Source: a virus
Direction: 5' to 3' (one strand)
Virus record (IMG/VR): IMGVR_UViG_3300027985_000412
Location: 3,310 to 67,309 of that record
DNA: 64,000 nucleotides
Part shown: one piece after another, positions 1 to 64,000 of the stretch
Numbering within the stretch: position 1 is the stretch's first letter
Layout: each line of letters begins with the position of its first letter
The notes under the pieces: generated by a model
The model's database searches: none
What the model saw: the letters and a program-made list of their open reading frames with translations, nothing else
What the model was told of the DNA's origin: nothing
Program-made: the position numbers and the translations under genes

Positions 1-2
1 AA

Positions 3-1556
3 ACTCTCTTAGATAAGAAGAGAATATTAATAATTGTTGACTGTGATGTTGATGGATATACATCTGCTTCAATTATCTATCTATATATTAAGAAAATCTT
101 TCCTGATGCAGAAATTGATTACCTTCTTCATGAAGGAAAACAACATGGTTTAGAAGATATGATGGATTCCATTCAAGGTCAATATGGTCTGGTAATTTGT
201 CCAGATGCTAGTAGTAATGATTATGAATATCATGAAGAGCTAAAGAATATTGGAACGCAAGTATTAGTAATAGACCATCATGAACTGGAAGGAGAGGATA
301 AAATAAGTGATAATGCAATAATTATCAATAATCAATTGTCCAAACAATATTCTAATAAAGACTTGACCGGCGCGGGCTTAGCCTATCAATTCTGTCGAGC
401 CTTTGATCACCTCTATAACTATCAACATGCTAAAGATTTTATTGATTTAGCTGCACTTGGAGTTATTGCAGATATGGGCTCAATGCTCTCTTTAGAAAAC
501 AGATATTTCGTCAAAGAAGGATTAAAAGAGATTAATAATTTCTTCTTTCAGATTCTAATAGAGAAGCAAGACTATTCGATGGGTGGAAAAGTAAATCCAA
601 TAACAGTAGCATTTTATATTGTTCCTCTAATAAATGCTATGGTTCGAGTAGGAACAATGGAAGAAAAAGAAAGAATGTTTTCTGCTTTTGTTAACGGAAG
701 AGTTCAAGTTCCTTCTAATAAACGAGGAGCTAAGGGAACTATGGAATTACTTGCTGTTGAATCAGCGCGAGAGTGTGTGAATGCAAGAAGCAAACAAAAT
801 AGAATCAAAGATAAGGTCGTTGAGCAACTAGAATTTAAAATACAAAAGTTAGGATTATTAGATAATAAGCTGCTTTTTGTTAGACTTGAGGAAGATGATG
901 AATTTCCCGCAGTTTTAAATGGACTGGTAGCTATGCAACTAGCAGATAGATTTAAGAAACCTACTATCGTAGCTCGATTAAATAATCAAGGATATGTTAG
1001 AGGAAGCGCAAGAGGTCTCAACGAAAGTGAATTAAAAGACTTAAAAGATTTCCTAAATACTACTTGTCTATTCGAATATACCGCAGGACATCCGAATGCT
1101 TTTGGTGTCAGTATTAAAAACGACAATCTTTCTAAATTACACAATATCGCTAACGAAGAATTATGCCGTTACAATTTCAATGAGAATTGTTACGAAGTAA
1201 ATTTCGTTAGGACAGCCATTGATAAAGATTTAGAAGCATTAATTTTGGATTTATCTTACTATAGTGAATTATGGGGACAAAAGAATCCTGAGCCATTAAT
1301 CGCAATAACAGAGGTTAATCTAAATGCAGAAGATGTTCAAATCATTGGAAAGAATAAAGATACAGTTAAGTTTGAGAAGTTTGGAATAACTTATATTAAA
1401 TTTAAAGCAAAAGATTTAATTGAAGATTTATCTGAGTATCCGATAATGAAATTAGAAATAGTTGGTCGTCCTAATCTAAATGAGTGGATGGGACAAGAAA
1501 AGGCGCAAGTTATGATTGAAGCATATCAAATTAAAGATGGGAGCCTAGAATTCTAA
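3..1556 (+). CDS. recJ: RecJ-like DHH-family ssDNA exonuclease (5' truncated by window edge)
   Basis: Frame is open from base 3 (IIVDCDVDGYTSA, DHH motif I). Also has IDHH, DLAALGVIADM, and DHHA1 motifs RGSARG and GHPNAFG. Confidence 0.9.
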   Translation, partial: TLLDKKRILIIVDCDVDGYTSASIIYLYIKKIFPDAEIDYLLHEGKQHGLEDMMDSIQGQYGLVICPDASSNDYEYHEELKNIGTQVLVIDHHELEGEDKISDNAIIINNQLSKQYSNKDLTGAGLAYQFCRAFDHLYNYQHAKDFIDLAALGVIADMGSMLSLENRYFVKEGLKEINNFFFQILIEKQDYSMGGKVNPITVAFYIVPLINAMVRVGTMEEKERMFSAFVNGRVQVPSNKRGAKGTMELLAVESARECVNARSKQNRIKDKVVEQLEFKIQKLGLLDNKLLFVRLEEDDEFPAVLNGLVAMQLADRFKKPTIVARLNNQGYVRGSARGLNESELKDLKDFLNTTCLFEYTAGHPNAFGVSIKNDNLSKLHNIANEELCRYNFNENCYEVNFVRTAIDKDLEALILDLSYYSELWGQKNPEPLIAITEVNLNAEDVQIIGKNKDTVKFEKFGITYIKFKAKDLIEDLSEYPIMKLEIVGRPNLNEWMGQEKAQVMIEAYQIKDGSLEF

Positions 1557-1858
1557 TGTGTAATCAGCTTAAAATATTGGTAATTACCGATGATGTATAT
1601 TTGTGGATTAAAACTTGTACTGCTGGACTTTCCTCTGCAGCGATCTATCGGAATGAAGATCATGCAATAGTTAGAAACCATTTAGTTGATTTTCTAATTA
1701 TTCAAAATCCAACAGATAGTTTTAAAGGTGGGAGAAGACACTTTATCTATATTGATAAAGAAATTGATAAGCAATTATTAAACGAATGTATTTTACCTTT
1801 AGCTAATTTACGTTCTGTATTATATACAGAGAAAGGAAAAATAAATGAAGAAGATTGA
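1556..1858 (+). CDS. hypothetical protein
   Basis: 100-aa ORF translationally coupled to recJ (TAATG overlap). Confidence 0.6.
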   Translation: MCNQLKILVITDDVYLWIKTCTAGLSSAAIYRNEDHAIVRNHLVDFLIIQNPTDSFKGGRRHFIYIDKEIDKQLLNECILPLANLRSVLYTEKGKINEED

Positions 1859-2489
1859 TAAATTTCAAGGTGAAACAAGATGGTTAAGTAATTTCGCTAC
1901 TGGTCGAGTAAAAGTATTTGGATACGATTTTCGTTGTCGAGAAGGTGCATTTCAGGCGATGAAAGATCCTCGTCCAGAAAAGGTTCAAAAGTTTCTTGAG
2001 GCAAATGGTAGTGAATCAAAGGCATTAGGTAGAATCGCTCGACTACGTCCAGATTGGGAAAGCGTTAAAGATGAAGTTATGTATGAGGTTTGCAAAGCTT
2101 ACTATCTTCAGAATCCAGAAAGTAAAGATAAATTATTAGCTACAGATGGAATCTATTTAGAAGAAGGTAATACTTGGGGAGATAGATACTGGGGAGTTTG
2201 TAATGGAACTGGTAAAAACAAACTTGGTCATATTCTAATGAAAGTTAGAAATGAATTACTTGGGCGCCCAGAGGTGGATTGTAATTTTTGTATTCATCTG
2301 AATATCACAGAAGAAGAACAAAAAGGAGCTCAAACAAATATTCCTCATATTTGTATGTATTATGACATGCAGGTCTATCATCATGCTAATACTCAGCCGC
2401 ATAATGCGTATCTACATCCATGTCGTCACTGTTCAGATATAGCCTATCCAAACTATGAAGTTAATGATAAATTATTTCTTGACAAATGA
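1845..2489 (+). CDS. NADAR (DUF1768/YbiA) family protein with C-terminal Cys/His-rich extension
   Basis: Motifs WLSNF, EGAFQAMK, LRPDWESVKDEVM, LEEGNTWGDRYWG and GKNKLGHILMKVR are characteristic of NADAR. Confidence 0.85.
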   Translation: MKKIDKFQGETRWLSNFATGRVKVFGYDFRCREGAFQAMKDPRPEKVQKFLEANGSESKALGRIARLRPDWESVKDEVMYEVCKAYYLQNPESKDKLLATDGIYLEEGNTWGDRYWGVCNGTGKNKLGHILMKVRNELLGRPEVDCNFCIHLNITEEEQKGAQTNIPHICMYYDMQVYHHANTQPHNAYLHPCRHCSDIAYPNYEVNDKLFLDK

Positions 2490-2507
2490 TTAAATTTTTG
2501 ATATAAT
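2479..2507 (+). promoter_or_regulatory. SigA-type promoter for dnaE
   Basis: TTGACA (2479) - 17 bp - TATAAT (2502), with extended -10 TG. Confidence 0.85.
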
Positions 2508-2537
2508 ATAAGTAGAAAATAAAAGGAGAATTGTCGT

Positions 2538-5500
2538 ATGGCAGAAAAAGTATTAACCAGATTTGAAACCCATGCACATTCTGAGTACAGTAACATCAGA
2601 CTGTTAGACTGCATTAATAAACCAAAAGATATTATTCAAACAGCTTATAACAAAGGACTGTCCGGTATTGCATTGACTGACCATGAATTTGTAGGAAATG
2701 CTATTCAGTGGTTAAATGCTGAAAAGAAACTTAAAAAAGCTGAAAAAATTTCTAAGGATTTTAAATGCGCCCTCGGAAATGAGATTTACCTTGTTGGTTC
2801 TCGCGATCCAGAAAAGATAAGAAGATATTTTCATTTTATCTTAATTGCAAAAAATAATCAAGGACATGAAGCACTTAGGAAACTAAGCTCTATTGCATGG
2901 TTTCATAGTTATACAAGTAGACGGTTATTGCGCGTTCCTACTCTTTATAATGAACTAAAGGAAGTTATGAATGAGTATAAGAATAGTGTTATGGCCACTA
3001 CAGCCTGTTTAGGAGGAGAGCTTCCTCACTTAGTATTTGAGTTATTAGAATTAGAAATAAAGTCTAAAACTCAAAAAGGCTTAGAAGAACAAATTCAACA
3101 GAAAAAGATCGAAATATCAGAATTTATCAAGTTCTGTAAAGATGTATTTGGAGAAGATTTCTATATTGAGATCGCTCCATCTAAACAAAATGATCAAGTC
3201 AATTATAATTTGAGAGTGATTCCTATTGCAAAAGCTTTAGGAGTAAAGATAGTTTTTGGCACAGATGCTCACTATCTAACAAAAGAAGATCGGCCTATTC
3301 ACAAAGCTTATTTAAATAGTAAAGAAGGAGAGCGCGAAGTAGATGCTTTTTATTCCTCTGCTCATTTAATGGACTATGAAGAATTAAGGGCTCTTACACC
3401 ATATCTATCTGATGAACAAATTGCAGAATTCTTCAATAATTCATTAGAAATCATGGATAAGGTTGAAGGTTATCAGCTAGATAATAGTCCTAATATCCCT
3501 ACTGAACAGGTTAAATATTATCCTAAATTAAAATATGACTTGGAAGATAAATATCCAAATATTGCTTGGTATCTTCAATCAGAAAGTGACCAAGATAGAT
3601 ATTGGATAAATACTGTATTGAATAAGGCGGAAGAGGTCGGTTATGATACAATCCAAGGAATGGAGCGTATTGAAAAAGAAGCTGATATTCAACGCTTTAT
3701 CTCTGAAAGATTGGGTCAGTCTATGAGTGCATATCATAATACTATGCAGCATTATATTGATCTATTCTGGGAATGTGGAAGTATTGTTGGCCCGGGTCGA
3801 GGCAGCGCCTGTGGTTGGCTTACAAATATGTTATTGGGTATAACACAAGTTGATCCCTTAAAGTGGGGATTAAATGAATGGCGTTATCTAAATAAAGAAC
3901 GTGTAGAGATTGGAGATATCGATATTGATATCGCGCCAAGTAAAAGACCTTTAATCTTTAAAGAGATTAGAAAACAAAAAGGAGAAACTGGTCTTTTACA
4001 GATTTGCACATTTGGCACAGAAGGAACTCGAAGTGCTATTTTAACTGCTTGTCGTGGATATCGAAGCGAAGAATTTCCAGATGGTATTGATGTAGATATT
4101 GCTCAGTATATGAGCGGTATGATACCCCAAGAGCGTGGATTCTTATGGCCTCTTTCTGATGTTTTAAACGGAAATGAAGAGAAAGGTCGTAGTCCTATTC
4201 GTAGCTTCATTGATGAAGTGAATAAGTATCCCGGTCTGTTAGATATCATGGTTAAGATTGAAGGTCTTATTAATAAGAGATCACAGCATGCTTCTGGCGT
4301 GATTCTTTACAACCAAGAGTTCTATAAGACAAATGCCCTAATGCGCTCTCCTAGTGGAGATTTAACAACACAATTTTCTCTTCATGATGCAGAACAAGTA
4401 GGCGATACTAAATTCGACTTTCTTGTAACTGAAGTTTCTGATAAGATTATTGAATGTGTTAAACTATTACAAGAAGATAATATCCTTGAATCAGAGTTAT
4501 CTTTACGAGAAATATATAATAAGTATTTACATCCAAATATTATTCCTCTTGACGATGATCGTATTTGGAAAGCATTAGCTGATGGGAGCGCGCTAGATGT
4601 GTTCCAGTTTAACAGTGATGTTGGGCTACAAGCAGCTAAGGCAATCAAACCAACTAATCCATTTGAAATGACAGCAGCTAACGCTCTTATGAGACTGATG
4701 GCAGAAAAAGGACACGAGCGCCCCCTTGATCGTTATGTTAGAATGAAATTCAACACTTCGGCATGGTATGAAGAAATGAATCGGTGGAACCTTAGTAAAG
4801 AACAGCAGGTTATGTTGGAGAAGTACTATAAACAAGATTATGGAACCCCTCCTTATCAAGAGTCTGTTATGTTAATCTTAATGGAGCCAGCAATCAGCGG
4901 ATTTACATTAACCGAGGCGAATGACGCTCGTAAGATTATTGGTAAGAAGCAAATGGAACGTATTCCAGAATTACGGAAGAAATTCTTTGATAAAACATCA
5001 GATAAGAATTTAGCAGCTTACGTTTGGGAAACTGCTATCCTTCCACAGATGGGATATAGCTTTAGTGTTAATCATAGTTTACCATATTCATTTGTGGGAA
5101 TCCAAACTTTAGTATTAGCAGCAACTTTTCCCGATATTTACTGGAACTGTGCATGTTTGATTGTTAATAGTGGAGGAATTGAAGATGTTATCGAGGAAGA
5201 TGACATTGAACAAGATGAGAAGATTACTCCCGAATCTCTATTTATATCAGGAGGAGATTCTTCTGAGGATGATGATGAAGAAGAATATGACGAAGAGGAA
5301 GAATCTATCGGAAAAAAAGAAAAAAAGAAAAATCGTACCACTAATTATGGTAAGATTGCCACCGCCATTGGTTTTATGGCTAGCGCTGGTATTATTGTTG
5401 AGCCTCCCGATATTAATCAATCTAAATTAACTTTCTCTCCTGTTTTAGAAACTAATTCAATTCGCTATGGATTAAAAGGTATTAATAAAATTGGAGATGA

Positions 5501-6554
5501 GTTGGTTAGAATGATTATAGAATGTCGTCCGTATCAATCAATCGACGAGTTCTTAGCTAAAGTTAAAGTGAATAAGCCTCAGATGATAAATCTAATTAAG
5601 TCTGGTGCGTTTGACAATTTTGGCGATGGGCGCAGACCGGTTATGGAAGAATATATTCGTTCTATAAGCGACCAAAAGAAAAGAATTACACTTCAAAATA
5701 TGAAGATGTTAATTGACTTTCAGCTTTTACCGGAGAGTTTAGCTTTTGAGGTAAAGGTATTTAACTTTAATAAATATCTTAAAAAGTTTAAGTCTGGTAA
5801 TTACTATGTTTTGGATGATATTGCGTTCAAGTTCTATGAAGATAATTTTGATATAGATTTAATCTTCTTTTTAGAAGAAGAGCCTGGTCAATTAACAAGA
5901 AGGATTGAACAGACAAAATGGGATAAAATATACAATAAATACATGGATAATGTACGAGCGTATATTAAACCTAATCAGGAGAAACTTTTATCTGAACTAA
6001 ACGATAAACTTATTCAAGAATTATGGGATAAGTATTGTCTAGGAAGTATTAGTAAATGGGAGATGGATAGTGTAAGCTTCTACTCTCATGAGCATGAACT
6101 AGAATTCATAGACGATGAACGTTATGAATTTACAGATTTTTTCGACCTAGAAGAAGATCCAGTAGTTGAAAATGTTGTTATGATGAAAGGAAAGAAAGTT
6201 CCTTTATTCAAACTCTATCGAATTGCCGGAACCGTTCTAGATAAGAATAAGAACAAAAATGTTGTAACCGTATTAACAAAAAGTGGTGTGGTTAACGTTA
6301 AAGTTTGGCAAAGTCAATTCTCTAAATACGATAAACAAATAAGTGTTAAATTGGCTACTGGTAAGAAAAAAATCATTGAGAAATCTTGGTTCTCTCGTGG
6401 TAATAAAATTGCTATAGTAGGTATCCGGCGCGGAGATATGTTTGTGCCAAAGATTTATCGCTCTAGTATTTGGAGTGAGCCATTTAACTTAATTACAAAA
6501 ATTAATGAAGATGGTTCATTAGTCTTTAAGAGTGAGAGAGAGAGTGGTGATTAA
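2538..6554 (+). CDS. dnaE: DNA polymerase III alpha subunit (family C)
   Basis: PHP domain (HAHSEYS, ALTDH, TDAHY), GPGRGSA, catalytic GDIDID, SQHASG, KFDFL, GYSFSVNHS and a C-terminal OB fold. Confidence 0.95.
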   Translation: MAEKVLTRFETHAHSEYSNIRLLDCINKPKDIIQTAYNKGLSGIALTDHEFVGNAIQWLNAEKKLKKAEKISKDFKCALGNEIYLVGSRDPEKIRRYFHFILIAKNNQGHEALRKLSSIAWFHSYTSRRLLRVPTLYNELKEVMNEYKNSVMATTACLGGELPHLVFELLELEIKSKTQKGLEEQIQQKKIEISEFIKFCKDVFGEDFYIEIAPSKQNDQVNYNLRVIPIAKALGVKIVFGTDAHYLTKEDRPIHKAYLNSKEGEREVDAFYSSAHLMDYEELRALTPYLSDEQIAEFFNNSLEIMDKVEGYQLDNSPNIPTEQVKYYPKLKYDLEDKYPNIAWYLQSESDQDRYWINTVLNKAEEVGYDTIQGMERIEKEADIQRFISERLGQSMSAYHNTMQHYIDLFWECGSIVGPGRGSACGWLTNMLLGITQVDPLKWGLNEWRYLNKERVEIGDIDIDIAPSKRPLIFKEIRKQKGETGLLQICTFGTEGTRSAILTACRGYRSEEFPDGIDVDIAQYMSGMIPQERGFLWPLSDVLNGNEEKGRSPIRSFIDEVNKYPGLLDIMVKIEGLINKRSQHASGVILYNQEFYKTNALMRSPSGDLTTQFSLHDAEQVGDTKFDFLVTEVSDKIIECVKLLQEDNILESELSLREIYNKYLHPNIIPLDDDRIWKALADGSALDVFQFNSDVGLQAAKAIKPTNPFEMTAANALMRLMAEKGHERPLDRYVRMKFNTSAWYEEMNRWNLSKEQQVMLEKYYKQDYGTPPYQESVMLILMEPAISGFTLTEANDARKIIGKKQMERIPELRKKFFDKTSDKNLAAYVWETAILPQMGYSFSVNHSLPYSFVGIQTLVLAATFPDIYWNCACLIVNSGGIEDVIEEDDIEQDEKITPESLFISGGDSSEDDDEEEYDEEEESIGKKEKKKNRTTNYGKIATAIGFMASAGIIVEPPDINQSKLTFSPVLETNSIRYGLKGINKIGDELVRMIIECRPYQSIDEFLAKVKVNKPQMINLIKSGAFDNFGDGRRPVMEEYIRSISDQKKRITLQNMKMLIDFQLLPESLAFEVKVFNFNKYLKKFKSGNYYVLDDIAFKFYEDNFDIDLIFFLEEEPGQLTRRIEQTKWDKIYNKYMDNVRAYIKPNQEKLLSELNDKLIQELWDKYCLGSISKWEMDSVSFYSHEHELEFIDDERYEFTDFFDLEEDPVVENVVMMKGKKVPLFKLYRIAGTVLDKNKNKNVVTVLTKSGVVNVKVWQSQFSKYDKQISVKLATGKKKIIEKSWFSRGNKIAIVGIRRGDMFVPKIYRSSIWSEPFNLITKINEDGSLVFKSERESGD

Positions 6555-7705
6555 TGAGTATAGGCCTACACGATATAGATATAGCTACTTATACTCACGT
6601 GCCATTTAATTTAGAAATAATGAAAATGGCAACATATTTTAAAAGAAAGAAGGAGATAGTTCACCTATCTTCTTCTCTCAATCCCGATAAGTATGGTGAG
6701 TTCTATATCAGAAAAGATTTTGATGATGGAATTTTTCCAAAACAAATCTATACAGCAAAGAATTTAATATATGGTGGATATGCTTTCTCAGATAACTATG
6801 TTCCAATGGACTTATCTATTGAGAAACAGAAGGCTGATGTTTCCATATATTTTAAATATAAAGACATCTTTTCAATAAACAAAAAGTATTCCGAGATATT
6901 TAGAGTTTTAACAAATGCTCAACATATAAGATTATCTTTAGACGATAAAACAATTTGGACTGATTTTGAAAAACAATTTAATATCTATCCTACGCTATGT
7001 AGTCTAATATTTCATGATAAAAATATTCATAAGATAGAGGGCGCGCAGGAGGTTATACAATCTCTAGTTGATAGAATGAATCCTAGAGCTGGTGGGAAAC
7101 ATATTGGTTTTAAATTCCCTATTATTGTAAATAATGAACAAGAATTATTATCTTGGAGTTATTTTCGACCTCTGCGCGATCTCTTTTTTATTGAATATTC
7201 TGGAGTTATAGATGATACAGCTTTTGTTGAATTTATTCATCGACAAAAGCATACCTCTATTTGCGCGCAGATGAACTATATCGTAACCCGTGAATCATCT
7301 TCAGAGAATGATTTTGTGATAAATAAATTACCTCAAATTTTTAAGCAAGTTGTTTTTTGTAGAGTAAATGGTGTAAAAATTTCACTTAAATATGAAGATG
7401 ATTTCTTCGTAGATAAACGATGGGAAAAAGTAATTAAGTTAATTAATTCCTTTGCAAATGTTCCTGCATACTATAAAGGGAAACCTTGTGATCAAACTGT
7501 TTATCTACTTGTTAAAAGATATTTTACTCGTGACGAAAAAGATGAATATCTTTTTAAACAAACTGGATATTTGTTTAAAGAAGAAGCCCGAGAGCTATTT
7601 CAATTCGTTCGGGAAAATAACTATGAGCTGTTTAAACTGTTCTATGAATGTGAATCAGTATCACTTAAAGGAGGAAAACTTGAAAATGACTGGCAAAGAA
7701 ATTAG
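6554..7705 (+). CDS. hypothetical protein
   Basis: 383-aa ORF coupled to dnaE; no motif recognised. Confidence 0.7.
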   Translation: MSIGLHDIDIATYTHVPFNLEIMKMATYFKRKKEIVHLSSSLNPDKYGEFYIRKDFDDGIFPKQIYTAKNLIYGGYAFSDNYVPMDLSIEKQKADVSIYFKYKDIFSINKKYSEIFRVLTNAQHIRLSLDDKTIWTDFEKQFNIYPTLCSLIFHDKNIHKIEGAQEVIQSLVDRMNPRAGGKHIGFKFPIIVNNEQELLSWSYFRPLRDLFFIEYSGVIDDTAFVEFIHRQKHTSICAQMNYIVTRESSSENDFVINKLPQIFKQVVFCRVNGVKISLKYEDDFFVDKRWEKVIKLINSFANVPAYYKGKPCDQTVYLLVKRYFTRDEKDEYLFKQTGYLFKEEARELFQFVRENNYELFKLFYECESVSLKGGKLENDWQRN

Positions 7706-7880
7706 AGGTCAGATTGATGCCCTCAACATGCAAATTGAAAAAGCTTTAAAGCCTAATCAATTTATTCTAAACAATCAAGTTGTTGAATACAGTAAGCAAA
7801 TTGGCGCATTACAAGATAAATGCGACCATGTTTTTGTTGAAGGTTGCTGTGTTTACTGCGATAAACTAAAGGAGGACTAA
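7686..7880 (+). CDS. small protein with C-terminal Cys/His cluster
   Basis: GGAGG RBS before ATG 7686; ends CDHVFVEGCCVYCD. Confidence 0.6.
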   Translation: MTGKEIRGQIDALNMQIEKALKPNQFILNNQVVEYSKQIGALQDKCDHVFVEGCCVYCDKLKED

Positions 7881-7881
7881 T

Positions 7882-8097
7882 ATGCAGATTATACTTTACA
7901 CAACAGGATGTCCTAATTGTTTGATGTTAGAGAAGAAGATGATAGAGAAAGGTATTGAACCAACAACTATCATTCGAGATTTAGAGACTATGGATAAATT
8001 AGGGTTTAAATCAGTTCCACAATTAGAAGTTGATGGACAAAGAATGACATTTTTTGAAGCCTATAAGTGGGCAGATAAGCAGGAGAAGAGCGCATGA
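7882..8097 (+). CDS. glutaredoxin/NrdH-like redoxin
   Basis: LYTTGCPNC and SVPQLEVDG motifs; adjacent to the RNR genes. Confidence 0.85.
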   Translation: MQIILYTTGCPNCLMLEKKMIEKGIEPTTIIRDLETMDKLGFKSVPQLEVDGQRMTFFEAYKWADKQEKSA

Positions 8098-10037
8098 AGA
8101 TAGACATTAAGCTAGGAAAGAACTTCACAACAACATTCAATAAAATGACAGATAAATATGGCGAAGAATTTGAGTTATTAAATGGATTCCATGATAGAAA
8201 CTTGAATTACACAGACTTTATTGATAATTTTGTTGATAAAGAAACAGTAGCTGATGCAACTATCGATGGTAATGCAAATGCTAATCAAAAGGATATTTGT
8301 TCATTAGAAAATGAGATGCCTAAACCTCATATGAAGTTATTAGCATTTAATAAGATTTTTTATGAACTAAACAAGCAATATGGGATTCAAGTTGCGCGCG
8401 ATTGGTTAGAAACTGAATGGAATGGAGGATTCTATTTACACGATGCTCCATCGACTTCATTTAAACCTTATTGTTTTGCATACGATATTGAAGAACTTGT
8501 ACAAAAAGGTCTTTATTTCATTAAAAACTTTAATGGCGCGCCACCGCAGCACTTAACTACGTTTACTGATTTCGTAGGAGAATTTGTCAGCTGGGTTTCT
8601 AACAGAACTAGTGGAGCATGTGGACTTCCATCCTTCCTAATTTACTCATATTATTTTTGGAAGAAAGATGTGAGTAGTAATCATTTTATGCTTAGTCCAG
8701 AATATTATAGAGATCAAGAATTCCAACGCATAGTCTATAAACTGAATCAGCCATATTTGAGAGTAAATCAGAGTGCATTTACTAACTTTACAATAATGGA
8801 TAGACCTTATCTTGCCGAGATTTTTGGAGGTAGATTATTCCCCGATGGAACTCCTATAATCGAACACATTGAAGAACTGATTGAATATCAGAAATCATTC
8901 ATGAAGATTGTTAGCAAAGTAAGAAAAGAAAATATGATGACTTTTCCTGTTCTATCATATTCTCTACTATTCCAGAATAACAAATTTGTTGACGAAGAGT
9001 TTGCGCGCTGGTGTTCTGACCATAACTGTAAGTGGATGGATTCCAACTTCTTTATGGATAGCGATGTTACGAGTTTGAGTTCTTGTTGTAGATTAGTTAA
9101 TGACTTTTCAAAGCTAAAAGGATTCTCAAATTCAATTGGCGGAACAGCTTTGAAAATTGGCTCGGTTAAGGTTAATACAATTAATCTTATGAGAATTGCT
9201 TATGAAAGTGAGAAGAGTCAATTACGGTATATGGAAATTCTCTCTCAAAGAGTTCATCTTGCAATTAAAGTTTTAGATGTAATTAGAACTATCATTAAAA
9301 GAAATATTGAGAAGGGATTACTTCCTAACTATCAAAGCGGTATTATTGACATCGAGAGACAATTTAATACGATCGGTATTAATGCCATGTATGAAGCTGT
9401 AAATTACTTTGGATATATTAATATGGATAGTCTTGGCAATGCCTCATATAGTGAAGAAGGAATAGCCTTTGCTTCTGCTATTATGGATAAGATTAATGCT
9501 ATTAAAGATAGCTATAATTTTACGTATAGTATTAATGTTGAAGCAGTACCAGCAGAAAGATGTGCAGTTATCTTATGTCAAAAAGACCAAATGCTTTTCC
9601 CCGATCTAGTTAATCCAGATGATTATATCTACTCTAATCAATGGATTCCTTTAACACAAAGATGCACTATTCAAGAAAAAGTTCGTCTTGGAAGTATTCT
9701 TGATAAGAAGTGTGGAGGAGGACAGATTAGTCATATCAACATTGACGCACCTTTCGAGTCGCCAGGTAGTAAACATGGTCATGATATGGCGTGGAAATTA
9801 CTAAACTATATTGCTCAACAAGGAGTTATCTATTTTGCTTTTAACTCCAAGATAAGCGTATGTAAGAATAACCACGGATTCTATGGTGACACTTGTGATA
9901 AGTGCGGAGAGCCAAAAGCTGATACGTATCAGCGTATTGTAGGTTTCTTAACTCCAAGTAATTCCTATTCAAAAGAGAGAAAGAAAGAATTTACAAGTCG
10001 CACCTATTACGAAATAAACAAATTAAGGGAGTTATAA
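8094..10037 (+). CDS. nrdD: anaerobic (class III) ribonucleoside-triphosphate reductase, no ATP cone
   Basis: FYLHD, PYCFAY, TFPV, SCCRL, EAVPAE, GGQISH, C-terminal Zn site (CKNNH...CDKCG) and glycyl-radical loop YQRIVGF. Confidence 0.92.
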   Translation: MKIDIKLGKNFTTTFNKMTDKYGEEFELLNGFHDRNLNYTDFIDNFVDKETVADATIDGNANANQKDICSLENEMPKPHMKLLAFNKIFYELNKQYGIQVARDWLETEWNGGFYLHDAPSTSFKPYCFAYDIEELVQKGLYFIKNFNGAPPQHLTTFTDFVGEFVSWVSNRTSGACGLPSFLIYSYYFWKKDVSSNHFMLSPEYYRDQEFQRIVYKLNQPYLRVNQSAFTNFTIMDRPYLAEIFGGRLFPDGTPIIEHIEELIEYQKSFMKIVSKVRKENMMTFPVLSYSLLFQNNKFVDEEFARWCSDHNCKWMDSNFFMDSDVTSLSSCCRLVNDFSKLKGFSNSIGGTALKIGSVKVNTINLMRIAYESEKSQLRYMEILSQRVHLAIKVLDVIRTIIKRNIEKGLLPNYQSGIIDIERQFNTIGINAMYEAVNYFGYINMDSLGNASYSEEGIAFASAIMDKINAIKDSYNFTYSINVEAVPAERCAVILCQKDQMLFPDLVNPDDYIYSNQWIPLTQRCTIQEKVRLGSILDKKCGGGQISHINIDAPFESPGSKHGHDMAWKLLNYIAQQGVIYFAFNSKISVCKNNHGFYGDTCDKCGEPKADTYQRIVGFLTPSNSYSKERKKEFTSRTYYEINKLREL

Positions 10038-10038
10038 T

Positions 10039-10254
10039 ATGGAATATGTAGAAGCTTATGTTGTATCAAGTTCTAAAATTAAGCAAGCTATGGAAATTAT
10101 TGAGATGAGACAGGGGAAGGGACATCCTATCTCTCTCATGTATATGCTCAAAACCTTCTTTCCAATGGCAGTAAAAAATCTAAATGAAAATTTTAGTCAA
10201 CAATTTACTTTAGGATATATTGAAGGGAGAAAAGATGCCAAACGTGGTTATTAA
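10039..10254 (+). CDS. hypothetical protein
   Basis: 71-aa ORF with RBS between nrdD and nrdG. Confidence 0.55.
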   Translation: MEYVEAYVVSSSKIKQAMEIIEMRQGKGHPISLMYMLKTFFPMAVKNLNENFSQQFTLGYIEGRKDAKRGY

Positions 10255-10717
10255 AGATATCGTCGAAGAAGACTTTATCAACTATAAAAAAGCATCAATG
10301 TTCATAGCCTTTCCAAATTGTAGTTGGAAGTGTGAAAGGGAATGTGGGCGCGCTATTTGTCAAAATAGTGCGCTTGCAAATACTCCTAGCCGAAATATTG
10401 GAGTAAAAACAATTCTAAATAAATATTTGAATAATCCTATTACCGAGGCAATAGTTGTGGGAGGATTAGAACCTTTTGATTCTTTAGAAGATTTAGAAAT
10501 ATTAATCACTTATTTTCGGGCAGCAACAAAAGATGATTTTGTTATCTATACTGGATATACGGAAGAAGAAGTGGCTAACATGATTCCAGAATATTTATTG
10601 AAGATGGAAAATATCATTATTAAATATGGACGATTTATTCCAGATCAAGAATCTCACTATGATGAAACATTAGGAGTAGAGCTATCTAGTCTAAATCAGT
10701 ATGCAAAGAGGTACTAA
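10235..10717 (+). CDS. nrdG: anaerobic RNR activating radical-SAM protein
   Basis: CSWKC...CQN cluster, GGLEPF, IYTGY, IKYGRF and SSLNQY; next to nrdD. Confidence 0.85.
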   Translation: MPNVVIKDIVEEDFINYKKASMFIAFPNCSWKCERECGRAICQNSALANTPSRNIGVKTILNKYLNNPITEAIVVGGLEPFDSLEDLEILITYFRAATKDDFVIYTGYTEEEVANMIPEYLLKMENIIIKYGRFIPDQESHYDETLGVELSSLNQYAKRY

Positions 10718-11080
10718 ATGATTTATACAAGTTATTTTGCAAAGCTACAAAATATACCAAGTTCAGTAGTTCCTATAAGTATTTGTGGAAAGGCGCCAGA
10801 TTGGTACACAGGGTCACAATATAAAAAGCTTGCTCCAAAATATAACTTCTTTATGGAGTGGAAGAGGAATCAAGATAATATATTCTATATCAGAGAATAT
10901 TATGCTCAAGTGTTAGCTCCACTAAAACAAGAAGATGTTCTATTTGAGCTATTAAAATTAAGTATGAATAAAGATATTGTACTTTTATGTTATGAAAAAC
11001 CTAATGAATTTTGTCATAGACATTTAGTTGCAGGATGGCTTCAAGAAATTACTCCTGTTTGTGAACTAACTAAAATTTGA
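10718..11080 (+). CDS. DUF488-family protein
   Basis: MIYTSYFA, LAP and LLCYEKPNEFCHRHLVA motifs. Confidence 0.75.
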   Translation: MIYTSYFAKLQNIPSSVVPISICGKAPDWYTGSQYKKLAPKYNFFMEWKRNQDNIFYIREYYAQVLAPLKQEDVLFELLKLSMNKDIVLLCYEKPNEFCHRHLVAGWLQEITPVCELTKI

Positions 11081-11105
11081 CTTTCAATGGTATTCATGAT
11101 ATAAT
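11077..11105 (+). promoter_or_regulatory. SigA-type promoter
   Basis: TTGACT - 17 bp - TATAAT, with extended -10 TG. Confidence 0.75.
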
Positions 11106-11124
11106 AGTACTATAAGGAGATAAA

Positions 11125-11352
11125 ATGAGAAATATAGATAAAGAAAGTGAGCTGGAATCAACACTTAGAAATATTGGCATTAATCTATTCTATCCATTTA
11201 CTCGTAAATGGAAGTCATTGGATAGGATTCTAAGAGAGATATCTAAAAAGTGGAATAAGCTTTCAGAAAAAGACCAAGATGATTTAAGTATTTTAATGTG
11301 TGGACATAAAGATGCCGCAGAATTTCAAGTTTCGATAGAGGTATTATCATGA
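11125..11352 (+). CDS. small protein resembling an internal segment of the tape measure protein
   Basis: Own promoter and AGGAG RBS; aligns by eye without gaps to the TMP segment encoded at about 33961-34137. Confidence 0.6.
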   Translation: MRNIDKESELESTLRNIGINLFYPFTRKWKSLDRILREISKKWNKLSEKDQDDLSILMCGHKDAAEFQVSIEVLS

Positions 11353-12380
11353 TAAAATTAGATAATATTCAGGTTATGAATTTTGAAGGTGCTCTCCGAG
11401 GAATGAGAAATCCTATGGCTAGTTGGAACAAATCTGACAGTAAAGAAGAGATAACTGGATATAGAGGAGGTTTTGTTTCTGAACATCCAAATCTTTGTGT
11501 TGCAGAAAAAGAATTTAGAATTGGTCAAGAAGATTTAAAACTTGCTCAAAAGCTAGTTTTATCTGGCTCAGATCATAGTAAATTTATGCGTCAGATATTT
11601 GTAACAATAGATATTACTGCACCACTTTACTGGTGGAAAGAAATGGATACCTATAAAGTAGCCACTGTTGCAAATAGTGAAAGTACAATGCATCGCTTAG
11701 CGCAAACTCCAATCACAGAAGAGAATTTTAGTTTTGATAATTCTGTTGGAAATACGCATGATTTCTCTATTTTTGTAGAAGATAATAAGGCTTATAAAAC
11801 TAAAGTATTAATAAATAATATTATTAATGTTTGTGAATTATTAAGACAAGAATATTTGAAAACAAAAGACCCAGACACATGGAAACTATTAATACAGATG
11901 CTTCCTGAGAGCTGGAATCAAATGCGAACTTGGACTTGTAGTTATGCAACATTGCGAAATATTTATTTTGCAAGAAGATATCATAAGCTAATTGAGTGGC
12001 GAATTTTCTGTGCAATGATTGAAAGTCTTCCTTATGCAAAAGAATTAATCTGCTGTGAAAAGCCAAAGAAAGAATTTCCAGTAATAGTTCTTTGTGGCAG
12101 TAGTAAGTTTAAGCAACAATTCTTATACTATGAGAAAGAATTGACACTACAAGGTAATATTGTTCTATCCACTAATGGTGTCTTTGGTCATCAAGGAGAT
12201 GCAATAATCTTCAAAAATGGTACTAAAGAAATGTTGGATAGGATGTATAAGCAAAAAATAGATATGGCTGATGAAGTGTTTGTTATCAACAAAGATGGTT
12301 ATATTGGAGAGAGTACTCGAAATGAAATTGAGTACGCTAAAAAACAAGGTAAAATAATTAATTATTGTTACGAGGAGTAA
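11349..12380 (+). CDS. divergent ThyX-like protein fused to a nucleoside-deoxyribosyltransferase-like (DUF4406-like) domain
   Basis: N-terminal GMRNP, DHSKFMRQI, APLYWWKEMDTYK, STMH and RRYHKLIEW; C-terminal LCGSSKF and KIDMADEVFVINKDGYIGESTRNEIEYA. Confidence 0.65.
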   Translation: MIKLDNIQVMNFEGALRGMRNPMASWNKSDSKEEITGYRGGFVSEHPNLCVAEKEFRIGQEDLKLAQKLVLSGSDHSKFMRQIFVTIDITAPLYWWKEMDTYKVATVANSESTMHRLAQTPITEENFSFDNSVGNTHDFSIFVEDNKAYKTKVLINNIINVCELLRQEYLKTKDPDTWKLLIQMLPESWNQMRTWTCSYATLRNIYFARRYHKLIEWRIFCAMIESLPYAKELICCEKPKKEFPVIVLCGSSKFKQQFLYYEKELTLQGNIVLSTNGVFGHQGDAIIFKNGTKEMLDRMYKQKIDMADEVFVINKDGYIGESTRNEIEYAKKQGKIINYCYEE

Positions 12381-12387
12381 AAGGAAT

Positions 12388-13287
12388 ATGTCAGAAGTAA
12401 AAACAACAAATCCATTAGAAGATATACTAAATAGTATTGATTCAATCTCTCCAGATTTTGGAGGTATGGAAGGAATTGCCGCAACACTCGCTCTTCCAGA
12501 AAAAGAGTTTAATATGATGAGTGAGTTAATTCTTAGTGAATTAGAAAAGTCTTTGAATAATGCTGATGATAAGATGGCACTAGTAGCCTCATTAAATGCA
12601 GCTGGAATGAAAGCTGAAGATTTATCAGATGTTTATGACAAATTAGTCGTAGAAATTGATAATCAACTGGCTGGACAAATGTCAGCAAAAAAGAGAGATT
12701 TCTTAAAGAGAATCATAGGCGCCTTAGTCAATGCAGCATCTTCCACCGAAGGTATCGCAAAAAGAATTATGCAAGTTCCTATTGAACTATGTCGAGAGGG
12801 AGCGAAAATTCCAACATATTCTAATCTTGGCGATGCTGGCTTAGATGTATATGCTCCAGAAGATTATGAAATAAAGCCGGGCGAGACTGTTATTGTTAAG
12901 CTAGGAATTAAAACCGCTTTACCATTAGGCTATGAATTACAAGTGCGTCCAAGGAGTGGTCAATCGGTAAAAACAAAACTTCGTGTTGCCAATAGTCCAG
13001 GGACAATTGATGCTAACTATCGTGATGAAATTGGTGTAATAATTGAAAATATCGAACCAAAGATTACCGATATTGAGTTCGAAGCAGTATATGAAGAAGG
13101 AAATCAAATTCCTAGTTATTATATTGTAAAAAGCTTTGAAACTGGTAAATCTTACGTTATTGAAAAAGGACAGCGTTTTGCCCAGTTAGTATTAAGCGAA
13201 GTTACAAGCGCATCTTTCTATCAAGTAGAAGATGTTAAAGAAATTGGTGGAAATCGTGGTGGCGGATTTGGTCACACGGGACAATAG
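12388..13287 (+). CDS. dut: trimeric dUTPase with long N-terminal extension
   Basis: All five motifs present: AGLDV, RPRSG, GTIDANYRDEI, RFAQLV, RGGGFGHTG. Confidence 0.92.
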   Translation: MSEVKTTNPLEDILNSIDSISPDFGGMEGIAATLALPEKEFNMMSELILSELEKSLNNADDKMALVASLNAAGMKAEDLSDVYDKLVVEIDNQLAGQMSAKKRDFLKRIIGALVNAASSTEGIAKRIMQVPIELCREGAKIPTYSNLGDAGLDVYAPEDYEIKPGETVIVKLGIKTALPLGYELQVRPRSGQSVKTKLRVANSPGTIDANYRDEIGVIIENIEPKITDIEFEAVYEEGNQIPSYYIVKSFETGKSYVIEKGQRFAQLVLSEVTSASFYQVEDVKEIGGNRGGGFGHTGQ

Positions 13288-13296
13288 GAGAAGAAT

Positions 13297-13680
13297 ATGA
13301 CAGAACCAGGAACAATTGTAGATATACCAAAAGGTATGCAACTCGCTCAAATGGAATCTTTAGAGATGATTTCTCATCCAATAGAGGCTGGTTATTGGAG
13401 AATAACAAGCATCTGGCGCACTAAAGATAATGAATTACTGAAATTTGTTTTCTTAAAGGCTCAAAGTGCAGATTTTGTATTAGATCATACACAAACATCT
13501 TTTCATTCTCTGTTCGCTCCAATAATAACAGATACTAACTTACAATTAAACTTTAAATTATATCCTGAACCAACAGAGAAGGGATATTACTATCACATCA
13601 TAGACGTGACCCCTCGCGTAAAAATGACGTTAAAAGAGATTGAAAGAAAGTTAGGGTTAAAAATCGAAATTGTAAAATAA
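13297..13680 (+). CDS. hypothetical protein
   Basis: AGGAG RBS; 127 aa ending MTLKEIERKLG. Confidence 0.6.
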   Translation: MTEPGTIVDIPKGMQLAQMESLEMISHPIEAGYWRITSIWRTKDNELLKFVFLKAQSADFVLDHTQTSFHSLFAPIITDTNLQLNFKLYPEPTEKGYYYHIIDVTPRVKMTLKEIERKLGLKIEIVK

Positions 13681-13681
13681 A

Positions 13682-14431
13682 ATGGCTAAACTAAGACTAG
13701 AAGATGTAAGAGGGGAGATAGAAGAAAAAGGCTGGAAGATGATATCGGATGCCTATGAAAATCTTGACGCAGAACTTACTTTAGAATGTCCAGAAGAGCA
13801 CAGAGTATATATATCTTTAAAGAAATTTAGAAGAAATCCAGAGTGTCCAACTTGTAAAAATAATCCATTCAAAGAAATTGATACTAAAGTCATTCCCAAA
13901 AATCCCAATATAACACGAGTACTCGCACTTGATCAAGCAACTAAACTTAGTGGTTGGTCAATATATGATGGAACACAATTAATTAAATATGGTGTCTATC
14001 ATACAAGTTTAGATGATGAAGCTGCACGTATTCATGCTGTAAATGAATGGCTAATAAGTATGATAAATAATTGGAAACCAGATATCATTGGAATAGAAGA
14101 TATTCAATTACAAGACTTTTCAAAAACTCAACAAACAAACGCAGAGAAAATAGGTGTGCAAACTTTTAAAGTTCTTGCGCGCCTTCAAGGAGCATTATTA
14201 AATACGATATTTGCTTCAAAAATCATAGTTCAAGTCGTTCATTCTTCAACTTGGCGAGCACATTGTAAAGTGACCGGTCGTACAAAAGTAGATAAGAAGC
14301 GCAGTATGCAATTACTTGTCAAAAAATGGTTTGATATAAGTGTAACTGACGACGCTGCCGATGCTATTGGACTTGGTAAATATGTGGCTGATACGTCAGT
14401 TAGAGGAATGATACTTGAATCTTGGGAATAA
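13682..14431 (+). CDS. RuvC-like Holliday junction resolvase with N-terminal Zn-ribbon
   Basis: VLALDQATKLSGW, IGIED and DDAADAI (RNase H-fold acidic residues); N-terminal CPEEH...CPTC. Confidence 0.8.
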   Translation: MAKLRLEDVRGEIEEKGWKMISDAYENLDAELTLECPEEHRVYISLKKFRRNPECPTCKNNPFKEIDTKVIPKNPNITRVLALDQATKLSGWSIYDGTQLIKYGVYHTSLDDEAARIHAVNEWLISMINNWKPDIIGIEDIQLQDFSKTQQTNAEKIGVQTFKVLARLQGALLNTIFASKIIVQVVHSSTWRAHCKVTGRTKVDKKRSMQLLVKKWFDISVTDDAADAIGLGKYVADTSVRGMILESWE

Positions 14432-14459
14432 AAAAAAGAGCTTATAGCTCTTTTTTTTT
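14430..14459. terminator. bidirectional intrinsic terminator between convergent modules
   Basis: A-tract-GAGCT-TAT-AGCTC-T-tract at the junction of the + and - blocks. Confidence 0.8.
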
Positions 14460-14480
14460 ATCTAAATATTCTTTTTATGT

Positions 14481-14867
14481 TTACTCCTTAATAAAAGGCA
14501 TCATTGGTAATAATGAATCTAATGATAATTCAATATTACCAAAGTCTTCAATGTTAAACTCAATAGCAGTTTCTATTTCTACATCAAGATTCATTAAATC
14601 TTGAATTTTTTTCTGTGCTTCCTTATCTTTATCAGGTAGTATTTTAACGGAATTTTTATCTTCTGTTAATACTAAATTACCATCATCGTCCTTCTGTCCA
14701 TATTCTTCTATAATTTTCTTAAATTCTTCTTGATAAAATGATGTCTCTTTATCAACAAGATTTGATAATTTACTCAACTTATACGTTGTTTTAATAGGAA
14801 GTTTAAATGTCCGTATTAATTGATAAAATTGTGAGATGTCCAATACCTCAAACATTTTTAATTTCAT
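14481..14867 (-). CDS. hypothetical phage protein
   Basis: AGGAGG RBS; own promoter (TTGAAA-17-TATACT at 14923-14895). Confidence 0.7.
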   Translation of the reverse strand: MKLKMFEVLDISQFYQLIRTFKLPIKTTYKLSKLSNLVDKETSFYQEEFKKIIEEYGQKDDDGNLVLTEDKNSVKILPDKDKEAQKKIQDLMNLDVEIETAIEFNIEDFGNIELSLDSLLPMMPFIKE

Positions 14868-14926
14868 AAATATCCTCCTTTTACTCTTAATTATAGTATA
14901 CTATAAAATTTGAACTTTTTCAAATT

Positions 14927-15304
14927 TCAACAGTCTTGCGCGTCAGCTAATTCTTTTACATTTAATTTAATGTAATTATACATAGCTTCAACTTCATTTT
15001 GTCCAGTTTGAGTTAGTACTTGTGGGGAGAAATAGTCATCATATACGTGACTATATGTGACTACCTCTTTTTCCGTTCCATCTACATCTATATCTTTAGT
15101 TACAATGGGAGAATTATCAAACATATCTATTCTTATTTTTGCGGATTCTAAATAATTACATCCATTACGTCTTGTTTCTTCATTTACATATGGAAGTATT
15201 TCAAAATGAACTTCTTTAGTTGTGGAATCCATTATCCTTTTACCAATACGCCAATATGATAGCTTGACACCTTGTTTAGACAAAACTTCTTTATATAACG
15301 CCAT
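14927..15304 (-). CDS. tail-fibre-associated hypothetical protein
   Basis: AGGAGG RBS; directly downstream of the tail fibre gene. Confidence 0.6.
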   Translation of the reverse strand: MALYKEVLSKQGVKLSYWRIGKRIMDSTTKEVHFEILPYVNEETRRNGCNYLESAKIRIDMFDNSPIVTKDIDVDGTEKEVVTYSHVYDDYFSPQVLTQTGQNEVEAMYNYIKLNVKELADAQDC

Positions 15305-15319
15305 TATTGTATTCCTCCT

Positions 15320-18300
15320 TTAAGACGCAATTCCATACCAGCCGCCCCATGCTCCGGCACGTTTTGATTTCCATTTTATCGTTCCTGTAACACTTAAAGG
15401 TACTGCTATTCGTACCTGCCAATCGCTATTATGGTACATAGAAATATAATAGTACCAATCACCAGTCGGCGCATTTGGACAATTTGCTCCCATATAAAAC
15501 CCTGTCCACCAAGTTCCTTGAACATCCTGCCCCGACATATCATAGCATGACGCCGCATTAAAATACGGATAATAAGCATTTGTGGCACTTCCTGCGCTAT
15601 TTGCGTAGTTCGCAGTTCCAGTACTGTCAGCGTAGCTTGCGTTTGTTGCATACGCAACGCGCACACCAGCGTGATAAGAATCCTCGTTATATCCCTCAAG
15701 AATCCAATGTGTTCCATTCCAATAATGTTGTAGATTATAGCCATCTCCTGCGTCTCGTCTGTATAGGCGGTCGGCAACAATTTGATGTGTATCTCCGCCC
15801 GCATATAATCCACCCGGAAAAACGGTATTGCCATTTCCATCTAATAAAGTTGCCGTTCTTGTTACAGTTGCAAAACTACCAGTGTATTGGCGAACATAGA
15901 TAGGTTCATTTCCATCATCAGCCGTTGCTATTTCAAGTGAACCAGCATTATCGCCGCCCGAAGCCGTTATACGGAACAAATCATTGTTGCCCATGTAGCC
16001 CCAAATAGAACGCGCCCCATTTACGGGAGCATCTAACTGCAAATCGCCTGTTAAAGCTCCTCCGCTTAAAGGCAAATAAGAATGAGTATGCGAGCTTGCA
16101 GCTTTATTGTTTAATTGAGTTTGAATTGAAGAAGTTACTCCATCCAAATAACCTATTTCCGTACTAGAAACTCCAGCTACAATTGCTTGTTTTGCATTAA
16201 GTTGGTTTTGAATAGAAGAAGTAACTCCAGATAAGTATCCTAATACAGTAAGAGAAATAGAACTTTCTGCAATACCTGTATCTGCATTTGATACTAAGAC
16301 TCTATCATTATTAGTAAATTCTTGTTGTCCTAATTTGGTTTTCTTATAAATTGAACCATTTCGAATTACCACATAAGCAGTTCCATCAACTTCAAAACCA
16401 AGACTTCCTTGCCAAGTCGTAACACCTTCAACGCTTGAAGTATAAAAGCCTATATAAGACCCTTGTTGAGTATTTAATAAAGATTCATCGGATTGAATAC
16501 CATCAAAATTAGGCATTTGACTATGTATATTACCATCAATTCCAACAATATTTTTATAATATCCAGCAGTTCCATCAACCCTATCTTTGCCAACAATCAT
16601 TAAGGCTTCTTCTACAACTTCTAGGTCTGATTTATTAATACCAATTTTATTTTTTCTTAGTGCTAGAGTACCAAAAGCAGGAGATAAATATAGAACAGAA
16701 TTATTCGATGTTAAAGTATAATCTTCATTAATATTATAAGACAAAATATTATTCGTAATACTTGCAATAATTCTACGATATGTAATTGTTGCTGATAAAA
16801 TTACTTGATATCCTATTTTACTATCTAAACTTGTAGATGGGAAATTAATTAGTGCATTTTCTGTATTATCCGCTAAATTATATGGGATTTCTATACCACT
16901 ATAAATAAAGTCACTTTGAATAGGAGTTTCACTATTAGTTGTACGATTAATTTTTAATGATAGCAAATTATTATAATTATCCCAATTTGATTCATTAATA
17001 GTTATTGTGTCTAATGAGTGAGAACTTCCATTATCAGACAAACCAAATAATAGAGTAGCTGCACTCGTATCAGAAACATTGCGCTCTACACTATTTAAAG
17101 TAATAGACGGAATTGTTAATCTTGTACAATAAAAATAATGATTTAATTTAGCATTATTATCATTTACATCTGTCTTGTTATTAATAGCAACTGGAACTAC
17201 TTTAAAATAAATAATTTCATCTTTATCAGGATTAGTTAAGTTAATATGATAAATACCCTGATATTTAACATATCCATTATTATCCACTGCAGTATAATCT
17301 ACTCCAGCAATTAACTTTGTGTCTCCCTTATAGACAAATATTCCACCTTGGAGGGTATATCTATATAGACGATACTCTTTAATTGGGTCTATTCCAGTAG
17401 TATATGCAATCTTATGTCCATTATCTATCGTATAATTACTTTTATTATTTGCATCATATGCAGGTTCCCATTCAAAAACAACAGCATCGCCTAATTCAGA
17501 TTCATATCTATTGGTTAAAGTAATACAAGAGTATGGACCTCCAGTCGCTATAATATTTTTAGGAGTTGGATAAGATATACCACTATAAATTATAGGAGCA
17601 GATTCCATAAGAGGAGTTACTCTAAAATCATATTGTAATTGAAATGTGAATACTCCAGAGGTTCCTTCGCGTTTAAGACTATCAATTGTAGTGATTTTAT
17701 ATTCTAATTTAATTAATTTATTAATAGTTGATAATAATGGAGTACCATCTAAAATAGTTTGTAGATATGATGCATTAGCTCCAATAATATTTAAAGTAAT
17801 ATTTTGGTCGTTAGTTGGAGTATTTGGAATAAAAATTCCATTAGTATAAATACCATCTGTCCCAAATAATTTATAAGTATCATTTAATACTGAAATAAAA
17901 CTAGACGCAGGATTAGTTGTTATATCTCTACAATATAACTTGTACCCACAATTAACAAAATTAGATGTTGTTTCATCAATCCCTAAAATCTGCTCAATAG
18001 TTACTTGCACACCACTATCTTCATTATAGTTCACTGGAATAATAGTATTAACACTATGACTCACAATGGGTGCAGGAGATACTCTTAGATATGGCATTGC
18101 ATTCCATCTAAAATGTGCAGACGTATTCGTAGCATTTGTTGTTAAATCAATAGATGTAGATGCGATATCATTACCATTGATTCTACTTACAGCCCATATT
18201 TCAAATTGAATAACATCATTATCTGATGCAGCATAAATAGCCGTTCCAGTACCAATTACATAAACAATATCTCCAGAACCAGCAGTACTTTCAGTCTCAC

Positions 18301-19864
18301 CCAATACTTGCGTAAAAGGAATTGTACCACTCGAAATTGCAGCTCCAGAAGTCCCAATAGAGCTATAGCGCGTCCATCTTCCGGCAAAGCCTCGAATATA
18401 TCCACTTTTTTTCGCTCCAGGGGTTACAGTTAATGTAATTCCATTTTGAAGACGTGCTAAAGAACCTGAAATAGTTAACGTTCCATCTATTCCATCAAAT
18501 ATTCTCGTACTTGGAGTGCCTATCGTATCTCCATTTTTAATTATAACTTTTTTTAATTTATTTGGAAGTTCTCCGCGTAAGAATCCTGCTGTACCAGTAG
18601 CTCCAGCATTAGTAATTAATGTACTACTATAATATACATAAGGAATAATTCTAAAGTATACTAATGAACCATAAGGAACTTGAGTAGTATTTGGATTCCA
18701 TGTATATGAAGTTGCATTGACACCAGTTGCAATATCGTACCAATTTGCATTATTTAAACTATATTGTAATGTATATAATCTATATAATCCATAAGTATTA
18801 GCACTATTAATAACAGGAGCAGCCCAACTTAGAGTAACAGAATTTATTATTGTAGTAGGAGCAACATTTAAAACAGAAACTGCATTTACACTGACTCCAT
18901 ATATAGTTCTTGTTGTAGAACCTATCTGATTAGAATTACGGGTTCCTATAGCACGTACAGTATAATTGGCTACGCCACCAGCGCCAGGTGAATTATAATA
19001 TGCTACACCAACATTTCCAACTCCTGCACCATTAACAGTGTATCCAGTAATTGGATTATTGGCACCATTAGCAGCCCCACCCCAAGTAAGGGCAAATGAG
19101 GCGCCAGCATTCATATATCCATCAGTTCCACCATTTACATATGTTGGACCACTAACTTCAGTATATCCAATGACCGTTCCACCAGCAGAACTAGTTGCTA
19201 AGTTATAAGTTGCATTTGAACGTACTGTAAAAGTATAGCCATCAGTACCAGGAACATTTACTGCAATGCCTGAGCCACCAACAGTACCAATCTCTACACC
19301 ATTTCTAAATATAGTATAGCTATAAATACCATTTCCAACGCCACTCGATTGCCCACTCCAATATAAAGTTACATTAGCTCCTGCTAATGCATAACTTGCA
19401 TCAACCCATACGGAAGTAGGTGCTGTGGCAGATGTCCAAGAGGAACCAAAATCTACTCCTGTAGTTTTTAAAGTACAATCTGAAGTACTTGTTGAAGTAT
19501 GTCCATTCCAAATTAATGTACCACTACTTGGAAGAGAGGAAGGGCTGTCACTAATATAAAATCCAACACTTATTGTACCAGCATCATAATTTCCAACATC
19601 AATAGTTAATGAATAACTAATCCAATTATTATAGGTGGTATATGAACTAATACTTCCACTCCATGCCCCGCAGTTATAATAATTATTACCATTAACAACG
19701 ACTACAACATAACGACTAATACTATTTTTATAAGACCCACCTGAATACATATTAATAGTACCACTAATAGTAACCTGCGTCCCACTATGAGACGCAGATA
19801 TATTAGTACTTTGTATCCAAGCCGATGCACTTGTATATGAATATTGCTTTGCAGTTACTGCCAT
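15320..19864 (-). CDS. tail fibre / receptor-binding protein
   Basis: 1514 aa, G/S/T/N-rich with FN3/Ig-like segments, repeated GYL(S/D)GVTSSIQxQLN, and a Trp/Tyr-rich knob-like C-terminus. Confidence 0.75.
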   Translation of the reverse strand: MAVTAKQYSYTSASAWIQSTNISASHSGTQVTISGTINMYSGGSYKNSISRYVVVVVNGNNYYNCGAWSGSISSYTTYNNWISYSLTIDVGNYDAGTISVGFYISDSPSSLPSSGTLIWNGHTSTSTSDCTLKTTGVDFGSSWTSATAPTSVWVDASYALAGANVTLYWSGQSSGVGNGIYSYTIFRNGVEIGTVGGSGIAVNVPGTDGYTFTVRSNATYNLATSSAGGTVIGYTEVSGPTYVNGGTDGYMNAGASFALTWGGAANGANNPITGYTVNGAGVGNVGVAYYNSPGAGGVANYTVRAIGTRNSNQIGSTTRTIYGVSVNAVSVLNVAPTTIINSVTLSWAAPVINSANTYGLYRLYTLQYSLNNANWYDIATGVNATSYTWNPNTTQVPYGSLVYFRIIPYVYYSSTLITNAGATGTAGFLRGELPNKLKKVIIKNGDTIGTPSTRIFDGIDGTLTISGSLARLQNGITLTVTPGAKKSGYIRGFAGRWTRYSSIGTSGAAISSGTIPFTQVLGETESTAGSGDIVYVIGTGTAIYAASDNDVIQFEIWAVSRINGNDIASTSIDLTTNATNTSAHFRWNAMPYLRVSPAPIVSHSVNTIIPVNYNEDSGVQVTIEQILGIDETTSNFVNCGYKLYCRDITTNPASSFISVLNDTYKLFGTDGIYTNGIFIPNTPTNDQNITLNIIGANASYLQTILDGTPLLSTINKLIKLEYKITTIDSLKREGTSGVFTFQLQYDFRVTPLMESAPIIYSGISYPTPKNIIATGGPYSCITLTNRYESELGDAVVFEWEPAYDANNKSNYTIDNGHKIAYTTGIDPIKEYRLYRYTLQGGIFVYKGDTKLIAGVDYTAVDNNGYVKYQGIYHINLTNPDKDEIIYFKVVPVAINNKTDVNDNNAKLNHYFYCTRLTIPSITLNSVERNVSDTSAATLLFGLSDNGSSHSLDTITINESNWDNYNNLLSLKINRTTNSETPIQSDFIYSGIEIPYNLADNTENALINFPSTSLDSKIGYQVILSATITYRRIIASITNNILSYNINEDYTLTSNNSVLYLSPAFGTLALRKNKIGINKSDLEVVEEALMIVGKDRVDGTAGYYKNIVGIDGNIHSQMPNFDGIQSDESLLNTQQGSYIGFYTSSVEGVTTWQGSLGFEVDGTAYVVIRNGSIYKKTKLGQQEFTNNDRVLVSNADTGIAESSISLTVLGYLSGVTSSIQNQLNAKQAIVAGVSSTEIGYLDGVTSSIQTQLNNKAASSHTHSYLPLSGGALTGDLQLDAPVNGARSIWGYMGNNDLFRITASGGDNAGSLEIATADDGNEPIYVRQYTGSFATVTRTATLLDGNGNTVFPGGLYAGGDTHQIVADRLYRRDAGDGYNLQHYWNGTHWILEGYNEDSYHAGVRVAYATNASYADSTGTANYANSAGSATNAYYPYFNAASCYDMSGQDVQGTWWTGFYMGANCPNAPTGDWYYYISMYHNSDWQVRIAVPLSVTGTIKWKSKRAGAWGGWYGIAS

Positions 19865-19882
19865 ATTTATTACTTTCCTCCT

Positions 19883-22800
19883 TTAAATCATAAAATCTAT
19901 TCCGTTATGATTTTCTCCTTCAGAGCTTTCATACGGTTTAATAATCGTATGTTCTCCGATACCAATATTATTAGATACTTGCATATTTCCAATTATATCT
20001 AATAATCCACTTAATCCAAAAATTAAATTTCCACTACTCCCATTGCTAATTGTAAATTTATTAATAGCTTTATCAGAATTAATGGATAAGGCGCTTTCAC
20101 TTAAACCAATCTTCCAGATATTTGTAGTTGTATTATATATATTTGATTCTACTGTTAAGAAGTCATTATTTGTTGAAGTCCTCTGAATAAAAGTAATTTC
20201 TCCATTAGAAATCTTCACAGATTTAGATAGCAAACTATTCTCTGAAAGTTCAAAGCGCCCAATATGTAAATTAGAAAGATATAATCTCATATTGGCATCA
20301 TCAATTAATGAAAAATATGGGAAAGGATTTGTTCCTGTTAAACTACCGTTATATCCATAAATAGGATTAATAGTAGGAGTTATAGGAAGTATTCCATCAC
20401 GCCATCCAGATGCATAGTCACTAAATGCACGCAGGCCACCTTCCCAAATATTAAGTCCAGTATGATTAATCTTTAAGATTAAATCTTGAACTCTCGGGAA
20501 ATCTGATTCATTACGGTTATCATATGCTACATAGAAAGAATCGAAATCTTCTCCTTCTTCTCCAATTAAGATACCTGCTGTTTGTAGATATCCACTAAAC
20601 GTACTATCAGTAGCATTTACTGTACCAGAGAATACACCTTTTGAAGCATATACTGAACCATCTTGCGTTACTATAAATGGAGCATTAGCCTTATCTTCTG
20701 GAGATGCACCTGCCCATATTCTAATTGGTTGACCATTCTTTAATACATCGTTACTATCTGTAATACCAGCATTTGGTAGAAATAGTTTACCGGTTAAATA
20801 TGCATTTTGGGCATATAATCCATATCCATGCAGCTCATTAAAGAACGAATCAATAACTCCTTCTAATCTACCTAATTGAGTTATAACTGTTTCACTAGCC
20901 GCCAAATCTGTAATTACAATTGCAGGTCCATATGGGTGACTTGCATTTAATGTAATTCCACATTCTCCTAAGCTAGCGATAGATATGCCTGGTAATAATT
21001 CAATTAATACCGTTTCTGGGTCTATAATAGCAAGTAAATCAATATTGAAACTTAAATTAATTTTTAATGTATTATTACCAATTCTAGCAACTGTACCATC
21101 AATTCCCTCTAAAGTAATTCGTTTTGTTGTTGATTCAGTAACATTTACTGTTAGATTCACTTGAATATGCCCATTAATAGGATTTTCTTCCGTACTTTCT
21201 TCTGGCCAGAAAGATTGCATATAGATATTATCATTAACCGATAATTTCAAGATAAATAGCATATTACCATTTTGAGCATTATAAGTAAAATCTACATTTG
21301 AATTAGGATGGTAATAGGTTGGAGAGAGTAATAAATCTCCTCCCATAATATTTTTACTTTGGTAGGTAAATGTAGCAGAAGTTAATTCACCACGAATATT
21401 AACATTATTAAATACTGCATCACCATTTTTAGAAATCTGCCATCCTTGGCTAGTGTTAAAGTTTGAAGTATATATTCCTTTTTCTGAATCAAGAATAATA
21501 CTATGAGTATCACTAATCTGTTGCAAAGATAGCTTTCCTGTTAATAAAGCATTATTTGCAATTAACGAACCTGAATCTAAATTAATATATGAAGCGTAAA
21601 CCTCTCCATTATAAGTAACTCTAAATGAAGCAGCATTATTAGCATCAATAAGCCCGTTATAATCTATATTTGTTGCTCCGGCCCACATAGCAAGTTGAGC
21701 CTGATTAAATCCTATTTGATAGTAAGAATTGTCAATAGAAGGATTAATAAATAGTCCATCTCTTAAATATAGCTTAGAAGTATATACAGAGCCAGCTTGA
21801 GTTATATAAAACGCTGCGCTTGAAGTATCATCTTCCACTGTAGCATTAATCCATAGTAATACTTCTCCTTGAGATGTTATTCCAGAATGCCAGTCAGGAA
21901 TTAATATCTCTTTTAAATTACCCGATTCTACAGAAATATTACCTTGAATGTTAGCATTCTTAGCAAATAATAGTCCATCTTTATCTACTGAAAAATTATA
22001 TGAAATATCCTCTCCATCAACTACTTTTCCAGCCCATAAGACAATATCTGCATTCAATGTTCCATCTATACCATTTTTGTCATTCGCACCAATAGTCAGT
22101 AGTCCATCAAATGAACCTCCGCGCGCATGAATTACTCCTTCAAATAGAGCATTTTGTGCATATAGTGTACCATCTTCTAGTACAAAAAACGGAGCGGAAT
22201 ATATTTCGCTTGTAGATGTACCACCCCACAATCTGATAGAATGTTCTTGATAGAATTGTTGTAATTGATTTGGATCAGTAGGGAGTTCAGTTGCAATTCC
22301 TAGTTCTTCTAAAATAGGGAGAATAACATTTGTATATTCTGTTGGTGTAACCGTATCTCCAATAAAACCGACTACCTTAGGAGCTTCATCCTCAATTGCT
22401 AAAATATCATCTTTCTGTCCAACATAAAACTTCTTTTGAACCCAAAACTCTCCATTAATATCTGTTGAAAGAGTTACGTATCCTCCTCTATCTCTCATTC
22501 TTAATCCAAAATGAGGATTTACATCAGAAGCTAAATTATAAAATCTTCCAAGGGAGACTAGCGGAATCCTATCGCCAGCTACATAAGGAGTTTGTGAAGG
22601 GTCTACGGGATTTAAAGCAGATATTGTTTCAGTAGAGAATACATCTGAAACAGAGCCGAAAATCTCTAATCCATCATCTGCGCTTACTGAAACTGCACCA
22701 TCTTGATAAATTAAAGCTAAACCATCCCAAGTTATTGAGAAGTTTGAATATTGTTTAACAGCAGCTACCTTATCATCAAAAGTAGAAGCTGCATCAACAG

Positions 22801-25800
22801 CAGTCTGTAAGTCTGCGCCTTGAGTAGTTCCAAAGAGACCATACTGGTTAAAACGAACATATTTAGTCATGTCATAAGAACCAGCAATTTCATCTACATA
22901 GAATGCACTAATACCATCAGTATCCCATCTAAAATATGGAGTTGTGCCCTGGACTAAATTGATTTTACTAACATCAATTTGTCCAGCAAGAAGATATCTT
23001 GTGTTAATACCTAACCCTGTGATACCACTTCTCCATGTTTTACCACCGTCGTTAGATAAGAACATACCACCTGCGACCAATCTCATTCTTTCATTAGAAT
23101 TTTCATTGTTAATAATCTCAATACCAACTCCACTGTCCCAAATCACATTTTGATTTTGCGAGTTAGAGAGAATAAATGAGTTATTTGCAAAGCTTTTTTC
23201 TAAAGTTGTAATATCAATTTCTCCCGTTGGAGAAACTGCGGCGGCTGCGCGACCATATGCGCCGCTTTCATATTGTAAGGATTGAGTTGTAGCGGTAATT
23301 TTTTGGAATAGTTCTTCAAATTGATTTTTGTAATTTTGAACTGTGATTGATGATTTTGAGGGATCATCAAAATTTCTCGTTCTCTCTGATATAACTACAG
23401 ATTGACGATATGGAGTTTTAATATTTCCCCCAATTCCCACAACATTCTTTAAAATATATCCAAAGAATTCTGGGTCTTCAATATAAGTTCTTTCACCAAT
23501 TTTAAACTTATAGGCCTCGTATCCATCAACATTTTCAACATCTAAAACGCTAATAGTATAGGATACTTTAGGAAAAGCCGAAACTGATGCTACTTTTGCA
23601 GCATCTAGATAGTAAAGATCGTCATCAGTATACGTATCATCTGTCCAAGTTCCTTCTTGTATAAATCTATAATATTTACGATAAAACTTTAATTTTAAAG
23701 TCTTTTTATTCGCTAAAATCGTATCAATAGATGTTTGAGCAGCATCTCTCTTAGTTTCATATTCTGTTAATTTATTTTGATTTGCTATTAAAGCAGATGT
23801 ATAATTTTGCTTCTTAGCTGTTAATAGCGCCGCTGCTGCAGCGGCATCTTTATAGTGTTGATCATTAACATTATATGATGCCATCAGAGAACTTAGATAT
23901 AATAACTCCTCATTCGCAGATGCTATTTGAGTTTCATATAGAGTTATATTAGCCTCGGTTAAGAAAATTTCATTCTCGTAAGCCATTAGTAAACTAGAAA
24001 GTTCACTATATTCATTGTTGTATTTTTTAAGTTTAGTTAAGAACGCTAAATCTGTTGATGTCATTCCATATAAATCAGCTAATACTTGCGAATAATCTAG
24101 TAATTCTTGATTTATATAGTAGTTAAAATTATACAGTTCGTTTTCTCCACTAGGATTTGCATGAGCGCGGGAAATAGATGCTGTACCATCAACAGCATAT
24201 TCTTGGTTATTATTCTTAACAATAACTTTTGTTGCTACATTATCTGAATCAACTGTGCGCTTAATCGATTGGAGGTTAACTCCATATTTAAATCCAGCTT
24301 GATTAATGGCGTCACCGTTTGGTGCGAATCGAGAGAAAATAACTTCTTTTTGTGGAAGTCCATCTGTTAATAAAATCTTACCATTTTTACGATGATAGGT
24401 CTTAAATTTAACCCAAACTTCAAACAATTCTGCAAGGCTTTGAATATTATTAAAATAATTAGATTCTTTGACAGAAATGTTTCTAATACTTTGAAAGTTG
24501 TCTTCATATTGAGGAGTATAATAGATAGTATTTGAAGAAAGATAATCTACTTCTCCGTTCACGATGTGATAAAATTTATCTTTTGTTTTAATAGTAGCGT
24601 TAGGAATATCTCCCACAAAAACTGGAACTCCATCTGCATCTTCCTTATATTCAAATAATTGAATATCTTCGATGCAGAAATCATACCCTGCAACTATATT
24701 AGAGTTATTAGTTATAAAGAGTTTTAATTCATCTGTTCTTGCTTTTGTAGTAGTGTTAGCTACTAAATAAACATAAATATATTGTTCTGAATCACGATAG
24801 ATACTTGTCGCACCTGCAGAATATGGAGTTCTTGCTCCAGTATCTGCACTAGCATATCCTTTCTTTTCAATGTCTGTCGAAGAATCAATCCAAGTTGTTG
24901 TAATATTTCTTACAGAAGTTAGGTTTGAACTACTTCCATCTTTCCTAATAGATGCGCTCAAAGTTGCTAAATTTGAAGCAGAGATATTTGCAACTCCAGT
25001 GGTTTCATTCTTTTTAATCCAACGAGCCTTCATTCTTAAAACGTAAACATTATCTTTCACTAAAGCCAGATTGATATTATCTGGACCTTCATTATAGTAT
25101 TGCTTATTAGCTTCTGAAAAATCTAGTGATAGATAATTAAATATCTTATCTTCCCATGTATCAGGATTTCCAGTAGGAACAGGAAATAGACGAGTATCTG
25201 CGCCGACACCGTCCCAAGCGAGAATAGAAGTGAAGTTGTTTGAATTTGTTAAAAGATTAGTTGCAATCTCTGATGTAATATATTCTGTTTCAGTATAACC
25301 AAAAGCTTGTGTTCCTACTGATGCCCCAGAATTACTATTATTTACAACATATTCTTTCACATATTTATCTTGAATTGCCTCATAGCGAGTCTTTTGGCTT
25401 TTTACGATACGATTACCTTTTAACGGTTCTAAACCACTAGTGCCAGTTAAGAGAATTGCAGTACTACTAATCGTTCCTGTGAAAGTGTAATTATAATTAA
25501 AATCATAATCTATTATAACTCTATCATCATCTGCATCTTCTACAGACAATTCCTTATTCGCCCATAAAAACTGAATTTCACCACTCTTAAAAATCCAACT
25601 AGAACTATTCTCGTCCCACTCTACGCAATTATAGAAAGGATAGATATATTGTCCAGATGCGATAAGAGTTGAATCTCCAGTTAGAACATTTATAGCAGTT
25701 AAGTTACTAGTTAATTCAACTTTAAATAATGGCTCTTCAATTTTTTCAGTTGGAGAATAGCTCGAAGATGAAATTGACCAATCACTACCTTCAAGAATTG

Positions 25801-26311
25801 ATTCCCCTAGTTGTTCAATAGTTCCAAAATTATTCTCTAATTCTGTATCAAGAACAACAGACCATCCATTTTTCCCTAGCTCATTAACAAAAAGTTCTTT
25901 TGCAGTAAATGTTAAACTATAGTTTTGAGAATTCTTTTCAGAGTTCTTAATAACAAAATCTTTCCATTTTTCCTCTACATCTTCTTCCTCTAATTCAGAA
26001 AGAGTTGTAAAAGAGTAAGCTTCTCCGATTCTAAATTTTAGTTTTCTTTCGTTTGAAAGCAAGCCAAAGAAGGGATTATCTTTTAAATCCCCTGTTTCTT
26101 CATCGTAGTATTTATAACTCATATCAAAAGTTAGAGTTAATTCTCCATTTATTCCTTCTTTTAAAGCTACATTATAAGCTCTAGTAGGAATATCCATTTC
26201 ATGAGAGCCAATTATCGCAATTCTTTTCTCGTCGAAATGTTCTGGTATTTCACCAGATGCAGGAACGATAATATCTTCCCATACGGATAATTCATATGGC
26301 TCTTTAAACAT
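19883..26311 (-). CDS. large tail tip / baseplate hub (Tal-like) protein
   Basis: 2142 aa directly after the Dit-like gene; has a coiled coil and repeated APFxVxxDGxxYA beta motifs. Confidence 0.75.
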   Translation of the reverse strand: MFKEPYELSVWEDIIVPASGEIPEHFDEKRIAIIGSHEMDIPTRAYNVALKEGINGELTLTFDMSYKYYDEETGDLKDNPFFGLLSNERKLKFRIGEAYSFTTLSELEEEDVEEKWKDFVIKNSEKNSQNYSLTFTAKELFVNELGKNGWSVVLDTELENNFGTIEQLGESILEGSDWSISSSSYSPTEKIEEPLFKVELTSNLTAINVLTGDSTLIASGQYIYPFYNCVEWDENSSSWIFKSGEIQFLWANKELSVEDADDDRVIIDYDFNYNYTFTGTISSTAILLTGTSGLEPLKGNRIVKSQKTRYEAIQDKYVKEYVVNNSNSGASVGTQAFGYTETEYITSEIATNLLTNSNNFTSILAWDGVGADTRLFPVPTGNPDTWEDKIFNYLSLDFSEANKQYYNEGPDNINLALVKDNVYVLRMKARWIKKNETTGVANISASNLATLSASIRKDGSSSNLTSVRNITTTWIDSSTDIEKKGYASADTGARTPYSAGATSIYRDSEQYIYVYLVANTTTKARTDELKLFITNNSNIVAGYDFCIEDIQLFEYKEDADGVPVFVGDIPNATIKTKDKFYHIVNGEVDYLSSNTIYYTPQYEDNFQSIRNISVKESNYFNNIQSLAELFEVWVKFKTYHRKNGKILLTDGLPQKEVIFSRFAPNGDAINQAGFKYGVNLQSIKRTVDSDNVATKVIVKNNNQEYAVDGTASISRAHANPSGENELYNFNYYINQELLDYSQVLADLYGMTSTDLAFLTKLKKYNNEYSELSSLLMAYENEIFLTEANITLYETQIASANEELLYLSSLMASYNVNDQHYKDAAAAAALLTAKKQNYTSALIANQNKLTEYETKRDAAQTSIDTILANKKTLKLKFYRKYYRFIQEGTWTDDTYTDDDLYYLDAAKVASVSAFPKVSYTISVLDVENVDGYEAYKFKIGERTYIEDPEFFGYILKNVVGIGGNIKTPYRQSVVISERTRNFDDPSKSSITVQNYKNQFEELFQKITATTQSLQYESGAYGRAAAAVSPTGEIDITTLEKSFANNSFILSNSQNQNVIWDSGVGIEIINNENSNERMRLVAGGMFLSNDGGKTWRSGITGLGINTRYLLAGQIDVSKINLVQGTTPYFRWDTDGISAFYVDEIAGSYDMTKYVRFNQYGLFGTTQGADLQTAVDAASTFDDKVAAVKQYSNFSITWDGLALIYQDGAVSVSADDGLEIFGSVSDVFSTETISALNPVDPSQTPYVAGDRIPLVSLGRFYNLASDVNPHFGLRMRDRGGYVTLSTDINGEFWVQKKFYVGQKDDILAIEDEAPKVVGFIGDTVTPTEYTNVILPILEELGIATELPTDPNQLQQFYQEHSIRLWGGTSTSEIYSAPFFVLEDGTLYAQNALFEGVIHARGGSFDGLLTIGANDKNGIDGTLNADIVLWAGKVVDGEDISYNFSVDKDGLLFAKNANIQGNISVESGNLKEILIPDWHSGITSQGEVLLWINATVEDDTSSAAFYITQAGSVYTSKLYLRDGLFINPSIDNSYYQIGFNQAQLAMWAGATNIDYNGLIDANNAASFRVTYNGEVYASYINLDSGSLIANNALLTGKLSLQQISDTHSIILDSEKGIYTSNFNTSQGWQISKNGDAVFNNVNIRGELTSATFTYQSKNIMGGDLLLSPTYYHPNSNVDFTYNAQNGNMLFILKLSVNDNIYMQSFWPEESTEENPINGHIQVNLTVNVTESTTKRITLEGIDGTVARIGNNTLKINLSFNIDLLAIIDPETVLIELLPGISIASLGECGITLNASHPYGPAIVITDLAASETVITQLGRLEGVIDSFFNELHGYGLYAQNAYLTGKLFLPNAGITDSNDVLKNGQPIRIWAGASPEDKANAPFIVTQDGSVYASKGVFSGTVNATDSTFSGYLQTAGILIGEEGEDFDSFYVAYDNRNESDFPRVQDLILKINHTGLNIWEGGLRAFSDYASGWRDGILPITPTINPIYGYNGSLTGTNPFPYFSLIDDANMRLYLSNLHIGRFELSENSLLSKSVKISNGEITFIQRTSTNNDFLTVESNIYNTTTNIWKIGLSESALSINSDKAINKFTISNGSSGNLIFGLSGLLDIIGNMQVSNNIGIGEHTIIKPYESSEGENHNGIDFMI

Positions 26312-26325
26312 CTCATTTTCCTCCC

Positions 26326-27270
26326 TTACAGATATAAATAATCATATTGAATATTCGTAACATTAATTATACCTGTTGCGCTTAATAACAATTGTTGACC
26401 GTCTGTTGCTGGCTCAATCTTAAAGAAATCGCCTGCGACAATTGCATCATTGTGGATTACCCCATTAGGAGTAAATACTCCTCCAACATATGTGCCACCT
26501 TCGATTAATCTCAATTTAGAGTTTAATCTATAATAGCCATCAACGGTTAAGCTACTTGTATCTATTACCATTTTTCCTTTCGTATCTCCAGATAACTGAT
26601 AAGAAATTTGAACAACATCACTAGTAACTACATTAATAACCATTGATAGTGGACTTACTAACTCGCCAGGATTATAAAGAGTAGCAGTATTACCACTAAA
26701 AATATTATAACCACTGAGGCTTTCTGCTAAACCACTAGCATCAACCCATTCTTCGATACAAACTCCATTAACATCATAGTGTCTTCCTTCAACAGTTGAA
26801 ACTACATATTCAGTCCATGTTTGATAGGGCGCACGAGCAAAAGGATAAAACGCAGTTAATAATACTGAACCTTCTCCTTTATAAATTCGTGAAGTTCCAT
26901 CTGCACTATCAAAACAAATATAACTAATTTTAACAGGAGATGCTACTTTTGCACTATATGCTTTATAAGGTTCCTCATCAAAGATTAAGTCATGAATTTG
27001 TTTATCTGCAAATAATAATCTCATACTTCGAATATCTTCTTCACTAACACTATCAAATGCAAAGTTAATAGAAAATTGATTTTGCTGATATTGCGTTGAT
27101 AGAAAGTAAATTCCATCACTCCCTGGAATCTCTACTGTAGAGTCTTTAATGTTAGGAGATAGGGTTTTTTCACCCCTATCTCCTGTGTTTACTCTAACAA
27201 TCCCTAATTCAGAGGAATGGATGCCATTATAGGTGAATCCTAAGAAGTCACCACGAAAATCTTGACTCAT
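26326..27270 (-). CDS. distal tail protein (Dit-like)
   Basis: GFTYNGIHSSELGI, EIPGSDG, LIFDEEPYKAY and YPFA; located right after the TMP. Confidence 0.75.
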   Translation of the reverse strand: MSQDFRGDFLGFTYNGIHSSELGIVRVNTGDRGEKTLSPNIKDSTVEIPGSDGIYFLSTQYQQNQFSINFAFDSVSEEDIRSMRLLFADKQIHDLIFDEEPYKAYSAKVASPVKISYICFDSADGTSRIYKGEGSVLLTAFYPFARAPYQTWTEYVVSTVEGRHYDVNGVCIEEWVDASGLAESLSGYNIFSGNTATLYNPGELVSPLSMVINVVTSDVVQISYQLSGDTKGKMVIDTSSLTVDGYYRLNSKLRLIEGGTYVGGVFTPNGVIHNDAIVAGDFFKIEPATDGQQLLLSATGIINVTNIQYDYLYL

Positions 27271-27282
27271 TGTTTCCTCCTT

Positions 27283-30200
27283 TTAGCGCAATAAGTTAAT
27301 TGCATTAACGTTACGATAACGAGCATCTGCGTTAATGATCTTCTTAACTTTTTCCGCTACTTGTTCTACGTCATAATCATTCGCTAATTCATCTACTTCT
27401 ATGTGAACTTCAAAGTAGTTGTCTCCACCCTTTTCATATGTTCCAGGGCGTCCTTCCATAGCGTCTGAAAGAACATCTTTAAGAACTAAGAAATTCTTAG
27501 TATCTTGTGCATCTAGTACAAGTTCTGGTCTTGAAGGAGTACCATCCATCCAAGCCGGTCCAGTGTAATCAGCCAATCCACCTTTTAGATAACCTTTAGT
27601 TTGGAATTTTGCACGAGTTTTATTTCCAACTACGCCATCAGCAGATAACCCCATAGCTCTCTGGAATGCTTTAACAGCACTAGTAGTTCCACTTCCAAAA
27701 ACGCCGTCAATAGATTTTGTTCCAGAATTACCATATCCAAGCTTATTTAGAGCATATTGAATTGCTTTGACTTGTTGACCTTTCTGTCCCGCCTTAATAT
27801 TGCCGCTTGTTGTAGAAGCTTTACCATATGGATAGTCTTCTACTGGATCTGGAGTAGGTGTTCCACCACCACCACCTCCGCCGGCTTCAGTTGCGGCTGT
27901 TACCGTCTGATAAGTACCATCTGGCATTTGGAAGATACCAGTATACTTCTTTCCACCTACAGTAACTGAACCATCAGATGCTACAGTACCAGTTACTTGA
28001 TTACCTTCGGCATCTGTAAAGGTAATTGTTTGACCTGCTTTACTTGACATATCAGTATTTTGAGAATACCATACTAATGCATTTTTAAAAACAGTTGTTA
28101 GTTCATTCCACCAAGTATCTTTACCAACATTACTTAAACCGTCCCAACCTTCCTGAGTTTGAAGTAATTGAGCTAGTGCAGAGTCTGGATCTAATGTCCC
28201 ATCAACACCGAAAGCTGATGATATTAAATCATAGGCCTCTTCCCAATACTCTCCATTCTTTACAGCATAATCAAGTTGATTTTGTAATAATTCAATTTGA
28301 CGCTCTCTTTGTTCTGCCGCCTCATTATTTTGATCTTGTAATTCAGTAATTTTAGTATCGATTAGTGTATCAGTATAATTCTCTTGATCTTGAGCAATTT
28401 CATCTTGAAGCTTCTTAATCTCTAATGCATTTGCGTCAGAGCTATCTCTTTGTAATAGAGCCAGACGACGTTGTTTTTCTTCAATATCTTGACGAGCATT
28501 TTCTTGCTCTCTTGCGCGTCTTTCTTCATCGATTGCCTTTTGAATTGAATCTAACAGTCTAGTATTAGAATTATTAATAGATTCATTAATACTTCCAAGA
28601 TTATCAATAACTTCTTGCTCTCTAGCAATAATAGCGTCTAAAACCCTACTTTCTAAATCTTGATAATCATCTTTCCCCTGTTCTTTTAATTCATCTAACT
28701 GATCTTGAATATCCATTAAGGAATCTTCAGCGTCATAGATGGAATCCTGAATACCCTCTAGTTTTGAGATATATTCTTCAATTCTATCTCCCTTATCTGA
28801 ATCCTTAACTTTATTAATCTCGTCCCAGTTAATTTCTACTAAGCCAGTTTGCTCATTATACTTAGCATATTTTGATAAGTCTTTATATTCACTTTCAACT
28901 TTATTAGCTTCGTCAAGACGTTTCTTTCTTAAATCTTCATAATATGCTTGTTGTTGTTTTAGAGAAGCTTCTTGAGCCTGATAATTCTTTAATAAATCCT
29001 TAACAGATTTATTATTATCTTTTAAAGCTCTATTATATTGCCACTCTAGTTTCTCTCTTGTGCGTAACTCTCCATTGATTTGTTGCAATAGATTGTAAAG
29101 CCAGTCATAAGAGTTTTTCCACTCATCCGCGCTTCCACCCTTACCACCTTTTCCACTATTGCTTCCACCAGTTTGACTTCCTGGATTTTCATATCCAGTT
29201 GCAAATCTTGGCATATATCCAAGAGGAGTTCCACCTTTTAAGATTTGCTTTGTTTGATCTCCATCATAAACAATATCTTTCCGATCGAGATCAACAACCT
29301 CAGGGCCATTCAAACCAGCAACAAAAGCTCCATCTTTTGTTTGAATTAATTCTGGAGCTACCTCACCAACTAGAGCAGGACCAGGTAATGCACCTTTTTT
29401 ACCAGTACCTTTGCGGTACATAGAAAGTCTTACAGTTGCACCTGTTGAACTTCCTGTAACAGTAGTTTTTGTTAAGCTCGGAGTAATCTTTACTGGTACA
29501 TCTGGTAGACTTGTTGGCACACCAGCTTTTATAGCATTACTAATACCATCAGTAATGGTAGAATATTTAGCTTCAAATGCTCCTTGTAAGCTATCTGCTG
29601 CACCGGTTGCATCAACAGTACTCAGCGCAGTTGCAACAGCTTCAGCCAATCCATCCCAGTCAGCTTCTTTTTGAGCCATTTCTACGCCAGAAGATAGTCC
29701 CTCGCTTAAATCAACAGCAACTTCTTCACCGTTAACTACAGTAGTTAATTGGATTTGCTCATCAGGATCTAATCCTTCATTATAAGCGCTGATTAAATCT
29801 TCAGTAATACCATTTAAGGCTTCTTCTGGAATACCAAGATTACGAAGTTCATTTTGTAAATCTTCAAGAGCAATCTTACCACCATCATTAACTCTAGTGA
29901 TAAAGGAATCCATAAATGTTCCACCGTCAAATTCACTAAAAGCTGTATTTAGTTGATTGACGATTTCTTCTGAACTCTTTAACATACCATCTTCATCAAA
30001 GAAGTCGGTAATCTTTATTCCTTTTTCAGCTAAAGCTTGCTCTAATGTTCCAGTGATATTCTCAACATCGATACCTGCTTGTTCGGCAAGTGCTGTCAGA
30101 ATTTCGTCTTTTGTCTTACCACTAGTAGCAGCCAATGCTGCGATTTCTTCCTCTGAGATGAACTTTTGATTGCGATAAATTCCAGAACCTTGATATTGGT

Positions 30201-33200
30201 CTTGATCACCAAAATTCTGACCTCGACCTACTAAAGTTCTTGTCTGACCAAGATTATCATATACCTCTTTAATTCCAGCTGTAAAGTCGTTTGCAGCTAA
30301 TTCAGCTTGAATATCATAAGAGAAATTTTTGAAATCTGTAAGCATAAATTCAGCATATTCTTTACTTACATTATATGCTTCTGCAATTTTGCTTACTAAT
30401 TGGTCAGTAGTCATAGTACCAACATCAACGAAGATACTACCATCTGCCATTTTACTAAAGATATCTGTGGTAGAGTCGTTAGCTAGATCTTCCCAGGCAC
30501 CGTATAAATTTCCTTCAATAACTTTTAATCTATCTAGGAATTGCTTTTCAACTGTTTTCAGATTTCCTTCGGCATCTTTTAAAGCTTGATTCCATTGATC
30601 TTCACCGAAAAGAAGTTTTAAATAGTTTTGAAGTTGAGTATTCCCATACTCTCCCCCTTTATACATCTCTTCGGAAGCTTCTGTAATCTCATTAACCCAT
30701 TCGCCAATTTCACCTTCATCGAATCCTGGGTCGAAATCCTCCATAGTTTTAAATGCTCGTTCGACAGTAGCATTTAAACCATCGAATTTAGAGATTGCTT
30801 CTAAAACTCGACTTGTCAGTCCAGCTAAAGTTGCCTCACCTTTATATAAAGATGTAATAGCTTTAGCTAGACCTTCGGCAGATACTCCTGTATTCTTTAG
30901 TATCTTCGATAGATTTTCACTACTATCGGCTATCTCTTCAATGTTGCTTGCATTTAATTTGCCATTCTCTTCAATAACATCTCCGATGTTTTCTTGAAGT
31001 TCAGAGAACTCGGCAGAGTTTACGAAATATTGGAATTGCGCACCACTAGAATATGCGTCCTGTCCTGCAACAAGTAAACTCGCGGCAAGGCCTCGGATTT
31101 TTTCATCAGCGCTTTGTACTGCAGTTCCTAATGCATCTGCAGCAGTAATTGGATTAGACCAATCAATATTTCCAAAGATTTCAGTAGCTCTTTGTGCTAA
31201 TTCTTCATCTCCCTGAGTAAAGATGTCGGTCATTCCTGCCCAAAACTCAGAGAGTCCGCCTGTTCCTAGAGCTGTCTCTACTTGAGGAACAAGATTTGAC
31301 ATAAAGGTTTTTTGTTCATCACTTAAACCAGCTAAAACTTGAGCCATCTCTTCCGGAGAAGCTTCTTTTTTCATAGTTTTACGAAGTGATTGGATTAAAC
31401 CTTTTAATTGCTTTCTTTGAGTTTTTTGAATACCAAGAGCAGAATCTCTTAAATATCCTCTAAACTCTTCTTGGGCGGCAGCAATGCCATCTTCAGTATT
31501 TTCTACTGTCTTCCCTAATAGAGCAGATAGATCTTCTGCCGATAAAGAAGCAAGCATTTGATTAATATCAGAGTCAGCTATATCTAACTTACTAATTAAG
31601 TCATTAATAGCACCACTTTCGATTGAGGTATCTCCAGTAACTAATTTTGAAAATACATCCTTTGCTCCGTCTAGATTGTCACTTAAACCATTATTTAAAC
31701 GACCAATAATATTAACAAGTTGTTCCCCTTGTTCTTCTAGTTGAGCAGCTGCCTGTTGGGCACCAAGTCCTTTAGAAATGTCACTATCTTTTAGTTCAAC
31801 TTCTTGACCAGATTGGTCAATAAATTTATTTCCTTTCGTCCAAGTGTAACCCATTGCATCAGCATATTGTTGACGCTCTTCATCACTAATTCCTTTCGCT
31901 CCAACTTCGTCCGAAAGAGTTTTATAAGCTTGATCAAAATTCTGAGAAGCAATTTGAGCGACCACATTGGCATTTTCACTACCCGCAATAGCTTCATTTT
32001 GACTGAACTTAGCTGCCATTAATGACTGCGCCATTGCTTTAGTCTGAGTGTCCATGTTATTTAAAGCAACACCATTATCTAATAAAGCTTGACGATTTTC
32101 CCATAAAGCATCAACTAATAAACTAACTTGATATTCATTAGCTTGTTGTTCTGGAGTTAAACTAGATAGTAAAACTGAAGTAACTTCTGATGCAAAATTA
32201 GCAGGCATTTGTAGTTCGCCCGTTGTCTCATCATAGGTTCCTTGTAATAATTGACTATTTTCTGCGAATAATCTACTTAACTTATCAACATTATTCGACA
32301 GAATATCCATCTGGAATTCATCACCAGAAACATATCCATCTGCCGATGTATAGGTAGAAGAAACATTGACTAACCCTTCTGCCCACATCGTATCAGCTAA
32401 ATCAGAAGTTCTCTTTTGAGATTCTAATTGTAACTGCTCTCTTTGTGCACCAATTTGTGCTACTTGAGCATTAGCTATAAATTCTCTTTGAGCTTCAAGA
32501 ATTGCATCCCAACCTTCACTTTGAATAGTTAGATGCCCATCTTGATTAGCGATATATTCAGCTAATTTTGGATATGAAGATAATAGAGCAAGAACTTGTT
32601 GATTTGCTTCAATTAAAGCTTGTTTCCAAGCGTCAGTCCCAACAGTTAATTGTTCTAAAGCTTCTTGAGTATCTCCATATTCATCTTTTGCAGCTAGTAG
32701 ATCATCTAGTGCTTCATTTGCATCGCTAAATGCTGCCTTAGCAGCTTCCGCCGCACTTGCTGCTCTTTCTATTTGAGCTTCGATAGAAGCATTTTTAATT
32801 GCATTGCTTAATAGAACAATACCGCCAACTACTACTGCTAAGACCGCAGCAATAGCTAATAGAGGCCAATAAGTCGCCCATAGTGCAGCGGCTTTTGCCC
32901 ATAATCCAGCGGTTTCTGCAGCATCCGCACCAACTTTAGCTCCAGTTAAAGCAATAGCAAGACCCTTTAGACCATTTTCTTTAATAGCTAAAGAGATTTC
33001 CATTAGTTTAGCAGCGATACCACCTTTTGCGGCAATCTGCTCTCTTAACTTAGCTGTTGTTTCAAGCTGAGTCATCGCGGCAGAATTACCACTAGCTAGA
33101 GCATCAGCATATTTTGCTGTTTCACTTGCAGTCAATAGAGCTAACTGTGTTGCGGTAACTCCATTATTTGCCATTCGCGCAGATAGGGTTTGAATTTCAG

Positions 33201-35856
33201 CTGCTGTTAAAGTTCTATTACCTAGAGTAACAGCCTCTAATCCTCCAACTTGAGCACTATAACTATCTACAAGACCAAGATTTTCAGTTTTTAATGTTTG
33301 GACTTGTTTTGTTAAATCATTATAAGTGTCTTTTTCTATTTGATTAGCATTTGCTAAATTATTTGTACTTGCTCGTAGAGTATTAATTTGTCCGTTTAAT
33401 TTAGCAATTTCACTACTATTTGCAGAATATTGTTTTCTAATATTTGCCAGATTTTTAGCTTGGTCAAGACTCTTTAAGTTGTTAACACTCTTGCCCATTT
33501 TAGAAACTTCTTTTTGGAAATTACTAAAGAAATTCCTAAAGACATTCTTTTTGGCAGAACCTTGAGACACTCCATCTGCAACTGCAGAACCAATTTCCTG
33601 CCCCTTCTTAACTGCCATAGAAGTAGCTAATCCAGATAGAATATTAGTTAATAAAGCTTTACCAAGTTTCATACCTGCAAATACAATTAGAACACGACCT
33701 ATAGCTCCACCAAAATCTCCGAAAGCATCGGTCACATCATTTATTGTATTAATGATACCAGTTAGTAGATCAATAAATCCTTTAATAACCGCAGAATTCG
33801 CCAGTCCCATATAGAACTGTTCCATCGCGTTCTTTAATTGATTTACTTTAGCTTCTAAGCTGTCTAGTGTCTTTTCAAATTGCTGCTGAGAAGCTCCTGC
33901 TGAATTTTGAGCAAATCCTACAAGTTCTACAGTACGCTTGTAGTTGTCCATCATAGCAATAAAACGAGACTGTTGACGAGAACCAGCAGCAATAGTAGCA
34001 ATATAACGCTGAGTGTTCTTATCTAATCCTTCCCATCTTGAGGCTAACTCTAAGAAAACATCATCCAAGTCGCGGAATTGTCCAGTAACTTCATCTCTTA
34101 AAGCTACTCCAACTTGGCGTAATGCTCCTTCAATTTTATTTGCATCAACGATTTCGCCATCAATCTCTCCAATTTCCGAAGGAGCTTTCTTTAGCTCTTG
34201 GAAACGAGCGATGATAGTTTTCATTGCTGTACCTAAGTTTTCAGGTGCTTCACGAGTAGTTTCAATCATCTGTGTTAAGAACGCAGACGTTGTTTCAAGT
34301 TCCATACCAGCAGATTTAGCAATTGAAGCTGTTCTTGTTAGAGCGCTAGCAATTTCTTCTGTATCTGCGGCGGTTTTAGCTGCTAATTGAGAGAAAACAT
34401 CGTTTACGCGAGTTGCATCTTCAATTTCGAGCTTAAAACCTTTAATAGCAGCAGTCATATAGTCCGTAGCTTTGGCATAATCCATACCAGCGATACGAGC
34501 CATTTTCATAGTCTCAGTAGAGACTTTCATGACTTCATTTTCTTTTAAACCTTGTTGGTAGTATAATTTAGCAGTATTATATAAACCTACTGTTGTACCA
34601 CCCATATCAGAAGCTATGTCAGCATACATATCTCTTTGCTTCCATAGATCTCCAATAGTCTTTGTTGTAACAACAGCAATATCTGTCATTGCTGAATCTA
34701 ATTCAGTAACACTCTGATATGCACTCCTAATTGCATTTCTTAATAGATAGAATCCATTTGTTAAACTGAAAACATAAGCAATTCGAGACTTAACCATATC
34801 TAACTCAGAAGCAAAACTCTGAGTGCGCTTAGCTGCTTGTTCAATATTCTGAACCGCAGGTTTAAATCCTTCTAAGCCTTGAACAGCTTCTTGTGCGCCA
34901 CCATTAACCTCTTTTAAACTATCAGTTAATCTTTTTGTTGCATCTGTTTTTAAAGATTCAATCTTACCCTTTAAGGCTTCTAACTCTTTTTGTGCAGTTG
35001 GAATACCTAAATCCTCAAATTGTCTTTTTAGCGCACTTAAAATAGACTGAGTTGTACCAATATCAGTCAGCTTTTGTTTTAATGTATCAGTATTTAATTG
35101 AGCCTTAATTAAAGATGCATTCGCTAGATCAATTTGTTGTTGAATGCCCTGAATATTAACTAATTGCTCCTTCTTTTCTGGCTTAGTAATTCTCTTATTA
35201 GCATCAGCTTCAGCAGAGCTTTTAAAAGTATCAGCGTATTTCTTCTCGGCCGCAGTTTTCTCATTAATTAAAGCTGTTACTTTAGTCTGAGCTTCACTTT
35301 GTTTACGCTCAGCTTCTACGATGGCAGCATTAATCTGAGTACTTGCATCCTGCAAATACTTATTAAAATCTACCCCATTAGAGACCATTTCAACAAGACC
35401 CTTACCACTTAAAGCTCTTGTTCCAATCCTTCCAAATTTATCAATCTCTTGCTTTGCATTACTCATCGACTCAGAGAATTGATGCATTCCATCTTCAATT
35501 GTCTTAATATTTTGACGGAAAGCTTGGAAGTTAACGTTGCTTGTTAGATCTATCTTTGTATGACCAACTTTAACTATTTCTTTTTGAAGGTTCGATAATA
35601 AACCACCAAGATTGGTGAAGCTTTTATTTAAACTTTGTACATCTGCCATTGACTTGAAACTACTACTAGCTTTAGTTGTAAAGTTAGTTAATTCCTTGTC
35701 AATTCTAGAAAATAAGTTTGTAAATGAACCTTGCAGTTCTGTTGGCAGACTAAGTCCTTTTAATGCAGCTTGCGCGCGATTAATACCATTAATAATCTTA
35801 CTAACGTCTAAATCAGCAATACCTTGGATATTAAACGTTGTTGTTGCCTTAGCCAT
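27283..35856 (-). CDS. tape measure protein with C-terminal peptidoglycan-binding domain
   Basis: 2857 aa, Ala/Glu-rich and helical, with a TP901-type TMP core; PG_binding_1-like GQQVKAIQYALNKLGY...IDGVFGSGTTSAVKAFQ...DGVVGNKT. Confidence 0.92.
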   Translation of the reverse strand: MAKATTTFNIQGIADLDVSKIINGINRAQAALKGLSLPTELQGSFTNLFSRIDKELTNFTTKASSSFKSMADVQSLNKSFTNLGGLLSNLQKEIVKVGHTKIDLTSNVNFQAFRQNIKTIEDGMHQFSESMSNAKQEIDKFGRIGTRALSGKGLVEMVSNGVDFNKYLQDASTQINAAIVEAERKQSEAQTKVTALINEKTAAEKKYADTFKSSAEADANKRITKPEKKEQLVNIQGIQQQIDLANASLIKAQLNTDTLKQKLTDIGTTQSILSALKRQFEDLGIPTAQKELEALKGKIESLKTDATKRLTDSLKEVNGGAQEAVQGLEGFKPAVQNIEQAAKRTQSFASELDMVKSRIAYVFSLTNGFYLLRNAIRSAYQSVTELDSAMTDIAVVTTKTIGDLWKQRDMYADIASDMGGTTVGLYNTAKLYYQQGLKENEVMKVSTETMKMARIAGMDYAKATDYMTAAIKGFKLEIEDATRVNDVFSQLAAKTAADTEEIASALTRTASIAKSAGMELETTSAFLTQMIETTREAPENLGTAMKTIIARFQELKKAPSEIGEIDGEIVDANKIEGALRQVGVALRDEVTGQFRDLDDVFLELASRWEGLDKNTQRYIATIAAGSRQQSRFIAMMDNYKRTVELVGFAQNSAGASQQQFEKTLDSLEAKVNQLKNAMEQFYMGLANSAVIKGFIDLLTGIINTINDVTDAFGDFGGAIGRVLIVFAGMKLGKALLTNILSGLATSMAVKKGQEIGSAVADGVSQGSAKKNVFRNFFSNFQKEVSKMGKSVNNLKSLDQAKNLANIRKQYSANSSEIAKLNGQINTLRASTNNLANANQIEKDTYNDLTKQVQTLKTENLGLVDSYSAQVGGLEAVTLGNRTLTAAEIQTLSARMANNGVTATQLALLTASETAKYADALASGNSAAMTQLETTAKLREQIAAKGGIAAKLMEISLAIKENGLKGLAIALTGAKVGADAAETAGLWAKAAALWATYWPLLAIAAVLAVVVGGIVLLSNAIKNASIEAQIERAASAAEAAKAAFSDANEALDDLLAAKDEYGDTQEALEQLTVGTDAWKQALIEANQQVLALLSSYPKLAEYIANQDGHLTIQSEGWDAILEAQREFIANAQVAQIGAQREQLQLESQKRTSDLADTMWAEGLVNVSSTYTSADGYVSGDEFQMDILSNNVDKLSRLFAENSQLLQGTYDETTGELQMPANFASEVTSVLLSSLTPEQQANEYQVSLLVDALWENRQALLDNGVALNNMDTQTKAMAQSLMAAKFSQNEAIAGSENANVVAQIASQNFDQAYKTLSDEVGAKGISDEERQQYADAMGYTWTKGNKFIDQSGQEVELKDSDISKGLGAQQAAAQLEEQGEQLVNIIGRLNNGLSDNLDGAKDVFSKLVTGDTSIESGAINDLISKLDIADSDINQMLASLSAEDLSALLGKTVENTEDGIAAAQEEFRGYLRDSALGIQKTQRKQLKGLIQSLRKTMKKEASPEEMAQVLAGLSDEQKTFMSNLVPQVETALGTGGLSEFWAGMTDIFTQGDEELAQRATEIFGNIDWSNPITAADALGTAVQSADEKIRGLAASLLVAGQDAYSSGAQFQYFVNSAEFSELQENIGDVIEENGKLNASNIEEIADSSENLSKILKNTGVSAEGLAKAITSLYKGEATLAGLTSRVLEAISKFDGLNATVERAFKTMEDFDPGFDEGEIGEWVNEITEASEEMYKGGEYGNTQLQNYLKLLFGEDQWNQALKDAEGNLKTVEKQFLDRLKVIEGNLYGAWEDLANDSTTDIFSKMADGSIFVDVGTMTTDQLVSKIAEAYNVSKEYAEFMLTDFKNFSYDIQAELAANDFTAGIKEVYDNLGQTRTLVGRGQNFGDQDQYQGSGIYRNQKFISEEEIAALAATSGKTKDEILTALAEQAGIDVENITGTLEQALAEKGIKITDFFDEDGMLKSSEEIVNQLNTAFSEFDGGTFMDSFITRVNDGGKIALEDLQNELRNLGIPEEALNGITEDLISAYNEGLDPDEQIQLTTVVNGEEVAVDLSEGLSSGVEMAQKEADWDGLAEAVATALSTVDATGAADSLQGAFEAKYSTITDGISNAIKAGVPTSLPDVPVKITPSLTKTTVTGSSTGATVRLSMYRKGTGKKGALPGPALVGEVAPELIQTKDGAFVAGLNGPEVVDLDRKDIVYDGDQTKQILKGGTPLGYMPRFATGYENPGSQTGGSNSGKGGKGGSADEWKNSYDWLYNLLQQINGELRTREKLEWQYNRALKDNNKSVKDLLKNYQAQEASLKQQQAYYEDLRKKRLDEANKVESEYKDLSKYAKYNEQTGLVEINWDEINKVKDSDKGDRIEEYISKLEGIQDSIYDAEDSLMDIQDQLDELKEQGKDDYQDLESRVLDAIIAREQEVIDNLGSINESINNSNTRLLDSIQKAIDEERRAREQENARQDIEEKQRRLALLQRDSSDANALEIKKLQDEIAQDQENYTDTLIDTKITELQDQNNEAAEQRERQIELLQNQLDYAVKNGEYWEEAYDLISSAFGVDGTLDPDSALAQLLQTQEGWDGLSNVGKDTWWNELTTVFKNALVWYSQNTDMSSKAGQTITFTDAEGNQVTGTVASDGSVTVGGKKYTGIFQMPDGTYQTVTAATEAGGGGGGGTPTPDPVEDYPYGKASTTSGNIKAGQKGQQVKAIQYALNKLGYGNSGTKSIDGVFGSGTTSAVKAFQRAMGLSADGVVGNKTRAKFQTKGYLKGGLADYTGPAWMDGTPSRPELVLDAQDTKNFLVLKDVLSDAMEGRPGTYEKGGDNYFEVHIEVDELANDYDVEQVAEKVKKIINADARYRNVNAINLLR

Positions 35857-35872
35857 ATCTTTTCCTCCAAAT

Positions 35873-35907
35873 AAAAAAATCAGTATTAATCAAAATTAAT
35901 ACTGATT
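35873..35907 (-). terminator. intrinsic terminator immediately upstream of the TMP gene
   Basis: 13-bp stem AATCAGTATTAAT/ATTAATACTGATT followed by a U-tract on the - strand. Confidence 0.65.
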
Positions 35908-35915
35908 CAAAGTGA

Positions 35916-36704
35916 TTATATATCACTATCTATGTCGTCGTTTAATAAAACCATATCCAGAACAGTTTTATTTCCTTTACTCCCAACTGGATAACCTACG
36001 CCCGTAAAGTTTGCCATTAACGGGTCAGCCTGTAATCCCAGTCGCATAGATAAATCAGACATTAATTTTAACTTTGGAATTGTAATAATTCCTGTTACAG
36101 TATGCCCAGTTGTATCGTCCTTTACTCGCGTTTTTCCTTCGAGACGTAAGAAACCAGCTAATAATTGCTGACCAATCTTAATGACAGTTGCCCCCTTGTC
36201 ATACTCGAAGTTGTAATTTATCCTTGTATCTAGAAAAGCATTGTCAATTTGAATTATTTTAGAATCTACAAAAGTATAATCTAATTTAGAACCAGTCTCT
36301 TTATCTATCACAAAAACTTTTTGTTGATAAGGAGCTTCGCCTAATTCAATATAACCTGCTTCATTGCTCTCTTTCTCTTCTGTTTTAGGAACAAGTATTC
36401 CTTCTGAAATTGAAATATCTACTAACCTAGAGTTGCTTAATAGGGCTAATTGAATCTTAGAGAATACTCCCTGAGAGAAGTTAAAAATAACCTCTTTTGT
36501 TTCATCCCAATGAACCAATGCTCTATTATCATATCCGCCTCTTGCGGCGGTATGAGTTTTAACTTCGGAAGTAGTGCTAATTCTAACCTTATCGAATAAG
36601 GCTATAATTTCGCCTTCTTCAATTTCACGTTCTCCTACTTTCATAGGATAAGTAGCTTTTAACGCCACTTCGTATAATTCTTTCATCCCAAGTAAATTAT
36701 CCAT
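35916..36704 (-). CDS. tail tube protein paralogue
   Basis: Shares GxKE, ARGGxxNxxLxxWDxxKE and IPKxK motifs with 36774-37505; start set at MDNLL after an AGAGGT RBS. Confidence 0.7.
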   Translation of the reverse strand: MDNLLGMKELYEVALKATYPMKVGEREIEEGEIIALFDKVRISTTSEVKTHTAARGGYDNRALVHWDETKEVIFNFSQGVFSKIQLALLSNSRLVDISISEGILVPKTEEKESNEAGYIELGEAPYQQKVFVIDKETGSKLDYTFVDSKIIQIDNAFLDTRINYNFEYDKGATVIKIGQQLLAGFLRLEGKTRVKDDTTGHTVTGIITIPKLKLMSDLSMRLGLQADPLMANFTGVGYPVGSKGNKTVLDMVLLNDDIDSDI

Positions 36705-36727
36705 AATGCTCTTACCTCTTTTAAATG

Positions 36728-36760
36728 AAAAAAAGGGTGGATGTCCCACCATCCACCCTT
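36728..36760 (-). terminator. intrinsic terminator after the major tail gene
   Basis: AAGGGTGGATG / CATCCACCCTT stem followed by a U-tract on the - strand. Confidence 0.8.
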
Positions 36761-36773
36761 AGGCTTTCAGTTC

Positions 36774-37505
36774 TTACGCCTGTGGTACGTCGTATTTCAC
36801 AAGCTTCATCATCTTACCATCAGATGGACGTAGAACACGAAGACTCATATTGAATACAGAAGGATCGCCTTCAGCTTCAAGAGTAATCGTATTTTCCGCT
36901 TGCATCTTAGCTTTCGGAATGATGAACTGGAAGTATTCGTCCCTACCAGTCTTTTCTGCTCTAGCAAACGTATCGCCAGTTACATAATATGTGCCTGGGA
37001 AGCTATTTGCAGAGATTTCAATCGTACCCGGATTCGACGCATCGAATGTGAATGTAGCAAAATACATGCCATCGGCAGTTAACTCTCCTGCGGTTACAGA
37101 AGCACCTGCTTCGTTATAGTATACTGCTCCAGCAATAGCTTGTGTATTGCCATTCGCATCGACCCACTGGGTTGGTACTGTTGTACCAGTAAATTGGATG
37201 GTTTTCTTTATGCTTTGCGAAGCTGTGCTTACGCTACCATTACCGAACATGATTGACAGAGATTTAGCAGAGAATAACGCGTCCTCAAGAGTAACTGTAA
37301 TCTCTTTGCCGTAGTCCCAGATGATAAGTGGTGGGTTACCCTTACCGCCACGAGCTTCGGCCTGTTCTGCTGTCTGTTCGATAGTAGAAACCTTTAATGT
37401 ATCCAAGTATAATACTGGCGCGCCTGGTCCACCTGTTGCATCTATTTCGTAAAACGTAACGTCCGCAACTTCCTTAATGCCGTATTTTTCTAAAATACTT
37501 GCCAT
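36774..37505 (-). CDS. major tail (tube) protein
   Basis: Position in the module, strong RBS and downstream terminator; C-terminal FIIPKAK...EAEGDPSVFNM. Confidence 0.75.
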   Translation of the reverse strand: MASILEKYGIKEVADVTFYEIDATGGPGAPVLYLDTLKVSTIEQTAEQAEARGGKGNPPLIIWDYGKEITVTLEDALFSAKSLSIMFGNGSVSTASQSIKKTIQFTGTTVPTQWVDANGNTQAIAGAVYYNEAGASVTAGELTADGMYFATFTFDASNPGTIEISANSFPGTYYVTGDTFARAEKTGRDEYFQFIIPKAKMQAENTITLEAEGDPSVFNMSLRVLRPSDGKMMKLVKYDVPQA

Positions 37506-37524
37506 TTCGTAATGACCTCCTACT

Positions 37525-38268
37525 TTAATCGTTTAGATTCCTAATCCAATACTTAGGCTTAACTTTTTTAGAATCCGCGCCAGCCATTAGACTAGCAACA
37601 TCGGTTTCATATTTTTCTTTCGCCTGATACTGCTTAATTAGAACATTAAGCGCACCATAGGCTAACTCTCCAATATTAAGTGGAGTAATTCCAAGTCCCA
37701 TACAGCAAAGTGATACCATAGACGTTTTTAAAGAAATTCCTAAGCCTTTTTCAGCCTTAATCCTATCTCTTAAACGCGCTTTCGCTTTAATACGTTTCAC
37801 TCGTGGGTCTTCATCTGGTCGCGGAGGCTCAATAGCCTTCTCTCCCAAGCATAAGCGTATTTGATTTTGGAAATCGAAATAGTTCTCTTCTTTAAGTAAT
37901 CGAACCTTTTCCAAACTCTTGATTTTTGATATTTCTCCAATTAAAATTTCTTTTCGGTCTGTTAGAAGTGTAACATTTTCATGAATGAAGAACATAAAAG
38001 CATCCTTTACTACTTGAGCGAAATCTTTATTAACTTCACTATTTTTAAATAGATACTCCATTGGAGTAGGTACTTTTATTGAATTACCTTCTAAATCAGT
38101 CTTATCAACAAATTCATCCTCAAGCTCTTCTTGAGAAATAGTTAAGACTTTCCGAATAGCGTTAAACTTTTGTTGGAGAGCTAAAACTTCACGGATAGAG
38201 GGAGGATAAATGAGAAATTTATTCTGAAAATTAACAGGTTCTCGAATGAAGATATATTCATCAATCAT
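37525..38268 (-). CDS. hypothetical tail-assembly protein
   Basis: 247-aa ORF in the neck/tail module. Confidence 0.55.
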   Translation of the reverse strand: MIDEYIFIREPVNFQNKFLIYPPSIREVLALQQKFNAIRKVLTISQEELEDEFVDKTDLEGNSIKVPTPMEYLFKNSEVNKDFAQVVKDAFMFFIHENVTLLTDRKEILIGEISKIKSLEKVRLLKEENYFDFQNQIRLCLGEKAIEPPRPDEDPRVKRIKAKARLRDRIKAEKGLGISLKTSMVSLCCMGLGITPLNIGELAYGALNVLIKQYQAKEKYETDVASLMAGADSKKVKPKYWIRNLND

Positions 38269-38746
38269 AACCAGTAATACTGAATCGCATTAAATAACAA
38301 GAAACATCCTCTGTTAAATAATTCAATTCAAAATCTCCGCCATCTAGTTTTCCTATTCCGTGAACGCTTTTACCTTTTAAGGATTTTTGTATCTCGCCCA
38401 TTATTAAAAATGGTCGAAGACTCTCGCTTTTCATTATCCATTGAGTTAAAGGAGTTAATACTTCAATTTCCAATAAGAAATCTCTATATTCCTCATTATT
38501 AGCATTTAAAATACCAGCTCTAACTCGCATACCGATTAAACTTTGGGCATTTTCTTTGGAACCTGCTAATGGAATCATTAGAATCAATTTATGTAAAAGT
38601 TTAGCTTTTACGTCTTGAATTTCAGGCTGCGCCAGGGGATCTTTATCAGTATAGTATAGTAATTTACACAAGTTTTGATTAGCTAGTAGGCGCTCAGCTA
38701 TTAATCTAAGATTGGCGCCCAGTTCACCTAAATTACGCACACTCAT
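38261..38746 (-). CDS. putative tail terminator / neck protein
   Basis: Position and size (161 aa); overlaps its neighbours. Confidence 0.5.
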   Translation of the reverse strand: MSVRNLGELGANLRLIAERLLANQNLCKLLYYTDKDPLAQPEIQDVKAKLLHKLILMIPLAGSKENAQSLIGMRVRAGILNANNEEYRDFLLEIEVLTPLTQWIMKSESLRPFLIMGEIQKSLKGKSVHGIGKLDGGDFELNYLTEDVSCYLMRFSITGYD

Positions 38747-39474
38747 GATTGATTATCCTCCTTAAACCAATAAAAGTCATTTGGATTATCTCCAATTTGT
38801 TGTTGTGGAGGAGGAGTTAGATCTCTCTCATAAGTTGGATCTATTGAAATATAGGCAACTCCAAGAGTCGACTGAATATCTAATCCAGTAACAAGATATC
38901 TCTCCGTTAAATCAGTTCCCATTTGAGAATTGATCACATAATCATCTTTATTAATTAGCTTTGTAGTTGGCATAATCATAAAGTGAGATTTCCTATCTTC
39001 TGAATAGAGCATCATTGTTCTTCCAGAAATAAGTTCGTCTCTTAGTGTGACTGCTCCAGGGCCGAATAGATAACATAGTGAACCTTGAGAATTCCCATCT
39101 TTATCAATCCATGAGACATAATGTGTCATACGAATTAATATATATCTATTATAACCACTAGATTTAATCTTTTCTAGGAAGAAAATCATCCAAGACTCTT
39201 CAATTCCATCTTTATTCGGAATTGAGAGGATGGTTCCTCCTGGGATATTTGTATCAACGCGCACCAATAGATATTGTAATGTGCGAGTTTCATCTTGTTT
39301 ATACCTCTTTAATAAACCTACTGTTTCTTCTTCATTAAAAAGAAATGAAACACGATTAGGGCTCTTCAGAAGTAAATTTTCAAACTCTTTCTCTCGCTGT
39401 CCTTGAATACGCGATTGATAGTCAGTACCAAAACGATTAAGTCTTTTTAGATAAATATCTTCAAAATAACTCAT
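38743..39474 (-). CDS. putative head-closure / neck protein
   Basis: Position between head and tail genes. Confidence 0.5.
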   Translation of the reverse strand: MSYFEDIYLKRLNRFGTDYQSRIQGQREKEFENLLLKSPNRVSFLFNEEETVGLLKRYKQDETRTLQYLLVRVDTNIPGGTILSIPNKDGIEESWMIFFLEKIKSSGYNRYILIRMTHYVSWIDKDGNSQGSLCYLFGPGAVTLRDELISGRTMMLYSEDRKSHFMIMPTTKLINKDDYVINSQMGTDLTERYLVTGLDIQSTLGVAYISIDPTYERDLTPPPQQQIGDNPNDFYWFKEDNQS

Positions 39475-39733
39475 CGACTTTCTCCACTAAATTCATACAA
39501 TCAAAGATTGTAGAACGAAAATACTCGTATTTTAAGTATCGTAATGTGGATAATTTATGAAATAGAATGTAATAGTTAATGGTTCTTTTATCTTCCTCAA
39601 AGCCCATTAGTTCAATTAGAATTGAGTCAAGGAATTTCTCCCATTCTCTTTCTTTCTCAAACTCACATAATAAGCCGAAAAGCTTATTCTTGAGTTTATT
39701 ATTATAGGCTTCATGAATAGAATCAGACGGCAT
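39461..39733 (-). CDS. hypothetical protein
   Basis: 90-aa ORF overlapping neighbours in the operon. Confidence 0.55.
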   Translation of the reverse strand: MPSDSIHEAYNNKLKNKLFGLLCEFEKEREWEKFLDSILIELMGFEEDKRTINYYILFHKLSTLRYLKYEYFRSTIFDCMNLVEKVDELF

Positions 39734-40166
39734 TTGGATCTCCAGCTAATTTACTAAAGCTATATGGTTTACCTTTAACTGAACGATAGTAATTACGCTC
39801 ACGAAGGCGCGCATTTTTCTGTTCAGTCTCTAATAGCTTTATAAATTTATCAAGAAGATTCCCTTGAGAGAAATCTCGCTCTGCATAAAGCGGCTTAATG
39901 TTCTCCCAAGTTAGTATAGTTCTATTTAACCATTCACATTTCATAAAACAGGCAATAACCTGTATTTCATCGTTACTTAGTTCATCACTAAGAAAACCAT
40001 CATCGTCTCGTTCAAGACTTACGCGAGGAAATTTAAAGTTAGGAATGGCGCCCTCTAAGATAGCTCGGACATCAATATAGACTTCTGTAATAGTCCAGTC
40101 TTCCCATTCCCCATCGTCAAGTAACTTGGCAAAGAAGGCGTCATATACCTTTTCATATGGTACCAT
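39723..40166 (-). CDS. putative head-tail adaptor
   Basis: 147-aa helical protein two genes after the capsid gene. Confidence 0.55.
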   Translation of the reverse strand: MVPYEKVYDAFFAKLLDDGEWEDWTITEVYIDVRAILEGAIPNFKFPRVSLERDDDGFLSDELSNDEIQVIACFMKCEWLNRTILTWENIKPLYAERDFSQGNLLDKFIKLLETEQKNARLRERNYYRSVKGKPYSFSKLAGDPNAV

Positions 40167-40168
40167 GA

Positions 40169-40645
40169 TTATTCCTCCTTAGCTTTCTGCTCCAATACTA
40201 CGGCCTGTAAGATATCAATTCCACACGCGGCTTTGATAATCTTGGCTCTTTCTATGTCAATCATTTGATTCTGAATTGCATACTGCGCTAAATCTATCCG
40301 CTGTTCTTTGGATAATTTTTGAACCATTGTTTTAAACTCCTGCAACGGAGCCACTGTTAAATAACGCTTTTTCTGTGCGTCATTAAGAACAATGATGTTG
40401 ACTGGTTCTGTTGCATCTTCCGGTTCGAGCTCAAGGTCTTTCTTTTGCTGTAAATCTTCAACATATAAAATGCCGTGGTCGAACATATATTTTACGCTTG
40501 GGTCATAAAGAGCATTTGTTAAGGTTTCCTTATCAATCGGAACCTTAGCTCCTTTCCCCTTCCATTCTTTTCTTAATTTTAAATCTGCTACAGTAATACC
40601 TACTTGGGCGTTAACTGTGCTTACTACCATAACTTTTTCATTCAT
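40169..40645 (-). CDS. hypothetical protein
   Basis: AGGAG RBS; follows the capsid terminator. Confidence 0.6.
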   Translation of the reverse strand: MNEKVMVVSTVNAQVGITVADLKLRKEWKGKGAKVPIDKETLTNALYDPSVKYMFDHGILYVEDLQQKKDLELEPEDATEPVNIIVLNDAQKKRYLTVAPLQEFKTMVQKLSKEQRIDLAQYAIQNQMIDIERAKIIKAACGIDILQAVVLEQKAKEE

Positions 40646-40673
40646 GAGTGAAATCTCCTTTTTCTCTTAAATT

Positions 40674-40705
40674 AAAATAAGGGAGGAGGTAAAACTCCTC
40701 CCTTA
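40674..40705 (-). terminator. intrinsic terminator after the major capsid gene
   Basis: TAAGGGAGGAG / CTCCTCCCTTA 11-bp stem followed by U residues. Confidence 0.8.
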
Positions 40706-40709
40706 CATT

Positions 40710-41756
40710 TTATATACCATAGGGCTGGTCGGAAGTATCTGTGATAGCTGTGTTCTGGTAAATACCCCAGTTGTGATGAGCCATAATAGCAACACCCATT
40801 TTCTTGTAGGTATGGATTTCCAGAGAGTTATCACGGTTTTTGAAGTCGTTAATCTGTGTTTCTCCTTCGATAACCACCTTAACAACTTTCTCGCCACCTG
40901 TTGGCAGCACGTATGCTAACTGCGGATCAATCCAAGTCTTATCGTTGTTTTCATCAATGAATGATTGAGGAATCTGAACGATTGGAGTTCCGCGGAAGAT
41001 ATTGATGTAACCCGTGTTATGGATAGCATCGATATCCTGTGGATGATACACGCCTTGATAGTTTGCTCCAACAGGAACAATCGCATCAGGACCCATAGCA
41101 CCAACGAATTCCGGTGGAGCAAAGATTATAGCATCTCTACCATAAGCTTTTACCACTCCGCAAAGTTTGAACATCTTATCAGCATCGAAGCCGTTTTCAA
41201 TGTAAACGTTTGCTGCTGGTCTAGAAACCGCTGTTAAAGCTGCTTTTAGAGCCTTCTGAACTTCGATGAAGACCGCGTCTGTCATTCCTTCCAGAATGAT
41301 CTCCATTAAGTCAGACATTGTTTCCGCGCCATCTAAGAATCTTTCGAAGTCGATAGTCGCTGCTCCACCAACGGCGTTCACAGCCACTTCAAACGTATCG
41401 CTATCTAGACGGAACGTTTCGTACACACCCGACAGACCAACCTGAGTTAAGAACTGTTTAGCGCGCATTTTACCAAGCTTTCTCTTGAAAGTTGGTTTCA
41501 CATTCTGAGCAACCACACGCACTTCTGCGAAGATACCCAGAGCGTCAATCACTTTTTTAGGAACAATTTCATCAGCCGTTTCGATGATGATCTGATAGAT
41601 ATCATAGCGATTCTGCATGAACTTGTTCACTGAACCAGCAATTCCCTTCATTTGGTCAAGCAATGCCACATTGACGTTTTCCGCAGAGAAGGTTGCTGGC
41701 GCTGTGCCTTTAGCTGCATGTAGAGCAAGCTCTTTCATTTCTTGTAAAGTAGCCAT
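40710..41756 (-). CDS. major capsid protein
   Basis: 348 aa, strong RBS, terminator behind it, canonical position after portal and protease; GYINIFRGTPIV resembles an HK97-fold C-terminal motif. Confidence 0.8.
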   Translation of the reverse strand: MATLQEMKELALHAAKGTAPATFSAENVNVALLDQMKGIAGSVNKFMQNRYDIYQIIIETADEIVPKKVIDALGIFAEVRVVAQNVKPTFKRKLGKMRAKQFLTQVGLSGVYETFRLDSDTFEVAVNAVGGAATIDFERFLDGAETMSDLMEIILEGMTDAVFIEVQKALKAALTAVSRPAANVYIENGFDADKMFKLCGVVKAYGRDAIIFAPPEFVGAMGPDAIVPVGANYQGVYHPQDIDAIHNTGYINIFRGTPIVQIPQSFIDENNDKTWIDPQLAYVLPTGGEKVVKVVIEGETQINDFKNRDNSLEIHTYKKMGVAIMAHHNWGIYQNTAITDTSDQPYGI

Positions 41757-41777
41757 TATATAAACCTCCTTCCTTAA

Positions 41778-42332
41778 TTACGCCTTGATAACTTGGAATT
41801 TAACACCAAGCGTACCATCCGGCATTGTAGTTTTCTTAACTGCCTGTAGGGTTACAGATTCAGTTGTAGGTGCAGTATTAGTTAATTTAATAGCACCGTT
41901 CGAGCAATAAGTACCATATAACGGAGTCGTTAATGCACCTAATGCTACTAAGAGAGCTGCCTCGTCTGCGAATTCGGTATCATCGTAAGCAATGCAGTTT
42001 GTAGTAAACTTATCGCCTGTTGCAAGATAACCTAAACGAGGAGGAAACTCCGTTTTCCCTAACTTAAAATTCTTTAAGCCAGGAGTTCTTTCGTCATAGA
42101 TGTGCTCTGAGCTGTAGTTTAATGCTACTAACTGAGCGTCAGCATCTGCCGGAAGCTTCACTGTACGAGAAACATTATCCACTAATAGCAACATGCCATT
42201 CTCGGCAACTGCTGTAGCGAAGTCTGTTCCATCTAGCTTGCACTGAGCTTCGATGCGACCATCTCTACGAAAGGCCACATTATTCAGTTCAATCTGGCCG
42301 TAGCCACTGATGACTAATCTTTGTAGAGCCAT
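41778..42332 (-). CDS. putative capsid decoration/cement protein
   Basis: 184 aa between the scaffold and capsid genes; strong RBS. Confidence 0.55.
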   Translation of the reverse strand: MALQRLVISGYGQIELNNVAFRRDGRIEAQCKLDGTDFATAVAENGMLLLVDNVSRTVKLPADADAQLVALNYSSEHIYDERTPGLKNFKLGKTEFPPRLGYLATGDKFTTNCIAYDDTEFADEAALLVALGALTTPLYGTYCSNGAIKLTNTAPTTESVTLQAVKKTTMPDGTLGVKFQVIKA

Positions 42333-42350
42333 TTCTTTTTCTCCTCCAAA

Positions 42351-43736
42351 TTATTGTTTGTCACGATATTTTGCTAGAATTCCTTCAATCCCACTCTTCG
42401 GACCATTGTCCTTAGGGACATACTGAGGATTCTGTGTAAACAGGCCTGGATTAGATTGAACTAACTGGAAAGCTAATTCTTTTTCTAACGTTTCTGCCGT
42501 AAACTCAGCTAATCTCTCGTCTGTGTTATATTGAGAAATTACGTCTTTACTTAACTGCTCAGAGTATTTAGTAATTACCGCATCTTTCTCTTCCTTCTCC
42601 TTCTTTAACTTGAAAGAATTTAAGGATTCAACCTCACCCTCTAACTCTGTCACTCTAGCTTGTGCAGTATGGAGAGAGGTTTCCGCGTTTTGTTTGTCCG
42701 TAGTTAAAGTAGCAATTGTTCCCTCATGCTCTGAAACTTTGGTGCTAAACGTCTCAGCTTTTTGTGAAAAATCGTCTCTTTCAGTTTGCAGAGTCGTATA
42801 GTTCGTATCAATAGCTTCATAAGTTCCACCATTGATTGCACGGAGAGCGTTTAAAGCATTTAATTCAGCAGCAGTTACAAACTCTGCGAATACTTCTTTC
42901 TTTTCTCCGAATGTCACGGCGCCATCTTCGGCCATCGTGTAAGTGATATTAAAATATTTTTCGTCTTCCCAGCTGTGAACGATGACGTGGTCATCATATG
43001 TTGCAACAGGATACAGAGTGAATTCACGCTGTTCTGGATTTAATGCAACAAACAATTTATCACGCTTCTGTTCATCAGAAAGTTTAAAAATCACACTTGG
43101 CATTTTCTGATTTTCTCCTCCTTTCTTCTCTTTTTGAGAATTTAGATTAAATTGTTTAATTTCTTCGACCATCTCTTTCAAAGAGCTATATAGGGAGAAA
43201 AATGCAGAACCTTCGAAACAAGGTTCAACTCCATCTCCGAGAACTTGTAATCCTAAGAAGCTAGCTTCCTTAAATACGAAAACTCTTCTTCCTTGCATTA
43301 CTTTCCATTCTCCTAGAATAGAAGGCTCATAAAGCTCCATTGATTGGCTTTTACCGACAATCTCGTTTGCTTCTTCATAAAGGGCAGTCCACAGAATGAC
43401 ATCGGCGCAAGCGTATTCACGCTCAACCCCATCTTCATCCAGATGTTTCTCCCAAGCAAAATTAGGATTCGCAGCGACTACACCGTAGGCCTGACCTTGA
43501 GTGCGTTTCTTTCCATGGTCAGTAAAATCTTCTCCTTCTCCATCGTAGATTCCTTTAACAGGAGAATACGGAAGAGATTGAACAAGAGTTTCTGCGAACT
43601 CATCTGTAATATAAGTGCCATTTCTATTTAATCCTTTATAAAAAATTCGGACTCTGGCCTGAGAAATTGTATTATTTATTGGCGTCAAATTCCCAAAAAC
43701 CGTCACTGGAAACTCTTTAATTAAATCAAAATTCAT
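42351..43736 (-). CDS. prohead protease-scaffold fusion
   Basis: N-terminal NRNGTYI, QSMEL and LGDGVEPCFEG; C-terminal acidic coiled coil. Confidence 0.75.
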   Translation of the reverse strand: MNFDLIKEFPVTVFGNLTPINNTISQARVRIFYKGLNRNGTYITDEFAETLVQSLPYSPVKGIYDGEGEDFTDHGKKRTQGQAYGVVAANPNFAWEKHLDEDGVEREYACADVILWTALYEEANEIVGKSQSMELYEPSILGEWKVMQGRRVFVFKEASFLGLQVLGDGVEPCFEGSAFFSLYSSLKEMVEEIKQFNLNSQKEKKGGENQKMPSVIFKLSDEQKRDKLFVALNPEQREFTLYPVATYDDHVIVHSWEDEKYFNITYTMAEDGAVTFGEKKEVFAEFVTAAELNALNALRAINGGTYEAIDTNYTTLQTERDDFSQKAETFSTKVSEHEGTIATLTTDKQNAETSLHTAQARVTELEGEVESLNSFKLKKEKEEKDAVITKYSEQLSKDVISQYNTDERLAEFTAETLEKELAFQLVQSNPGLFTQNPQYVPKDNGPKSGIEGILAKYRDKQ

Positions 43737-43753
43737 TTATTGAGCCTCCTCTT

Positions 43754-45232
43754 TTATGTCTTATCCAACGATTCTTCGTTTTCGATAGTCTTCGGTGCCT
43801 TTGTTTCAGCTGTCTTTGCTGGAGCACCTGCAGTTCCTTTATCTCCTCCGCCTGTAGCAGAAGAAGCTAAAGCAATAAGCTTATCTTGAAGTTTTAAGAC
43901 AGTATTCTCCAAGTCTTTAACATTACCCAAGTCTCTTTGAGTCAATCCAGATGCAATAGCTGGAAGTAAGAAACTATAGCCAGTACTTGTTAGCTTATAG
44001 GTATTTGTCACATAGTCTTTTTCGTTGTAATATGAAATAGGAAGTAAAGTGTACTTAAACGAAATATTTGTATTCGCATAAATATCATTCACTAAACGGG
44101 TGATAAATGTTGAAAATCTATCTCCTAAAATCATTACTAACGCAAGGTCATTATTTAAAGAAGTACCCAGCGCAAGATTACCGGTAGCAGCAAATAATTG
44201 TGAACTTGTTCCAGCCTCATAGAAAATATTGTTCATCATCTTTTCTAAGTTGTTAGATGCAGTATCAGATGCTGTCTTTGAAACAATTGAGTCCACTTCT
44301 GCATATGTTGTCAAGACACTAATATTCTTATTAGCCTTCATCATCCCCACCGTTCCGGCGTGGATTTCCTCCGCTTCTTCTGGCTCGAACAATAGCTCTC
44401 CAGTGCTTAAGTGAGGAATTTTTTGAACTATAACCTTACGAATTTCTTCTAAGTCGCGCTCGCGCTCTGTGTCTACAGCTTCATCATATTCAATTGTTGC
44501 AGGAATAGTATTTAAGAAGAGTGGACGTCCGTCTGAGAATGTGAAGTAGATTCCTATCTCTGTGGGTATAAAGACCCAACGCTTTTCGTACTTACCGTTC
44601 TTAAACTGGTTATAAGCCGTCCTTACAATTTTTGGATAAACTGATAAAGCTATATTGCGAGCTTCATCCTCTAAAATGCTATTGAAATACGTAACATCGA
44701 ATTCAATCATGTCGTTGCCATAGATGTCCTTAAACCGAGAGCAACAATATTCGGCCGGTAAATCGAGAACAGAAAATGTCTTCTTATCTACCTGTTGAAT
44801 AATTCCATAATAGGCACCATCAATCAGTGAGCGCAACATAAATGTTTTTAGTAGATTAGGTAAATCCATTGTTTCAACGAAATCAACCGCACTAAAGTAC
44901 TTTTTCTGAATGTGTTCTGTGGAGAGTTTTTTGCCGTAGCCTGGATTGGGAATAAGGATTCCGACATATTTCAGAATAGTTGCATAGTACAGAAGGATGC
45001 GTTTATAGAACCCATCTTTGTAGAAGTAGTTGCGCGACAGTCTAATTTGTTCCGTTAAAGAGCCAGATTCGATAATTCTTTCGATTTCTTCTGGTTCGTA
45101 ATCCTTTAACGTGGAGCGTCTATATCGACTTTCACTAAAGACGTCGAGATAGCCACTATTAGCTACTATCATGTTTTTGTTTGCTTTCTTGAAGGAGTCA
45201 AGGCTAAAAGTTTTTGGTGCTTGATTTGCCAT
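43754..45232 (-). CDS. portal protein
   Basis: 492 aa, directly after the terminase large subunit. Confidence 0.75.
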   Translation of the reverse strand: MANQAPKTFSLDSFKKANKNMIVANSGYLDVFSESRYRRSTLKDYEPEEIERIIESGSLTEQIRLSRNYFYKDGFYKRILLYYATILKYVGILIPNPGYGKKLSTEHIQKKYFSAVDFVETMDLPNLLKTFMLRSLIDGAYYGIIQQVDKKTFSVLDLPAEYCCSRFKDIYGNDMIEFDVTYFNSILEDEARNIALSVYPKIVRTAYNQFKNGKYEKRWVFIPTEIGIYFTFSDGRPLFLNTIPATIEYDEAVDTERERDLEEIRKVIVQKIPHLSTGELLFEPEEAEEIHAGTVGMMKANKNISVLTTYAEVDSIVSKTASDTASNNLEKMMNNIFYEAGTSSQLFAATGNLALGTSLNNDLALVMILGDRFSTFITRLVNDIYANTNISFKYTLLPISYYNEKDYVTNTYKLTSTGYSFLLPAIASGLTQRDLGNVKDLENTVLKLQDKLIALASSATGGGDKGTAGAPAKTAETKAPKTIENEESLDKT

Positions 45233-47022
45233 TACCGTCCCTCCGAGAAGAATACTAATCTTCGATTAGTAACGCTCCTGCGTCGTGTCTTCTTAAAATG
45301 CTCTTCCTCAAGCTCTTTAATACGCCATAGTCCATATTCAAATGATGAGAATTTGTCCTTTGGATATCTTGAGTTGATTTGTTCAAGCACGATATCGAGA
45401 CCACTGCCAGTTCGCTTCAAACGTAGATTGGCCATTTCTTCAAATAATCGTGTTGTCATTTCATGCGGCATTAAACGTTTGATACGTTGTTCTACCGTCA
45501 TTTTTTGACCGGTTTTTGTAGCCATTAGTTTGTTCTTTGCTTCTTGCTCTTTAATCAAGAAACGAACTGACCCGCTAGAAATTCTAGCATAACAATTACC
45601 GTGAATTTTGCTGTTTAGTGGCCCATTAGCTTTTAAAACATAGATAATCTGTCTAGCATCTTTGGGCTGCACTTTCTTATATTCCGCATCATTGAAACTT
45701 CCATATGCTGGATAATAAGTTCCATCAAGGTCATAATGAGCATGAATCATCTCGTCGCAGAGACCGATACCAAGACCGTTACCGTCGATTACAACTTCTT
45801 TCGGATTGAAAGCTGCAATAATCTTCTTTAGGTCTATGGCTTGGCGCTGGAAGGTTTTTGATTCTGAGCTCTTACCTAGCACATAGATATTTACTAAACT
45901 AGCAGTAAATTTATTGTTTGAAACATTTACACGGAATACACAGCAAACGGTTTGGTCAGAAAGTCTACCAACGTCTACTGATAATAAGTAGAAATGCTTC
46001 GAGCCTTTTATAACTTTTTCGTGCGTTTCAGGGTTTAGCAGTTTTCTATATTTTGATAAACTATCATAATTAAACCATGACTCATCTGAGCCACCAGTCC
46101 AAACAGAAAGATACTCTCGCGCAAAAGAATCTTCCTTATAAGTCGGAGACATCTTAAGCTCTTGAATAAATTGTTTATCAATTAGTCCGTGCATCATTGG
46201 AATACGATAATCACAACCCCAAACGAAAGAAGAGTTCGGTTGAATAATACTCATCTCAAAGCACTCAATCAACTTCTCATATGCGAAAGAAGATTTAACT
46301 CCAGCAGAAGTCATGTAGAATTGCGCTTGGTGAGATTCAAATGGATTCACATCTCCCTTTGGAGTACGTCTTGAAACGTTCATCAAAGGAAGCACAACTT
46401 CATTCAAAATATCTCCATCGTGGTCTCGAACCTCGTCGATTAAACCACCTTGACGACGACCACCACGGGTGGTGTCCAAAGCGCCCACAACGTCGAATAT
46501 AGAACCATTTCTGAAGGTAAGTGTAACATAGTCTTTCCCAAAATTACCCTCCCCAATTATCTCCTTCTTCAATAAAGGAAATATATTCCATAGCTCAAAG
46601 AGTTTTTCTTTTGCGATTTTCGCCGACTGTTCTTTCGCTGGCGCGCAAATAAAGAATTTTGCACGAGGTTGGAACATACATTTTAGATAGAAACCAAGAA
46701 TAGCGATGAAGGATTTTGAGAACGCACGAGGAGCGGTACAGTAATGGTATCTGTAACGAAGACACGCGCGCAAGAAGATTCTTTGATAGAAGAATAGTTT
46801 AAAGGATGAATCGGAAGGAGTTACTAGGTCAATAAATAAATCTGGATATGCCGAAAAGAAGTTGCAATATTTCTGGAACAACATCTCGTTCTTGACGAGT
46901 TTATCTTCCGTTAAAACAACTCCCTTTTCTAATTCAGTTCCATCTTTATAGTATTTTTGAACTTTTTCTCCAAATCTATCGACACTAGTTTTAATTAAAA
47001 GCTGAGTATCATTATTGTCCAT
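45232..47022 (-). CDS. terL: terminase large subunit
   Basis: LFFYQRIFL, Walker A-like APRAFSKS, Walker B LIDE, MTSAG; nuclease domain VDVGR, IDGNGLG, KDKFSS. Confidence 0.92.
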   Translation of the reverse strand: MDNNDTQLLIKTSVDRFGEKVQKYYKDGTELEKGVVLTEDKLVKNEMLFQKYCNFFSAYPDLFIDLVTPSDSSFKLFFYQRIFLRACLRYRYHYCTAPRAFSKSFIAILGFYLKCMFQPRAKFFICAPAKEQSAKIAKEKLFELWNIFPLLKKEIIGEGNFGKDYVTLTFRNGSIFDVVGALDTTRGGRRQGGLIDEVRDHDGDILNEVVLPLMNVSRRTPKGDVNPFESHQAQFYMTSAGVKSSFAYEKLIECFEMSIIQPNSSFVWGCDYRIPMMHGLIDKQFIQELKMSPTYKEDSFAREYLSVWTGGSDESWFNYDSLSKYRKLLNPETHEKVIKGSKHFYLLSVDVGRLSDQTVCCVFRVNVSNNKFTASLVNIYVLGKSSESKTFQRQAIDLKKIIAAFNPKEVVIDGNGLGIGLCDEMIHAHYDLDGTYYPAYGSFNDAEYKKVQPKDARQIIYVLKANGPLNSKIHGNCYARISSGSVRFLIKEQEAKNKLMATKTGQKMTVEQRIKRLMPHEMTTRLFEEMANLRLKRTGSGLDIVLEQINSRYPKDKFSSFEYGLWRIKELEEEHFKKTRRRSVTNRRLVFFSEGR

Positions 47023-47992
47023 CTTCTTCAATCTCCGCTTCAAATTCCTCTTCTACATCATCCATTGCCCTTCTTTCATATTCATCTAAATCGTAATCTT
47101 GTTTTAAACTATAAGTATCCTCCATTTCCTGAGCCACCTTTAAGCTCTGAATACGATTCTCAATCTCTTCTCCAATTCCTGCTTCATTTGTGTATAGGCG
47201 CTGATTAAAGGCTTGAATATTCTGCATTGTTTCATCAACAACATCTCGTTTCACATTGTCGAAGAAACGGTTTACCCAACCTCTCTTCTCCAACCATAGG
47301 AAGATTTCTCCTACAGAGTCAAAGTCTTTCGCATTCTTAGCATTCTTAGGAGTAAATTCAGCTACCTTAACTAACTTATCATAAGAAGTCAATAGCTTAT
47401 CAAAATCTTCCCCCATTCTAATACGCGAGTCGAGTTCTAAAGAAATCTTACATAGTTTAACTGCTTGGTCTTCTTGAAGCGCGCCATTAATATTCTGAGT
47501 CGCAAATAGACCAGTCTTTAGGTTATCAAGATAAATTAAATCTTCATCTGGATAGTTGTTTCCGAAAGTCTTCCGAAGTTTGCGGAACTTTTCTTCTCGA
47601 AGCTCAGGCAATTCTTCTTCGATTAACCCTGCTTCTTGGAGTTTTTTGAATTCCCTAAAATAGACCCCCCAATCTAAACCCTCATATTCTGTACTCATGA
47701 AGACTGCCGCATAGATCGGAAACACATCATCCCCATTCATTTTGTGAAGTTTTTCGAACTCGTTCGGGATAAATGGGATGTCTGCCCATTGGCAAATTTT
47801 GTCAATTATATGCCAATCAAAATCAGCTTCAACTAGCATTTCACGAATACAGTTGTTACAAATTGGGAGTAGTCCGTCGGGATAGAAAAGGGATTTTGTT
47901 GGGGCGAATTGTTCCGACCCCAACATATCTTTACACTTATTACATGTCTTGATTGTTGCTTTCTTTTTTGGAATATTAGGGGTTAATGCCAT
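47012..47992 (-). CDS. Zn-finger protein, possible terminase small subunit
   Basis: CNKC...CNNC; immediately upstream of terL; GGAGG RBS before MALTP. Confidence 0.55.
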   Translation of the reverse strand: MALTPNIPKKKATIKTCNKCKDMLGSEQFAPTKSLFYPDGLLPICNNCIREMLVEADFDWHIIDKICQWADIPFIPNEFEKLHKMNGDDVFPIYAAVFMSTEYEGLDWGVYFREFKKLQEAGLIEEELPELREEKFRKLRKTFGNNYPDEDLIYLDNLKTGLFATQNINGALQEDQAVKLCKISLELDSRIRMGEDFDKLLTSYDKLVKVAEFTPKNAKNAKDFDSVGEIFLWLEKRGWVNRFFDNVKRDVVDETMQNIQAFNQRLYTNEAGIGEEIENRIQSLKVAQEMEDTYSLKQDYDLDEYERRAMDDVEEEFEAEIEEDGQ

Positions 47993-48287
47993 TTTTCTTC
48001 GCCTCCGCTTTTGCAAGCTTCCTACTTTGCGAAATTGAATCTTGCATTGCTTTTAAGAGTTGGCGAGCAGATTTTCGATTAATTGTGATAAATTTATCGA
48101 GTAAGTCTGAGAATAGATCCTCAAACTGTTTTGGGTCACCCGTAATTGTAAGGATCGGTACTTGTAAAATGCGGGCAATACCAATAACTTCAACTGCTTC
48201 CAACTTAACCATTAAATTAATGAAGCGCAAGACTGTTTCTTCTTCTTCGAGAGTTAGTTCTCGATTGTCTTTTGGTTCTTGTACCAT
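47976..48287 (-). CDS. hypothetical protein
   Basis: AGGAG RBS, 103 aa. Confidence 0.6.
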   Translation of the reverse strand: MVQEPKDNRELTLEEEETVLRFINLMVKLEAVEVIGIARILQVPILTITGDPKQFEDLFSDLLDKFITINRKSARQLLKAMQDSISQSRKLAKAEAKKNGINP

Positions 48288-48290
48288 TGG

Positions 48291-49598
48291 TTAATTCTCC
48301 TTTAATTTTTTACTTTGTCTTTCCGCTTTATCACACTTCTTACAACGATTTGAGTACCCATCAGAAGCGCGGGCCTTACGAACGAAATTATGGGTGTCGC
48401 GCAGTAGAAGTACCCCACATGTGTTGCAATTCTTGAAGTTTTCGGGAAAGGCTAGATTTTCAATTAGGAGAGCGTGATATTGAGCTGCTTCCGCAACCCT
48501 CATACAAATCTTTTGACGGAAGATTGTGGAGATATAGTTTGAGGTATATGTTTTGTTGAACTGTTTGTTGATGGAGTCTGCTATGTCTTGGTTTTTGACT
48601 CTCCTTTTCTTTAAGTTGAGGATTTGGATTTGAACTTCGTCGAGTTCGGCCATTTCCACATAAAAGTTTAGGGTTTTTAGAACGAAAGGGGTAGTGGTCT
48701 CAGGATCATCAAGAGAATCTTCTTCAAGTTCAAAGCAGTAAAGGAATAGATTGTAGATATGCTCTAAGTTGGTGAAGTCGAGAAGAGTCGCTGCGCCCGT
48801 GTGAGATTTTTGCTCATAATAAAACGAAGATATCTGTTTGACGGAATCTTCGTTGAAAGAGTCGTTTGTGACTTTCGAGAAGATACGCTGCGCCATCGGT
48901 GTATCATTAAAGAGACCGAGAGGTAGAACTGGAACTGTATCTTCGAAAGGTATGTGGTCGTTAAGAAAAACCGGAGCACGATACGGTGTTTTTGGTGTGA
49001 TCTCGGTTACGTAGGAGTCACGGATTGTATATTGTTCACGACGCAATTCAACTAGAAGGTGGCGCATTTTATAGTAGGAATAGAGTTTTAGAGAGGCTGC
49101 TTTTTGTTTTGCGTTCTCGATTTGCTCGGGAGTAAAACGGTCAAGTAGGTCTTTTCTTGGGTCTTTCTTACGTTTATTGTGCGCGAGGTCATAGAAATTT
49201 AGGACGAGTTCTAGTGCGTCAATCTGCTTCCATAAGTCGTGAAGTTCCGTAATATGTGAATTTTCTTCGCGAGAAAAAACCACTTTAGGAGTCCGGTAAT
49301 GGGGTTGATTAGGGCCTTGGATTTGATTTTCCGAGAAAGTAGGGGACTCTAAGAGACCGTCAAGAGATTCAACAGGTTTCTTAGACCAAGTAGAGTAGCG
49401 AGTTTCGATTTCGATTTCTCCTCTGTCTACTACGTTTTCTCCGTCTATGTCTTTGCCGTAAAGCATATAGTTTGCGATTGTTTCGAGTTCCTTTTCGGTT
49501 AATTTACCTTCGGGAAAGTTTTCTTCCAGATAGTCTTCTACGAAGCGTTTGCGCCCATAGATATCTGGTATTGTAAAATCTAATTTAAGTCTATTCAT
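48291..49598 (-). CDS. putative DNA-binding protein (C-terminal HTH-like plus Zn finger)
   Basis: LDEVQIQILNL...NQDIADSIN...YISTIF resembles a sigma region 4-type HTH; CNTC...CKKC; first gene of the - strand block. Confidence 0.55.
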   Translation of the reverse strand: MNRLKLDFTIPDIYGRKRFVEDYLEENFPEGKLTEKELETIANYMLYGKDIDGENVVDRGEIEIETRYSTWSKKPVESLDGLLESPTFSENQIQGPNQPHYRTPKVVFSREENSHITELHDLWKQIDALELVLNFYDLAHNKRKKDPRKDLLDRFTPEQIENAKQKAASLKLYSYYKMRHLLVELRREQYTIRDSYVTEITPKTPYRAPVFLNDHIPFEDTVPVLPLGLFNDTPMAQRIFSKVTNDSFNEDSVKQISSFYYEQKSHTGAATLLDFTNLEHIYNLFLYCFELEEDSLDDPETTTPFVLKTLNFYVEMAELDEVQIQILNLKKRRVKNQDIADSINKQFNKTYTSNYISTIFRQKICMRVAEAAQYHALLIENLAFPENFKNCNTCGVLLLRDTHNFVRKARASDGYSNRCKKCDKAERQSKKLKEN

Positions 49599-49672
49599 TG
49601 AGTAGAATCACCTGTTGTTTATTTTAGAATAGAGGCGGGAGAGAGGAAACAGTTTTCCTACTCTCTAACTAT

Positions 49673-49701
49673 AGTATAATGGAAATTCGGCCAAAAGTCA
49701 A
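49673..49701 (-). promoter_or_regulatory. SigA-type promoter heading the morphogenesis strand
   Basis: TTGACT - 17 bp - TATACT on the - strand. Confidence 0.7.
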
Positions 49702-49927
49702 ATTTTTTCAATTGCGCGAAGGTAGCTATCGTTTAGGAGATGGCTATTTTGAAAAATCGATTCGTGGGGTATTTGTACGAGGGCCGGAATTTCCAGCAAA
49801 TGGAAAATCCAGTTTTTCCCAAAATACACCCCCAGTTATTACCAGTCAATCCTTGCCAGTTAGTTGACGCTAACTTTCCTAGAAATATTATCCAGAAAAA
49901 AAATAAAAAAAAAAATATAAAAAAGTC

Positions 49928-49956
49928 TTGCAATTCTTAGACGTATCTGTTATACT
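49928..49956 (+). promoter_or_regulatory. SigA-type promoter containing a TTAGACGT half-site in its spacer
   Basis: TTGCAA (49928) - 17 bp - TATACT (49951); TTAGACGT at 49937-49944. Confidence 0.75.
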
Positions 49957-50000
49957 TTATATAAGGTCAGAAATGACCAAAATACAGGAGGTAGAAAAAA

Positions 50001-50555
50001 ATGGCAAGAAAACTTCTCAAAGACACTTTGGCGGATTATATGGAATATGCAAAATCTGTCAACGTGCATGTAAAGCCCGTCAAAGGTGTTCACAGTGGCG
50101 CAAAGGGCAGACCGTATGAAATGGCGGTCAAAGTGGCAATTACTCCCAATTCTAAAGCTGCTGGCGTTGCCAAAGCTGGAAGAATTGACCATCGTGCGGG
50201 CGGTATCCGCTACGAAATCAAAACAGGATGCGGTGAAATCTGCCGTATCAATCCTGAGACAGGCGAAATGTCAAAGCCTTTTGGCGGTGCGGATTATGTC
50301 ATATACTGCCCATTCTTCAACCTGAATGAAGCTGTAGAGACTCAATCCTACGTAGTACCAACAGCCGAAATGGTGGCTCTACTGGAAGAACTTGGATTGG
50401 TTAGAACAAAAGCCTCAACGAGTAGCTACAGAAATGGCGTGGCGGTCATCGACAGAATAACAATTCAGAGCTTCAGCAACAGCAGGAAAAAAGAGGAAGC
50501 CCTGTATGCGGCACTTGACCAATATCCGAAGCTCGGTGAGTGGTTGGAACAATAA
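50001..50555 (+). CDS. PD-(D/E)XK restriction-endonuclease-fold protein (putative)
   Basis: GRPYE...GRID...YEIKTG...DYVIY pattern; AGGAGG RBS. Confidence 0.6.
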   Translation: MARKLLKDTLADYMEYAKSVNVHVKPVKGVHSGAKGRPYEMAVKVAITPNSKAAGVAKAGRIDHRAGGIRYEIKTGCGEICRINPETGEMSKPFGGADYVIYCPFFNLNEAVETQSYVVPTAEMVALLEELGLVRTKASTSSYRNGVAVIDRITIQSFSNSRKKEEALYAALDQYPKLGEWLEQ

Positions 50556-50610
50556 GGAAGGAAGGGCAGGGGAGAAATCCCCTGCCACCTACAAAATAGG
50601 AGGAAGAAAA

Positions 50611-50766
50611 ATGGAAACTAAAAAATGGAATGTAACCTACATGAGCACATATGGATTCCACGTTACAATAACAGGAGTTGAAGCGCTGAACAGTACGAGC
50701 GCAGGAGAGAAAGTCCAAAGAACAGCTAAGGACTGGAAGCGTAGAATTAAAGTGGAACAGGCGTAA
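50611..50766 (+). CDS. small hypothetical protein
   Basis: AGGAGG RBS before ATG 50611; stop codon lies in a hairpin loop. Confidence 0.6.
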   Translation: METKKWNVTYMSTYGFHVTITGVEALNSTSAGEKVQRTAKDWKRRIKVEQA

Positions 50767-50790
50767 GCCTGTTCCAAGAAAGGATTTACC

Positions 50791-51090
50791 ATGTTAAACT
50801 ATTCATCAAAAGAAAACGAGCAGCTACTATTTGAGGGATTGAAAATTTATTTCCAATTCCAGACAGCAATGGCATCCTGTCGTGAGCGTATATTTAACGA
50901 CGAATGGCCGCATGAGTTAGGCGTTACACCAAACGAGTTAAATATTCAAATGGCGCGTTTACTAGGTAATGAGGACGAAGTCCGCGATTTCTATTTCTAC
51001 TGTGACAATACACTTCTAAAGGGAATGTATTATCCATCACAAACGAAGATACGCGAGAAGTTGAAGGAAATTCGTTCCATGGAAATATAA
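50791..51090 (+). CDS. hypothetical protein
   Basis: 99 aa, AAGGA RBS, followed by a hairpin. Confidence 0.6.
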   Translation: MLNYSSKENEQLLFEGLKIYFQFQTAMASCRERIFNDEWPHELGVTPNELNIQMARLLGNEDEVRDFYFYCDNTLLKGMYYPSQTKIREKLKEIRSMEI

Positions 51091-51201
51091 GGGAATTTAT
51101 TCCCTTATTAATCTTAGACGTGGCACGTCTAAGGTTTTCCCCTTGACTATCTTATCACTATGTGATAAGATAGTACTATCAAGAGAGGGAGGAATACCAA
51201 A

Positions 51202-51375
51202 ATGGCAACAGTCAAAACTTCGAACCTTAAGGATTACACGCGTGAGGAAGCGTACGCGATGAGTCAGACCGTCGGCAAGGCGTGGGATGAGTTCATGGCT
51301 CGCGAAGCTGAGAAGGCTGAGGAAGCCTCAGCTGAGCCGGAACCCGACGCCGAAGAGGTGGAAGGGGACGAGTAG
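51202..51375 (+). CDS. 57-aa acidic protein (absent from ORF track)
   Basis: GGAGG RBS; MATVKTSNLKDY...EPEPDAEEVEGDE. Confidence 0.7.
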   Translation: MATVKTSNLKDYTREEAYAMSQTVGKAWDEFMAREAEKAEEASAEPEPDAEEVEGDE

Positions 51376-51377
51376 GA

Positions 51378-51461
51378 ATGAAAGAGAAGCTGAAAGCTAT
51401 AGTGCTGTTAGAGCTTGCTATACTTCTGCCACTCGCCTTCGTGATACACTTCTTCTTTTAG
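51378..51461 (+). CDS. 27-aa hydrophobic peptide (absent from ORF track)
   Basis: MKEKLKAIVLLELAILLPLAFVIHFFF; starts 2 bp after the previous stop and ends at a hairpin. Confidence 0.5.
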   Translation: MKEKLKAIVLLELAILLPLAFVIHFFF

Positions 51462-51571
51462 GGGATTTTCCCCTAAAAGAAGTCTTAGACGTAATACGTC
51501 TAAGATAATCACTTGTATTTTCTTATCGTTTGGGTTATAATAATAATACAGTAAGGAAAGGAGTTGCACAA

Positions 51572-51730
51572 ATGAGAAGTTTAGTTCGTTGCTTGCGCGC
51601 TAAATCAGAGGATGAATTTTCAGAAGGTTTCAAAGTCATAGACAAATTTTTGTCGATAATTGGTTATGGAGCTATCACAGTATTTGTTCTCTATCTCGGC
51701 GTCCACGGTGTTTTTTACCTCCTTAAGTAA
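51572..51730 (+). CDS. small membrane protein
   Basis: AAGGAG RBS; C-terminal hydrophobic segment. Confidence 0.6.
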   Translation: MRSLVRCLRAKSEDEFSEGFKVIDKFLSIIGYGAITVFVLYLGVHGVFYLLK

Positions 51731-52170
51731 AAACCAAACCTTTCTATCTGTTACGGACGGACTTGCCACCGTCCGTATTTTTATTTTATTCTTAGACGTA
51801 CAACGTCTAGGAAAAAAGGTTGTTTTTTTTTGTCGAATCGCATATAATACATATATAAGGTAACAAACATACATAAATAATATCCAATACAGTAGACAAA
51901 AACCAAAAGTAACGAATGTAACCAATGTAACAAGAATGTAAAAATGGAAAAGTATTCTGTCACATTATTTCCCATATTCTGACATCAGTGAAAGAGGGAG
52001 ATTTGTCAGTGCAATAGAGAAAGGATACTTTGATTCTACCGATAGAAGTCAAAATGAGCTACGTTTTAAGAAATGAGCTACGATTAGACGTGTAACGTCT
52101 AAAAAAATTTCTTGACTTTTATTAATGTCAATGATATAATTATAACATCAAAAGGAAGGGGAATAAAACA

Positions 52171-52413
52171 ATGGCAAGAAGAGGATTAAAAATTGATTTT
52201 ATGCATAAAAGTATCGAAGTATCTCATGCATACTCATTGAGGGCATCCAAATTTAATAGTTTAGAATATATTGAATTAGGATGTATAAAATTAGACTTTC
52301 CAGATTTTGAAGTTTATGTTCTTCCTAAACAAAAAAAGAAAAAGAAAAAGAAGAAACCTTCTGTAGATGAGGTTATCGCAAAGATTTTGGCAGAAAAGGA
52401 GAATACAATATAA
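52171..52413 (+). CDS. hypothetical protein with poly-Lys tract
   Basis: Cassette promoter and RBS; KQKKKKKKKK. Confidence 0.65.
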   Translation: MARRGLKIDFMHKSIEVSHAYSLRASKFNSLEYIELGCIKLDFPDFEVYVLPKQKKKKKKKKPSVDEVIAKILAEKENTI

Positions 52414-52616
52414 TGAAAGAATGGCAAGTTGTACTTTTGGGATCTTTAATTGCTTTAGGAACAGTTGCAGGATTATTCGGTCTTTGCTTCTTAATTCCCG
52501 AAGGAGTTGGGCGCGACTCAATGATGCGTTTAGTCTCTGGATTTAGTTTCCCAATCGGTCTTGGCGCATATGCATTGACAAAATGGATACAGTATAGAAA
52601 ATCTTGTGACGATTAG
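52413..52616 (+). CDS. small membrane protein
   Basis: AAGGAG RBS; two hydrophobic segments. Confidence 0.6.
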   Translation: MKEWQVVLLGSLIALGTVAGLFGLCFLIPEGVGRDSMMRLVSGFSFPIGLGAYALTKWIQYRKSCDD

Positions 52617-52717
52617 TCACAAGAATAGTGTTAGACGTATCACGTCTAAGAAAACTTCTTGACTTTTTTGTATTATATGGTATAATAGTATTATCAAGTG
52701 AAAGGAAATAAAAAGAA

Positions 52718-53263
52718 ATGAAAGCAACAGGAATAGTAAGAAGAATTGATGAACTCGGGCGCGTGGTCATTCCGAAGGAGATTCGCAGAACACTTCGGAT
52801 AAGAGAAGGAGATCCTTTGGAAATCTATACCGACAGAGAAGGAGGAGTCATCTTCCGGAAGTATTCTCCAGTCGGTGAGTTGAACAATCTTGCTAAAGAC
52901 ATGGCAAGCACTCTTGCGTCAACCACAGATTTGATGATACTCGTCACCGATATGGATTCGATTCTCGCAACGTCAGGACGTGCGCGGCGTCTTGATGGGA
53001 TGCCCCTCTCGCCCATCATGATCGAGATGATTCAAAAGAGATATCCGACATGTGCGGGCCGCGAAGGTTTTGAACAGATATTTAACGTTGATACGTTAAG
53101 TGGTTTCCTCTCTCAATTCTACGTTCAACCCATCTTGGTTGATGGTCAGCCGGTTGGTGGATTATGGTTTCTCTCCACCAAAGAAGAAGGAGTGATTCCG
53201 GCAGAGGTCAAAGAAATTGCAAAATTCGCCGTTGCGTTTCTTGAGAAACAGTTGAACAATTAA
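52718..53263 (+). CDS. spoVT: SpoVT (AbrB-type DNA-binding domain plus GAF-like domain)
   Basis: MKATGIVRRIDELGRVVIPKEIRRTLRIREGDPLEIYTDREGGVIFRKYSP; 181 aa ending AVAFLEKQL. Confidence 0.9.
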   Translation: MKATGIVRRIDELGRVVIPKEIRRTLRIREGDPLEIYTDREGGVIFRKYSPVGELNNLAKDMASTLASTTDLMILVTDMDSILATSGRARRLDGMPLSPIMIEMIQKRYPTCAGREGFEQIFNVDTLSGFLSQFYVQPILVDGQPVGGLWFLSTKEEGVIPAEVKEIAKFAVAFLEKQLNN

Positions 53264-53374
53264 GGGGATTAATTCCCCTTAGTAAGTTAGACGTGTTACG
53301 TCTAATATTTTCTCTTGATATTTTTCTCGCAATCGGTTATAATAATACTATCAAGTAGAAAAGGAGTTAAAACA

Positions 53375-53869
53375 ATGTCAGTCATGCACTCGATTAGCAA
53401 TTGCAAGAAGATGTTAAATCATGGAATTGACCGCGCGGTGTATTACTCTCCAAAGTATGATATGATTATCAAGAAGGAAAAGCCCGGCGGTGGAGAAAGT
53501 GGAAAAGGTTGTGAAGCTCAATTCATGTATGAAAAGTCTTTTTATGAACAGCTTAGACCTGCGGAACGTATTTTCTTTCCAGTTATTGACTTTTGCGCCT
53601 ACAAAGGGAGAACCGTTTGTCTTATGCATCGTTGCACCTGCTTAACTGACTTACCACAATATCAAGAGCTTAACAGCGCATTATCATTCGGCGGTTGGCG
53701 TTATTGGACAGTATCAGAATTAAGACTTATCTTTCTTACTTTGGGATTGAATACTCGTTTTGTTAAATACTTCCATAATGTCATCACTCGCTTTGGACTT
53801 CATGACTTACATCTTGGAAATCTTGGAGTTTATAATAACCATTTGGTAATTCTTGACGCGGGATTTTAA
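53375..53869 (+). CDS. minimal protein-kinase-like protein (paralogue 1)
   Basis: HGIDRAVY, IIKK, catalytic loop HDLHLGNLG, ILDAG. Confidence 0.7.
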   Translation: MSVMHSISNCKKMLNHGIDRAVYYSPKYDMIIKKEKPGGGESGKGCEAQFMYEKSFYEQLRPAERIFFPVIDFCAYKGRTVCLMHRCTCLTDLPQYQELNSALSFGGWRYWTVSELRLIFLTLGLNTRFVKYFHNVITRFGLHDLHLGNLGVYNNHLVILDAGF

Positions 53870-53970
53870 TCCCGCAGTCATAGAGTTAGACGTATAACGT
53901 CTAAAAAAAAATATTGACTTTTACCAATTAATTGGATATAATAATACTATCAAGTGAAAGGGGAGAGATA

Positions 53971-54453
53971 ATGTCATTAATCCAATCAATTCCAAAGTTT
54001 AGAAAGAAACTTGGATACGGAATCTCAAGAGAAGCGTTTTACTCTAGAAAATATCAATGTGTAATTAAACGCTCTAGGCCGGATGGTTGTGGACATCGTC
54101 CAATTCGTTCCCAGATGTTAGCAGAGATTAACCTCTTTGAACGTATGGAAGAATCTGAAAGAGAATTCTTTCCAGTTATTGAAGTTCTTGAATACAAAGA
54201 GGAAAAATTGATTGCTATGCATCTAATTAAACCAATCTCTTCTAATAAAGATTGGGAACAACTTTTCAATTCTTTGTGGAGATTGCAAACAGAAGAAAAG
54301 TATAACACTTTGTGCGCTCAAATTGGTCTTGACTGTTCATATAATAAGGCTTTTTGGACATTTGTTCGTAAATATCATATTGATGATTTACACACTGCAA
54401 ATGTTGGCGTTTATAATAATCATCTTGCGATTATCGATGCCGGATTAAATTAA
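53971..54453 (+). CDS. minimal protein-kinase-like protein (paralogue 2)
   Basis: LGYGISREAF, VIKR, DDLHTANVG, IIDAG. Confidence 0.7.
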   Translation: MSLIQSIPKFRKKLGYGISREAFYSRKYQCVIKRSRPDGCGHRPIRSQMLAEINLFERMEESEREFFPVIEVLEYKEEKLIAMHLIKPISSNKDWEQLFNSLWRLQTEEKYNTLCAQIGLDCSYNKAFWTFVRKYHIDDLHTANVGVYNNHLAIIDAGLN

Positions 54454-54551
54454 TCCGGTCTTTTTTAATTAGACGTTGAACGTCTAAGATTGTCTATTGC
54501 ATTTTCTATTCTCATATAGTATAATAAGAGTATCAAAAGGAGGGTAAAAAG

Positions 54552-54839
54552 ATGATTTGGTTTAATGGAGAAATTACACCATTGGCACCGACGTTAGTTA
54601 TTGGAAAGATTCATTCTGTATCTGGTCAAAAAGAAGTTGTCTGTCGTTGGAATGGCTCAGATTTTGTGCGCGCTGGTCAAGAACTATTTGTGATTGAATG
54701 GCGTCCGTTCTCAATGGACAATGATAGTCTGTTTGCCTTCTGCTTACAGCTCATAGCAGAAAAGCACTCGCCCAATCTTTCAACAGAAAAAAGAATGGAC
54801 GCGGCGTATAAATTAATGGAGGACTTGGTAATCGAATGA
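54552..54839 (+). CDS. hypothetical protein
   Basis: Cassette promoter and AGGAGG RBS. Confidence 0.65.
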   Translation: MIWFNGEITPLAPTLVIGKIHSVSGQKEVVCRWNGSDFVRAGQELFVIEWRPFSMDNDSLFAFCLQLIAEKHSPNLSTEKRMDAAYKLMEDLVIE

Positions 54840-54937
54840 TTACCAAACCATATTAGACGTTATACGTCTAATTATAACTATTGACTTTCATTATAGATGT
54901 GTTATAATAAGAATATCAAATGAAGGGAGTACAGAAA

Positions 54938-55210
54938 ATGTACGTTAAAGTTGAAACAGATTGTGCCTTTGCAGGATGCAATGAAAAACATTTGGTCGAA
55001 GTACCGGATGACATGAGCGAAGAGGAACTCAATGCAATGGTGAATGAGTATGTGCAAGCTGACATTACTCCGGAAGGTAGCTATGAGATTCTTACCGAAG
55101 AAGAAGCAGAAGAGCTTGCAGAAGATGGTTATGAATGTGAATCTTATGGTTTCGAAGTCGAACCGGATTCTGACCCGAATGAAGTTCCAGGCACAGGGGA
55201 TGAGGATTAA
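54938..55210 (+). CDS. highly acidic small protein
   Basis: 90 aa with about 30 Asp/Glu, 2 Lys and 0 Arg. Confidence 0.7.
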   Translation: MYVKVETDCAFAGCNEKHLVEVPDDMSEEELNAMVNEYVQADITPEGSYEILTEEEAEELAEDGYECESYGFEVEPDSDPNEVPGTGDED

Positions 55211-55310
55211 TCATCCCCTTTCCTAATTAGACGTAATACGTCTAAGATATTCACTTGCATTTTATATCTATCTATAGTATAATACTATTATCAAGGAAGG
55301 GAGAAAAACA

Positions 55311-55709
55311 ATGAAAAAGATTTGTGATACTTATATTGACTTGGAGGCAGGAGTCTTTAACAAGAATGGTAGATTACTCTATGTTATTAAAGCGCATGTG
55401 AGTGAGAAGCTAAAGTATTGTGACGAAAGAGATGTTGACCTGATGAATGACTTCAAAGCACTTGACAAAGCTATCCAAAAATGTTACAATGGTTTCTCTG
55501 TATTCTCTGATAGCGTCTTTTCGGCGGATGGATGTGGATTCAGCTCTTATTCTGGAGTAAGTAAACGTCATTCAGTTAAGATTATTGGTTTGCGCTCTAT
55601 TGCAAAACAAAACACAACTTTCTCAATGCAAGATATAATGCAAAGAATGTGTTATCTTGATATAACAGAATACGCCAAAGATAATGCGATAGCATTATTT
55701 AACAAATAG
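55311..55709 (+). CDS. hypothetical protein
   Basis: Cassette promoter and RBS. Confidence 0.65.
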   Translation: MKKICDTYIDLEAGVFNKNGRLLYVIKAHVSEKLKYCDERDVDLMNDFKALDKAIQKCYNGFSVFSDSVFSADGCGFSSYSGVSKRHSVKIIGLRSIAKQNTTFSMQDIMQRMCYLDITEYAKDNAIALFNK

Positions 55710-55717
55710 GAGGGAAT

Positions 55718-55954
55718 ATGAAACTCTATATTGTTTGGGAAGATAATCATGGTGACGTTTCGTGGTGGACAGAAAAACATCTTGCTATCCGAGAAATGAG
55801 ACGCATTATAAAATATGGATGGTGCAAGAGAGAACGCGCGCAGATTATCAAAGAGTATCGCGAAGAAAATCCAAAAAAGAGATTCCGTTGGTGGGAAGCG
55901 TTTAGCGATTGCGTTGGTTATCGCGAAGTGGAACTAAATAAAAGTTGGAATTAA
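55718..55954 (+). CDS. hypothetical Trp-rich protein
   Basis: AGGAGG RBS; second gene of its cassette. Confidence 0.6.
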   Translation: MKLYIVWEDNHGDVSWWTEKHLAIREMRRIIKYGWCKRERAQIIKEYREENPKKRFRWWEAFSDCVGYREVELNKSWN

Positions 55955-56053
55955 TCCAACTTTCATACTTAGACGTTTGACGTCTAACAATCAAAATTGA
56001 CTTTTTAATTAATTTGTGTTATAGTAATAATAGAAAATGAAAGGGGAAAGAAA

Positions 56054-56233
56054 ATGGTTAATTTAACAAAGAGAAAGAAAACTCCGGTTGAGCAGATTAG
56101 AAATGAGGTTGCCAAACTGGGCGGTTCAAGCGTCCTTTCGGACACTTCCTTGCTAACAATAGTTGGGGGACTTGAGAAAACTTATCCTGTGGTGATTGAG
56201 TTTGGCTCGAAATATGCCCTCGAAGAGGTGTGA
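56054..56233 (+). CDS. 59-aa hypothetical protein (absent from ORF track)
   Basis: Cassette promoter and AAGGGG RBS; MVNLTKRKKTPVEQ...ALEEV. Confidence 0.65.
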   Translation: MVNLTKRKKTPVEQIRNEVAKLGGSSVLSDTSLLTIVGGLEKTYPVVIEFGSKYALEEV

Positions 56234-56333
56234 GCCACCTCTTCCCTAGTTAGACGTTCAACGTCTAAGTTTTCTCCTTGACTTTTATTATTAATTATAG
56301 TATACTAATAATAATGAAAGGGAGGGTTATAAA

Positions 56334-56540
56334 ATGAAAAAGTTTATTGCAAGAAATTTTCCCTGTGTGATTGCAGGACTTCTCACCTTAGTTCTAACTG
56401 CCGCATTTATGGCGATAGCATCCTTAATCACAGCCTGCTCTGATGGAGCTATTGGTATCATCTGCTTTAGTGCTGCGTTCGCTTGTACAATTCCCGCGTA
56501 TACATGGATGGAAAGAATCTCCAAGAAATATTACTCTTAA
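56334..56540 (+). CDS. small membrane protein
   Basis: Two hydrophobic segments; cassette promoter. Confidence 0.65.
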   Translation: MKKFIARNFPCVIAGLLTLVLTAAFMAIASLITACSDGAIGIICFSAAFACTIPAYTWMERISKKYYS

Positions 56541-56647
56541 CGTACCATAGGTACGTTATAGTTAGACGTATTACGTCTAAGAAAATCTCTTGACGTTCTT
56601 TTTCTTGTATGATATACTAAGTACATAAAGTGAAGGGAGTACAAAAC

Positions 56648-57112
56648 ATGAACACAAAAACAATCTACTTTGATATGGACGGAACAATCGCAAATTTGTA
56701 TGGTGTAAGAAATTGGTTGCCGCGTTTGCGGTCAGAGGATGCTACACCATATCTGGAAGCTGAACCCATGTGCGATATGGTAAGAGTTATTGAATTGCTT
56801 GAAGCTCTCTGCGCTCAAGGGTATCGAATCGGGATTATAAGCTGGCTATCTATGGGAGCTTCAAAAGCCTATAAGAAAGAAGTCACGCGCAACAAAAAGC
56901 GATGGCTCAACCAAGAAATGCCAATCGAATTTGACGAGATGCATTTCATACAATATGGTACACCCAAACACCGCGTTGCGCGGGATAAATTCGGAATCAT
57001 CATTGATGACAGCTCCGAAGTGAGGGCTGGATGGGAAAAGCGTAATAACCGCATAGCGGTTGACCCGGCAGAAATGCCAATAGAAAATTTCCTCCTTTCC
57101 CTTCTATCTTGA
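56648..57112 (+). CDS. HAD-superfamily 5'(3')-deoxyribonucleotidase-like protein
   Basis: IYFDMDGTIAN (motif I), K-W-L and IIIDD (motif IV). Confidence 0.8.
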   Translation: MNTKTIYFDMDGTIANLYGVRNWLPRLRSEDATPYLEAEPMCDMVRVIELLEALCAQGYRIGIISWLSMGASKAYKKEVTRNKKRWLNQEMPIEFDEMHFIQYGTPKHRVARDKFGIIIDDSSEVRAGWEKRNNRIAVDPAEMPIENFLLSLLS

Positions 57113-57237
57113 TAGAGGTCGAGTGGCAATAATTGTCACTCGGCTTCTAGGATTAGACGTCATACGTCTAACTATTTCTGTTGACACTATTAATAGGGTA
57201 TGATATAATAAAGACAATAAAAGAAAGGAAAACTAAA

Positions 57238-57510
57238 ATGAAAGCGAGGAATATTATGGGTAGTTATCGAGTAAAGAGAGGATACAGTAACGCGGCAGTT
57301 GGTCTTGGATGTTTGGGAATCATTATGTTGGTTCTTCTGATGTGCGCTGTATCTGCTTTCTTGGGCGGACTGATCGTCTATCTTCTGTGGAACGCACTTG
57401 TTCCGGTTCTGTTTGGCGGTGTCGTCATAACATACTGGACTGCGGTTCTTATCGGTCTTGCTCTTGGATTCATCGGCAGTATTTTCACGGTTCGAGTAAA
57501 GGGGAGTTGA
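57238..57510 (+). CDS. membrane protein
   Basis: Long hydrophobic segments; LWNALVPVLFG...ITYW. Confidence 0.65.
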   Translation: MKARNIMGSYRVKRGYSNAAVGLGCLGIIMLVLLMCAVSAFLGGLIVYLLWNALVPVLFGGVVITYWTAVLIGLALGFIGSIFTVRVKGS

Positions 57511-57609
57511 TTCCCCTTTCTTAGTTAGACGTAGCACGTCTAATCTTTCTTCTTGACTTTTATTATTATTGTGATATAATAAAGATAATAAAAGAAAGGG
57601 GAAAACAAA

Positions 57610-58020
57610 ATGTTCACAGGTATTTTAGTAGGTATCGGTATCTCTCAGTTAATCTGTTTCTTGGTTTTCGTGCTTACTCATGAGGATGAGATGAAGGCAA
57701 TGCTTGCAGGCGGAGGAATCTTTCTGTTGCCTGTTAAATGGCTCTTTATGCTAATGAGAGCTATTTGGAAAGCATATGTTAATCACACATATACTGTCTA
57801 TAAGGTCTGCGGCGTCAACGAAAACTTTTGGAATCAGTATGTCAGATTGAAAAAGAAATGGTTTGACAATTACTACCACGAAGGAGAAAATGATTACTAT
57901 ATCGAGGAGTATTTGGAACCGAAAAACAAACCACATAATTATGACCCTTTACGGAAACTTCCCGGCAATGGATGGTGGAATCAGGAATGGGTTAATAAGA
58001 ATCTATTAAAAGAGTCGTGA
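57610..58020 (+). CDS. membrane-anchored hypothetical protein
   Basis: Two N-terminal hydrophobic segments; cassette promoter. Confidence 0.65.
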   Translation: MFTGILVGIGISQLICFLVFVLTHEDEMKAMLAGGGIFLLPVKWLFMLMRAIWKAYVNHTYTVYKVCGVNENFWNQYVRLKKKWFDNYYHEGENDYYIEEYLEPKNKPHNYDPLRKLPGNGWWNQEWVNKNLLKES

Positions 58021-58142
58021 GACTCTTTTTTAGTTAGACGTAATACGTCTAAGAAAAAGTCTTGACTTCTATGCTCAATATGTTATAATGATATTGTGGT
58101 TGAGGGAAATCAACCAACAAAAAAAAATTAGGAGGCCTTACG

Positions 58143-58511
58143 ATGGCAGACAAGAAAATGACACAGAGGGAATTTTTTACAGCGGTGAAGGAAGCAAATC
58201 TTTCCAAGGAAATGACAGATTTTGCCGAAGCGGCAATTGCGGCTCTCGATAAGAGGAACGCGGCAAGACAGGCACAGCCGAGCAAAAAGGAAGTCGAGAA
58301 CGAACCGATCAAAGCGGCTCTCGCGGCAATCGTCACGGGCGCAGGAAAAGCCATGATTGCAAAGGATATCACAGCGGCATACAACGCGGCGAACGCGGAT
58401 GCCCAGATTACCACGCAGAAAGTTTCTGCTCTCCTGCATCAGCTTGTGGACGCTGGCACGCTCAAGAAGGGCGAACCTGTCAAAAAGACGCTGACCTATA
58501 TCGGCGCATAG
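58143..58511 (+). CDS. winged-helix DNA-binding protein (paralogue 1)
   Basis: C-terminal AKDI...ITTQKVSALLHQLVDAGTLKK...TY; similar to 62830-63198. Confidence 0.65.
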   Translation: MADKKMTQREFFTAVKEANLSKEMTDFAEAAIAALDKRNAARQAQPSKKEVENEPIKAALAAIVTGAGKAMIAKDITAAYNAANADAQITTQKVSALLHQLVDAGTLKKGEPVKKTLTYIGA

Positions 58512-58602
58512 TGAAAGGGGATTTATCCCCTTTTTTTAGTTAGACGTTATACGTCTAATAATTAGTATTGACTTCTCTTATCTAATATGTTATAGTTATA
58601 TT

Positions 58603-58900
58603 GTCGAGAGGGAAAAGAGTACGGTGCGCAACGTATCCACATTGGCCGTGTGGCCTTCCGAATAGGTTATCCCCATGTGCCGAATAAGACTGAGGGCGGT
58701 TCGATACCGTTACTGGCTAACGGATGGTGAGTTCAACCGATGAAACCTATGGGCCGAAGAGTTATGCGCCCCGCAGAATGCAAGGCTCCGCGTTAGACGC
58801 TAAGTGACTTAGCCTTGGAATACGAAAAGGCAACCTCCGAGAGGGAGCCAGGAGGAATAGGCTCCAGCTATATAAGGTATCTCCATTTGAGATACCTTAT
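58603..58900 (+). ncRNA. candidate structured non-coding RNA cassette
   Basis: Lies between a promoter (58568-58596) and a terminator hairpin (58872-58900); GC-rich, several hairpins, no credible ORF. Confidence 0.55.
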
Positions 58901-58990
58901 TTACTTAGACGTGATACGTCTAAGATTCTCTCTTTACAATCTCTTAACATTATGTTATACTATCTATAATGAAAGAAGGAGGAAAAGGGA

Positions 58991-59464
58991 ATGGAAAATA
59001 TTTGGATTTTTATAGTCGCTCAATTAATCAATGTTGTGTTAGGAACAATGCGATCGGTACTGACAATTCGTTCCAGTCAAAATGTGGCAGCTATCATTAA
59101 TGCTGTGAGCTTCACCTTTTATGCAGGTGTTGTTAAGATGATAACTGGTCAAGAAATGTGGCTCGTTTTAGTAGTAACATTTATTACCAATATCATCGGC
59201 GTTTATGTTGCTATGTGGATTGTGAAGAAATTTAGTAAAGACAAGATATGGAAAATCACAATTACGACAGAGTTTGAAGATGTTAAAGATTGGATTTGTG
59301 AAGGATTGGAAAAATATAATCTTGGTTATTCTTCAATCGAAATTGAATCGGGTTATGTGATTGATGCATATTCATACACGCAAAACGAAAGTTTATTGAT
59401 TAAGGAAGTAATTTCCAAACATAAAGTAAAATACTTCGTTACTGAAATGAATAAGACTTTATAA
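58991..59464 (+). CDS. UPF0316/DUF5698-like membrane protein
   Basis: IFIVAQLINVVLGTMRSVLTIR, three TM segments and a soluble C-terminal domain. Confidence 0.65.
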   Translation: MENIWIFIVAQLINVVLGTMRSVLTIRSSQNVAAIINAVSFTFYAGVVKMITGQEMWLVLVVTFITNIIGVYVAMWIVKKFSKDKIWKITITTEFEDVKDWICEGLEKYNLGYSSIEIESGYVIDAYSYTQNESLLIKEVISKHKVKYFVTEMNKTL

Positions 59465-59571
59465 GTCTTATTCAATTTCAATTATTAGACGTAGTACGTC
59501 TAAGAAAATAATTTGACTTTTTAAAATTTTTCTGATATAATAAATTTAGAAAGTGAAGAAAGGAGAAAAAA

Positions 59572-59940
59572 ATGGCAGTTTCCAAAAAGTCCCTCAACGA
59601 AAAATTCAAAATGAAGGTGTTGGAAATGGTTTCCAATTTCCTCAAGGATGAAGGTGAGGATATTGTCCGCACAAAAAGCGGTGAAATTGCTTTTCCTTTT
59701 GTGAATGAAGCAGGGGATGATGAATGGATGAAAATTACATTTAGTGTACCTGCTGGCTCGCGTGATGGTGAACCGTTCGACGGTTACGGCGAAGCTGAAA
59801 GCTATGCAATGAGTATAGCAAGCAAAAAGGAAAAAGCGGCCACAGCGGCGGCGGCTAAGGAAAAGAAAATCCTTAAAGACACACAACAAAGAGCCAAGAA
59901 AGCGGAGAATCTGCGGAAGGCTCAAGAGGGTGGGGAGTAA
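59572..59940 (+). CDS. hypothetical protein with basic coiled-coil tail
   Basis: Cassette promoter and AAGGAG RBS. Confidence 0.7.
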   Translation: MAVSKKSLNEKFKMKVLEMVSNFLKDEGEDIVRTKSGEIAFPFVNEAGDDEWMKITFSVPAGSRDGEPFDGYGEAESYAMSIASKKEKAATAAAAKEKKILKDTQQRAKKAENLRKAQEGGE

Positions 59941-60044
59941 TCCCCATCCTTTTTTTTATTAGACGTGATACGTCTAAGAAAAAGCGTTGACTTCCTTTAT
60001 ATTGTATGTTATACTTAGTCTATCAAATGAAGGGAACATGAAAA

Positions 60045-60833
60045 ATGGATAAACGAAAAAACTATTATTTGGTACTTGATACCGAAACGGCGAACGGTCT
60101 GGATGACCCATTGGTTTATGATTGCGGTTTTGCAGTCGTGGATAAAAAAGGCAATGTGTATGAGACACATAGCTATATTATCTATGAGATTTACCGCGGA
60201 GAGCGTGAGCTGATGCAATCGGCGTACTATGCGGCAAAAATTCCCATGTATGAGGAACAAATCGCGGCAGGGCTGAGAAAAATTGTCAAATATATTACGC
60301 TTCGTAAAATCATTCGTGAAGTATGCGAACGCTGGAATATTAAGGCAATCATCGCCCACAATATGAGCTTTGACTATCGAGCTACCAGTAAAACCCAGCG
60401 ATTTCTCACGAGTTCAAAGTACAGGTATTTCTTTCCATATGGTATTCCTGTGTGGTGTACTAAGTGTATGGCACAAGATACCATAGCTAAGCAAAAGTCA
60501 TATATTGCCTATTGCGAAGAAAGAGGATATATGTATAATGGACGCCCGCGAGTGACAGCAGAAATCCTCTTCCGATATTTGTCAGGACAGCATGATTTTG
60601 AGGAAGAGCATACAGGGCTTGCCGATGTGCTGATTGAAAAGGTAATTTTTACCCAGTGTATGAGACAGCACAAACCTATGAGGAAATCTCCTTATAAAGA
60701 AAAAACTTATCCTTATGCTCAATATGAGGCTGATGGTTGGGAAATGACAGAAGAATTGTTAAGAAAAGGAAAGGGAACTTCTTTACTGGATGAACTTGTC
60801 AGACAAAGATGTTTAAAGGAAGTGTGCGTATAA
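60045..60833 (+). CDS. DEDDh 3'-5' exonuclease
   Basis: LVLDTET (ExoI), AHNMSFD (ExoII), EEHTGLADV (ExoIII). Confidence 0.85.
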   Translation: MDKRKNYYLVLDTETANGLDDPLVYDCGFAVVDKKGNVYETHSYIIYEIYRGERELMQSAYYAAKIPMYEEQIAAGLRKIVKYITLRKIIREVCERWNIKAIIAHNMSFDYRATSKTQRFLTSSKYRYFFPYGIPVWCTKCMAQDTIAKQKSYIAYCEERGYMYNGRPRVTAEILFRYLSGQHDFEEEHTGLADVLIEKVIFTQCMRQHKPMRKSPYKEKTYPYAQYEADGWEMTEELLRKGKGTSLLDELVRQRCLKEVCV

Positions 60834-60942
60834 CGCACATTTTCTTTTTATTTTAAATTAGACGTGTTACGTCTAAGAATAATTGTTGACTTATTATTAT
60901 TATTATGTTACAATGATTATAGTAAAAGAAAGGAGTAAAACA

Positions 60943-61206
60943 ATGGCAGTCCACAAAGACTTTAACAAATTACTTCAAGAAAGAATAGCATATCAAGATA
61001 ATGAGAAGAAAGTTAATTCTTTATATAAAGAATTGGCTGGATACGCTGATAGGATTGAAGATATTCGTGTTGAACTATTCAATAATCCTATTATCAATGG
61101 AGAAGAAGATAGAGATGCCTTGAGCGACCTTCTATTTAAACTCCAATCTCAATTGAGATATGATACGAAAGAGTTTCTTGAATGCATGGTCATTCTCGAT
61201 GACTAA
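60943..61206 (+). CDS. hypothetical coiled-coil protein
   Basis: AAGGAG RBS before ATG 60943. Confidence 0.65.
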   Translation: MAVHKDFNKLLQERIAYQDNEKKVNSLYKELAGYADRIEDIRVELFNNPIINGEEDRDALSDLLFKLQSQLRYDTKEFLECMVILDD

Positions 61207-61305
61207 GCGGTCTCCGCTTAGGGGATTAGACGTAATACGTCTAATCTTTCGACTTGACTTATCCATTTATTATGATATAATAGAATTAAAGAAAGGGGAA
61301 TTAAA

Positions 61306-61575
61306 ATGAATACAAATTGCGTTCATTGTACTATTCAAAATTGTTCTCAACATGGAGGAGATTTTGAAACTAGAGTTTGTAAAGTAACAGGAAAATTTTG
61401 TTACTACGATAGTGTATGGCAAACTCATGAAGAGAAATGTGAAACCTACAAACCTATTAATGATCCAATTATATATCGAGAAAATGAGATTAATAGACGT
61501 ATTGCAAACATGCAAAGGATTATTAGAGATTTTGAAGAAGAAAAATTGGCATTAAGAGACCCTAACTTTATATAA
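61306..61575 (+). CDS. Cys-rich hypothetical protein
   Basis: CVHC...C...C...C...C pattern; cassette promoter. Confidence 0.65.
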   Translation: MNTNCVHCTIQNCSQHGGDFETRVCKVTGKFCYYDSVWQTHEEKCETYKPINDPIIYRENEINRRIANMQRIIRDFEEEKLALRDPNFI

Positions 61576-61686
61576 CACGTATTTATACGTGTTATATCCT
61601 TAGACGTAATACGTCTAAAAATATTGATTGACTTTCTATCTAGTATGCGATATAATAAGACTATCGAAAGGAGAATAGAATATTTG

Positions 61687-62073
61687 ATGGAATGTATTTA
61701 CAATGGACGGAAGCACAAAATTTTTTCAAGGGTAAAGATACCCAAAGGTACTGGAAAAAGAAGCCAAAAAGGATTCCTGTATTTTATCCGAATTGGCGAA
61801 GCGACAAACCGCAAATTTAAAATCGGCACAGCTAACGATATTTTGCGGAGAATGACAGAACACGCTGGATATTACAAAGAGCCTATTTACATTTTATGGG
61901 TGTCACCTGTATACTCAAAGTACACCACCTTGAGAATTGAAGATAGGCAAAAAGAGGAATGGATAGCGGCTGAGCCTTGGGAATATCTGGAGAATGACCG
62001 CTTCATAATTCCTCTAGGAGTGGAAGAAATAACCATTCGAGTGCGGCGTGAATATGCGATACTTCTGGAGTAA
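61687..62073 (+). CDS. GIY-YIG superfamily (T5orf172-like) protein
   Basis: GFLYFI...FKIGTANDILRRMTEH...IE. Confidence 0.65.
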   Translation: MECIYNGRKHKIFSRVKIPKGTGKRSQKGFLYFIRIGEATNRKFKIGTANDILRRMTEHAGYYKEPIYILWVSPVYSKYTTLRIEDRQKEEWIAAEPWEYLENDRFIIPLGVEEITIRVRREYAILLE

Positions 62074-62123
62074 TCCAGAAGTTTCCTTATTAGACGTAGT
62101 ACGTCTAAGTCTTAAAGAGAGAA

Positions 62124-62267
62124 TTAATCTCCCTTTTTTCTTTCCTTGACTACATCGGTAATTGCCTTTATAAATGTACCAATGACGCCAATCCATGCAA
62201 GAACAACCACTGCACTTGGAAAAGAATACTGTGCTGCCAGAATTAGGATAATGATATAGAGTAACAT
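62124..62267 (-). CDS. small membrane protein (inverted cassette)
   Basis: MLLYIIILILAAQ...; AAGGA RBS; stop codon in a hairpin loop. Confidence 0.55.
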   Translation of the reverse strand: MLLYIIILILAAQYSFPSAVVVLAWIGVIGTFIKAITDVVKERKKGD

Positions 62268-62268
62268 T

Positions 62269-62502
62269 TTACTTTCCTTCCCGTGGGAGTTTATCATCCC
62301 ACATATAGAGTTTAATACGAACCACTTCTTCATTCCCATCTTGTACAAAATCTACTCCGCCGAAATTGTAAAGATTTCCTTCACAGTCCATATCTTCAAA
62401 CTTAATCGGCGCGAGTTCGTCTAATTGCATTAAGACGTGAACCAATTCTTGTTCTAAATACTTAAGTATTTTTTGTCTGTCTGCTTTCGGTTTAAGTGGC
62501 AT
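62269..62502 (-). CDS. hypothetical protein (inverted cassette)
   Basis: AAGGAG RBS; - strand promoter at 62556-62528. Confidence 0.65.
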   Translation of the reverse strand: MPLKPKADRQKILKYLEQELVHVLMQLDELAPIKFEDMDCEGNLYNFGGVDFVQDGNEEVVRIKLYMWDDKLPREGK

Positions 62503-62780
62503 CTTTGTTCTCCTTTCATTTGTCTATATTATATCAATAGTTAAAAGAAAAGTCAAGTCTAAATGTTAGACGTACAACGTCTAAGATTTCCAAATTTGTC
62601 AAATTTCTTCTCCCCACAGAATTTATTCCCCGTGTCAAATTTTCATCAAACCGAAAAAGAGCTACGATTGTCAAATTTTAATAGAGCTGGAAATGAGCTG
62701 CGTTTTTTTAATTTTATTGGTAAGACCTGCGACCTGGCAAATTTTGCTGTCACAGAAATTTCTGGAAGTGCGCAGACAAC

Positions 62781-62812
62781 AAAAAAGAGGAGAACTTAAT
62801 CGTTCTCCTCTT
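62781..62812 (-). terminator. intrinsic terminator
   Basis: AAGAGGAGAAC / GTTCTCCTCTT stem followed by a U-tract on the - strand. Confidence 0.75.
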
Positions 62813-62829
62813 ACCGCGGAATGTATAAA

Positions 62830-63198
62830 TTACTCTGCTACGGGGAGAGTATAACCCTTCTGAGCACCCTTGCCCTTAATCTTGACTTCGACCTGCACAG
62901 CCTTACCTTCGTCGACCAGCTTGCGAAGCAGCGCAGAAGCCTTCTGTACCGAAATCTCAGCCGCCGGAGCCACATCAGAAGCCGTCACCGGTTCAGTCGT
63001 CAGCATACCAGCCAGCGTCTCCATAATCGGCGCATTCTCCACATCTTTCTTGGACGGAGTATTGCGTCTCTTCTCATTTACCGCATCAAGCTTTGCAACT
63101 TCTGCCTGAGCGAATTCAGCCACATCTGCGGTCACACCTTCCATCGCCAGCACTGCCGTGAGGAACTCTCTCTTTGTCATCTTTTCTTTGTTAGCCAT
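62830..63198 (-). CDS. winged-helix DNA-binding protein (paralogue 2)
   Basis: VTASDVAPAAEISVQKASALLRKLVDEGKAVQVEV...KGYTL is a typical wHTH pattern. Confidence 0.7.
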   Translation of the reverse strand: MANKEKMTKREFLTAVLAMEGVTADVAEFAQAEVAKLDAVNEKRRNTPSKKDVENAPIMETLAGMLTTEPVTASDVAPAAEISVQKASALLRKLVDEGKAVQVEVKIKGKGAQKGYTLPVAE

Positions 63199-63719
63199 TT
63201 GTTTGTACTTCCTTTCAAAATAAGTTTTTTATATCGAGCGAGAGTTACTTCCTCTCTCACTTTCTATCTTTATTATATCAGAGTTTCTGAAACTTTTCAA
63301 ATTTTCAGCTCCTCGATTTTTCTTCGGGCGGCATCTAACGGTAAACGTGTGCCGCCCTATACATACAGGAGGTAAATCCTTGTAGAAATAGAGATTGGTA
63401 GAGTCAATGCTTGCGACTCCCAGCCCTTCAACCATCTTAACGCGGGAACGAAAATGGCAGTTTTCGTAGCCTAACCTCTCTCTCACTTTCTATATATAGT
63501 ATATCATGATTTTAAGAAAATTGCAAATTTTTATTAGCCTTATTCATCACAAATGTGATGGCGCGCTAGTGGTTCGGCAATTTAATTTTGACTCGTTGAT
63601 TTCTGTGGGATGACTGTTTTATAATTTGATTTTGTGTGAAAGTTTGGCGCAGACACATTCTACCTGAGTCCACGATTTTTACCGTAACTATCTGAGCTGG
63701 GAGAGTAAGACTCTCGCCA

Positions 63720-64000
63720 TGTCTACGTAGTTAGTATACGTAATTAGTCTACGTAGAATTATACGTATTATTATACTCCCTATCCGTATACGTTTTACCT
63801 ATACGTTTTACTTATACATTTATCTACACTTATATCTATACGTACTACGTATACTATTTATATACTCCCTGTACGTTTAATTATTCGTATACATAGATAT
63901 ATACATATACTTATACGTAGAACTTATAAGTATATTTTTTAAAGTAAAATAATAAGTAATACGTATACGTATTACTTAGAAGTATATTTATAAGATTTAT
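63720..64000. repeat. AT-rich low-complexity tract with about a dozen TACGT motifs
   Basis: Repeated (TA)TACGT(A/T) and TATAC units; no ORF. Confidence 0.7.

Follow-up and report, generated by a model that had tools for sequence, protein, structure and literature searches.

The palindromes that punctuate the accessory early region of this phage are probably the operators of one dimeric, sequence-specific regulator, most likely phage-encoded, which would act on RNA polymerase. The window (the whole 64,000-nt stretch analysed, positions 3,310 to 67,309 of virus record IMGVR_UViG_3300027985_000412) contains an array of 25 palindromes bounding 24 expression units at 51114..62584 on the plus strand, with units 1–23 running rightwards and unit 24 made up of convergent leftward genes. 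The initial annotation had proposed a single-factor regulon over the accessory region, an integron-like shuffling platform, or both. The first of these is now the best-supported reading because the arms are invariant around a free centre, the position relative to the promoter is fixed and phased, the motif switches in concert in sister lineages and half-sites of matching type lie in a core promoter.

Scanning the window with TTAGACGTNNNACGTCTAA at up to 2 mismatches gave 25 matches, all within 51114–62584, where 100 shuffles of the sequence averaged 0.03 matches and never exceeded 1. The element is a 19-bp palindrome, TTAGACGT-N3-ACGTCTAA, and 24 of the 25 copies are perfect; the single mismatch is in the copy at 51792, which ends ...CTAG. 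The arms are thus invariant, identical at 399 of 400 positions, as first described, while the central triplet is free (16 different values among 25 copies) and the flanks vary, including the adjoining 9-nt gap to the -35 hexamer. Spacing between copies runs from 281 nt (55969 to 56250) to 899 nt (59959 to 60858), so that the 24 units and their sizes were recovered on recount. The absence of full copies outside the array was also confirmed, there being none beyond the 25 anywhere in the whole 67,309-nt contig. Position 49928, the start originally given for the span, is that of a promoter with a half-site only. As read from the sequence, 11 bp separate the centres of the two half-sites of a palindrome, which is one helical turn. 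This spacing is typical of dimeric helix-turn-helix (HTH) proteins. The elements are as follows, the palindromes being listed without strand.

49928..49956, plus strand: first early promoter, TTGCAA-17-TATACT, without upstream palindrome; drives 50001–51090
49937..49944, plus strand: lone half-site TTAGACGT within the spacer of that promoter
51114..51132: palindrome copy 1, gap to -35 of 10 nt
51485..51503: copy 2, gap 9 nt; -35 TTGTAT
51792..51810: copy 3, sole mismatch (...CTAG); -35 TTGTTT; unit without ORF
52084..52102: copy 4
52631..52649: copy 5, 5' of SpoVT-like gene
53287..53305: copy 6
53886..53904: copy 7
54469..54487: copy 8, -35 TTGCAT
54853..54871: copy 9
55227..55245: copy 10, -35 TTGCAT
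55969..55987: copy 11
56250..56268: copy 12
56562..56580: copy 13, 5' of HAD-like gene
57153..57171: copy 14
57525..57543: copy 15
58034..58052: copy 16, 5' of internal winged-helix paralog; long leader
58540..58558: copy 17, unit GC-rich, without ORF
58905..58923: copy 18
59485..59503: copy 19
59959..59977: copy 20, 5' of exonuclease-like gene
60858..60876: copy 21
61226..61244: copy 22
61600..61618: copy 23
62090..62108: copy 24, without adjacent promoter; a hairpin common to the convergent units comes next
62566..62584: copy 25, serves a minus-strand promoter; TTTGTCAAATTTC box on its other side

A near-consensus sigma-A promoter lies downstream of 24 of the 25 palindromes; 23 of these are separated from the -35 hexamer by 9 nt and one by 10 nt. 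In an independent scan 20 of the 25 copies were followed, 10–11 nt past their end, by a sigma-70-type promoter (19 plus-strand cases and copy 25 on the minus strand); weaker -35 hexamers occupy the same place at 51485, 51792, 54469 and 55227. The layout at copy 25 is mirrored on the minus strand, with 9 nt followed by TTGACT-17-TATAAT at 62556–62528, and the convergent minus-strand genes of unit 24 are driven from it. Only copy 24 (62090) has no promoter next to it. Promoter-like sites numbered 71 versus 38 in shuffles and terminator-like sites 31 versus 9. Separate true terminators are found upstream of the palindromes, each palindrome coming just after its cassette's terminator. Promoter and leader are also stereotyped across units: an ORF preceded by a Shine-Dalgarno sequence is present in 21 of 24 units and its ATG lies 109 nt from the palindrome start in one of these units and 80–88 nt from it in the other 20, typically ~85 nt. 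No such ORF was found in the units at 51792 and 58540. The initial annotation had given each unit small genes or a non-coding transcript; the genes are borne out in those 21 units, but an Rfam search and a fold z of -1.1 add nothing to the absence of an ORF as grounds for a non-coding RNA.

The cargo and neighbouring genes that bear on the argument are these.

48291..49598, minus strand: sigma-factor-like protein of 435 aa, running divergently to the early region
50001..50555, plus strand: first early-region gene, 184 aa, PD-(D/E)xK nuclease-like, with an invariant D63...E72-x-K74 motif
52718..53263, plus strand: SpoVT/AbrB-type regulator; PF15714/PF04014 above cut-off; in 6 of 79 related stretches only
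56648..57112, plus strand: HAD-like hydrolase; profile score below cut-off; in 36 related stretches
58143..58511, plus strand: internal paralog of the 122-aa winged-helix family
60045..60833, plus strand: exonuclease-like; in 44 related stretches; 44% identity to the exodeoxyribonuclease of Enterococcus phage H1
62269..62502, minus strand: 77-aa gene driven leftwards from copy 25
62830..63198, minus strand: winged-helix protein of 122 aa, immediately outside the array; own promoter at 63300–63272, no palindrome

The profile match upholds the earlier SpoVT label. The HAD label has a match with a score below cut-off, the exonuclease label depends on identity to an annotated phage H1 enzyme, and the kinase labels found no support in profile searches. 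A T5orf172 profile match within the array was likewise below cut-off. Pfam was silent for most array genes, and relatives in other arrays exist for only 8 of the 26 that are validly framed.

In a large clade of uncultivated 110–140 kb SPbeta-like phages the element is present as a single array in each genome. Genomes carry 13–25 operators, and in five long relatives the sites, among the matches listed, all fall within one 5–13 kb stretch per genome. There are 849 unique TTAGACG-N5-CGTCTAA sites clade-wide, 696 of them with a strong promoter within 70 nt, and the gaps from palindrome to -35 hexamer fall into classes of 7–10 nt (392), 17–20 nt (138), 27–30 nt (48), 39–42 nt (25) and 50–52 nt (19). 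The peaks at 9, 18, 29, 40 and 51 nt correspond to one helix face with a period of ~10.4 bp; for gaps >12 nt the Rayleigh test gave p ~1e-54, a value inflated by the non-independence of sites in related contigs, and random positions gave a flat spread. The palindrome position is thus tied to the downstream -35 hexamer and not to the upstream stop codon or terminator. Upstream positions spaced by whole helical turns are a class-I-like feature. Phage regulators of the phi29 p4 kind, which work via RNA polymerase as dimers bound upstream of the -35 hexamer on a defined helix face, can activate promoters that are weak or hold polymerase at strong ones. The comparison with p4 is an analogy of mechanism only; there is no sequence or protein relation to the element in the window.

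Sister lineages, fetched with the 435-aa sigma-factor-like protein as query, have the same layout with other palindromes, namely TTAGATGT-N3-ACATCTAA, TTAGACTT-N3-AAGTCTAA, TCGTACGT-N3-ACGTACGA and a form with a 4-nt centre, TTAGACGT-AATT-ACGTCTAA; the motif types thus include GATGT, GACTT and an N4 spacer. Both arms switch together, which fits a co-evolving protein. The gene at 50001..50555 stands under the promoter that carries the half-site. In this window, and likewise in 9 of 23 distinct relatives, the first early promoter has a lone half-site of the phage's own type in or at its spacer, where chance would give ~0.0013 per spacer. Three of these nine relatives are GATG-type phages with GATG half-sites.

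From these observations we infer a protein that binds the palindrome and contacts polymerase. Its operator would sit between one cassette's terminator and the next cassette's sigma-A promoter, centred near -54, and a dimer bound there, or displaced upstream by 10, 20, 30 or 40 bp along the same helix face, would act on polymerase. The result would be one switch over the whole accessory early region of ~24 mostly monocistronic units. This protein would also be expected to occupy the single half-site within the core of the first early promoter and to block initiation there. At -54 the direction of control leans to repression or early shut-off, a choice which we put at roughly even chances, since the promoters are already near consensus and an activator seems unnecessary. 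Against plain repression, an operator at -54 leaves the promoter unoccluded; activation from this position ranks second and is rather less probable. It is possible, and we suggest it only tentatively, that the arrays represent a new master-regulator system in which one protein binds 13–25 identical same-face operators plus the half-site, represses the immediate-early operon and switches the array, with at least 4–5 co-diversified specificities insulating co-infecting relatives and the operator doubling as the preferred crossover point of the cassette modules, which would unite regulation and gene flux in one element. In a bolder form of this proposal, the site would be specifically bound or cut by the product of the first gene, the conserved PD-(D/E)xK nuclease-like protein.

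No binding protein was found among the candidates compared, which were the winged-helix family, the sigma-like protein, the SpoVT-like protein and the nuclease-like protein. The winged-helix family is conserved and adjoins every array, but the recognition helix of the 122-aa protein (S-V-Q-K-A-S) is the same in GACG-type and GATG-type phages and so does not covary with the motif. The HTH of the sigma-like protein is invariant over all motif types, the SpoVT-like gene is too rare among related stretches and the nuclease-like first gene shows no covariation with the motif. Given that the window's contig is only ~57% complete, the regulator may lie outside it. The binder could instead be a host protein, either a global regulator or a nucleoid protein, exploited to time or silence the early region. 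In favour of a host factor, phages with only 30–60% identity between their shared proteins have identical 16-bp arms and no phage protein covaries with the motif; however, syntenic sister lineages use different palindromes, one of them with a 4-nt centre, for which a phage-borne specificity is the easier explanation. In addition, a genome scan gave, among the matches listed, no host regulon with the palindrome: multi-copy sites occurred on short phage-like contigs in the bins of Clostridia, Eubacteriales and other MAGs, the remainder being single sites, of which we estimate ~139 by chance in 596 Gb. A host binder is unlikely.

The regulator proposed here can be compared with that of SPbeta, in which a repeated intergenic element, SPBRE, is present at many early promoters under one master regulator, MrpR (YopR) (PMC10516654). 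Here too there are many copies at intergenic early promoters in an SPbeta-type genome, and the window keeps the SPbeta gene order of RecJ, PolIII-alpha, RNR, dUTPase and RuvC-like genes followed by structural genes with a YonF-type terminase. The element sequences, however, are unrelated: SPBRE reads ...ACAAATACAAAWAATATGTATATAAT in SPbeta, and the upstream regions of 10 SPbeta genes named in PMC10516654 contain ACAAATACAAAWAATATGTAT, unlike TTAGACGT-N3-ACGTCTAA. SPBRE is in or over the core promoter whereas 24 of the 25 copies here are upstream of the -35 hexamer, only the half-site at 49937 being inside a core promoter, and SPbeta has 10 ChAP-seq peaks against 25 copies here. A tblastn search found no YopR homolog in the window or the related loci searched, the contig of the window being ~57% complete. 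PF00589 was absent from five of five records, four of them complete, and relatives that are complete and have no integrase suggest that this is probably not a lysogeny switch. Temperate phages fall into heteroimmunity groups that differ in operator and repressor specificity. The phages described here resemble such groups in having one regulatory layout with different operator sequences, but differ in that the complete relatives have no integrase and that their 13–25 operators are upstream of promoters and not over them.

Cassette turnover is high. Related arrays differ by gain, loss or replacement of single cassettes, and of 604 segments between palindromes, 417 are singletons at 80% identity. 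Homology breakpoints were within 100 nt of a palindrome in 57 of 62 cases versus 26 of 62 random points, but at the palindrome itself (-25 to +11 nt of its centre) in only 19 of 62; the other 43 are elsewhere in the module, so that breakpoints spread over palindrome, core promoter, leader or start codon, and terminator. T4-type PeSL elements, which the initial annotation had cited as a precedent, combine a terminator with a strong sigma-70-type early promoter before ORFans in a hyperplastic region, and the ends of indels and replacements between relatives fall in these modules (PMC2839356 and PMC4122927). The precedent is a good one, for the array shares the composite of promoter and terminator, the ORFan-rich hyperplastic region and the ends of indels and replacements in intergenic modules. 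PeSL phages are of a different lineage and the PeSL stem-loop is variable with no invariant sequence-specific palindrome, whereas here an exactly conserved, phased element stands between terminator and promoter. The best explanation of the turnover is that the terminator-operator-promoter-leader modules serve as shared sequence for cassette flux by ordinary recombination, as in T4 PeSL.

Such recombination might by itself homogenise a promoter module of which the palindrome is a part, with no factor binding it. Modules do recombine and promoter and leader are stereotyped as well, yet this PeSL-type concerted evolution is quite improbable because 16 arm positions are invariant while the 3 central bases and the 9-nt gap vary in the same copies, and because it leaves unexplained both the gap steps of ~10 bp and the presence, in another promoter, of lone half-sites of the matching type.

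A site-specific recombination site, in an integron-like or homing-type cassette platform, is very improbable and already weakened. The row of small, mostly unrelated genes parted by palindromic elements does recall integron attC arrays, and the share of breakpoints at the palindrome, the turnover of cargo and the PD-(D/E)xK nuclease-like gene opening the region would all accord with it. However, tyrosine (PF00589) and serine (PF00239) recombinases were absent from four complete relatives and from this contig while control genomes were positive, which leaves an integron-like system without support. A promoter and a terminator accompany each cassette and there is no common promoter, the element is conserved in sequence and not in structure alone, cassette ends are not confined to it, backbone and cassette order is conserved among relatives and helical phasing with the -35 hexamer has no role in recombination. 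Contigs of three runs contained no joints of cassette circles or of PeSL-type mini-circles between neighbouring modules, though contigs cannot show rare forms. We give equally little credence to the palindrome acting as RNA (a 3' hairpin of read-through transcripts serving as second terminator, stabiliser or processing site), for although it comes just after each terminator, would form an 8-bp stem with a 3-nt loop and is labelled terminator-like at 9 of 25 copies in a simple scan, via T-rich promoter flanks, it lacks the consistent U-run that follows the G+C-rich hairpin of an intrinsic terminator, complementarity would suffice where 849 sites share the arms, its position follows the downstream -35 hexamer, lone half-sites lie inside promoters and the layout at copy 25 is mirrored for a promoter on the minus strand.

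An operator array of this kind offers a clean way into the study of how a widespread group of large phages, known from metagenomes alone, controls its early genes. The 19-mer in its exact form is usable as bait for the regulator, the natural series of 9/19/29/39-nt gaps is a ready-made phasing experiment and the sister motifs allow specificity-swap tests. The motif is also a simple marker for the hypervariable early region in contigs of the clade. The idea from PeSL, that regulatory modules drive gene shuffling, is extended to a second, unrelated lineage and acquires a sequence-specific component.

Searching the window for TTAGACGT-N3-ACGTCTAA, with up to two mismatches allowed, gave 25 matches, all within 51114-62584. 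Twenty-four were perfect palindromes and the remaining copy had a single mismatch. The arms were identical at 399 of 400 positions over the 25 copies and the central triplet took 16 different values. With a mean of 0.03 in 100 dinucleotide-preserving shuffles of the window, the array is real and far beyond chance. The window corresponds to bases 3310-67309 of a 67,309-nt virus contig, which is 57% complete by CheckV, and a search of that entire contig returned the same 25 palindromes only. The near-invariant arms, the free triplet and the lack of any full copy outside the array, all described in the initial annotation, were therefore borne out.

The flanks, when read, had the same order at nearly every copy: the terminator hairpin of the preceding cassette, a few bases, the palindrome and then a promoter. 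Palindrome and -35 were 9 nt apart, or 10 nt in the case of copy 1. The -35 hexamer was TTGACT in most cases; after it came a spacer of 16-17 nt, an extended -10 of the form TG-n-TATAAT, a short leader, a Shine-Dalgarno sequence and ATG. An independent consensus scan counted 71 promoter-like and 31 terminator-like sites, where shuffles gave 38 and 9, and placed a promoter beginning 10-11 nt past the palindrome end at 20 of the 25 copies. Weaker -35 hexamers were read in the same position at four further copies. Copy 25 has a mirror-image layout and drives the minus-strand gene 62269-62502. The proposal that each unit has its own SigA promoter held for the copies found by the scan and for the four weaker ones but not for copy 24, which lacks an adjoining promoter and is followed by a hairpin where the two directions meet. 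An ORF preceded by a Shine-Dalgarno sequence was present in 21 of the 24 units, starting 80-88 nt from the palindrome start in 20 of these and 109 nt in the other; two of the 24 units were without one. In the usual numbering the palindrome lies at about -63 to -45, with its centre near -54, placing it upstream of the predicted core promoter and not over it. One unit differed in composition:

58603-58903, plus strand: unit without an ORF, about 50% G+C within a region of 36-40% G+C, complete with an operator, promoter and terminator of its own

Its fold z was only -1.1, it had no match in five relatives and no Rfam family, and the Rfam search gave a sub-threshold SprD match only, so the candidate ncRNA cargo suggested earlier found no backing here beyond the lack of an ORF. 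At the 3' end of unit 3, also ORF-less, AATGAGCTACG (or GAGCTACG / GAGCTGCG) is repeated at 52053-52082, and this type of word recurs at 62659-62705, past the last palindrome. The neighbouring plus-strand cassettes 53375-53869 and 53971-54453 encode proteins with similar N-termini (MSVMHSIS.../MSLIQSIP...) and are apparently a tandem cassette duplication as judged from these termini. Neither protein had a Pfam match; they may be the 'kinases' of the initial annotation.

The exact 19-mer pattern was found in 79 IMG/VR stretches (452 sites), invariably as arrays with the same terminator-palindrome-promoter order. The five long relatives, four of them rated 100% complete and three with terminal repeats, had 10-20 sites each, confined among the matches listed to one 5-13 kb stretch per genome. 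Four further sites (8 rows) fall outside those matches; they may belong to any of the five records and, by count, are those of a single relative, G004. In a limited test the AAT/ATT form of the site was not found in GenBank phages. Among the matches listed, arrays also lay on short contigs that had been assigned to Clostridia, Eubacteriales and Acutalibacteraceae MAGs, a few being in MAGs of other labels, and some of the MAGs came from ruminant guts. The runs containing the window's own contig bear a habitat label other than that of those MAGs, and among the runs listed no RNA run contained it.

As had been claimed, the cargo is mostly unrelated between units: 417 of 604 inter-palindrome segments from 78 loci were singletons at 80% identity and, of the 26 array genes with a valid frame, just 8 had a relative in other arrays (tblastn E<1e-4). 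Most array genes had no Pfam match. Close relatives kept the backbone order and differed by insertion, loss or replacement of single cassettes. Expressed as numbered cassette classes, the variants included '3-24-5', '3-33-5', '3-24-51-5' and '3-5', and also '4-9-3' versus '4-32-3'. The initial annotation had considered an integron-like cassette-shuffling platform. Of 62 ends of high-identity alignments, which are non-independent events, 57 did lie no more than 100 nt from a palindrome, as did 26 of 62 random points, and the junctions read showed that cassettes upstream of '5' change exactly at the palindrome edge. However, only 19 of the signed ends fell on the palindrome or on the upstream edge of it; the rest were in the core promoter (9), the leader or ATG (18), the stop codon or terminator (9) or elsewhere (7). 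The 9/32 swap runs from just past the ATG to the stop codon, the 24/33 swap starts at the transcription start, and cargo '5' occurs behind two different promoter modules. The contigs of three runs, in which rare forms would be lost, contained no joints and no variants. This spread of ends over the module argues against a single cut point, as does the absence of PF00589 and PF00239 from the four complete relatives and the window's contig in searches where control genomes were positive. The pattern matches a presumed cassette exchange through any short shared module element, as excerpts of PMC2839356 and PMC4122927 describe for the promoter-early stem-loops (PeSLs) of T4-type phages.

The position of the palindrome relative to the promoter was examined over all related DNA collected, where TTAGACG-N5-CGTCTAA has 849 unique sites, 696 of them with a strong promoter within 70 nt.

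Gap between palindrome and -35 hexamer
7-10 nt: 392 sites
17-20 nt: 138 sites
27-30 nt: 48 sites
39-42 nt: 25 sites
50-52 nt: 19 sites

The gaps peaked at 9, 18, 29, 40 and 51 nt and the spread was flat at random control positions. The Rayleigh p of ~1e-54 for gaps above 12 nt is too small because the sites are phylogenetically non-independent. The same phasing was seen inside single loci of related phages, with gaps of 9/19/28-29/38-40 in L054 and 8-9/18-19 in L058, and long gaps were filled by A/T tracts between palindrome and -35. Spacing by whole turns is the expectation for a protein that needs to face RNA polymerase. It would be meaningless for a recombination site and equally for an RNA hairpin. 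In another related locus, L256 (12780, 15318 and 15748, reverse-complement), sites with a long gap have an extra half-site, ACACATCTAA, in the promoter-proximal place.

On its left side the window has genes for RecJ-like, PolIII-alpha, anaerobic NrdD with activase, dUTPase and RuvC-like proteins, followed by long minus-strand structural genes ending with the terminase, and this gene order is that of SPbeta. The terminase shares 35-46% identity with its counterparts in Geobacillus virus E3, Alicyclobacillus phage KKP_3916, Enterococcus phages and Brevibacillus phage Sundance ('YonF'). No close DNA relative was found among GenBank phages. Divergent from the early region is a gene for a 435-aa protein matching a PHROG 'sigma factor' family. 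With this sigma-like gene as anchor, 80 further loci were obtained and sorted by their repeated palindrome.

Repeated palindromes in loci anchored on the sigma-like gene
TTAGACG-type array: 19 loci
TTAGATGT-N3-ACATCTAA: 5 loci
TTAGACTT-N3-AAGTCTAA: 2 loci
TTAGACGT-AATT-ACGTCTAA, 4-nt centre: 1 locus
TCGTACGT-N3-ACGTACGA: 1 locus

A promoter 7-10 nt away, or whole turns more, accompanied the TTAGACG, TTAGATGT and TTAGACTT kinds, and the same held for three of the four TCGTACGT sites. At the AATT locus the promoters were, by reading, more distant and less regularly spaced. TTGTTAA-N4-TTAACAA was repeated in two more loci without adjoining sigma-A-type promoters, and further loci had a CCCGGGCG box together with yet other palindromes. 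Within a genome the two arms switch jointly, which fits better with an operator co-evolving with its own putative protein than with a single conserved host factor.

The CCCGGGCG box and varied palindromes lay upstream of early promoters in L235, L246, L248, L266, L271 and others; these palindromes included GGTTAGT-N4-ACTAACC, CACTTTA-N6-TAAAGTG and AATATAT-n-ATATATT, and several kinds could be present in one genome. In 24 of the 80 relatives (L213-L284) the conserved sigma-like gene had in-frame stops, often where others have Gln, with TAG only in 21 (1-13 per gene) and TGA only in three. Some members of the clade therefore probably recode stop codons, whereas translation with table 11 leaves the window's own genes uninterrupted.

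The first early promoter, at 49928 (TTGCAA-17-TATACT), has no upstream palindrome and its spacer holds TTAGACGT at 49937-49944. This single half-site is unremarkable alone because lone 7-mers number 6 in the window versus 7.8 expected. Among 23 distinct relatives, 12 had a lone half-site within the 760 nt adjoining the sigma-like gene, and in nine it was in the spacer or overlapped the -35 of the first divergent promoter, where chance would give ~0.0013 per spacer. In each of the nine its type matched that of the phage, with GACG in L214, L219, L220, L241, L270 and L279 and GATG in L212, L229 and L256. A half-site within the core promoter would block polymerase, and therefore the putative factor very likely represses that promoter. 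Its presence inside a promoter also means that the element is read as DNA.

Proteins that might bind the palindrome were then considered. Two to three members of a 122-aa winged-helix family were in or beside each array examined, and one was outside the array:

62830-63198, minus strand: winged-helix ortholog just beyond the array, having a promoter of its own and a conserved leader

The fold (AF2, pLDDT 94) consists of N-terminal helices and a winged helix, weakly like MarR/PadR/ArsR-type regulators in Foldseek (best E 3.5e-3). The recognition helix S-V-Q-K-A-S of the ortholog beyond the array does not differ between GACG-type and GATG-type phages, nor does motif type separate the internal paralogs. 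Because of this constancy and inconsistency, the family is unsupported as the putative binder. The sigma-like protein was rejected, its HTH NYISTIFRQK being invariant over all motif types, and so was the SpoVT-like gene, found in just six of 79 stretches. The first early gene was a further candidate:

50001-50555, plus strand: first early gene, whose conserved 184-aa product never varies at D63, E72 and K74 (D...E-x-K, a PD-(D/E)xK-like motif)

Its Atlas neighbours are labelled 'restriction endonuclease family' (TM 0.68, a lead only), and a Foldseek search of the PDB was negative (best E 0.2). Whatever the operator type of the phage, the gene adjoins the sigma-like gene, and no covariation of the nuclease-like protein with operator type was visible. 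Searches on the 59572 family, also among the candidates, gave no function, and PDB sequence searches on candidate proteins were uninformative. No homolog of YopR, AimR or other SPbeta regulators was found in the window or the related loci compared. The regulator may be encoded in the missing 43% of the genome.

Leaders and flanking sequences gave some further observations. The leader ATAGAAAGTGAGAGAG...GTAACTCTC is common to the winged-helix gene and its neighbour (63199-63300 and 63487-63527, minus strand), after their own promoters, and also stands before the orthologs of phages that have other operators (L290, L291, L294, L300). Another leader, GGGTGGCGACC-n-CGCC..., precedes winged-helix paralogs and cassette '5' in L026, L035, L038, L069, L079 and L147, is found likewise in L289, L291, L295, L297 and L298, and is absent from the window; it may be a cis-regulatory RNA. 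Directly beyond the last palindrome, at 62595-62679, are three boxes (TTTGTCAAATTTC / GTGTCAAATTTTC / TTGTCAAATTTT), and this box recurs in the arrays of L014, L016, L034, L041 and L054, 7-10 nt away from the terminal palindrome. The box is not a sigma-A promoter. The stretch 63700-64000 is A+T-rich and full of TACGTA/ATACGT words, with ~71% similar stretches beyond the arrays of L069 and L083. One public contig terminates at 63823, inside this stretch, which may represent an origin or the end of a genome.

The motif is not known to match the consensus of LexA, CIRCE, cre, parS or dif, and literature matches listed for the two 8-mer arms were primers or unrelated contexts. The nearest system from a related type of genome is the SPbeta repeat SPBRE, which in the excerpt of PMC10516654 is bound by MrpR (YopR) at ten promoters. 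SPBRE differs in sequence and is placed in the core promoter, unlike the window palindrome upstream of -35, and no homolog of MrpR, in SPbeta a repressor with a tyrosine-recombinase fold, was found in the window or the loci compared. PeSLs are alike on the modular side but lack the invariant, phased palindrome. Enterococcus phage H1 (L288, OP534061), a cultured distant relative with the same synteny, carries at the same genomic position (3265-14452) an early array with one promoter per gene, including HAD and exonuclease genes. Phage H1 has no upstream palindrome, and its -35 TTGACA often falls within the hairpin loop of the terminator before it, a PeSL-like layout. The palindrome is best read as the putative operator of a regulon, embedded in PeSL-like modules. 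The single-factor regulon of the initial annotation is in this way favoured, and three points add to that first reading: phasing on the helix, operator types that differ between lineages and the half-site inside the promoter.

Follow-up and report, generated by a model that had tools for sequence, protein, structure and literature searches.

A palindrome in helical phase with early phage promoters and its phyletic link to F5, a protein of predicted nuclease fold

Small enzymes of the PD-(D/E)xK fold read palindromic DNA as dimers. A nuclease may moreover act on its own gene: I-TevI represses the promoter from which it is expressed by way of a partial site (PMC2988022). We find a palindrome array and a gene for a protein of predicted PD-(D/E)xK fold, F5, in the DNA of an uncultured large phage (the window, a stretch of 64,000 nucleotides).

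The window palindrome has 19 bases (8+3+8), with arms TTAGACGT-N3-ACGTCTAA. Searching the whole window for TTAGACGTNNNACGTCTAA with at most two mismatches returned 25 copies spanning 51114-62584, against a chance expectation of 0.03 on average and 1 at most (100 dinucleotide shuffles). Twenty-four are exact, and the lone mismatched copy (51792-51810) ends in G. No extra copy with up to one mismatch occurs in the rest of the 67,309-base record. Read in register, 24 copies stand before sigma-A-type promoters and one is an orphan. The first-pass annotation had placed the palindrome 9 bp from the -35 box in all promoter-linked copies except the first, with varying gap sequence and with the inverted cassette conforming, and each of these points was borne out: the gap is 9 bp in 23 of the 24, including the inverted copy 62566 with its - strand TTGACT/TATAAT promoter, and 10 bp in copy 51114. 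The 22 remaining + strand copies run palindrome, 9 bp, TTGACT-like hexamer, TATAAT-like hexamer. The core promoters are near consensus in both boxes, with deviating -35 boxes TTGTAT, TTGTTT, TTGATA, TTGCAT (twice) and TTTACA, and the promoter scan gives five of them a 16-nt spacer. The palindromes lie directly past the terminator of the preceding gene. Some score as terminator-like themselves, with an 8-9 bp stem followed by T-rich DNA. In the list below, palindromes come from the motif search and register reading, "scan" marks units also in the promoter scan, the gap is 9 bp unless stated, and the hexamers are the -35 and -10 boxes.

51114-51171, + strand: unit 1, palindrome 51114-51132, 10-bp gap, TTGACT, TAAGAT; scan
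51485-51541, + strand: unit 2, TTGTAT, TATAAT
51792-51848, + strand: unit 3, one-mismatch palindrome (final G), TTGTTT, TATAAT; the next ~230 nt lack an ORF
52084-52140, + strand: unit 4, TTGACT, TATAAT; scan
52631-52686, + strand: unit 5, TTGACT, 16-nt spacer, TATAAT; scan; drives a SpoVT/AbrB-like gene
53287-53343, + strand: unit 6, TTGATA, TATAAT; scan
53886-53942, + strand: unit 7, TTGACT, TATAAT; scan
54469-54525, + strand: unit 8, TTGCAT, TATAAT
54853-54908, + strand: unit 9, TTGACT, 16-nt spacer, TATAAT; scan
55227-55283, + strand: unit 10, TTGCAT, TATAAT
55969-56025, + strand: unit 11, TTGACT, TATAGT; scan
56250-56306, + strand: unit 12, TTGACT, TATACT; scan
56562-56618, + strand: unit 13, TTGACG, TATACT; scan
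57153-57209, + strand: unit 14, TTGACA, TATAAT; scan
57525-57580, + strand: unit 15, TTGACT, 16-nt spacer, TATAAT; scan
58034-58089, + strand: unit 16, TTGACT, 16-nt spacer, TATAAT; scan; drives winged-helix paralogue B (58143-58511)
58540-58596, + strand: unit 17, TTGACT, TATAGT; the next ~290 nt lack an ORF
58905-58961, + strand: unit 18, TTTACA, TATACT; scan
59485-59541, + strand: unit 19, TTGACT, TATAAT; scan
59959-60015, + strand: unit 20, TTGACT, TATACT; scan; drives an exonuclease-like gene (60045-60833)
60858-60914, + strand: unit 21, TTGACT, TACAAT; scan
61226-61281, + strand: unit 22, TTGACT, 16-nt spacer, TATAAT; scan
61600-61656, + strand: unit 23, TTGACT, TATAAT; scan
62090-62108, no strand: orphan palindrome, promoter-less on both strands, flanked by terminator hairpins of convergent + and - strand genes
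62528-62584, - strand: unit 24, inverted, palindrome 62566-62584, TTGACT 62556-62551, TATAAT 62533-62528; scan; drives - strand genes 62269-62502 and 62124-62267

Across 23 cassettes in register (copies 51114 and 62090 excluded), the arms carry 1.94 bits per position and the -35 box 1.42, compared with 0.45 in the 9-bp gap and 0.20 in the N3 centre, so that conservation is far stronger in the arms than around them; any two gap sequences are on average 0.40 identical. Related array loci, 66 in number, contain 478 exact palindromes versus 49 with one mismatch, and the 16 specified bases hardly vary even among phages whose proteins have drifted to 20-35% identity. Some relatives carry a symmetric variant, TTAGATGT-N3-ACATCTAA, with gaps of 8-10 and 19-20 bp, or a second one, TCGTACGT-N3-ACGTACGA, with gaps of 7-9 bp, and many have no palindrome at all. 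The C:G to T:A variant preserves arm pairing. Given the information content of the arms, the ratio of exact to mismatched copies and the symmetric two-arm variants, the arms are under sequence-specific selection and are no duplication relic, which supports the earlier view that conserved arms around a free N3 fit recognition by a protein. The gene content between palindromes is hypervariable, with 18 of the 29 early-region proteins of the window lacking a homologue in the 66 loci.

One constant 9-bp gap does not imply helical phasing, because copying could also produce it. The family supplies what the window cannot: among 300 promoter-linked copies (promoter score of at least 10/12, taken from 413 unique contexts on 43 related IMG/VR contigs), the gaps fall into classes of 7-10 bp (179 copies), 17-20 bp (66), 27-31 bp (24), 37-41 bp (12) and 48-52 bp (7), and only 12 lie elsewhere. 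The period is about 10.25 bp, with a vector strength of 0.85 versus about 0.2 for 30 random anchors, and 15 contigs contain at least two classes. Since the classes center near 9, 19, 29, 39 and 50 bp, the palindrome stays on a single helix face with respect to the -35 box, which is genuine helical phasing, as the first-pass annotation had supposed.

The same annotation had suggested a dimeric protein as binder, with candidate phage proteins to be tried, and phyletic linkage together with position at the array edge now points to a candidate.

49928-49956, + strand: F5 gene promoter, TTGCAA 49928-49933, 17-nt spacer, TATACT 49951-49956; sequence read and promoter scan
50001-50555, + strand: F5, predicted PD-(D/E)xK restriction-endonuclease-fold protein, 184 aa; alignment, fold prediction, phyletic link and array-edge position

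Of 45 records with at least five palindromes, 43 contain an F5 homologue, both misses being fragments (16% and 19%), as do all 11 array-bearing records whose completeness is 90% or more. None was found in four records with one or two palindromes or in Enterococcus phage H1, and 50 relatives lacking the palindrome (at up to one mismatch) yielded only two marginal matches (E values of 3e-4 and 7e-4). Of 50 unique F5 genes, 41 head the array co-directionally, 8 are divergent at its edge and 1 gives no information, and the first palindrome is a median of 660 nt away. The phyletic linkage shows a functional pair of palindrome and F5, not direct contact of F5 with the DNA, and another gene always co-inherited with the palindrome could have been missed among the nine whole genomes compared gene by gene.

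The AlphaFold2 model of F5 has a mean pLDDT of 85.3. Its VIA-align matches are NhoI (Z 7.4), I-Ssp6803I (6.8), HhaI (6.4), Hjc (5.9) and HinP1I (5.9), as well as MspI and MutH, all at Z-scores of no more than 7.4, a range that VIA-align itself calls middling; the best Foldseek match is likewise NhoI (probability 0.93). In the catalytic motif (E40, D63 and (D/E)-x-K74), D63 and K74 never vary among 45 sequences and E40 is kept in at least 90% of them, which suggests a working nuclease rather than a protein that only regulates. On the F5 protein tree the T-type operator arose three times. The column of S32 has K or L in none of 40 C-type proteins and K, K and L in the three T-type ones, and S32 is a possible specificity residue, its column having been selected post hoc among about 170 and showing L instead of K in one T-type lineage of the three. 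The F5 promoter reads TTGCAA-ttcTTAGACGTatctgt-TATACT in the window, and its spacer includes one half-site TTAGACGT at 49937-49944. Many relatives show this layout too; the half-site occurs in about one-third of the unique upstream regions examined, under a scoring that favored it, and all three T-variant genomes examined have a T-type half-site there, matching their operator type.

We propose, with about an even chance of being right, that the palindrome is an operator through which F5, placed on one face of the helix, acts on RNA polymerase and so switches the early array as a whole; DNA binding by F5, the polymerase contact and the direction of control are all inferred. After infection, host sigma-A RNA polymerase would transcribe F5 from its own promoter, and F5 would bind the palindrome symmetrically, probably as a dimer. 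The dyad would lie upstream of the -35 box on a constant helix face, near -54 in the window phage and near -64, -74, -85 or -95 in relatives, the value of -54 presuming a start site about 7 nt past the -10 box. From there F5 might act on promoter-bound polymerase, most likely via the alpha C-terminal domains that occupy upstream DNA. All of the roughly 24 single-gene early units would then switch together, and the half-site in the F5 promoter would provide autoregulation. Shut-off is perhaps very slightly favored over activation, because the core promoters are already near consensus and an activator is therefore not obviously needed. Simple occlusion fits poorly with palindromes that lie 29-50 bp upstream of the -35 box.

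The predicted nuclease fold with its intact catalytic motif, which the first-pass annotation did not foresee, opens another reading, which we consider clearly less probable yet the most substantial of the alternatives: F5 may be a catalytically active endonuclease or nickase with site specificity that cleaves at the palindromes. By cutting or nicking before each early unit at a set time, it could end the early phase or seed recombination-dependent replication, or else lead to exchange of promoter-gene cassettes between co-infecting relatives, and the half-site in the F5 promoter would serve, like that of I-TevI, as an operator that is not cut. The conserved motif, the nearest folds (restriction and homing endonucleases and Holliday-junction resolvases), the hypervariable genes between palindromes and the I-TevI precedent are in its favor. 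However, a model of cleavage alone leaves helical phasing to the -35 box without a function, and the sites are confined to promoters. Neither C5 nor N6/N4 methyltransferases (PF00145, PF01555) were found in the window record and five complete array-bearing relatives; a double-strand cutter under no restraint would thus make 13-28 cuts in its own genome, without protection by these enzymes.

A host transcription factor as binder of the palindrome, borrowed by the phage or restraining it, is unlikely. The near-invariance of the specified bases despite such diverged phage proteins would fit, and among the matches listed, single copies recur in several genomes of cells, Patescibacteria and Paenarthrobacter among them, a hint that cells too may have proteins of this specificity. 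Yet related phages differ in their operator, which tracks the phage gene F5, and five array-carrying MAGs have no chromosomal site set, their copies being clustered on small contigs except for one single copy, although the binning of a phage contig does not prove the host.

Quite unlikely, too, is a winged-helix family (62830-63198 and 58143-58511) as reader instead of F5.

62830-63198, - strand: winged-helix paralogue A, 122 aa, with palindrome-less promoters

Its model is of high confidence (pLDDT 93.1), profile and fold matches are to MarR, SmtB, PadR and CodY-type DNA-binding domains, and it occurs in 43 of 50 records searched, with two or three copies per phage inside or adjoining arrays, one of them under palindrome-less promoters. 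Paralogue A was the first candidate binder and was judged unlikely, since the family and its recognition helix (S-T/V-Q-K-A-S-A-L-L/C-R) also occur in palindrome-less relatives. Members exist in records with zero palindromes (e.g., L215, L218, L219, L227, L232, L234, and L259), distant ones in Enterococcus phage H1, which has no palindrome, and the helix is the same in T-variant phages.

We think it very unlikely that the palindrome works as a nucleic acid hairpin, either as a back-up terminator or insulator in read-through RNA or as a cruciform that absorbs negative supercoils behind each strong promoter. The location past terminators, the terminator-like copies and the pairing preserved in the C:G to T:A variant would suit such an element, but a structure need not hold one sequence over hundreds of copies, the gaps are mostly A-rich without T-runs, termination needs no fixed, phased distance to the -35 box, and the half-site in the F5 promoter cannot form a hairpin. 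Finally, that the constant spacing is a mere relic of tandem duplication of one palindrome-plus-promoter cassette, which would indeed yield a constant 9-bp gap within one genome, is already disfavored by the family comparison and scarcely credible, given gaps that differ while the arms are identical, a motif conserved over 43 contigs with gaps quantised by 10 bp, and unrelated genes between the copies.

In conclusion, the first-pass interpretation as a whole is partly supported, and the palindrome is passed on throughout a phage family in company with F5, its candidate reader.

Twenty-five copies of the palindrome TTAGACGT-N3-ACGTCTAA lie in the window, 24 of them exact and one, at 51792, ending in G; the mean expected from shuffles is 0.03. 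All fall inside 51114-62584, and the rest of the 67,309-base record holds no further copy. The features that bear on their function are as follows.

45232-47043: large terminase gene
up to 49598, - strand: structural genes
49900-62600, + strand: array of short units, mostly one gene each
50001-50555, + strand: gene for a 184-residue protein of predicted nuclease fold (the nuclease-fold protein), first gene of the + strand block
51114: first palindrome, 10 bp from its -35 box
52718-53263, + strand: SpoVT/AbrB-type early regulator
58143-58511, + strand: winged-helix gene B
62090: palindrome without a promoter, between convergent terminators
62566: inverted palindrome, 9 bp ahead of a - strand promoter
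62830-63198, - strand: winged-helix gene A, driven by palindrome-less promoters

The remaining 22 copies, on the + strand, stand 9 bp ahead of a TTGACT-like box that is followed after 16-17 nt by a TATAAT-like box. When the copies were printed in register, the count in the first-pass annotation (a 9-bp gap at 23 of 24 promoters, 10 bp at the first, the inverted cassette included) proved right. The N3 centre, which the annotation described as free, holds 0.20 bits per position over 23 cassettes in register (arms, 1.94; -35 box, 1.42; gap, 0.45), yet it is not fully free: T stands beside the promoter-proximal arm in 15 of 23 cassettes and A beside the distal arm in 11 of 23, a bias by which the palindrome extends partly to 9+1+9. 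The core boxes are mostly TTGACT or TTGACA with a TATAAT-like partner and a frequent TG extension, and a promoter scan returned 71 promoter-like sites (37.9 +/- 6.0 in shuffles) with the palindrome-linked promoters among its best rows. Most palindromes are preceded by a hairpin with a T-run and followed by the promoter.

The record, of which the window covers bases 3310-67309, is 57% complete (CheckV) and has a GC content of about 35%. It carries a large terminase with 35-46% identity to those of Geobacillus virus E3, Alicyclobacillus phage KKP_3916, Enterococcus phages VRE9_4/H1, and SPbeta-like phages. This sequence kinship points to a large siphophage of Firmicutes. No cultured phage matched the region by megablast; in the exonuclease comparison the nearest was Enterococcus phage H1 (44% identity). 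When 66 related array loci were compared, 18 of the 29 early-region proteins had no homologue. No Rfam family at the gathering threshold and no tRNA by ARAGORN was found. The host can be placed only by MAG labels, and the early SpoVT/AbrB-type gene, with a MazE-like N-terminal domain and SpoVT_C (Pfam E values of 1.8e-16 and 2.2e-11), suggests a spore former.

The array and its borders hold several further peculiarities. Six-frame translation leaves ORF-less stretches after the promoters at 58540 (58597-58890, + strand, about 290 nt) and 51792 (51849-52083, + strand, about 230 nt), which may be non-coding transcripts. The former is GC rich; its transcript (58601-58890) shows no folding beyond that of shuffled sequences (z = +1.1), Rfam gave no match, and an E-value scan of 58500-59000 gave chance-level rows only. 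The neighbouring early genes 53375-53869 and 53971-54453 are paralogues that share a 67-nt stretch of 75% identity and the protein end ...LGVYNNHL.I.DAG, and one of them has a weak PHROG match to a family of unknown function. At 63229-63531 (- strand) there are two copies of a 54-nt promoter-plus-leader (63252-63305 and 63478-63531; 76% identity). Both point toward the - strand and lack the palindrome; after the upstream one come about 200 nt with no convincing gene, and then winged-helix gene A. Words resembling TGTCAAATTT occur as three or four repeats beyond the inverted cassette (62600-62750), and AAATGAGCTACG at 52052, 52071, 62655, and 62691 marks both borders of the main array. The contig end (63700-64000) is dense in TACGTA/TATACGT repeats, including TATACGT-ACT-ACGTATA (63838-63854), which has the ACGT-N3-ACGT core in common with the operator and differs in the outer arms; these repeats may represent an origin, the end of the genome, or a second type of operator.

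The exact palindrome recurs in 79 stretches of IMG/VR contigs. Among the matches listed it also forms clusters on small contigs in several MAGs from gut and rumen that bear the label Clostridia, Eubacteriales, or Acutalibacteraceae. In 66 array loci 478 copies are exact, 49 carry a single mismatch, for the most part at the arm base nearest the centre, and 13 carry two or three; one shuffle gave none. From the IMG/VR loci we took 413 unique palindrome contexts and kept the 300 with a downstream promoter scoring at least 10 of 12.

Table. Gap between palindrome and -35 box in the 300 promoter-linked copies
7-10 bp: 179 copies
17-20 bp: 66 copies
27-31 bp: 24 copies
37-41 bp: 12 copies
48-52 bp: 7 copies
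other gaps: 12 copies

The five classes together hold 288 of the 300 sites, which is positional evidence only. Vector strength peaks at 0.85 for a period of 10.25 bp, compared with about 0.2 for 30 random anchors, and in 15 of 43 contigs at least two classes occur within the same contig. In the longer gaps the filling DNA is A/T rich and resembles UP elements. The first-pass annotation had read strict helical phasing into the 9-bp gap, which a single constant spacing cannot prove; it is the comparison with relatives that turns the constant spacing of one genome into real phasing evidence, and the family-wide gap classes are, as far as sequence can tell, helical phasing in the proper sense. If transcription is assumed to begin about 7 nt past the -10 box, the dyad positions would be near -54, -64, -74, -85, and -95.

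Relatives with altered sites were located through a conserved exonuclease-like gene (alignment A2, 80 loci). At many of these loci there is no palindrome whatever at the canonical place; at others it holds one of the following.

Table. Palindrome variants at the canonical place (L numbers denote loci of relatives)
TTAGATGT-N3-ACATCTAA (T variant): L217, L243, L251, L261; also L207
TCGTACGT-N3-ACGTACGA: L248, L252, L253
TTAGACGT-N4-ACGTCTAA: L284
TTAGACC-N5-GGTCTAA: L225
TTGTTAA-N4-TTAACAA (unrelated palindrome): L220, L223, L226; also L211

The changes are symmetric in both arms, which fits a two-fold symmetric reader; hairpin pairing would equally be preserved. On the branch with the unrelated TTGTTAA-N4-TTAACAA (L211, L220, L223, and L226) the palindrome stands 19-20 bp ahead of the -35 boxes, in some cases 31 or 41 bp ahead, and the nuclease-fold gene is missing; this may be a parallel operator system with another reader. 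Two further loci (L205 and L206, of records G010 and G029) have a relaxed inner arm base (TTAGACG-N5-CGTCTAA) together with a second palindrome family, GTCA(C/T)-N5-(G/A)TGAC, which precedes other early promoters by about 20 bp.

The candidate reader emerged from a gene-by-gene comparison of nine whole records, of which four bear the canonical site, two the T variant, and three no site. Six protein families were specific to the palindrome-bearing genomes. Five are ordinary genes of metabolism or the membrane with no part in reading DNA (a P-loop kinase, an NrdG-like activase, a glutaredoxin, a membrane protein, and a phosphatase); the sixth is the nuclease-fold protein. A profile built from 45 members of its family (A3) found the gene in 43 of 45 records with at least five sites, both misses being fragments (16% and 19%), and in every one of the 11 array-bearing records with a completeness of 90% or more. 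It was found in none of four records with one or two sites and is absent from phage H1. Among 50 relatives with site-less whole records (at most one mismatch allowed) there were just two marginal matches (E values of 3e-4 and 7e-4), one of them in a TTAGACC-type phage. Position tells the same way: 41 of 50 unique genes head the array codirectionally, eight lie on its border in the divergent orientation, and for one the position carries no information; the median distance to the first palindrome is 660 nt. In one related record (G032, 28445-28535) and at loci L017 and L083, two or three tandem palindromes 32-37 bp apart directly follow the gene at the head of the array.

The promoter of the gene itself (TTGCAA, ttcTTAGACGTatctgt, TATACT in the window) carries one half-site inside its spacer. 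In many relatives a half-site likewise lies in the spacer or overlaps the -35 box, in roughly a third of unique upstream regions by a scoring that favoured finding it, and three T-variant genomes have TTAGATG or CATCTAA there instead.

Pfam, PHROG, and PDB sequence searches returned nothing significant for the protein, and a search of 5.8 billion proteins found 35 unnamed metagenomic relatives and no others. Its structural model (pLDDT, 85.3) is closest in VIA-align to PD-(D/E)xK nucleases: NhoI (Z, 7.4), I-Ssp6803I (6.8), HhaI (6.4), Hjc (5.9), and HinP1I (5.9). Nucleases of this fold make up most of the top 30 rows, with Z values below 8 that are middling by the tool's own scale, and Foldseek also lists NhoI first (probability, 0.93; E value of only 1e-2). 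The catalytic E...D...(D/E)-x-K motif is kept across 45 sequences, with D63 and K74 invariant, E40 present in at least 90%, and an acidic residue as the majority residue two before K74. A homodimer prediction scored 0.00, without controls, and weighs neither way. The T-type operator is spread over three separate lineages of the protein tree. The column of S32 holds K or L in none of 40 C-type proteins and K, K, and L in three T-type proteins; since this column was found after the fact, it is only suggestive that S32 is a specificity residue, for which K or L would be chemically sensible in reading T instead of C.

Other candidates for the reader fared worse. The winged-helix family (110-130 residues, helical at the N terminus and with the winged helix at the C terminus; model pLDDT, 93.1, with likeness to MarR-, SmtB-, and PadR-type domains) was ranked lower because palindrome-less relatives have it too and share its recognition helix; nor does this helix change in T-variant phages. 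The family was found in 43 of 50 records searched, with two to five copies per phage across the whole phage group, palindrome or none; protein A had no match among cultured phages by tblastn at 1e-3. In relatives, as at loci L205 and L207, a palindrome-linked promoter is often followed about 90 nt downstream by a palindrome-less promoter and then by a winged-helix gene. The SpoVT/AbrB-like protein was dropped as the binder since it is present in just 5 of 66 array loci, and a host regulon was rejected after five MAGs showed no chromosomal sites. Among the matches listed, single exact 19-bp palindromes occur in many Patescibacteria genomes, with several sites each in Giovannonibacteria, Nealsonbacteria, and Wolfebacteria, and likewise in many Paenarthrobacter/Arthrobacter genomes (L084-L163), a recurrence more regular than would be expected by chance alone.

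The palindrome is thus most likely the operator of the nuclease-fold protein, a reading that, like our whole analysis, is drawn from sequence. Phasing over five helical turns with A/T-rich DNA between is what would be expected of a protein that meets RNA polymerase's upstream contacts, as the nuclease-fold protein would do from the palindrome, by the alpha-CTD contact logic of class I CAP sites and phi29 p4. At a promoter with a good -35 box p4 reportedly represses through alpha-CTD contact (Monsalve et al., 1996 and 1997). As the core promoters are already near consensus, we lean toward a coordinated shut-off of the early units, with activation as the alternative, and the gene for the nuclease-fold protein would be autoregulated via the half-site in its own promoter. 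In E. coli, CRP/CAP binds class I sites near -61.5, -72.5, -82.5, and -92.5 and acts through the alpha-CTD. The present sites resemble these in being two-fold symmetric, upstream of the -35 box (24 units here), and about one helical turn apart. They differ in that the core boxes are near consensus, unlike those of typical activator-dependent promoters, which are too weak without their activator, that the commonest position (-54) has no CAP counterpart, and that the candidate protein has a predicted nuclease fold and not the CRP fold. Tens of copies of one site over a phage genome are also known from the stoperators of cluster A mycobacteriophages and the C1 operators of P1, repressor sites that lack symmetry, stand in no fixed relation to the -35 box, and are recognized by temperate-phage repressors of the helix-turn-helix type.

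As described for phi29, p4 is a phage-encoded dimer that binds inverted repeats upstream of sigma-A promoters in a Firmicutes phage, repressing early promoters and activating a late one (PMC3100819). Its fold is one of its own, and it acts in concert with p6. Its site, as given there, is CTTTTT-15 bp-AAAATG, present four times within one region, whereas here an 8+3+8 palindrome occurs at about 25 sites, one per gene.

The main rival is that the nuclease-fold protein may truly cut or nick at the palindromes; the further rivals are a winged-helix reader, a host factor, a role as a hairpin, and a relic of duplication. In favour of cutting, the protein retains its catalytic residues, hypervariable genes lie between the sites (the 18 of 29 proteins without homologues), and there is a precedent among T4 intron homing endonucleases that act as autorepressors, in the site-specific phage nuclease I-TevI, which, as described, also represses its own promoter by binding without cutting at an overlapping partial copy of its target (PMC2988022), much as a half-site lies in the spacer here. 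Helical phasing, however, would serve no purpose in such a model. Moreover, neither C5 (PF00145) nor N6/N4 (PF01555) methyltransferases were found in this record, 57% complete as it is, or in five complete array-bearing relatives, so that a cutter left unrestrained would break up the early region of its own genome. I-TevI, for its part, belongs to the GIY-YIG enzymes and has only one homing site, in genomes lacking it, whereas the candidate, of probable PD-(D/E)xK fold, belongs to phages that carry 13-28 full sites themselves, all ahead of promoters. Type II restriction endonucleases and PD-(D/E)xK homing endonucleases such as NhoI, HhaI, HinP1I, MspI, and I-Ssp6803I share with the candidate the catalytic motif, the small size, and probably the fold and a palindromic target; the candidate differs in having no sequence-level family match, in that no partner methyltransferase of the C5 or N6/N4 kind was found, and in having its sites in its own genome, phased at promoters.

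The cassettes have a parallel in T4-type phages, where PeSLs (an early promoter plus a stem-loop), which are repeated and composite, are described as flanking small, highly variable early genes and as recombination substrates without a dedicated sequence-specific protein (PMC2839356, PMC4122927). Each variable gene in the window is likewise preceded by a composite cassette of terminator hairpin, palindrome, and promoter, with the difference that the additional palindrome is invariant, promoter phased, and tied to one gene. Phage H1 has a syntenic early array that is PeSL-like, with the -35 box inside terminator loops, and has neither the palindrome nor the nuclease-fold gene. At 8500-21500 of H1 (L204) the -35 box TTGACA sits in the loop of the preceding terminator hairpin (AAGGGG-TTGACAA-CCCCTT), and five palindromes resembling Rex boxes (TTGTGAA-N4-TTCACAA) also occur in this phage, one of them immediately ahead of a distant homologue of the winged-helix family.

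The two readings might be combined, a view that we consider rather improbable when taken as a whole. A catalytically intact protein of restriction-endonuclease fold would then be the master switch of the early program, docking on a single helix face ahead of each of about 25 promoters, touching the polymerase, and perhaps making a timed nick or cut, with operator and protein having coevolved into at least three specificities (C-type, T-type, and TCGTACGT-type). Cutting would couple shut-off to DNA processing or to cassette exchange between coinfecting relatives.

By phage kinship the nearest known system is that of SPbeta, to whose terminase that of the window is distantly similar; in this large Firmicutes siphophage the master repressor MrpR/YopR is described as binding a repeated 15-bp element, SPBRE, at about ten early promoters (PMC10516654). 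We found a conserved element in five of seven SPBRE-bearing upstream regions (yonP, yonT, yopM, yopV, and yorE; not yonX or aimR), which we infer, without confirmation, to be SPBRE. Its likeness to the palindrome was rejected, as it overlaps the spacer and -10 region, is nonpalindromic, and differs in sequence. MrpR has a tyrosine-recombinase fold, and a search for tyrosine recombinases (PF00589) found no match in this record or five complete relatives. A lysogeny-repressor role like that of MrpR is unlikely, given that this search found no tyrosine integrase.

A literature search, with subscription journals and supplementary files outside its scope, found no description of the palindrome or the protein, only primer matches to the arm 8-mer, and nothing on the timing of host-takeover genes in this phage family. 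If the pairing of operator and protein holds, it would be a rare instance of a nuclease fold controlling about 25 promoters at once, and the family would offer a compact orthogonal operator/regulator set for Gram-positive sigma-A promoters, complete with a natural spacing series (9, 19, 29, 39, and 50 bp) and natural specificity variants. For large virulent Firmicutes phages, the timing of hypervariable host-takeover genes would thereby become testable.
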